From Trichoplax sp. H2 (lineage: Eukaryota): a DNA stretch of 32,876 bases. How positions within the stretch are numbered: position 1 is the first letter of the stretch; each line of letters opens with the position of its first letter. The translations under genes and the position numbers were made by a program. This document shows positions 1 through 32,876 of this stretch, one piece after another. The notes under the pieces were generated by a model. That model saw only the letters and a list, made by a program, of their open reading frames with translations. It was not told the origin of the DNA and did not search any database. The stretch covers positions 124,001 to 156,876 of the forward strand of contig NOWV01000184.1 of assembly GCA_003344405.1 (NCBI GenBank), read 5' to 3'.

Positions 1-3000
1 TATATTGAAATTTGTCATATACAATTAATTTCCGTAAGGTTTCAATGTTTAAGGTTAATAGAATTCAATTTTTAGGCATACTTCCTAATCTACGAATTTG
101 TAGATTACTAAATGCTAATGAAGATGAATTAATTCTTGTAAAATTTCAAAAATTTATCTGACAAATATACTATCTTCAACCATAATAATTAATTAAATCA
201 GCCTCTTGTACTACGTGAATTTTAAATCTATACGTTTGTAAATTTGGATTCATTATATGAATGCATTTCAACAGCAGTTAGGTCGCTGGCTCTATTTGAA
301 TGTCCAGTATTTGTGGTTATTATTACGTAATATTGTAGAAGTTCAATTCATGATTTGGAACTATTGCAGATTTTAAAAGTTTAAAATGTTCAGATATTGC
401 CTCATACTGGAAATTTGAAGAACTGACATTTATCAGTGCTTAAAGGAAACATAAACCATTTAGCTCTTGGGCTGAGGAGGATAATAGCTGCTATGGCGAT
501 TAGACTATAGAGAAGATACCGAGAACTAGCACAGGTCCATGGCTACATTCTTAAGTTAATATTCGCGTATATATATATAATATATTAACATATACATTAT
601 TAAGTTATCCTTTTACTTATGTCTTTAATTTTATATCAAAACGTCGTACATACGTTAATAATGGGATGATTGTACGCTCGGTAATTATAAAAATGATTCT
701 GACATAAATAGTGCAATGCAATGATAGATTAAAATCAATAATTTAGTAAATAAATTAATTTAAAACTCTGTAAATTAATACAGCCAAAATGAAGGAGTGC
801 TACTAAATTCTATGTTAGTAGTAAAACAGCGTACTAAATGCTAACCATTGCTATTCTAATTATAAGTATATACTGATTAATAATTATGTAATAAATCATT
901 TTAAATGATTACTTATTACATTAAAGGATAATTTATAACATTAAATGGATTGTTATAAGTCTTAAATCATTGATTGACGTAAGAAAATATATGGAAATGC
1001 TACTGAATACTACATAAATCAAAAACTTGAGCCAAATGCTTATAGCTTCCTTTCAGATAGCATAATACTAACTGCATGCAAATATTTTGTTATAGTTGAA
1101 TACTAATTAATCAATATTCGCAATTTTTATGGCACTAAATTACAATAGATGGCTCGCGATTGAAGCAACTTTGCTAAGGCTTTGAATCATAAATGAATAG
1201 AAACTTAGCTTCAATGATTATACAAATTATCAGTAATTATAACGCTTCTCTAGGAAATCCTTTAACTGAATCGATCATGGTTGGGAATCTTTCAATTTTA
1301 CTACGAAATTTACTCTTACAGTCTAATATCGCCTTTAGCATAATTTATACCTAAGTATTGCAGTAAGTATTAATAAAATGACATTATCTCTTACCAGTTC
1401 ATGAATATTTTAAGATTAATATTTTGGTATCTTCATTAAGAGAGCAAGAGTTTATCAACATCTACCGTACCTTATAAAAAGTGCATTCTAGAGTAAAGCA
1501 ACAGTAAAATGGTCATTTATCATACTTATACATCTAAGCAACAACTTACTTCACATTAATTACCTTTATAGCTGAGTACAGGCCAAAAAGTGTAAATTTT
1601 CATATTGCATCATGCTCATCCAAAGCCATTTTCAGTTTCATACTTGGAATTCACAGTCACCATAGATTACCATTTTCTAAATTTGTAGTAGATCAAATAA
1701 TGATCTGAAAATTGAACAGTGCATCAATAAAATATTTAGAACGATTAATATCAAAGCTAGCCCTACAATCCCTGAAATAGAATTACACATAGTTTTTACA
1801 TGATCATATTCCGCTTTATTTATAAGCCATATAATTTTTTCTTCAATAAGTTTATAGCAATATTGTAGATAATTAATTTTGTACACACAACTTATATTGT
1901 GTGTCATTTATAAAATATGCTTCCAGATTTGCACCTAACTTAGTAAGCAATTGTTTAAATTGACCATGTGATTAAAGCTCCAGCAATGAAGAGCTGCGAA
2001 GAATAGTTGCATTTTTGCATTATACATAATACATAACAAATTACTGAAATATAATTTTATAATGCATTTTGTACCCACCGTACTTTATATTACAATTTGC
2101 TACACTATTTCTTACCTACGTAATTTTAATTGTAAGCAACTTGATACTATAGGATTAATGTCAATTAATAGATATGGGTTCACAGTCTATATTGTGCCCT
2201 ATTTACACGTTTCCTAACCTACAACTAACATGCTCGTATAATCGTTTCTAGCGTCAACATTCGTGATTTAGCTTTCATTATAAAGAGACTTACAAGAATA
2301 AATTACATTAAGCACAATCTACTTAGCAAAATGATACACAGCTGAAATATGATTGACCAATATATTTTTCATGTACTTAGGTACTGTGCTACTCTTCTCG
2401 CTACTTCATCTCTAAACCATGCAATTGTGAGCACAAGCAAATAAGATATCAATAGCATTCTGATATCGTTGCTCTTTGATTAGTAGACTTGGAGCAGTAA
2501 ATTCAAAAATTATCATCATTGGAAAGATATTCTTCTATTTTTATCTATTGCAGATTGTAACAAGTAAAACACTTTTATCTTCAATATTACTTTACATATA
2601 CAGCGCACTTGAAATGGTATTAAAGCTCAATAAATCTAAACAGTTCGATAGTAATTATGGTTATTGTTTTTCTTTAGAGCTGTTATGCACATCAAATCAT
2701 AAGATGATTGTTGTGACCTGCTACGAAATTTCTATAAAGGAAGCTTGATATGACCTCGCGTATAAACTAGATAAGCATATTATATACTTGCATTATGTCT
2801 CATATTCAGGTTATTCTGTTTACATTTAACTCAATAACCAATTATTTTATATCCTTAGTTCATCATTATAAAGATTTCTGTCGTGATAATACTCTTACAT
2901 GATAAAAACTTATTAAGTAAACTTAACTTGTTTGTTCTACATGAGAATGTGTCCTATTTATTTTATCTCTTAATTTATATTTTTGCTCCTCCAGATCGTT

Positions 3001-6000
3001 CAATTTAAGAATTTTAAACTTTATTACCAAATATACCAGCCGTAATTCACATACAATATTTTAGAAGTGCGAAGCTGCCGCACCTATATAATATCTTGAA
3101 ACGGTGATAATTTGTAGAGATTTAATCTTTCAAAGTGAGTATCTCGATTTTATTATATATGTGTGTACAATTTCTAGATTCTAAATTTACCATCTATTAG
3201 TTTTGCTTAATTTCAATTTCAATCCAATATAGAATAAAATGAACTACAGGAGATTACTTATTTAAACTAGATAGAATCTATTTTATATTCTCAGCGTAGA
3301 TATGTATTTAATCTTTCGCAAAAAGAATTAACGGAACTCTGATGTTAAAGTCGTATCTTCGATATGACGGGATTATTGTGCTAGTTGATTCGTACAAATT
3401 CTAATAAGTAATAATTTAAACAAAGCCAAGTTAGTAATAGAAGAAATTAGGTCGCTCCTTTCCTTTTATGATCTCTTTTCTCATGATGATGACGACTAAT
3501 AAACATAAAGAAAGTAACAGCTGATGTTTACCTTGATATGGAAGCTAATAATGGTTATAAAATTGAAAAACATACATCTCCACAAGTACAAAATAATAAC
3601 GCCATTGGTTAAATTCCGTCTTTTAATCTCCTATTGATTCATTTATAAGTCCAAGATATTGTTAGTACTGCTTAAGTAACAATGTTGACTTTATAATAAT
3701 GATGATATTTCATTTGAAAGATTAATTATGTATAATATATACATATATATATATATAATAACAAACTTGCCGAGAAAATTAGACAATGGTCTATAGTCGC
3801 AGATTGTCTTCTTGACGTTCAATCTTTGAATTCACCATAACAATACTCTCCATATGAAATATTTTTGGAGACTACTATCTGAAAAGAGATGAAATGATGC
3901 TATTTTATCCACCATGATTCTAACTTCGGCGGTATTTTGCGTGGTTAATGCTAAAAGACGTAATTGTCGCATAATGGTATCGCTTGTGATAATCATAAAT
4001 GACAGAAAAACTAAATTAATTAGATATCGATACCATTTCAATTCAAACGTATTGGTAGCATTTCATTCTACAAAGTTCTTGCCACTAATCTGTTCTATTC
4101 ATCACCTACGTAAAAAATACATCAGTTGTAAGCAGGTGTAAAATATTCATAACTTACCAAAGCGATAGTCTATTGTCGGGTGATTGTATTTAACCAACGT
4201 AACATCAATTAAAAATATGGCAACGACAAAAGGTCGTCATTACCGTTCTAATTATTGCTGAGGGCTTCTATAGTCTCCATTTTATTGTCAAATCTTCAAT
4301 GGCAAATAAAAGAATGATTATATTGACAATCCTGATCGAAGGAATTTTAGCTATTAAAGGATGTACGGGTGTGGTAATCTGAAATGAAAAAGTTACGGTT
4401 TCATTATACTGTACTACAAGTTATATACTCTTTCTAAACGCTCTTTCAATAAATTTTGTTACTTTTAATTATAGATTGACAGTAGTTTAAATCCGGTTTC
4501 TGATTCATTTCTTAGTTAACGATTAATATTGACATCCAGCCTAAGAATAGACTTAAAATCGTCAAATCGATCCGTAGGCAAAATATTTTAATCACAGTGA
4601 TCGATGGTTATTAATCCAAATTGATTTTGATTGCCGTTACAACTTTGATAGCAAGTAATCAACGATACAATGTAAGATATTGGAGCTTTTTTCTATCTAT
4701 AAAATCTTGATAAGTGTGTCAACTTGTGTATTTTAATTTTATCTCATCTTCAATTTTAACTGTCCTAAGGGATAAAGAGTCATGTTAAAGCTATGTATTT
4801 GTACGTTGACTCCAATACATTAAATTGCACTATGTCTAATTGTTTTGTTTCGGTACCATATCGATTGAAAATAGTTAAAACAGATCACGTTAGCATTATA
4901 ATGCTACGTCGTATTACATTATTGTTCTGTATTACTAAGAGCAATTGGAAACCTAATTTCTAAATCGATAACTTTTGACTTGATTCTATAGCTATAAATA
5001 TGGCACCGTTTCTGAGTTATTATGCTTTAAAGTGACTAATACGCTGTTACAAAATATTTACACTAAGCATGTAGTCTTTCTCCTACTGTCACTAACACGT
5101 TACTACAAAAAATAAGTCAGTTCCTTAATTGATGTAATATTGGTTCATTTGATAAACGAAGTTTAAAGAGATCCCAAATCATCTACTATATTCCAACGGT
5201 AAAATGTACATTACATCAATTTTCTTAATACTTTTAAGTCTTTTTAATAGCTAAATAAGTTCTCTTTGAGGTATTAATACGAAACTAGGAAGGACTGTGC
5301 GTCTTATTTACAGTAACGTTTAACAGCATAAATATTATATTAAATGTAAAGATGTATCGTATAAACCTTTGTGGCGTAATATTCTGTTTTTTATGATTTT
5401 GCATTACAACCATTCTAGTTTAGCCATAGTTTGTACACTAACGTTACAATATAAGTATTATTACTTATTAGACTAAATTTTGTTTAAACCCTGCTACCAA
5501 AACTTAAGATTCGATGATCATACAATCTGAGTGAATAGCGCCTTTTACAGTCTCTATCTTGAAATGGCATCTTAGTACTCTCTCCTTTCTTATAGCAGAT
5601 ACGCCACTCGCTGTTTTATATTACTATAGCCTAACTTGTTACTACGTTGCACTACCTTATCAAACTGAATTTGGGAGTTATTTTCAGAAGCAATACTTAA
5701 CCATGATAACATATGCAGACTACGTTAAAGATCCAAAGGAAATAAAGTATGATAACCAGATCATTCAAAAGTTAGAAGCGTTCAATTTAGGCTATATATT
5801 GTATCGTAAAATATCAATTTATTAGTTACTTCTCAAGATTTTATTCAAACAACTTGAAATACTCATACAGTGATGACTACATAAACAGCGATTAGCTGTC
5901 CCTTTTAGAATAAAAATATCCCATTTCTTCTTTAAAATTTTTTCCTATACACAAGCAATAGAAGTTCATTTAAAATATCTAAAGTCTATTCAAGAGAAAA

Positions 6001-6789
6001 TTTATATAACTTTCTAAAATTTACCTCTTTACGTAATCGTGCTGTATCGTGTTCGATTTTTCCGCTTATATACAGTACTAAACTAATGTAATATAGAAAT
6101 ATTATTCACATTATACTGAAAATTTACTCTTCGTATTATCCATGACCGAATATGTGTACAGTCAATTAGTTTCTGTCAGTAAAAGATACGATATTTGAGT
6201 TGATCAATGCTGTAATCTTATTTAGCCATGATCCAGCAATTCGAACAAATCTCCTAATGTTCTACAGCAGTAAGGGCTATTATCATATATATTTATAAAC
6301 CACTCAATTTCATATTGTCAAATTATAACTAGATTTACAGTGAAAAATTTATTGTTAAGCTCAATTTATCGCTTTAATTTTTCTTCACAATGACTTCATT
6401 TTGCATTAACTACTACCACACAGTTAACATTACAAATATATTTTAAAACTACATAATCCAAAAGGTTTATAAATTCACATTGACAGGTTACATTAAGCTG
6501 CAAATAAGCAGATAGCTGTAAAGTGCGTGAAGGTAGAAAGTTCATTATTGAAACTAATAGTATTGTAGGGAGATTTGATCGTCGTTTTCAATGATGTTCA
6601 GACCATAAAATATCAATGTTACTTTCAAAGGGAAAAATCTTTTAATGTACTTTAAATTCGTTCATTAAACAGTACTACCACTCAGTTATTCAATTCTATT
6701 CACAGCTTGATGGACTTCTTTGCCGATTATGAACACTTTGTATTATAAAATCTATCTCCGCCATTCTCGCCAGGAGAAAATTTTGACTA

Positions 6790-7180
6790 AAGCTTTTCCA
6801 ATTGCTTCTAGGTGATAGTTGGTTGATGTCAAGCCAGTCAAACATTTGCGAAATTTTTTTCCAGTCAAAATCCATACGAAAACGACTTAATTCACTGAAA
6901 AGCTACGGCAGTTCTTATCAGAAAGACTGACCTTTCCTATTATTCCGCAAGTTGAAACGTTTGTAAACTCACACTTCAAGCTTTAAGCTTTTTGAATTGC
7001 TTCTAGGTGATTATCGGTTGATTTCAAGCCAGTCAAACATTTGCGTAATTTTTTTTCCAGTCAAAATCCATACGAAAACGACTTAATTCACTGAAAAGCT
7101 ACTGCAGTTCTTATCAGAAAGACTGACCTTTCCTATTATTCTGCAAGTTGAAACATTTGTAAACTCACACTTCAAGCTTC
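6790..7180. repeat. Recent tandem duplication, 2 x ~195 bp
   Basis: 6790..6984 and 6985..7180 are nearly identical (aagctttt...attgcttctaggtga...tccatacgaaaacgacttaattcactgaaaagctac...gtaaactcacacttcaagctt) with only scattered substitutions and one indel. Confidence 0.97.
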
Positions 7181-7512
7181 ATTCGCCTCCATTTTCATCT
7201 TGTAAAAAGTGAAGCTTTTGTGTCAACAGTCAACACAGCTGTGTGTCAATAACACCGATCTAATTAACAACAACTTCACTCATATTATATCAAGCGCACT
7301 CAAAGTTAAGAAATCTTCATTCAACATTTCATTGTAAAGGTGAAACGTGCATACACACTCATGCTACAAGCTTCAACCGCCAGCATTTCATCAAGTAAAA
7401 AAGTGAAGTTTGAGTGTCAATACACCTGCCTACATATAAATACTGGTCAAATTGATCATTTTTATTCATATTATGTTGTATTAAGCACACTCAAAATCAA
7501 GAAATTTACATT
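7147..7512. repeat. Older diverged tandem duplication, 2 x ~192 bp
   Basis: 7147..7321 and 7339..7512 share colinear blocks tgaaac, caagcttca, tttcatc, gtaaaaa(a)gtgaag, gtgtcaa, catattat, aagcRcactcaaa, aagaaat at an offset of about 191-194. Confidence 0.85.
7435..7442 (+). promoter_or_regulatory. Possible TATA box for the scaffold gene
   Basis: TATAAATA about 300 bp upstream of the ATG; weak evidence in AT-rich DNA. Confidence 0.2.
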
Positions 7513-7739
7513 ATTCTTCTCCTAAATTCGGTGGATAAATAGTCATTTGTTGGTAATAATTACCTAAAGATCAACTTGATACAACGTAAACATCAAGGAT
7601 TTATAATAAAAGAGTTCCAATCAACCAATACTTTCAAATTTTCAATCACCTTATTTTAATATTGGACTTGACCCCTCTGATTGAGCGAATGGTGAATTTT
7701 ATTCGAGGATTGCCCGATCTAGATAGTTAATTTATAAGT

Positions 7740-7827
7740 ATGAAAAGTATCAATCATTGGAGTGAAGAAGAAGTTGACAAATGGCTTTGTCATCATCATT
7801 TAGAAGATGTAGCCCAATCTTTTCGAG
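7740..7827 (+). CDS. Scaffold gene exon 1 (start; SAM N-terminal part)
   Basis: ATG at 7740; MKSINHWSEEEVDKWLCHHHLEDVAQSFR; donor gtagtt at 7828, phase 1. Confidence 0.85.
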
Positions 7828-10800
7828 GTAGTTGGGATTTTAACATGTTGTTGTGTACACAGATTTAATTTACTATTAATGTAAAACTAGAAATTAACTG
7901 CCGGTAAATGGTACTTCATCTAATCAGTTGACGGGCTCTATATTGATTAATCAAACGATACCTAATCATAGACGATTAAATCAAAAGTTCTCATAGTATG
8001 ATTTTTTAATCTGTATAGCTGTTATTCCTTTAATTTGAAAGTTAATAGCATACAATTTTTAAGTATTTCTATATGCATTTCAGATTACGATACGAAATTA
8101 TCAATTCTTAAAATAGCTAGAAATATTAAGTATCTGAAAGTATGTTTGTGCAAAATGGCGAAACAGCAGGAACCTTTACCTACAATCTAAATTAAGTGAC
8201 TGTTTACATATTGAAAGCATTTAGGCAATTTAAAAGTCAAAAGTTAACACCTCCATAGGAATGTTGAACCTTAGCTAGCAAATTAAATATGATACTCTTC
8301 TCTTTCGGTACTTTATTTTACTACTCTATTCAGCCATGATTTAGAAGTAATCTTCTGACTCACATTCCTTCTTTTATCATACAATAATGTGATTTTCTTC
8401 GTATTTTTCACTCATTCTAGTCATATATAGCAGTATGTCATATGATTGAGTACAATACTACAAGTTATATAACAGTATAATTCTCCTTTTAATCTATAAA
8501 ATCTATGCTTTTAGCTTAGGAAATTTCCGTATTTGCGGAAATATTAGCTTATATTACAATTACTGATAAAATGCTTTCATTATGTAGGATTTTTAAAAAT
8601 ACCGTATCACAATAAAAGTAGCTGTAATATTAAGAATCGTAGATTTAGATTCTATTTACTATATTTCCTCGAAAGCTAACTAATCCTATTAATTTCACCT
8701 AGCGTTGCATATGAATGGCCCATCACTACTTCAAATATCAAGTAATAAGCTAGGTAATTCGATTTATTTAATACATATATATCTGAAACGTTTTAAGAAA
8801 AACCCTAAAATTTACCAATATTTACTGCCAAATGATAGGTTCGATAGTTTATAGATAAAGCTATTAAAACATTCTATTGGCTAAATTAATTTAATAGAAA
8901 ATTAAAATTAATATAGAACTCTGCTTACAAATGTTTTAAATAGATCAACTTGGAGTTTCGAAACACGTACAGAACAAACTGTTTAGTCTGCTATTTCATT
9001 TACGAATAATTGAAAGTCGTGGGCAAGATTCTAGCAAAGGATCTTGCCTATCTCAAAGTATGGCTACAAGATCAAATGCTGGTTCTGCACAAGCTTCCGC
9101 CGATAGTTCACCTCAAGGTAATGTAACCTTACTCCTGACTATCGCGCTAGGTCAATGCTATTATAGGGTATTCTGATGAATACCTGCATGCATTAAATAA
9201 ATATACAGGTGCGCCAAAGATATTGTAGTATCTAAATTGAGCTTTGTAGTCAGCGTACAGATGCAAGTTTTTAAATTTACTTGTGTACGAATATCTAGCA
9301 GTTAGTATAATGCGAATTTTATAATTCTATAACTCAAAATCCCCGCAATATTATTTAATAACGACTTTATTGCTTAAAATTATACCCGTATGTAGCCAAG
9401 CTTTTATTGAAAGGATAGAAAAAATCACAACTCTCATTATTGTATTAAGATCCGCCAACAAATTCTACTAATAATCCACGTAATTAATTACAATCACATA
9501 TTCAAATTATGTAAAGACGCAGCAGCGAGATAAAATAGAACTTTTGTATGATAATTAAATTTAGTTTAGGTTTAATATTAATATTAGAAGTTACTGAGTT
9601 AATAGGAGGGTACTACCTTCCGGTTGAACCTTAATTATTACCTTGCAGGTAGCGAGTTTAAAACATCGACGTTATAGTGATTACTCCCAATTACTTACAA
9701 TCTTAAATATTTTTATATCCGATACTTAATATTTGTATGAATTCAGCTACATATTGGCCAATCTAACATGCCAAATATGCAGTCTTAAAGCAATATCTTT
9801 ATTTACTTGCAATAGAAGGAAAATAAGAACATAACTCTTATTAAAATTAGGATGTGTATAAATTTATATTGCTATCATTTTCAAAATCGGTATTCAATTT
9901 GAACCAATTTAAATTTTATACCCAATCCGCTAAGAAACAATTAAAAGTTGTACTTAATTTAAGGTTATGAGGAAAGTTAATTTGACAAAGTTACTATATT
10001 TAGCCACTATTAATAATCTTAAAAGACCAATGCACTCTCAAATACAATTGTTATACACATCTGGTATTTTCGATTTATTGTCTTCTATCATGATACTAAA
10101 ATTATCCTATACATGTGCACGATCCTTCTTCTATACTTATTTATTTTCTTTAATGATAAAACAATCACCGTCCTAATACATTTAATCTTATCAGCATCTT
10201 GTGGCGTATTTAAATTATACTAGAGATGTTCCAAATTTCCTAGTAGAAAGCTTCCAACCAATATAATCAATTGCAATATAACTATCTGCGAATATAACCC
10301 TAGATATTAATGTAACATCATGAAGATGGTTTTTGCATTTCAAATCTCACGAACAAATATGTAGTTAGATGCTGGTGTTTATAATTAGGATAATGTAAAT
10401 AAACTGTTATTATATACTATAGAATCAAAGAACTGGGTAGAATGGCAGACAAGTGCTATTTCATAACTAAACTTAAGAAAGCCTCTTTATTTCTCATATA
10501 AAAATATTGATTGCATACAATTCTTATTTACCATTTTAAAATGTCATATCCGTAAATAATGCAATTCCTTTTTGGTATATCACTATATACGTATATTTTA
10601 ATCCTGTATAGCAGCCATAATAATTTAAATTGTAAGGTTTTATACTATGACAAGGGTCCATTCTAATCGTATTTCATCTTAGTAAACCGTTCTTTGAGTG
10701 GGTATGTTTACTAGTTTACTAATATTTGTCTAGACATACAGCCAAATTATCACTGATATATTATCAGCAACAAATTCAGCATTTATTAACTCAAATATAT

Positions 10801-13800
10801 CCCTGACATTTTAGGAGCTCGTCGAAGAAATAGAAGAAGAAGTTTACCGGTAATTCCAGCTAAAGTTAACGGCAAGGTAGTAGTATAGATATATATTATA
10901 CTTATTAGCTACTATCTACGTCAGTCAATGCTTTTATTTTCGAAATCTTGACATTTTAGAAGCATAGATGTAAATAGATGACAAGAGTATGGTGCTGTAC
11001 TTAAAATCGAAATTTTCCAGTAGCTTTCCCAGTAGTTTCGAGGTAGTTGCTGCGAAATTTTTCTATATGCGCAAATATCCTCATTTGGAACGAGATAGTA
11101 AAACGTGATTTTTGTCGACATTGATTCGCACGAAATTTTTACTTTTAAAATTTACTAACTTAAATAAGGGACAGTAACTCTTCTACAATGTAGCAATGTT
11201 ACTGCTATAGCATAATGCAGCGATTATTCAACATTTTCGAAACTGAATTGTACTTTAATAAAACTAGATACTGTTAGCGGTAACGATATCGTCTGTTTTT
11301 TGGTATGCTCTCAGTCAACTGAGGCGAGATCGTCAGCTAAGCTTCCACGTGAATATCTACCTTTATTCTGATTTCTCACCACCTTATATACTGTACAATA
11401 CAGTACCTTTTACTGATCTAGTATGGAACAGAACTAGTGCCGTTAAGCTCTGATAAGGTTGCAATACAACCGATATGAATACAATACAAGAAATTCTATA
11501 ATTAGATACAGAGACGCTAGTAAATCCGTAACAGATACCATCTAAAAAAATTGTAAGTTCGATTGAACAAAATGAAGATCGTATTTCATATAACAACTTT
11601 TGACGATTTGGACTTAATATATAGACTTTTTTTATATCTTTTTGACCATGGTTAAATATATAACACATGCAATCATACTTAGATTACTGCAAAAGACGCA
11701 CGAACTTTCTTATATCTTTTTTCTTATACTTAAATGTATTATGCACATAACCATATTTAGATACTTCAAAACATTCAATTGATGATAAAGTACTTCGTGA
11801 TCATATGTGAAACTAAAATTCACCCGCCGCAAATTCCATTATCATTGCCACGAGCTACTTTACAAAATTTTAATATAATAGCATTTATCAGTCAAATGGT
11901 TAATACTATTTATGCCACGAAATTATGCTTTGAATTTGAATGCCAGGATTTTATAAAATGCATTGCCCTTTTGACTGGCATCGTTCGACATCTAACGACC
12001 ATGCAGTAGTGATTTTACCAACGCCAATTAGTAAGCTCTTAACCGTAATTCTTAACCTTAAATGTTATTGACTTTAAAATTTTACAACTACCGTTTTTCC
12101 AGACAGACATTAATATTTGTTTAAATATTAACAGCAGACATACACATTAACACTGATAACGTCGTTGATCACTTCATTACTTGCGTGCTTTCATAAAAGT
12201 GTTTTTATTAATCACCATTAAATACAAAGAATATTTATATCTTTTATGTCTGTAAAACTATACACGTTGCTATATGGAAACCTAAGCATGATTATGTTTG
12301 CTGTTGATATTGATATAACGAATCTTATGATATTACGGGCAGCTTTTGTACTGTACTTTAAATCAGGCCTTGCGGATATTACATTGTCTCACAAATACCC
12401 TCACACCTACCCGAAAGCGAAATTCTTAAAAGTATACACCTGAATTTCGCTTAATGAATAATCCACCAACCATAATGACAATAACAAATCATACATCTAT
12501 ATTGCATTAACACATTGCAAGTTAGAAAAATACGCGAAAGAATAATATTTAGTTATAACAAAATCTTTGTTCGAGTTAAGTAAATAAATACCTCTATAAA
12601 TTTGAGGAGTCATTGTGCCGAATAAAGATGCCATGATAGCGATATGCCATGAAGACTCAATTTATAAGAAAAATAGTCATATAATAAGTTTAATATTGTA
12701 AGAATAATTATATTTATAAACCTGAAAATAGCGCTAGGATCGTTTAAGTACAATGACATTGTAAGTTCGCTATTGTAATCCAGCTATAACATCATCCATT
12801 CTAGACGTTATCGGCTTCAATAATATAGTTTATACACACGCAGAATCTGTACGATTAAGAGGTTTCATACTGATAATGATTTTGTTAGTTATATGTGTAC
12901 CACTAGTAGAACATAGTTTTTTGTATCTTGCTAAGAACGTGAATTAGCGAACTCTTTAAAGAGAGCTTCTAAGTAGTAATTAGAATAAGTATTGTGTATA
13001 GAACTAAGAAAGTAATTGGATTTGGTTATTACACCATTACATTGAGTGAGCATTTAATTCGATTAAATAGTGAAATTTCAAACTCCGGTAATGGTAATTG
13101 CTCTTTTGGATATTTATTCGAAATCTGCTTATCCTGGATATATTCAATTTAACGCTTTCATTTTAATGTTACTTCATTCATTTCAACTAGCATTGATACT
13201 ATCTAGATATGATCAATATTTTATCAATATGATCTAATTGTCATAGTTATTTTTAGGTTAGACTAGTTTCATATTGGGTTCAATAATTCAAGAGAAGTAG
13301 CCTTAGTAGCCTTTCAGAAACTAGCACAAACATATCTAGTAGAAATAAATTTCTTGTTGTAGATTATGACTCGTGTAATATTGAGATGGTATAGTTATCG
13401 TACAGTAACCTATAAGCCGTTATAAGAAAGTTAAGAAACATTAAAATACTAAGTAACCGCAACAATTGAAACCTGAAGCAGGAATCAGTGGTATTTATAG
13501 CTTTGGGAATAGAACACATGAGGAGACTGTAGGAGGAACGTCGACAATCATTCTTGCTATCGTGAATGTACAGACTACTACAGAGTAATATTAGATACAA
13601 TACAGTAAAATATACGATTGAAATCGCGACGAACTAGGATCTAAACCTTCATGTAATAAAATGTACACGTACAATACACATAAGGGAGACCGTCAGCAAT
13701 GCGACGGGGATGTTGCTAGTAATTTACTGTAATAAATTGTAACTTCAGTCATTTCTGCTATAAGTAATTCATTGCAATCGTCATAAATAAATATTAAATT

Positions 13801-16800
13801 CGGCAAATTTAGTCATTTAATTCTTCATGAAAATTCATACCTTGACAAATACATATAAGAAAACTAGTGAATTCCCTGATATCATTAATTTATGTCATAC
13901 TTATTTTCGCTCACACAACAATAAACCAACATAAAATCAGAGCTAAGGACAATTAGAGCTTAATGTCTGAGTTTAATCAAAATAATTGCTGATTTTTCTA
14001 AGTCATAAACGTCATCTAGTACATTATTTAACTACTATAGTACGGTACTGGTACTTAGCCTGTTGCAGCTTAATACATAATAGCTCAAGCAGCATAATTA
14101 CTAAATTACTAGTTTCCTTAATTCAATAACTTAAAAGCAATTCTATGCGTATAATAATAGAGTGCGTCTTCTTTTTAACTAGCTATCACTATCTGCTGTA
14201 GTCAAATTCAAAGTTGATTCGCTTTTGATATTAGGTAACTAAATCCTTTACTTTAAGTTTAAGCTTTCATTAAACACAGTCTTCAACTTGGCATGGTGAA
14301 CCCACTGCTATTTTTTTCGGACTAAAAACATCTATCGAAAACTGTTTCCTATATGTAGGAGATGACATTCATATCATCGATATACTTCAACTTTACAATA
14401 GAATCCTATACATAATTCGTGTATTTGCTTGCTTCTTATTGTATTATTTACGCACTGTGTCTAATGCCTCATTAGCAAGAGTCGCCGATAATTACTCCAT
14501 TGGCTAACAAATTTAACTTCAGTATTAACCCATCACTTATTTTTATTTTCGGAAACCGTTACGATTTTTTCGAGAATTTTTACCCTAAAGTCATAAGCTA
14601 TTTACTGGGCTACTATTTTAATCAGTTGTGATTACATTAAGTAGAAATATAAGCTTCGTAAGATTTAGGCCTTATACTGAAGTAGGATGCTTACTGATTA
14701 CACTGTGTGTAATCTACTACTCTAATTAATCAGGAAGGGGTAGAACCATCAATCCTTTTACCTAGATCCCTCATGTATTTCCATTCGTAAATGTATTATA
14801 TACGTACGCGTAGATATGTCACATTAAGATTCTTGTTCTCAATACTTGTGGATTCGCTATGGTTTTCATCCTATTATGATCCTATGTGATAATATACGTA
14901 GTACATTTCATCATGCTATACTCGTGAAGTTGCTTGCCGTAGTATAATCAAGAATAATCATACTACTCATAGACGATCGGTATGGAATGAAAAGTTTTAA
15001 TTAATTTGTCTTATGCAAACATCCATTTTTTCATAAAACAAGATACAAATCTGCGCTTGCTGTCTTTGAATAGATGCATAACACTACCTTCAACAATCTT
15101 AACCAAAGCGTCATTAAGCATATTATATTATCTCAATAGTATATTACATCATCCGTTTTGATTATTCGCGAATTAATCCGGCATACTTCATCTCTGCTGT
15201 TACACATTTGTAAGGTAGTGATATCAACACTTGTATAATATTAATATTTGTTTTTTCTTCGTCGTGCTCATAATGGCTGTTAAAGTGAAACGTTTACTAT
15301 GCGGAGACCTCTTGCGCATGTGTTACTTATAAAAATGAAGTGGTATCGTATTAAATATCATTTTACGTCCAACATATATAATGAATGTGTAATAGAAATA
15401 TTTATGGCTAAGCGGAAGCAGGACAGTAATATATACTAATTACCAATATGGGTAATAGCATTAATATTTACTAAAGAATAGCAGCAAAGCAGGTTAATAA
15501 ATTACTTATTATTATTCCTTCATTGAAGGTGATGACATTGGAAATAGAATTCTATAGCTAATAATAGCGGTTATAAATTTTCTTGCTAAATCAATAAATA
15601 GAAAGCCATTAATGTTTAATGATATTCATTTTAACCATTAGACAATTAGTTTCCTTAGTTCTATAATTCGCATCAAAATATCTTGCCGGCATTCGTGTTT
15701 ACATAATGTTTGAACTGATATTACAAATGGTTTTCTTAGTTCTGAAATAGCAGCCAATTCATAATATAAATATCGCTTCGAAATTTTTCTGATCGGAGTT
15801 GTGCTAGGATCCAAATTGAAATAAGCACCCTGAAATTAGGATACATCATGATAAAATCTTTGCAAGCATAAGTAATTCGTATCCAAATATCCTGCAGGAA
15901 TTTGCGTTTACATAATGTTTCAACTGATATTCTAATCTTATAAAAGCACAATTTATTTACTTCGCACACAACCGCTGAAACAATTTAAATTTTGAGTTTT
16001 ATCTATATACATACTAATTTACAGTGTTTTTTAGTGCGCTATTCATCTGGTTGTTAATTACTTTCATCTACAGTTGACAATAGGTTATTCGTTGCTGCCA
16101 TCTTGCTGTTTATATTTGCTCTTGCAACATAAAGTAATTGGCTAAATTAAATATTTTAATTATCCTAATAATAATAAATAATAGTAATCGTTGCTAATTA
16201 ATAAAATCTTTACGTGATGTACAATCCAGATACGTAATAAGCATAGCAATTATATTAGATATTATTTAATAGAATTTTGAATTTGATATCAAATAATGGT
16301 TACTTCCTTATAGCATTATTACACTACTATCGCTATTGAAATTGATGTTGCTGATAATTATAATTATAAGCAATCTTTTATCACGGTAACTGTTATCATT
16401 AAATTATGAAATGTTAGAAATTTCTAATACCCAGAGTAGTTGGAATTATCAGTTTAGTTATTGGCTGGTCGTAGATAATTAATTAATAATCCTTCAGTGT
16501 TAATTTTTTTACTCAGTCTATGTCAATCAAACATGGTATGTCAACTGAATATCGCCTACTAGTAGACAGTGTCTCCCCTGAAGTATCTAATTAAAACTAT
16601 AAAGGCATAACCAAGATATCATTACTGTTCTCTAACCCACCCCAAATTTTATCACTATCTTATTAATCAATCTATTTATACCTATCTTTCAATATACGTT
16701 ACACGAAAGATGGAATATACGCCCCTGTCCATCCGTATTGATACGAAAATACTCTTTCAAAACGATCAAATAATAAACCTGATTGTTGGTAGTAAAACTA

Positions 16801-19800
16801 CAAGGTAAGCTCACTTGAAATGTAACCTTAAATCTCATTTTACGATCTTTAGTGTACATTGTTTGACAGAATCATCAAATATTATCGTGATATTGCCTAG
16901 TTTTATTAGCATAATTCAACTTCTACGATAGAAAAGTCATATCGGTACGATACTCCATTTAACGAACGTTACTACTTATTTCTGATAAATATCAAAATGA
17001 GGTACGCTTTCGTATCTCAACAGCGATTAGTAATTGTAACAGCATCAACTTTGCCTCATCATACTAAAAATAGTGTTATTTTAAGAGCCTTCTTTACCTA
17101 CTTAGACATTTCTTATTTAATAGAATATTCTTAACTACAGGCTATAAACAATAGAATCTTACAGAATAAATATAGTAGCTCCTTGTATCATAAGCAAATG
17201 ATCGTGAAAGATACGTACCGCTATTAGTCGTAGCAATAACACTACTCTAGTTTACTCTCTAACACATATGAAAGTATCATTGTAATGACTTATAAATTAC
17301 TTTGAACTACCAATATAGTCTTCAACATATACTGGAATATAAGTAATTCCATTTATTACCAGCTTCAACTAGTCTTAAATGCTTCAAAATATTTAAAAAT
17401 TCCGATTCTATGGCCTAAAGATAACTAAATGGATTTATTAGCTGTCATAGCAAATCTAGCAAAATCGAAATCATACATATTAACTATAGTATGTTGTCAA
17501 AGTTATTGTGCCCCTTGCATGGGTACTAATATTATAATTATAGACTATAAGCAACCATGTATTCCAAGTTAATGCGAAATTCCATATTAACAGAAAACAC
17601 AATATGTGTAAATTATAGGGAATTTTATAATTTATTATATCCACTGAACTTTATTATAGATATTAGTACAGTTATAAGTTGAAAACAAGAACAATGGCGT
17701 TCCATAACTGCATGCAATAGTACTAACCGATATCTCATCGTAATAATCAAATGCGTAACTGAGTTTGTGTCGTACATTATAAATAATAATGTTTTAGTTA
17801 ATAATATTTAGTTGTATTATAGAGATCCAATACCAATGATTATAGTCTCAAAGCAGAAATATGATTGCTTAGTATGGTCATCAGACAAATATACAAGTTT
17901 TATAAATTATTGTTGCTCATCAAGCATTTTAAATCAATTAAAATTTTTCTAATTCGTAACAACAGCATCTATGTCATTTCCTTCAAAGTTTTTACGGATT
18001 AAAACTTATGATAACATTAAAGGGTCATTGTAAGATCTAGCTTACTGTACTTCGATTAAATTCGGTCTCTTTGCTATAGTTCACAAGACACTATCCTGTA
18101 TCACAATAATGATAGCCGATATAGTATAGTCTTCAAATTTCTAAGGTTTATTAAACCGCTATGCAAAATGCGTTTTGGAGGTCAGTCGTAGAATTATTTC
18201 TCCGCTCTATAAGAACAGCTGAAAGTGACTAAGATAAACCGGATAATTATCCTTAGCTACTTAAGACTTTACAATCTCTATACAAATTTCTATATTATTC
18301 GACGGTACCAAGTACTTCTATCTCGAGTATTGTTTTACTAATAATCACTGACGAAATCTAGCAGAGGCGCTACAGTCATACAAGCGCCGAAAGAAGTATG
18401 AGATAAATCATCTCAAATATATAAAAGTCAATATCGTACTAATCAAGATACTTAGGCGAAAGAAAATACTATCTCAAATTTACAATACTCTAATCCACTT
18501 AACGGTAAACTTTAGATGTATAAAATACTAATATATAGATATTAACTTTACCAATATTGAAACTGCAGACCTACTACACTTTTCGGACTTTAAATGCAAT
18601 ATATGCAACATTAATCTTTACTGAATTAAAATAACGCGCTTTTATTTAAACAAAAAAGATCGCATACTCGCTATTTTGTGGATTAATATTCGAAATATCC
18701 TAAAGATATTGATCCTAATTCAGGTTACTCCTATCGTACTAAATACCCACTGTAAAATTATAAATGCTTATTTCATGTCAGATAAGTGACTGAAGTCATA
18801 TTACGAGGCATCTGCACTTATGAATACCCCTATACCTATATTGCTTCAGGCACCATTGTAATATCTGCAGATGATTATGTACAGATTAGATGCGATATTA
18901 CTAAGTTGAAAAACGATAATTTATTTTATTATTATTGCATTTTATAGCAAGGACGTCGTTAATATGGTCATGAAAGAGTATACCGTAAATACGAGGGACA
19001 TTAATTTATACTACTTAAAAATGGAAGTTAAGCAGCAAGAAGATGGTAAGAGCAATTTTAGAAGCGCATCAACTGAACTAGCAACATATTGTTTACAACT
19101 TGCTAAACTTGCATTCTGCGAATAGAGTAAATTCTTTTCCAACTTCAGCTAGACATCCATTAACTAAATTAAATCGACTTGTATGAATTAGTTCAAAAAT
19201 TCTAGTATTCATAAGTAACATCTTGAAATACTTCAAAATTTTTTGTTGCAGACGAAAGTCGCTTTAAAAAGCCTAATATTTGAAAATCTTTAAAATCTTA
19301 TACGAAAAGTTCTAGTTAAAGATCTATCGACTTTTCTTGCATAGTAACCTTTATAAGATATGTTCTGTGTTCGTCAATTTAAATACGTTATCTTAAATAA
19401 GCTAAAAGTAATTACATCTTAGCGTACATAAAAGTCGCCAGTACAAGCATGTCAATAATAATTATAAAGCCGTGGTAATAAACGAATTAGTGAAAGTGAA
19501 AAGTGAAAACATATTACAGGATTTTTATCACAGTAGGTTTTGTAACAAATTTTTAACTAGAAATATTATATTTGCATTTAAACAGCGGAACTTAAGTTGA
19601 TATCTCTCGAAAATGATAGCTTAATATTAGAAATTTTATCTACTACGGCCCATGCAAAGCCTTCGTAAGTAATGTTAAGATTGAAAACTATTGCTGAAAT
19701 TTTAAGAGCTTCTAAACATGATTCTGAGTTGAATATTTGAAGGTTTTGATATTGACCGACGTATATAATTTTTCTATCTAGCTTTCAGTTAGCGGTAAAA

Positions 19801-22800
19801 GAAGGAAAATTAATTAAAATTTATGGTTATGTTCTAGCACCGGAGGTAGTTTGCATTTGTAACTGAATGGATTATGATTTTAATTAGTTAGATAAGCTAA
19901 TGTCTAAATGTCGACCTATATACTTCTTATAATTACTATTATCTGGTGTTCGCACTTAAGCTCCAATTTCTTGTGACTTATAGATGCAGATAATAATCTG
20001 AAATTCTAACATTTCGTATGATCTTTAATCAGTTAAATATTACCGTTGTTCTAATCTACTACACGTATGGCGAGAGTAGCTTGATTGAGTGCCTTTAATT
20101 CTTCCGCACGTACAGCTTAGAGTTATGCCTGTTTAATGAACATATTACCAGTATATTGACGGAATTTACAAATCTTTTCCTATATCAGCTACTGCTTTTC
20201 ACATAAGTATTATAATAATACGTAGTTTCTACAGTTGCTTAAACTTATACGGTATTACGTTGATTAAGTTTGATTGCTCTATATCTTTTGATTCGAATTA
20301 ATACTTTTAAGCCGTCTTGTTTTCTGATCTTTCTTATTAACAAAAGGCTGATTATAAAACCTTAATCGTATCTGAAGAAACGAAGGCTTATAATGTTGTT
20401 CGAATGGTTCTGGCGTCGTATAAATCCAATGAAAGCCCCAATCACTTTTGTTTACATGAAGTATCACAAAAGCATCGCAGTATGTAGAATTGTACTGAAT
20501 TACAATCTGAAATTCAAATTTAGTAACGTTATATAGCTTAGCACAATTGCATAATCAAGACGACACAAATATAGATTTGATATCATTTCTCTTATTTATA
20601 GTTGATAGAATAATTATGGATGATGAATGTCCAGTAGCCATTCAAGATATATGGGGCAAAAGCGCGAACGCTACCTTACATCTTTGTCGTAAAGCATATG
20701 ATTTTGATCAAGTAAATTACGTAACATAGAATCTTCCTCACTTAAAAGAATTTTAAAAGTATACATGTATTTTTCATTCTAGCTATTCCATGTTACTACA
20801 TCCTATAATGTTTGGTGTTGCACAATTACTTTAATTTTCTTAACAATAAATGCTCTAAGTGGTTGAGTAAGCTTAACAGATATCCAATATTCTTAGGGAA
20901 AATATCAACCTGATAATTCGGATGGTGCAAACTTACAATTGTTAAGAAGAGCACGACTAGCAAGGCCGCCAAAGATTTCATCTAATGCAAAAAGCGCTTC
21001 TGTAAGTTCGTTTACAAGATGCTTTACGTATAATTAAATTTAAAATTTATCCTATTACTTTACCGAATTTACGTTATCTGGCATTAAATAAGAGCATATA
21101 TACAGGAAGAAAATACAGTTCAACTTTATAATTATAAAGAACTATGCTTAATAGGCAGTAATGTGTTCATATTTGAAAATATATTTCTAAATTTTATACT
21201 ATAATTGCTAAAATCCACGCTATCGATAATCACAAATTTTCTAATGTGAATAATCAATCAAAAACCAAATCAGACACATAACCATGAAACAGAAGAATCT
21301 TAGCTTTTGTACGCCTTATTATAACGCCTGTACAACATGAACCGTATAGTGTGTTGCAAAGATTGTTAGTCGACTTCTATTTTATCGGCATAAATTATCT
21401 TCTAACAGTTGCAAGATTAAATAATTAACACTCGATGGTACATTGTTCTAATTAGTGAGACGACAGTTTGAGCTATTACCATACAAGTTGAAATTTTTTC
21501 TATGATCTATTAGCGTATCTAACAAATTTTAAAATGTATGCACTTAAATTCAAGATTGATTATGACGGGTTTGAAAGCAATGGCGGCAGCAGCTCTAATC
21601 AGAGCTCGATTATCTATAGAAATCCCCGTTCTGAGAAAAGATGCAGAAGATGTTCTGAGCAATTCCATGATAAAGTTTTCAAGAAAATCGTTACCGGTAT
21701 TCAAGATATAACTCTCGCTACTACTCATACAAACAACGATGGTGATAGTGGATATCAAGTCAGCGGTCAGTGTACACCAGTCTCAAGCTCAACAACATCG
21801 CCTTGTGCAGGCTCTTTAGCAAATGTTAGTATTGATACCTTAGATTTGGGAAGTTGCGGAGAAGATGATCGTCAACCGGTAAGTTGGCGACTATTTATGT
21901 GTTAAATTTGCTATGGTATGTAAAATTTAAACTGGTATTTTAAAAACTGTAAGTAAACGAAAATCTGTAAATTTAAGTGTATAATATATTAAATATGCCA
22001 AAACAAGTAAGTTTATACTTTTTACTACTACCGGTACTGTTCTTAATAATGATAGAGTAAATGACTTCCTGACATTCTCCAGCTAAAATCATATTAAATC
22101 TTAATAGGAGGTCTTCGATATCACTAATGCCGCAATAATTATTGATCCTCCTCCCGAATTTGCCACATCTATTAATCAACAATTAGACGGAGACGATTTG
22201 AAAAATCAAACCCCAAAAATTATTGAGACAGTCACAATTAACTCAGCTGAGACTGAAAACCTTAAACAAAATGATATTAACCAACTTCATGAAGTCACTA
22301 AAAGCCGTCAAAAAACTGAAAATGATGTTGTCGAAGGAAATAAACTGCTATGTCCTCCACAAGCTAGTCTTCCTGCTCCGATACGTAAAATGTCACTCAA
22401 TTCTCTTTTAGGTATTAAAATATAACTTTGTTATCGCCCTACTTAAAATCGTTATTATTTTATTAAATCGCTCTATTATGGAGTACTCGATAGCTGCACA
22501 TAATGTACTGTATGTACCTTCTACGAACTATACTCTTTCATGTTGATGTTGTGTACTCGTGCAATTTTTAAAGGAAGCAAAAGAGCTATAGAATAACTTA
22601 ACTTTGAACTTTATCCTGTATTTTCTGATTGTAAATAGATATGAAGAAAGCAGAAAACAAAGATGCCAAATTCAATGAAACTTTATCTGTTGGATCGCAA
22701 ACTAAAGTAACAATGATTATATATATTATTGCAACACTTGCTCGTTGTTTTTGACACAGTAATTTATGATGGATTTCGCTCCATCGATCTAGATGTACAT

Positions 22801-24270
22801 AGCCTATGGTCACTTTACGTTCTACTGCCTATTATTTCATCTAATAGTTAATAGTAGAACTAATAGAATGATAAGTATCAATTTTGATAAGTGTCGTACT
22901 AAAATTACTTGCTTACAGAAGATGATTTAGATTATTGCCTCTTATAAATAAATAAATTTAGGGATTATTTACTTATTGATTAATGGCTTCCATTTGAGAT
23001 CTTATGCATTGCTTCATATTAATATTTTCATTAACAGCCACTTAATGCTATGGAACTACTGATGACGTCGCAGCTAACCTTAAATTTGCATAGTATTTTG
23101 GGTCAACGTCGTCATTTCCTGGCTATAACAATATTACAACATCAATATAATCATCAACAGCAACAAGAATCAAACATTGTTGGAATTGAATTTTGCCAGA
23201 AATCGAGTAGTGACGTTGATTCATATTCTTTGAGACGCGGTATTTATATCACCAAAATTGATGAAAATGGAGTTATAGGTAGAGATGGTCAGTTACTAGT
23301 TGGTGATGAAATTGTAGAAGTAAGTACTATGAAAAGATTATCATATAAGTATAAATATCTTTTTCATAGTAGTGTACAACTGAGCAAATTATCGAAATTC
23401 ATAGGTTTTATATCTAGATAGAACTAAAATGAATCTGGTTAATTATATATGACCATTACCAATCCTTTCAAACTGCTTAGGTTAATGGCGAGTTTGTTAT
23501 GGCTACTTCTATAAAAGTAGTCGAAGATACATTTAATGCCGCTATATCTCATTTGGGGTTGTTAGAACTTGTTATATCCCGGGAAATGAACTTTAAAACT
23601 AACTATGCGTCGCATATATCAAATTTAGAAGATCACAATGTAAATACTGTTGTTGATGAGGTCCGTTGCAGTAAAGTAAATGCAGACTAGTTAAAAGACT
23701 TCTTTTATAATTAAGTTATTTAAAATAAATTTTTCTCATGCACTAAAATTAAAGATCTCAACTAATTATCATTAATTTGTACCTATAAGTACAATATCTG
23801 TAGTTTGTAACTTTGTCTTGTTGCCTTATTCAAAGTAAAAATCTACGTATCTCTGTATCGACACCATCTTATTTATAATTTTCTTTAGACTGATTATAAC
23901 TTTTATATATAAGTAAATATCTCTTTAGACCACGTAAAACTAAAAATATTTCGTGATTATTTTATTTTCGGGAATGATTTGGTAATCGCTGCAGCAAATA
24001 AAGAATTTGGAGAGCACTCTTAGTGATTCGCAAGACGAAAAGCGAATGTTGCAGCTGAAAATAAAAATGTTAGATTTGCAACTACAACATGCCGAAATGG
24101 AGATTGAAAAGAAAAATCGCGAAATAGCCAAGATGCGCTTATCTAATTCTAATCATAAAAACTCTTTATCGAAGCGAAACTACCAAGTAAGTAAGAGAAG
24201 CTCGATTAAAAGATCAGCCAGAGATAAGAAAATGGCACCGACCGGATCAGATGAAAATTTGCTGCAATGA
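7740..24270 (+). CDS. SAM + tandem Ras-association (RA-RA) + PDZ + coiled-coil scaffold protein, about 830 aa, 17 exons (Rau-like RA module)
   Basis: join(7740..7827,8703..8753,8944..9117,10815..10876,16710..16804,18948..19045,19586..19664,19782..19845,20347..20479,20602..20711,20897..21001,21555..21878,22108..22411,22639..22706,23038..23319,23481..23660,23995..24270). All introns are GT-AG, all phases match, 2493 nt with no internal stop. SAM: WSEEEVDKWL...MNGPSLLQIS...LGV. RA1: GSKTTSKDVVNMVMKEY...NLYYLKMEV. RA2: YKTLIVSEETKAYNVVRMVL...FCLHEV...DDECPVAIQDIW. PDZ: GIYITKIDENGVIGRDGQLLVGDEIVEVNG...LELVISR. The SAM-to-RA join and the extreme C-terminus are least certain. Confidence 0.85.
8703..8753 (+). 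CDS. Scaffold gene exon 2 (SAM)
   Basis: cctag acceptor; (A)LHMNGPSLLQISSNKL; donor gtaatt. Confidence 0.85.
8944..9117 (+). CDS. Scaffold gene exon 3 (SAM C-terminal helix and Ser-rich linker)
   Basis: aatag acceptor; (D)QLGVSKHVQNKLFSLLFHLR...SSPQ; donor gtaatg. Confidence 0.85.
10815..10876 (+). CDS. Scaffold gene exon 4 (basic, proline-motif linker)
   Basis: ttttag acceptor; (G)ARRRNRRRSLPVIPAKVNGK; donor gtagta; phase 1 in, phase 0 out. Confidence 0.75.
15664..15931. repeat. Diverged ~59-bp direct repeat pair in intron 4
   Basis: 15664..15722 and 15873..15931 (offset 209) share taattcgYatcMaaatatcYtgc...gtttacataatgtttSaactgatatt. Confidence 0.85.
16710..16804 (+). CDS. Scaffold gene exon 5 (start of RA1)
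   Basis: aag acceptor; MEYTPLSIRIDTKILFQNDQIINLIVGSKTT; donor gtaagc. Confidence 0.8.
18948..19045 (+). CDS. Scaffold gene exon 6 (RA1)
   Basis: ttatag acceptor; (S)KDVVNMVMKEYTVNTRDINLYYLKMEVKQQED; donor gtaaga. Confidence 0.88.
19586..19664 (+). CDS. Scaffold gene exon 7 (RA1)
   Basis: aacag acceptor; (A)ELKLISLENDSLILEILSTTAHAKP; donor gtaagt. Confidence 0.85.
19782..19845 (+). CDS. Scaffold gene exon 8 (RA1/RA2 junction)
   Basis: tctag acceptor; (S)FQLAVKEGKLIKIYGYVLAPE; donor gtagtt. Confidence 0.87.
20347..20479 (+). CDS. Scaffold gene exon 9 (RA2)
   Basis: aaag acceptor; ADYKTLIVSEETKAYNVVRMVLASYKSNESPNHFCLHEVSQKHR; donor gtatgt. Confidence 0.9.
20602..20711 (+). CDS. Scaffold gene exon 10 (end of RA2)
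   Basis: ttatag acceptor; (I)DRIIMDDECPVAIQDIWGKSANATLHLCRKAYDFDQ; donor gtaaat; overlaps track ORF 20547..20729. Confidence 0.9.
20897..21001 (+). CDS. Scaffold gene exon 11 (linker)
   Basis: cttag acceptor; GKYQPDNSDGANLQLLRRARLARPPKISSNAKSAS; donor gtaagt. Confidence 0.85.
21555..21878 (+). CDS. Scaffold gene exon 12 (Ser/Thr-rich linker)
   Basis: caag acceptor; IDYDGFES...GEDDRQP; donor gtaagt; inside track ORF 21534..21905. Confidence 0.85.
22108..22411 (+). CDS. Scaffold gene exon 13 (linker with DPPPEF)
   Basis: aatag acceptor; EVFDITNAAIIIDPPPEF...RKMSLNSLL; donor gtatta; same frame as track ORF 22198..22425. Confidence 0.85.
22639..22706 (+). CDS. Scaffold gene exon 14
   Basis: aatag acceptor; (D)MKKAENKDAKFNETLSVGSQTK; donor gtaaca; supplies the needed phase 1 to 0 change. 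Confidence 0.75.
23038..23319 (+). CDS. Scaffold gene exon 15 (PDZ, first part)
   Basis: aacag acceptor; PLNAMELL...IVGIEF...GIYITKIDENGVIGRDGQLLVGDEIVE; donor gtaagt. Confidence 0.92.
23481..23660 (+). CDS. Scaffold gene exon 16 (PDZ, second part)
   Basis: cttag acceptor; VNGEFVMATSIKVVEDTFNAAISHLGLLELVISR...VVDE; donor gtccgt. Confidence 0.88.
23995..24270 (+). CDS. Scaffold gene exon 17 (coiled coil; TGA stop)
   Basis: tgcag acceptor; QIKNLESTLSDSQDEKRMLQLKIKMLDLQLQHAEMEIEKKNREIAKMR shows a heptad pattern; 3' end ambiguous because of internal donors at 24187 and 24191. Confidence 0.78.
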   Translation, partial: QIKNLESTLSDSQDEKRMLQLKIKMLDLQLQHAEMEIEKKNREIAKMRLSNSNHKNSLSKRNYQVSKRSSIKRSARDKKMAPTGSDENLLQ

Positions 24271-26113
24271 TCCTGATGGATAGATTATCAAGTGACTGTC
24301 GAAGCCGAAGAACTAAATGATTTTCAATGGTTCGATACAAATGTGAATTAATAATTACTATCGTATCATGCTTTCTACTCTGAGTGCTGCATTGTTAAGA
24401 CAAGACAGCAGGACAGCACTACCTGTAGCAGAGTACATTGATTTATAACAAAGTTATGATAGACTGTCCTCCTCTTTCATTTACATAAAATTGATCCGAA
24501 ATAAATTAGGTATTATAAACACTAAGCGTCTAATTACCAATAAGAAATTTGTCCTAACTAAATTGATTCGTCGCTATTATTATTGAAAAATAAAGCAAAA
24601 ATCTAAATGTGCCTCTTAAAAGAAATGTAAAAGAAATTAACTTTATCATAGAATTTAACCTGTTTTATATCATTACTGCATAAAATTAAGCTATTTCGTT
24701 CTTTCTAACAACAATTATATCAAAATTTAAAGATTTACTTACATTTTTGCATGTAAATTTGTTATTGGGCTAATTCTTCAATGCTATTTTATATGTTGTT
24801 TCATTAGATATCATTGTACTTTTGTAACAGTTCAATGTCAACAGCGAAGCTGCAATAATTTATTAGAATATTACTAGCGAAAATGTAAGATAAAGAGCAA
24901 TGTTTATTTGTACGCACTACTGTATGGAAGTCTTTGACTTAGGAAGCAAAATTTTTACAATTTATTAGATACGATTGCTATTACTATGCCACTTTCTGTC
25001 TAAATTTACTATCCTAAAGCCAAAGAATAGTATTCGCGATTAGACAGTACCAGTAATATCATATATGAATACTCCACTTTTGGTGCAATAATGTGATAGG
25101 CAGTAGAATACTATACGCGTACGCGTATATATTAGTATTGTATCGAATTTATTAAGCTGTAATAGCCTACGCTGATTGCATTTTGCTGCAATTAGTTGTT
25201 TAGTAACCTAAAATGATTTGATATTTGAAAGAAGTCTACAGGGATAGTATTAGCACCGCTATACTTATGATATTCCGACATTATCGTTCAGAAATTAATA
25301 AAACGTATCATTTGAGGCATTAACATCATGTTGTTTTACCTATTTCGATTACTAATGTATGTAAAGGAAACCTCTAGAATCTATGTGGTTGGTGTAATGC
25401 TAGCTAGAGATTGTAAAGAAGCTTTCCAATTAAAGTGTTTACTGCTTCAATACAAATGATGCAGTTCATTAAAGGGAGACTAGATGCTATATGCCTACAG
25501 CAATTCCGAACTGCATTAAAATTTGGAGCTAAACATGTATGCACATGGAAGAAATTTTATAGTGTAAAACGATATTACTGTCAAAAATTATTTAATCGGT
25601 TGAAGCAATCAAGTCAAGAAGTATCTTTAATATTAAAAGTTATTCAGCCACATCAAATCAATTACTAGCATATTGCAATACAAGTCTCATTTTATTAGTA
25701 TACAGCATAACTTATTGACGTAACACCACATACAAGTAGCATTTGTTTCAATAATCGAAATATAGTACCAATATAGCACAACATACTAGTTTGATTATAT
25801 AGAATATTTTCGTAGGGAGATAAGCGTATAATATAACTAACTATATAAAATACTATAATTTTAACAATTTCTAAATGGTGTTGACATTTTTACTAGGCGG
25901 TAGTACATATTTTATTATTATTATTATACTCCGTTATCGTATCAGTAAACATGAATTTTCATGTCAAGTACGTGTGATATCACTAATTTACGTGGCAGAC
26001 ACGCTAATATAGGAATATGCGTAGTGTAAATTACTACTGCCAGCGAGTTTACACGGAGCATTAGCATAGAGTGAATTACTAGTTCCAGTATATTCACGCG
26101 AAGCCTTGACAAT

Positions 26114-26144
26114 TTATGATCCATGGTCAACATTAATTCGATAT
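26114..26144 (-). CDS. SEC14-like coding exon 16 (TAA stop)
   Basis: (K)YRINVDHGS*; ctatag acceptor. Confidence 0.85.
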
Positions 26145-29100
26145 CTATAGCAATTAATTTAAAACAAATTATTTCGATTATAGACTTGTTGAAGTATGGC
26201 GAATTTAGTAAATATTTAAACTTACTTAATACCCTTAGATAACCAAGTCGATGTAGAATTATCAAATTCAATTATAAGTTTTCCATTCGCAGTAGCGGCA
26301 AAATGCCTACGAACAGATCATTAGAGAGAGATAACAAGATTAAAAGTTGAATGTAATAATATCATCGATATTATTACAGAACAAACCCTTCAGCTGATTC
26401 AAGGGTAACGTGCTCTAATGGGATGATACTTTCTGGTTGTGAGGCTTTCTCCGGTTGCCAAAGAACTCTAAATTTAATATCAGTACTAAAAAGTTTACAA
26501 AAACAAAATTAGTCAATTACTGTAGCTGTAATTATGGCTTCATAGAAATATCAACCCAACTTCATTACTCGGTTAATTTTGTATTATTTATCATTGACCA
26601 GCTATATCTAACCTAGCTGCTATATAATGCCAGTAAACAGTTTCTCCTTTGGTGCAATGAATTTCTTGTAATAAAGACTTTCCAGCTTCTATATACATCA
26701 CAGTTACACAGTTGATAATGAATGTTACAAGAAGGAAATACCGTAATAGTTTAAAGTTAAAGTATCTTTAAACGAATACTAGCTGGGCTCACTGATATTG
26801 GTCTGGATTAGACCGTGGCTATCGGCACTTTTTGAATCCTGAAAAACAGCAAGCTATTAGATACGAGCATACTGAAGGTAGGGCAACATATAACTATAGT
26901 TATAAATTAATAGCTAGTTACATAATCTAACAACAAAGCAGAAACAATGTGCATACCAAATGTCCAGGAACTATATGCATACATCCGCCAGGGCATTTAC
27001 AAACTCCTCCAAATATTTCAGGAAGGTTTTCTGGCTCAACGTAATCCTACAGTAGATACAATTGAATTTTAAAGCAAGGTAGAACTATCACACTACAACT
27101 CTATTAATCCATTTATACCAATAACTTATGTATTTCATTTCCTCCAAGAACTACAAATTTCTCCCTGGTATTGGGATCTAATAATGGGCTAGCTATTTTC
27201 CATAATAGAGGAAATAGCCTAAGAAAAAGTTCAAAAATGCTTCTCTAAGCAAGACATCAGAAATGCAAACTCTAATAGCACGAGAGTGAAAGTGTTTTTC
27301 CGGACTATTTATGTCAATAACTAACCATGGCACGTTAACAAATATAACCTAAATAAGAATAGATAATGCGAAAGTATCAATTTGTAGTAAGTCATTATCA
27401 AATATGTATACCTTTAGTAGACGGAGTTTAACTAAAAAGTACTTTTGTAATTTTATTAAATATCAAGTATATGTTGTAAGTGCTTACCCTCCCTACCCTT
27501 TCAGGATAGACATCTTGGTCAATTTTTGAAACATGCTTAAATATTGATAAACATTTGCTGTGCGCGAGAGTATATATACATAGATGTATAAAATCATAAC
27601 AATTTGTAAATCAGTGGGTTGTTAATAAATACCGCTCTAACAGTAGATTCGGAATCACTATTACCGGTGAGAGAAATTTAACCCAGTCATATCATGAATT
27701 TGCGTTGTTGTTTCTATATTTTTTCCCTAGTAATAAAGAAATCTAGAAATACGATCGATTTGAAAGCGTGCTCTATGAAGGTTTATACCGCGATCGCTTA
27801 CAAATTGTTTAGATAATTCTTCAGCCCTACGCAACTGTTTTTCGTTGTGCCATATATGTCTTTTCATAATTTCACTTAGTGGCAACTAGCAAAATTTATA
27901 TCATGGTAGCAATGGCATCAGTATATTGCTTTAATTTAATTTAAACAAACTCGATATTTCAAATTTAAAAGTGTCTAGACATACTGTATAAATAACTGTG
28001 TACGCGTATACATGACAACTACGAAAGCATTGTATTGTATCTACCTCCATGAGTTTGTTTGCATCAATTTTGCCAGTTAATTCAACATAAACGGGTCTTC
28101 CATCTCGATCATGTTTATGATAGCCTAGAGAAATAATCTGCAGTGTAGGAAAGAATCAAGTCATGACATCAATAGGTTTTAAGAATGAAAGGAAGACGTA
28201 ATTTAGAACCAACCGCCATCATTTCCTTATCAAGTGGAGGCTAAATTGATGAGATGGAACGGTAATGAAAGGTAATAAAATATATACGTAAGTGAAATTA
28301 TTCAGTCATTATCAGATCTAACATAGTAGAGTGCTAAAATTATAAAATTTCAGTAAGAATAGATATTAGCGACAATCAGTGGTTAATAAATACGTATATC
28401 GATCTTTAACAGAAATTTAGATTCCAATATGATTTTCTAGATATGGTTTAGTGTATATTGTACACTATATAATCCATATCAGTTAAAGAATGATTTATTG
28501 AACGATATTAACATTATTTAAAAAACCTGTGTAATTCTAACTGAAAATTACTGCTAGTAGTATTTAAATATTCTCTGTCAAAGAATTTGGTATACGATGT
28601 TCAGGGTGTAATTAGGAATATTAAAAATCTATTATAACAGTAAAGTTCATTTATGTATCAGAAATTTTCATGGACGATGTAGTAAATGAAGATGATCATA
28701 AACCTGGCACAATCGTAATACGCGTAAATGTTTTCAAGATAACTACAAATTTTATAGTCAAATGTCTGTCGCATATAAGTTTGGACAATTTTATACCGGT
28801 TGATTGAGAATGTTATCAACATCGTTTTCTTTCCTCCACTTGCATTGATTAATATATTGCCTGCGAAGAAGGAAAATAATATATATTCAACTTACTTTGC
28901 ATAAGATAAGTCAAAAGCGTTATTTATGATTTCGTATATAGTGTGTTATAGCTTTACTGCACTGTAAGTCGAATGGACTACCAAATATTTGTACGCAATC
29001 ATCTTCACTTGTATCAAGTAGATTAGAGAATATCGCTTAAAAATAAGGGAGAGATATTGCTTACTTTTTTGCTGCTTCAACTTTAAACGATCTGGCCCTT

Positions 29101-30897
29101 AAAAATCGCAACAGGGTAGCCTAAGCGTGTATAACATATATCATCATTATAAGAAAAAGATGATTGGCATATACGTGCATGTATTACATCTTATTCAAGG
29201 AAAATTGGAATTAATCCATTCAAGCTGCAAACATAATATGTCACAAATTTAGATCGCATATTAATTATATGTTACCTATAAGTAGTAATAAGTGCAAACA
29301 ATAGAATCTTTAAGAAATGATCTTGATAATCATGATATACTGCATACATATACTAATCAAACTTTATATTCGTATTATTTTCTACTCGATATGAAGGTCC
29401 TGCATCGATATTGATTATTTTCACAGCAGATACTCGAATGTGTTATTTTCTATCGTAATATTGGTCACCTACTGTACGATACTTTGATAGGATTCAAGTA
29501 GAAGTTTGGAAAGATCAGCGATGACGCTAACAATTGTATGTAGCAAAGATGGAATATTAAAGTCTGATAGGATATTATTGGTTAAGCTGGGTGGAAGGGA
29601 TTGGAAGGCATTACCCCTTATGATATAATACTGTAACTACGATAATAAGTTGATAACGGAATATTATATCTGTCCAATGAAAATACTACGATATTGTCTA
29701 CAGAGCAAGCTTTAAAGAAATAGAAGCTTAATATTCTACTGCTAATCATTGCTAAGCTTTCAGTGCTGGCGAATATAATTATGTAGTTGTAATACGTGTA
29801 AGCAGTTAAGTATTGCCAGGGATTTCTACTAAACTAGTCCCTGGTATTGCATACCTACAGTACCCTTACGTGTTGATATATATATATATAAACATATATA
29901 CAGTATAGTAGGACACTGTTCCAACTAAAAGTTCAACTACTGTAGAGTCTAGTAGTTCCTTGCACAATGAAGTTACGCCTATTCAACAGATTTAAAAAAA
30001 TGGTGCAAATATCGAGAGATAGTAATGTTCCATGGTGTGCAACCAAGTCGATTAGGATGTACTTTACATTATGGGATGGTAATGGAATGAGCGAAAATCG
30101 ACTTATAGTGTCTTTGTATAAAAAACTGAAATGTACACACTACACCTGTTCGAGGTCTGGACTTTCTACATGGTAGCAATTTGACATGGATGCTATTGGC
30201 TATTAAATACTAACGATCTTGATAATAAATTTGACGTATCAAAACTGTTTACCAACAAACCCACAGATGGGCTAACTGGAAATGGAGAAAACCAAGCAAG
30301 CAGGAATTGTTAAGTGACAAAGAACATGATCGGCTATTGTCAAAAGAGTATCCGTGTTGAATGATGACTAAGCCTTTTGACGAGCTTAGATTGAAATCAA
30401 TTTAACGAAGCATGCCTGAATTACGGTAATAACGGGCAAAACGAATGCTTGATTATTGTAAAAGTGATTTCGATGGCTAATGATGATTAGGCCCGTTGAT
30501 GGCTTAGCTCGGAAGACAAGTAACTGTAAACAAGGCGAAATTGGTGTAAAAGCAGAAAGAAATAGGGCTGGTAAAAGTTGTTTCAATAGCTAATCCGCTG
30601 ATGGCTTATCAAGCTGGTACAATAAGCCGAAATGAGTAAGAGATCGAGTAAAATTACTAGATATAGCAAAAGCTGATCTATGGTTGAGGAATCGATACTT
30701 AGAATGTGAATTTATCAACCTACTTCTCGCCATCGATATTGATATGATCGAGTTCCTTCTTACTACGGTAAATCTACAGTATACATCATGCATTATCGCT
30801 GTACCTCATCCGTTGGATATTCAGTACCCACATGGGCTTTTAATTCATTCAATGCTTGTAATTGATCAGAGGATAAATCGCCGAGATGTCCACTCAT
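26114..30897 (-). CDS. SEC14L: SEC14-like lipid-binding/transfer protein (CRAL-TRIO N + CRAL-TRIO + GOLD), 364 aa, 16 coding exons
   Basis: Exons in transcript order: 30897..30805, 29120..29065, 28860..28797, 28240..28214, 28137..28045, 27885..27802, 27726..27665, 27557..27488, 27348..27326, 27218..27119, 27046..26957, 26838..26793, 26688..26613, 26485..26387, 26306..26226, 26144..26114. 1095 nt, all GT-AG, phases consistent. Motifs: MSGHLGDLSSDQLQAL, DEATLLRFLRARSF, KWRKEN, YHKHDRDGRPVY, YPERVG, LLDPNTREKF, LPEIFGG, and GOLD segments DIKFRV and FDNSTSTWLSKGIKY. An in-frame TAA lies three codons upstream of the ATG. Exact orthology within the SEC14L family is not established. Confidence 0.94.
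26226..26306 (-). CDS. SEC14-like coding exon 15 (GOLD)
   Basis: (G)HFAATANGKLIIEFDNSTSTWLSKGI; cgtag / gtaagt. Confidence 0.88.
26387..26485 (-). CDS. SEC14-like coding exon 14 (GOLD)
   Basis: (S)TDIKFRVLWQPEKASQPESIIPLEHVTLESAE; tttag / gtttgt. Confidence 0.85.
26613..26688 (-). CDS. SEC14-like coding exon 13 (GOLD)
   Basis: (K)AGKSLLQEIHCTKGETVYWHYIAA; tatag / gttaga. Confidence 0.87.
26793..26838 (-). CDS. SEC14-like coding exon 12
   Basis: DSKSADSHGLIQTNI; ttcag / gtgagc. Confidence 0.85.
26957..27046 (-). CDS. SEC14-like coding exon 11
   Basis: DYVEPENLPEIFGGVCKCPGGCMHIVPGHL; tgtag / gtatgc. Confidence 0.92.
27119..27218 (-). CDS. SEC14-like coding exon 10
   Basis: LFPLLWKIASPLLDPNTREKFVVLGGNEIHKLL; cttag / gtataa. 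Confidence 0.92.
27326..27348 (-). CDS. SEC14-like coding exon 9 (23-nt microexon)
   Basis: VIFVNVP(W); tttag / gttagt; needed for frame and matches the conserved IINAP strand. Confidence 0.88.
27488..27557 (-). CDS. SEC14-like coding exon 8
   Basis: (R)KCLSIFKHVSKIDQDVYPERVGR; cacag / gtaagc. Confidence 0.92.
27665..27726 (-). CDS. SEC14-like coding exon 7
   Basis: GKNIETTTQIHDMTGLNFSH; actag / gtaata. Confidence 0.9.
27802..27885 (-). CDS. SEC14-like coding exon 6
   Basis: LPLSEIMKRHIWHNEKQLRRAEELSKQF; gctag / gtaagc. Confidence 0.9.
28045..28137 (-). CDS. SEC14-like coding exon 5
   Basis: IISLGYHKHDRDGRPVYVELTGKIDANKLME; tgcag / gtagat. Confidence 0.92.
28214..28240 (-). CDS. SEC14-like coding exon 4 (27-nt microexon)
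   Basis: PPLDKEMMA; tttag / gttggt; phase 0 at both ends. Confidence 0.75.
28797..28860 (-). CDS. SEC14-like coding exon 3
   Basis: (K)QYINQCKWRKENDVDNILNQP; cgcag / gtataa. Confidence 0.92.
29065..29120 (-). CDS. SEC14-like coding exon 2
   Basis: ATLLRFLRARSFKVEAAK; cttag / gtaagc. Confidence 0.93.
30805..30897 (-). CDS. SEC14-like coding exon 1
   Basis: MSGHLGDLSSDQLQALNELKAHVGTEYPTDE; donor gtacag; exon begins at acceptor ttcaattag (30911). Confidence 0.9.
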
Positions 30898-31338
30898 TTC
30901 TTCTTAGTAATCTAATTGAAAATAATTTATAACATCAATTTGGTAGATGCCTAACTTAGCGATAGAAGATTATTCGACAGAGATCGTTGGTAGTAACAAC
31001 ACTACGTCTTTCACAACAATACTGGATGAATCCACTAGCCATCACCATAGGTGGGAGAAAGTGATGTCAATCTGCATGATTGACCAATATCACCTGTCGA
31101 AAGCAAAATAGCTTTCCAATCATCATCATCCATGACTGCCTTGACCATCATGAATGAGAATGGTTAACGAACTCATTTACCCATGTTGGTCAAGGTAGTC
31201 GTCCAACTTGTCCTACTCCTCTCCTCCATGATCATTTTGCCATGGATGTCCACATGTGCCTCATCCTCGGATGACCAATGGAGAAATCATGTTGACTGGA
31301 CAGTAAGTCAGTACAATCGGATTGGCATTTCTCATTAC

Positions 31339-31600
31339 CTGTATCACTTAGCAAAGGTTGAGAAAGCGAAAGCAACTTCTTCTCTACGATCTTGGCAAAG
31401 ACCATGTGAAGAAATGGACAACTAGCCGCATTTGGCTATCGCAGCAGAATGGCCTTTGGCTGAGCACGGCTTGACCTCTGTCTCCTCATACTCATTGTTA
31501 TTGTATTGTGTTTTGACAGCGCCAATGACATCATTCATTGGTAGTGGAGCGGCATCTGTCTATCTGTCATGCCGTAACACGCTGCTGACGAGTGACGACT
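31339..31600 (-). other. Probable non-coding 5'UTR exon(s) of the SEC14-like gene (upper bound uncertain)
   Basis: The first coding exon has an acceptor 14 nt before its ATG, so an upstream exon is needed. A good donor CAG|gtaatg lies at 31338 and the region is GC-richer than the introns. Confidence 0.45.
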
Positions 31601-31993
31601 AGTTACGAGTGACGAGATTAGACAGACAGACAGACGCGACGCTGTCCTGCCTGAAGCGGGACAGGACTTGTGCCTCAAGTACTGTAGGGTTGGAAGTCAT
31701 AGTACTGTGGCCAAAAGGGAAGAAAAATGGATTCATTCATCCATGGCAGACAATAGTACAGTATTCTCTTTCCAGCCATCTTTGCAAGTTCTAAATTCCA
31801 TGAGCTAAAATTGTTGGTAGTTGACTGACTATAGAGTAGACTGTACAGTAGGTACTAAAGAGTTGCTATCTCAGTAAAATCAGTACCGTAGCATCGTTTG
31901 CGTAGGGTAATCCATTGGCCCATTGACTAAAATTGTTGGTATGGCCTGTCAAGGGCAATGGTTCTTCCTGCCTAGCACAGTGCTACAAGCGCA

Positions 31994-32826
31994 TACAGTA
32001 CTGTACTGTACATTTTGCTGTACTGCAGCGTCAAGGGGTCATGGCATAGTCTGCTATTGGCGCATTGCTACCACGGAATACAATTTACTGACAGTACTGT
32101 CCAAAGCTGTACTGTACAGTGTGCACTGTAGATAGTTTGAAGTCCAAAGGTACTGTGTGTACAGTACAATACGGTACGGTACAGTGTGCAGTGTACAGTA
32201 CTGTACACTGTAGAGAAGTTCAAGTCCAACAGTACAGTACAGTACAGTACACTGTAGAGAAGTTCATGTCCAACGATAAAGTACTGTACATTGTACGTAC
32301 GTACTGTGCACTGTACTGTACTGTACTGTAGATCATTTCAAGGCCAAAGGTACTGTACGGTGCAGTAGGGTATAGTGTACTGTACAGTGTACAGTACATG
32401 GTACCCCTTCTTCCCAGTGCTGTACTGTACAGTACTGTACTGTACTGTACTGTGGACTCCTGGAAGTTGGACTGTAGTGTACTGTAGAGTACTACATACT
32501 GATTGTACTGTACTGTACGTACTGTACTGTACTGTACTGTACTGTACATTGTACTGTACGTACGTACAGTACTGTGCACTGTACTGTAGATCATTTCAAG
32601 GCCAAAGGTACTGTACTGTACGGTGCAGTAGGGTATAGTGTACAGTACAGTGTACAGTACATGGTACCCCTTCTTCCCAGTGCTGTACTGTACCGTACTG
32701 TACTGTACTGTAGTCATTTGAACAGTGTACTGTACTGTACTGTACTGTACTGTGGACTCCTGGAAGTTGGACTGTAGTGTAGAGTACTACATACTGTAAG
32801 CAAACACTAGACTGGACACTGTACAC
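31994..32826. repeat. GTAC/TACTG pentamer-based satellite with higher-order repeat
   Basis: Runs of (TACTG)n and (CAGTA)n. Unique blocks tagatcatttcaaggccaaagg (32329, 32587), catggtaccccttcttcccagtgc and tgtggactcctggaagttggactgtagtgt (32451, 32751) each occur twice. The YSTVQ/YCTVL ORFs in the track are translations of this repeat. Confidence 0.95.
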
Positions 32827-32876
32827 TATCACGGCCAGTACGGTATCAGCGGTCTGTGCAGCTTGATCGCTTGCGC

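What the first reader, a model, noticed from the sequence alone, without database searches (positions are those of the whole stretch)
7740..24270. SAM-RA-RA-PDZ-coiled-coil protein: an unfamiliar Ras/Rap-effector scaffold architecture
Seen: 17 phase-compatible exons encode SAM, two abutting RA domains, a long linker, a PDZ and a coiled coil. Known: RA domains bind Ras-family GTPases; afadin has RA-RA-FHA-DIL-PDZ; CNK has SAM-CRIC-PDZ-PH; Drosophila Rau is described as a two-RA protein acting in RTK feedback. From memory, the pattern TTSKDVV...RDxNLYYLxMEV...GxLIKIYxxVL...YKTLIVSExT matches Rau-type RA pairs. Inference: this may be a fuller, possibly ancestral Rau-family scaffold linking Ras/Rap to PDZ ligands and SAM partners. 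I know of no vertebrate protein with this domain order.
Basis: partly seen in the sequence, partly recalled or inferred. Interest (0 to 1): 0.75.

Follow-up and report, generated by a model that had tools for sequence, protein, structure and literature searches.

The report
Placozoan SAM–RA–RA–PDZ relative of Rau
This is a real, expressed 17-exon gene of a placozoan that encodes a long, five-part form of the fly Ras-binding protein Rau, which suggests that the short insect protein descends from a larger early-animal signalling scaffold.

Summary
Seventeen GT..AG exons (ATG 7740, stop ending at 24270) give one 2493-nt, 830-aa frame. Spliced RNA contigs from four studies carry the junctions. The doubted 10876|16710 junction is in 4 of 4 runs, and one 3109-nt contig has exactly the length of 5'UTR + whole CDS + 32 nt.

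The DNA is placozoan. The public model TRIADDRAFT_54230 (668 aa) lacks the first 162 residues: the SAM domain and the start of RA1.

The architecture is SAM (Aveugle/SAMD12-like), two abutting RA domains, a roughly 300-aa disordered linker, a PDZ domain and a parallel dimeric coiled coil.

The same order occurs in Nematostella and Oscarella proteins. RA-RA-PDZ forms without a detected SAM occur in hemichordates and an annelid; a flatworm protein has RA plus a locally detected PDZ. The other best relatives are short arthropod proteins that NCBI names "rau".

The Rau-family reading is therefore supported. Ras/Rap binding, SAM partners and PDZ ligands remain inferred. No chordate appeared among the 15 organisms I could name. 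This is a new variant of a known kind, of moderate interest.

The parts
6790..7179 (.). Tandem duplication (196 bp x 2.0, 94% matches) at the transcript's 5' end
   Evidence: RNA contigs begin at 7112 or 7156.
7156..7739 (+). 5'UTR part of exon 1 (at least 584 nt)
   Evidence: Contigs 7156-7825 in X5 and X7. In-frame stop at 7728-7730.
7740..7827 (+). Exon 1 coding part, aa 1-29: start of the SAM domain
   Evidence: Pfam SAM_1 E=0.015 on this exon alone. Aligns with the Nematostella and Oscarella SAM. GT donor.
8703..8753 (+). Exon 2, aa 30-46: middle of the SAM domain
   Evidence: The only frame-keeping AG acceptor in 8600-8750. Junction 8753|8944 in 4 of 4 runs. Junction 7827|8703 rests on contig-length arithmetic only.
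8944..9117 (+). Exon 3, aa 47-104: last SAM helices, then a Ser/Ala-rich linker
10815..10876 (+). Exon 4, aa 105-125: basic stretch RRRNRRRSLP
   Evidence: Junctions 9117|10815 and 10876|16710 in 4 of 4 runs.
10877..16709 (+). Intron 4 (5833 nt), the longest; it holds a dispersed repeat at 11272-11534
16710..16804 (+). Exon 5, aa 126-157: RA1 first strands
18948..19045 (+). Exon 6, aa 157-189: RA1 helix and the RDINLYYLKMEV motif. The public model starts here, at MVMKEY.
19586..19664 (+). Exon 7, aa 190-216: end of RA1
   Evidence: (3 of 4 runs).
19782..19845 (+). Exon 8, aa 216-237: RA1/RA2 boundary and RA2 first strand (GKLIKIYGYVL)
   Evidence: (3 of 4 runs).
20347..20479 (+). Exon 9, aa 238-281: RA2 core (DYKTLIVSEETKAYNVV)
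   Evidence: Pfam RA E=9.6e-7 on the reading frame holding this exon (20341-20484) alone..
20602..20711 (+). Exon 10, aa 282-318: end of RA2
20897..21001 (+). Exon 11, aa 319-353: linker
   Evidence: pLDDT below 60.
21555..21878 (+). Exon 12, aa 354-461: disordered linker with the motifs RRCSEQFHDKVF and SIDTLDL
22108..22411 (+). Exon 13, aa 462-562: disordered linker
22639..22706 (+). Exon 14, aa 563-585: linker
23038..23319 (+). Exon 15, aa 586-679: first half of the PDZ domain (IVGIEF loop, GIYITKIDENG, GDEIVEV)
   Evidence: Pfam PDZ. All 19 PDB sequence hits are PDZ proteins..
23481..23660 (+). Exon 16, aa 680-739: second half of the PDZ domain
23995..24270 (+). Exon 17 coding part, aa 740-830 plus stop: coiled coil (about aa 740-790), then a basic Ser-rich tail
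   Evidence: Helix with pLDDT 83-94. Parallel dimer score 0.58 against best control 0.01.
24271..25316 (+). 3'UTR (contig continuous to about 25316)
   Evidence: X8 record 15 covers 23995-25316. Contigs cannot show the true end.

Best explanation
The interval holds one expressed placozoan gene of 17 exons encoding an 830-aa protein. Its parts, in order, are: a SAM domain (about aa 3-70, closest to the Aveugle/SAMD12 type); a short basic linker; two directly abutting RA domains (about 127-219 and 220-318); a roughly 300-aa disordered linker; a PDZ domain (about 640-725); and a parallel dimeric coiled coil (about 740-790).

It is the long form of the Rau family, whose characterised member is Drosophila Rau/CG8965. 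That protein has two RA domains and is described as a Ras-GTPase-binding promoter of FGFR signalling.

The likely mechanism is inferred, not shown. GTP-loaded Ras or Rap at the membrane is bound mainly by RA2, which keeps the canonical YKT strand. RA1 of this species has lost that lysine. The coiled coil makes the protein a dimer. The PDZ domain ties it to C-terminal tails of membrane or junction proteins. The SAM domain couples it to other SAM proteins of the Ras pathway, with a CNK-type partner as the obvious candidate. The result would be a scaffold that holds active Ras/Rap at receptor complexes and sustains signalling.

Shown here: the gene model, its transcription and splicing, the domain identities, family membership and the predicted dimer. 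Inferred: every binding partner and the signalling role.
For: Gene and transcript; 4 of 4 runs join 10876|16710, and the 3109-nt contig equals 5'UTR + CDS + 32 nt.

SAM: exon 1 alone gives Pfam SAM_1 E=0.015. The N-terminus aligns colinearly with Nematostella X1 and Oscarella. It scores 33.8 bits, with 0 of 2000 shuffles reaching that. A profile of those two orthologues hits solved SAM domains: SAMD12 at 5.1e-6 and Aveugle at 3.3e-4, then SARM1, SHANK3, DGK-delta and CNK1.

RA: Pfam RA 1.4e-15. RA1 scores 58.8 bits and RA2 97.5 bits against models built from 80 relatives. The AlphaFold model has pLDDT above 90 over RA2. Foldseek matches PLC-epsilon RA-HRas (1.2e-5), Rasip1 RA-Rap1B and afadin RA.

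PDZ.

Coiled coil: helix. Dimer score 0.58 against best control 0.01, a mark reached by 21 of 30 proteins solved as pairs of one chain and 0 of 23 solved as single chains. The runs agree in at least 100% of contacts and partner pLDDT is at least 85.

Family.

Against: No binding was tested.

Pfam does not formally pass the SAM domain (exon 1: 16.1 bits against 23; Nematostella SAM_2: 19.5 against 20.5). It does not quite pass the Trichoplax PDZ either (23.1 against 23.2).

The PDZ part of the model has only pLDDT 55-69.

Trichoplax RA1 has Ile where most aligned relatives have the Lys or Arg of the YKT strand, so one of the two RA domains may not bind a GTPase.

The tree separates long PDZ forms from short Rau forms (SH-aLRT 94), but the long branches are flagged as unreliable.

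The dimer pass may reflect the model's memory of coiled coils in general.

Three of the four RNA runs are RNA only by guess, and no DNA run was laid to exclude a retrocopy.

The primary Rau paper (Sieglitz et al. 2013) is not held. I saw only citations of it and other authors' one-line summaries.
Confidence: 0.7

Rival explanations
1. The long PDZ-bearing proteins and the short MLKH...FYI Rau proteins are ancient paralogues. On this reading the window's gene is sister to Rau, not its orthologue, and says little about Rau's ancestor.
For: The tree of 81 RA-pair rows puts 8 long-form rows on one side and 73 short forms on the other, with SH-aLRT 94. The 8 are seven PDZ-bearing proteins plus Tubulanus P0085, which has no detected PDZ.
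Against: Among the 15 named organisms, none has both forms. Short forms are arthropod or tardigrade; long forms are non-bilaterian, hemichordate, annelid, flatworm and nemertean. The hemichordate long forms begin with MLKHCT like the arthropod short forms. All long forms have long end branches (1.5-2.8), which the tool warns can group falsely. The unnamed MLKHC clade looks arthropod in the Atlas.
Confidence: 0.15
2. The RA pair is a ubiquitin-like module that no longer binds, or never bound, Ras-family GTPases. The protein would then be a PDZ/SAM scaffold unrelated to Ras signalling.
For: Trichoplax RA1 lacks the KVY and YKT motifs that most relatives keep. Foldseek also finds talin F0F1, FERM and ISG15-type double ubiquitin-like folds at 1e-3 to 1e-4.
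Against: RA2 keeps the K of IKIY, the YKT strand and a basic first helix. The best structural matches are RA domains solved in complex with HRas or Rap1B. The fly relative is described as Ras-binding (PMC4390571 and PMC2405789, passages).
Confidence: 0.15
3. It is a divergent afadin/RADIL-type protein (RA ... PDZ) rather than a Rau relative.
For: A profile of the orthologues hits the afadin RA domain (4.9e-7) and the RADIL RA domain (2.8e-5) as the closest solved RA sequences. Afadin also combines two RA domains with a PDZ.
Against: Pfam finds no FHA or DIL domain, and the interval between RA2 and PDZ is modelled as disordered. Three afadin-length hits (P0091, P0109, P0123) match RA2 only, at about 1e-8 to 1e-9, whereas Rau-type proteins align over both RA domains at 1e-15 to 1e-17.
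Confidence: 0.05
4. The SAM exons belong to a separate upstream gene, and the long transcript is a read-through or assembly chimera.
For: The 5833-nt intron 4 is much the longest. The public model omits exons 1-5 and starts within exon 6. No public protein over 100 aa containing exon 3 was found.
Against: The 10876|16710 junction is GT..AG, in frame and present in contigs of 4 of 4 runs from 4 studies. Nematostella isoform X1 and the Oscarella protein have the same SAM in front of the same RA pair.
Confidence: 0.03

Closest known systems
Drosophila Rau (CG8965) and the arthropod proteins NCBI names 'RA domain-containing protein rau'
   Same: Two directly abutting RA domains align colinearly over about 190 residues. 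They share the motifs (K/R)DPNLYY..ME, F.L..R.G.L(V/I)K(I/V) and YK(S/T)L..S..TT. Presumed Ras effector.
   Different: The named arthropod forms are 230-825 aa. They have no SAM, PDZ or coiled coil detected. They mostly begin MLKH and end (D/N)YEN(Y/C)FYI. The window's protein has neither terminus. I did not see the D. melanogaster sequence itself.
Uncharacterised Nematostella LOC5517974 isoform X1 (951 aa) and Oscarella pearsei EP00118_P018905 (1104 aa)
   Same: Same order: SAM, RA, RA, long linker, PDZ, coiled coil. The cnidarian linker shares two short motifs with Trichoplax.
   Different: The Nematostella PDZ has an insert of about 130 aa after its second strand, and the Oscarella coiled coil is about 350 aa. 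Identity over the RA pair is at most about 30%, the highest value being to Glandiceps.
Afadin/Canoe (RA-RA-FHA-DIL-PDZ) and RADIL/Rasip1
   Same: RA domains plus a PDZ. These are the closest solved RA sequences and folds.
   Different: No FHA or DIL domain. The RA domains abut. A SAM domain sits in front and a coiled coil behind.
Aveugle/Hyphen and SAMD12 (SAM-only adaptors), and CNK (SAM-CRIC-PDZ-PH)
   Same: The SAM profile of the orthologues scores best with SAMD12 and Aveugle, and CNK1 SAM also appears at 0.016. CNK likewise combines a SAM and a PDZ in a Ras-pathway scaffold.
   Different: No CRIC or PH domain, and not a single-domain protein. That Aveugle pairs with the CNK SAM is recalled, not from a call.
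SHANK (Ras-association-like SPN, ANK, SH3, PDZ, SAM)
   Same: Another scaffold that combines a Ras/Rap-binding ubiquitin-like domain, a PDZ and a SAM. SHANK3 SAM appears among the profile hits at 0.005.
   Different: The order is reversed, ANK and SH3 are present, and there is a single RA-like domain. This is an analogy only. The SPN-Ras link is recalled; PMC6090658 was seen only in a search listing.

Membership tests
Rau family (tandem-RA proteins of the Drosophila Rau/CG8965 type) | Two abutting RA domains that align colinearly with family members over both domains | tested here: met
   80 of the 150 listed hits cover both RA domains. RA1 scores 58.8 bits and RA2 97.5 bits against models of 80 relatives, with 0 of 2000 shuffles reaching either. 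Alignment.
Rau family (tandem-RA proteins of the Drosophila Rau/CG8965 type) | Nearest relatives outside its own phylum include proteins named rau | tested here: met
   Halyomorpha P0162 and the tick P0167-P0178 are named 'rau' by NCBI, and their representatives score 1.3e-16 and 4.0e-16. The reverse search, Rau against the placozoan proteome, could not be run.
Rau family (tandem-RA proteins of the Drosophila Rau/CG8965 type) | N-terminal MLKH and C-terminal (D/N)YEN(Y/C)FYI, as in the arthropod members | tested here: not met
   The protein starts MKSINHW and ends ENLLQ. There is no MLK(H/Y) exon in the gene. These termini mark 51 and 40 of the 80 both-RA hits and look like subfamily traits rather than family traits.
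Rau family (tandem-RA proteins of the Drosophila Rau/CG8965 type) | GTP-dependent binding of Ras and promotion of RTK signalling | not testable with these tools
   No Ras sequence of this organism was on hand. The function is known to me only from passages in PMC7595039, PMC4390571 and PMC2405789.
Afadin/Canoe | FHA and DIL domains between the RA pair and the PDZ | tested here: not met
   Pfam on P0001 finds only RA and PDZ. Residues 150-490 of the model have pLDDT mostly below 50.
CNK | CRIC and PH domains beside the SAM and PDZ | tested here: not met
   Neither appears in Pfam scans of the reading frames that hold 10 of the 17 exons, of P0001 or of the orthologues.
SAM domain | Significant match to SAM profiles or solved SAM domains | tested here: met
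   Direct Pfam scores fall below the cut-offs (16.1 against 23; orthologue 19.5 against 20.5). The two-orthologue profile hits 9 different solved SAM proteins at E of 0.02 or better, the best at 5.1e-6. The Trichoplax N-terminus matches that pair at 33.8 bits. For Trichoplax itself the link is transitive.
PDZ domain | Match to PDZ profiles, with a carboxylate-binding loop | tested here: met
   Pfam PDZ gives 23.1 bits against a cut-off of 23.2. All 19 PDB hits are PDZ proteins. It scores 30.0 bits against 6 orthologue PDZ domains, 4 of which pass Pfam's cut-off and 2 of which do not (P0015 has 23.4 against 23.2, Oscarella 19.5). The loop reads IVGI in the sequence. Fold confidence is only 55-69.

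The most novel reading that the evidence does not exclude
SAM-RA-RA-PDZ-coiled coil is the ancestral animal form of the Rau family. It would be a dimeric Ras/Rap effector that, through an Aveugle-type SAM, plugs directly into the CNK/KSR scaffold, and through its PDZ into receptor tails. Bilaterians then dismantled it stepwise: the SAM went first, then the PDZ and coiled coil in arthropods, which gained a PDZ-ligand-like FYI tail. Vertebrates lost it altogether. It would then be an early-animal Ras feedback module with no vertebrate counterpart.
Probability: 0.3. Interest if true: 0.65.

Novelty: new variant of a known kind. Interest (0 to 1): 0.45.

Why it matters
Rau is one of the few positive-feedback Ras effectors described in flies, and the papers I could read say nothing about its origin. 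A five-module form conserved in sponge, cnidarian and placozoan gives a concrete picture of its origin. It names three untested interaction surfaces (SAM, PDZ, coiled coil) that the fly protein lacks. It also offers a simple organism in which to ask how Ras signals were anchored in early animals.

The work corrects a public gene model that misses 162 N-terminal residues, including a whole domain. The gain is evolutionary and annotational. No new biochemical principle is shown.

Tried and rejected
- No whole genome is held for this window, so own-genome searches were impossible.
- The word-index search with P0001 found only P0001 itself. With SAM exon 3 it found no protein over 100 aa. Both are weak negatives.
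- The joined 830-aa protein could not be given to the Pfam, PDB or folding tools. SAM and RA1 of Trichoplax were therefore tested through orthologue profiles in scripts.
- Adding exon fragments as rows to an alignment misplaced exon 3, and that alignment (A1) was dropped.
- I looked for an alternative MLKH first exon in the gene and found none; the only MLKY in the window, at 27533, runs straight into stops.
- The RNA-covered segment 11272-11534 in intron 4 was considered as a cassette exon and rejected. It has no splice sites, loose ends on both sides and many mismatches.
- Flanking reading frames (1-7100 and 24300-32876) showed nothing protein-like by composition and were not pursued.
- No tRNA or Rfam family lies in the window.
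- Earlier-findings look-ups returned nothing.
- The primary Rau paper is not held. 'Rau' in PMC10605237 and PMC7017232 was a false lead with 0 whole-word matches.
- Literature searches for TRIADDRAFT_54230 (0 papers), CG8965 (4 papers), Rau with Sprouty, glia and FGF (11 papers), Rau with RA domains and Trichoplax with Ras association, PDZ and SAM turned up no description of this architecture. Supplements were closed and were not consulted.
- Parts of the stretch without RNA cover in single runs are not used as evidence.
Full report
WHAT IS THERE. The window is AT-rich (about 30% G+C) and no prokaryotic genome is held for it. The RA2 exon finds NCBI's 'uncharacterized protein TRIADDRAFT_54230 [Trichoplax adhaerens]' (P0001, 668 aa) at 98% identity. 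tblastn lays P0001 on the window in 13 pieces (12 exons), each 92-100% identical apart from boundary effects. The DNA is therefore placozoan and close, but not identical, to the reference strain.

GENE MODEL. Joining 17 intervals from 7740 to 24270 gives a single frame of 2493 nt and 830 aa, with GT at all 16 donors. The 15 acceptors the script printed are AG. Exon 2's acceptor came from an AG scan, and 8703 is the only one in 8600-8750 that keeps the frame open. A stop codon sits three codons upstream of the ATG.

I found 17 public runs holding part of the locus. I laid contigs of four of them, from four studies, on 6000-25500. One is on record as RNA. Three are guessed to be RNA, and their word shares of 0.37-0.39 fit exon-only content. 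Fifteen GT..AG junctions are listed: 10 are in 4 of 4 runs and 5 in 3 of 4.

One contig (X7, record 9) is 3109 nt and runs from 7156 to 24302. That equals 584 nt of 5'UTR, plus 2493 nt of CDS, plus 32 nt. Its internal coordinates fit exons 2-8 exactly. The 7827|8703 junction was not in the printed part of the table and rests on this arithmetic. Contigs cannot show strand, ends or level, and I laid no DNA run as a control.

The public model begins at MVMKEY inside exon 6. It lacks the first 162 residues: the SAM domain, the basic linker and the first strands of RA1. A search with SAM exon 3 found no public protein over 100 aa that contains it, which is a weak negative.

DOMAINS. I could not hand the joined protein to the library tools. 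I therefore tested pieces by reference and the rest through orthologues.

RA2 and PDZ are seen directly. Pfam gives RA at 1.4e-15 and PDZ at 9.5e-5, the latter 23.1 bits against a cut-off of 23.2. All 19 PDB sequence hits are PDZ proteins.

An AlphaFold model of P0001 with a 43-row alignment has these confidences:
- The RA region has pLDDT above 90.
- Residues 150-490 are mostly below 50, so that stretch is modelled as a disordered linker.
- The PDZ reaches only 55-69.
- An 85-residue C-terminal helix has 83-94.

Foldseek places the RA part on PLC-epsilon RA with HRas (1.2e-5), Rasip1 RA with Rap1B, afadin RA, RADIL, Grb14 and RIAM.

For the SAM, exon 1 alone gives SAM_1 at E=0.015. The first 75 residues align without trouble to the N-termini of Nematostella isoform X1 and the Oscarella protein. 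They score 33.8 bits against a model trained on those two only, where the best of 2000 shuffles scores 6.6. A profile of those two proteins hits solved SAM domains: SAMD12 5.1e-6, Aveugle 3.3e-4, then SARM1, SHANK3, DGK-delta and CNK1.

RA1 scores 58.8 bits and RA2 97.5 bits against models of 80 relatives. The PDZ scores 30.0 bits against six orthologue PDZ domains.

Two copies of the first 60 residues of exon 17 are predicted to form an in-register parallel dimer with heptad-spaced contacts. The score is 0.58 against a best control of 0.01. That mark was reached by 21 of 30 proteins solved as pairs of one chain and 0 of 23 solved as single chains. The runs agree in at least 100% of contacts and partner pLDDT is at least 85. 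The tool warns that such a pass may come from memory of similar structures.

RELATIVES. HMMER with P0001 against 1.84 billion representatives gave 301 hits at E of 1e-3 or better, of which 150 were listed. Of the 150:
- 107 match the RA-pair region, and 80 of these cover both RA domains in one alignment.
- 43 have no RA match; two are placozoan fragments and most of the rest match the PDZ region several times over.

Of the 80, 51 begin ML(K/R)(H/Y) and 40 end in an FYI-like tail.

I looked up 30 hits and 15 carry an organism name.
- Long forms on which Pfam finds RA and PDZ: Actinostola and Nematostella (Cnidaria), Oscarella (Porifera), Glandiceps and Saccoglossus (Hemichordata) and Owenia (Annelida).
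- Long-form-clade members without a Pfam PDZ: Macrostomum (flatworm), where Pfam finds one RA only and a local phmmer flags a PDZ, and a 407-aa Tubulanus (nemertean) protein with no PDZ detected.
- Short forms with RA-RA only: insects, ticks, decapods and a tardigrade. The Halyomorpha and tick proteins are named 'RA domain-containing protein rau'.

The unnamed MLKHC clade comes from environmental assemblies. Its nearest Atlas clusters are mostly arthropod. No named hit is a chordate. Half of the look-ups had no name, so absence from chordates is not shown. PMC4390571 states, without detail, that rau has mouse and human homologues.

A SAM was found only in the three non-bilaterian lineages with complete N-termini. 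The hemichordate long forms start MLKHCT, like arthropod Rau.

A quick IQ-TREE of 81 RA-pair rows puts the eight long-form rows on one side (SH-aLRT 94). It also flags all of them as long branches whose placement is unsure. I left out near-identical cluster members and rows that did not cover both RA domains; Saccoglossus fell out on that filter.

HOW IT PROBABLY WORKS. Rau/CG8965 is described as having two RA domains and as a candidate Ras effector, placed in an interactome module with ksr, cnk, Rap and Cno (PMC2405789, passage). It is called a Ras-GTPase-binding protein (PMC4390571, passage) and a promoter of FGFR signalling opposite Sprouty (PMC7595039, passage). The primary paper is not held.

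By homology, the Trichoplax RA pair should bind GTP-loaded Ras or Rap. RA2 keeps the K of the first strand, the YKT strand and a basic helix. RA1 has RID for KVY and Ile for the YKT lysine, unlike most of the 12 relatives aligned. RA2 is therefore the better candidate. The role of that lysine in Ras contact is recalled from RalGDS-type RA domains, not tested here.

The other three modules would make the protein a dimeric scaffold: the coiled coil through dimerisation, the PDZ through peptide tails, and the SAM, most like Aveugle/SAMD12, through partners such as CNK in my recollection. All partner assignments are inference.

COMPARISON AND NOVELTY. The protein passes the structural tests for the Rau family. 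It fails the arthropod-specific termini. It fails the defining FHA/DIL of afadin and the CRIC/PH of CNK.

The five-module order is present in public predicted proteins of Nematostella and Oscarella, all 'uncharacterized'. Seven literature searches found no description of it (and for architecture terms). Supplements were closed.

I rate it a new variant of a known kind. What remains open is biochemical function, orthology against paralogy, and whether chordates truly lack it.

Noticed in passing
window 6790-7179: A 196-bp unit repeated twice (94% matches) lies exactly where the transcript contigs begin (7112 or 7156). RNA depth is highest in this bin. It could be a duplicated promoter or 5' leader.
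   Followed up: no
window 11272-11534 (intron 4): A 262-nt segment is covered by RNA contigs in 4 of 4 runs at 90-99% identity, with unrelated loose ends on both sides and no splice signals. It looks like a dispersed repeat that is transcribed at other loci.
   Followed up: partly
window 31000-32876: G+C rises to 0.37-0.45, and the end of the window (32193-32788) is filled with CTGTA-based arrays with periods of 5, 27, 42-44 and 263.
   Followed up: no
window 21555-21878 (exon 12; aa 385-396 and 445-451): The disordered linker carries two short motifs, RRCSEQFHDKVF and SIDTLDL, that recur in the Nematostella and Actinostola linkers (RRVSQIDRFRNKF; S(L/I)DALDL). One unrelated PDZ protein also matched the second pattern, so chance is not excluded.
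   Followed up: partly
related proteins P0005-P0142 (arthropod Rau forms): Of 80 both-RA hits, 51 start ML(K/R)(H/Y) and 40 end in (D/N)YEN(Y/C)FYI-like tails. The tail looks like a hydrophobic PDZ ligand in just those lineages that lack the PDZ. The Owenia and Macrostomum long forms end in -SAV and Nematostella in -ILV.
   Followed up: partly
P0001 versus window 7740-18963: The public model TRIADDRAFT_54230 omits exons 1-5 and the start of exon 6 (162 residues). It differs from the window at a few residues (for example W/L, H/R, I/T), so the window is a close but different strain or haplotype.
   Followed up: yes
window 24228-25500: RNA word depth over the 3'UTR is about twice that over the coding exons in runs X6 and X8. 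Contigs also break at 24302/24304 and 24677/24679. A second transcript or an alternative 3' end may overlap here.
   Followed up: no
window 7648 and 10314: In runs X6 and X7, contigs leave the locus at 7648 (inside the 5'UTR) and at 10314 (intron 3) into sequence not found in the window. These may be alternative splicing to distant exons, or repeats.
   Followed up: partly
P0002 (119 aa) and P0004 (106 aa): Two short database proteins match only linker exons 12 and 13, at 81% and 48% identity. They look like fragmentary models from other placozoans and show how fast the linker evolves.
   Followed up: no
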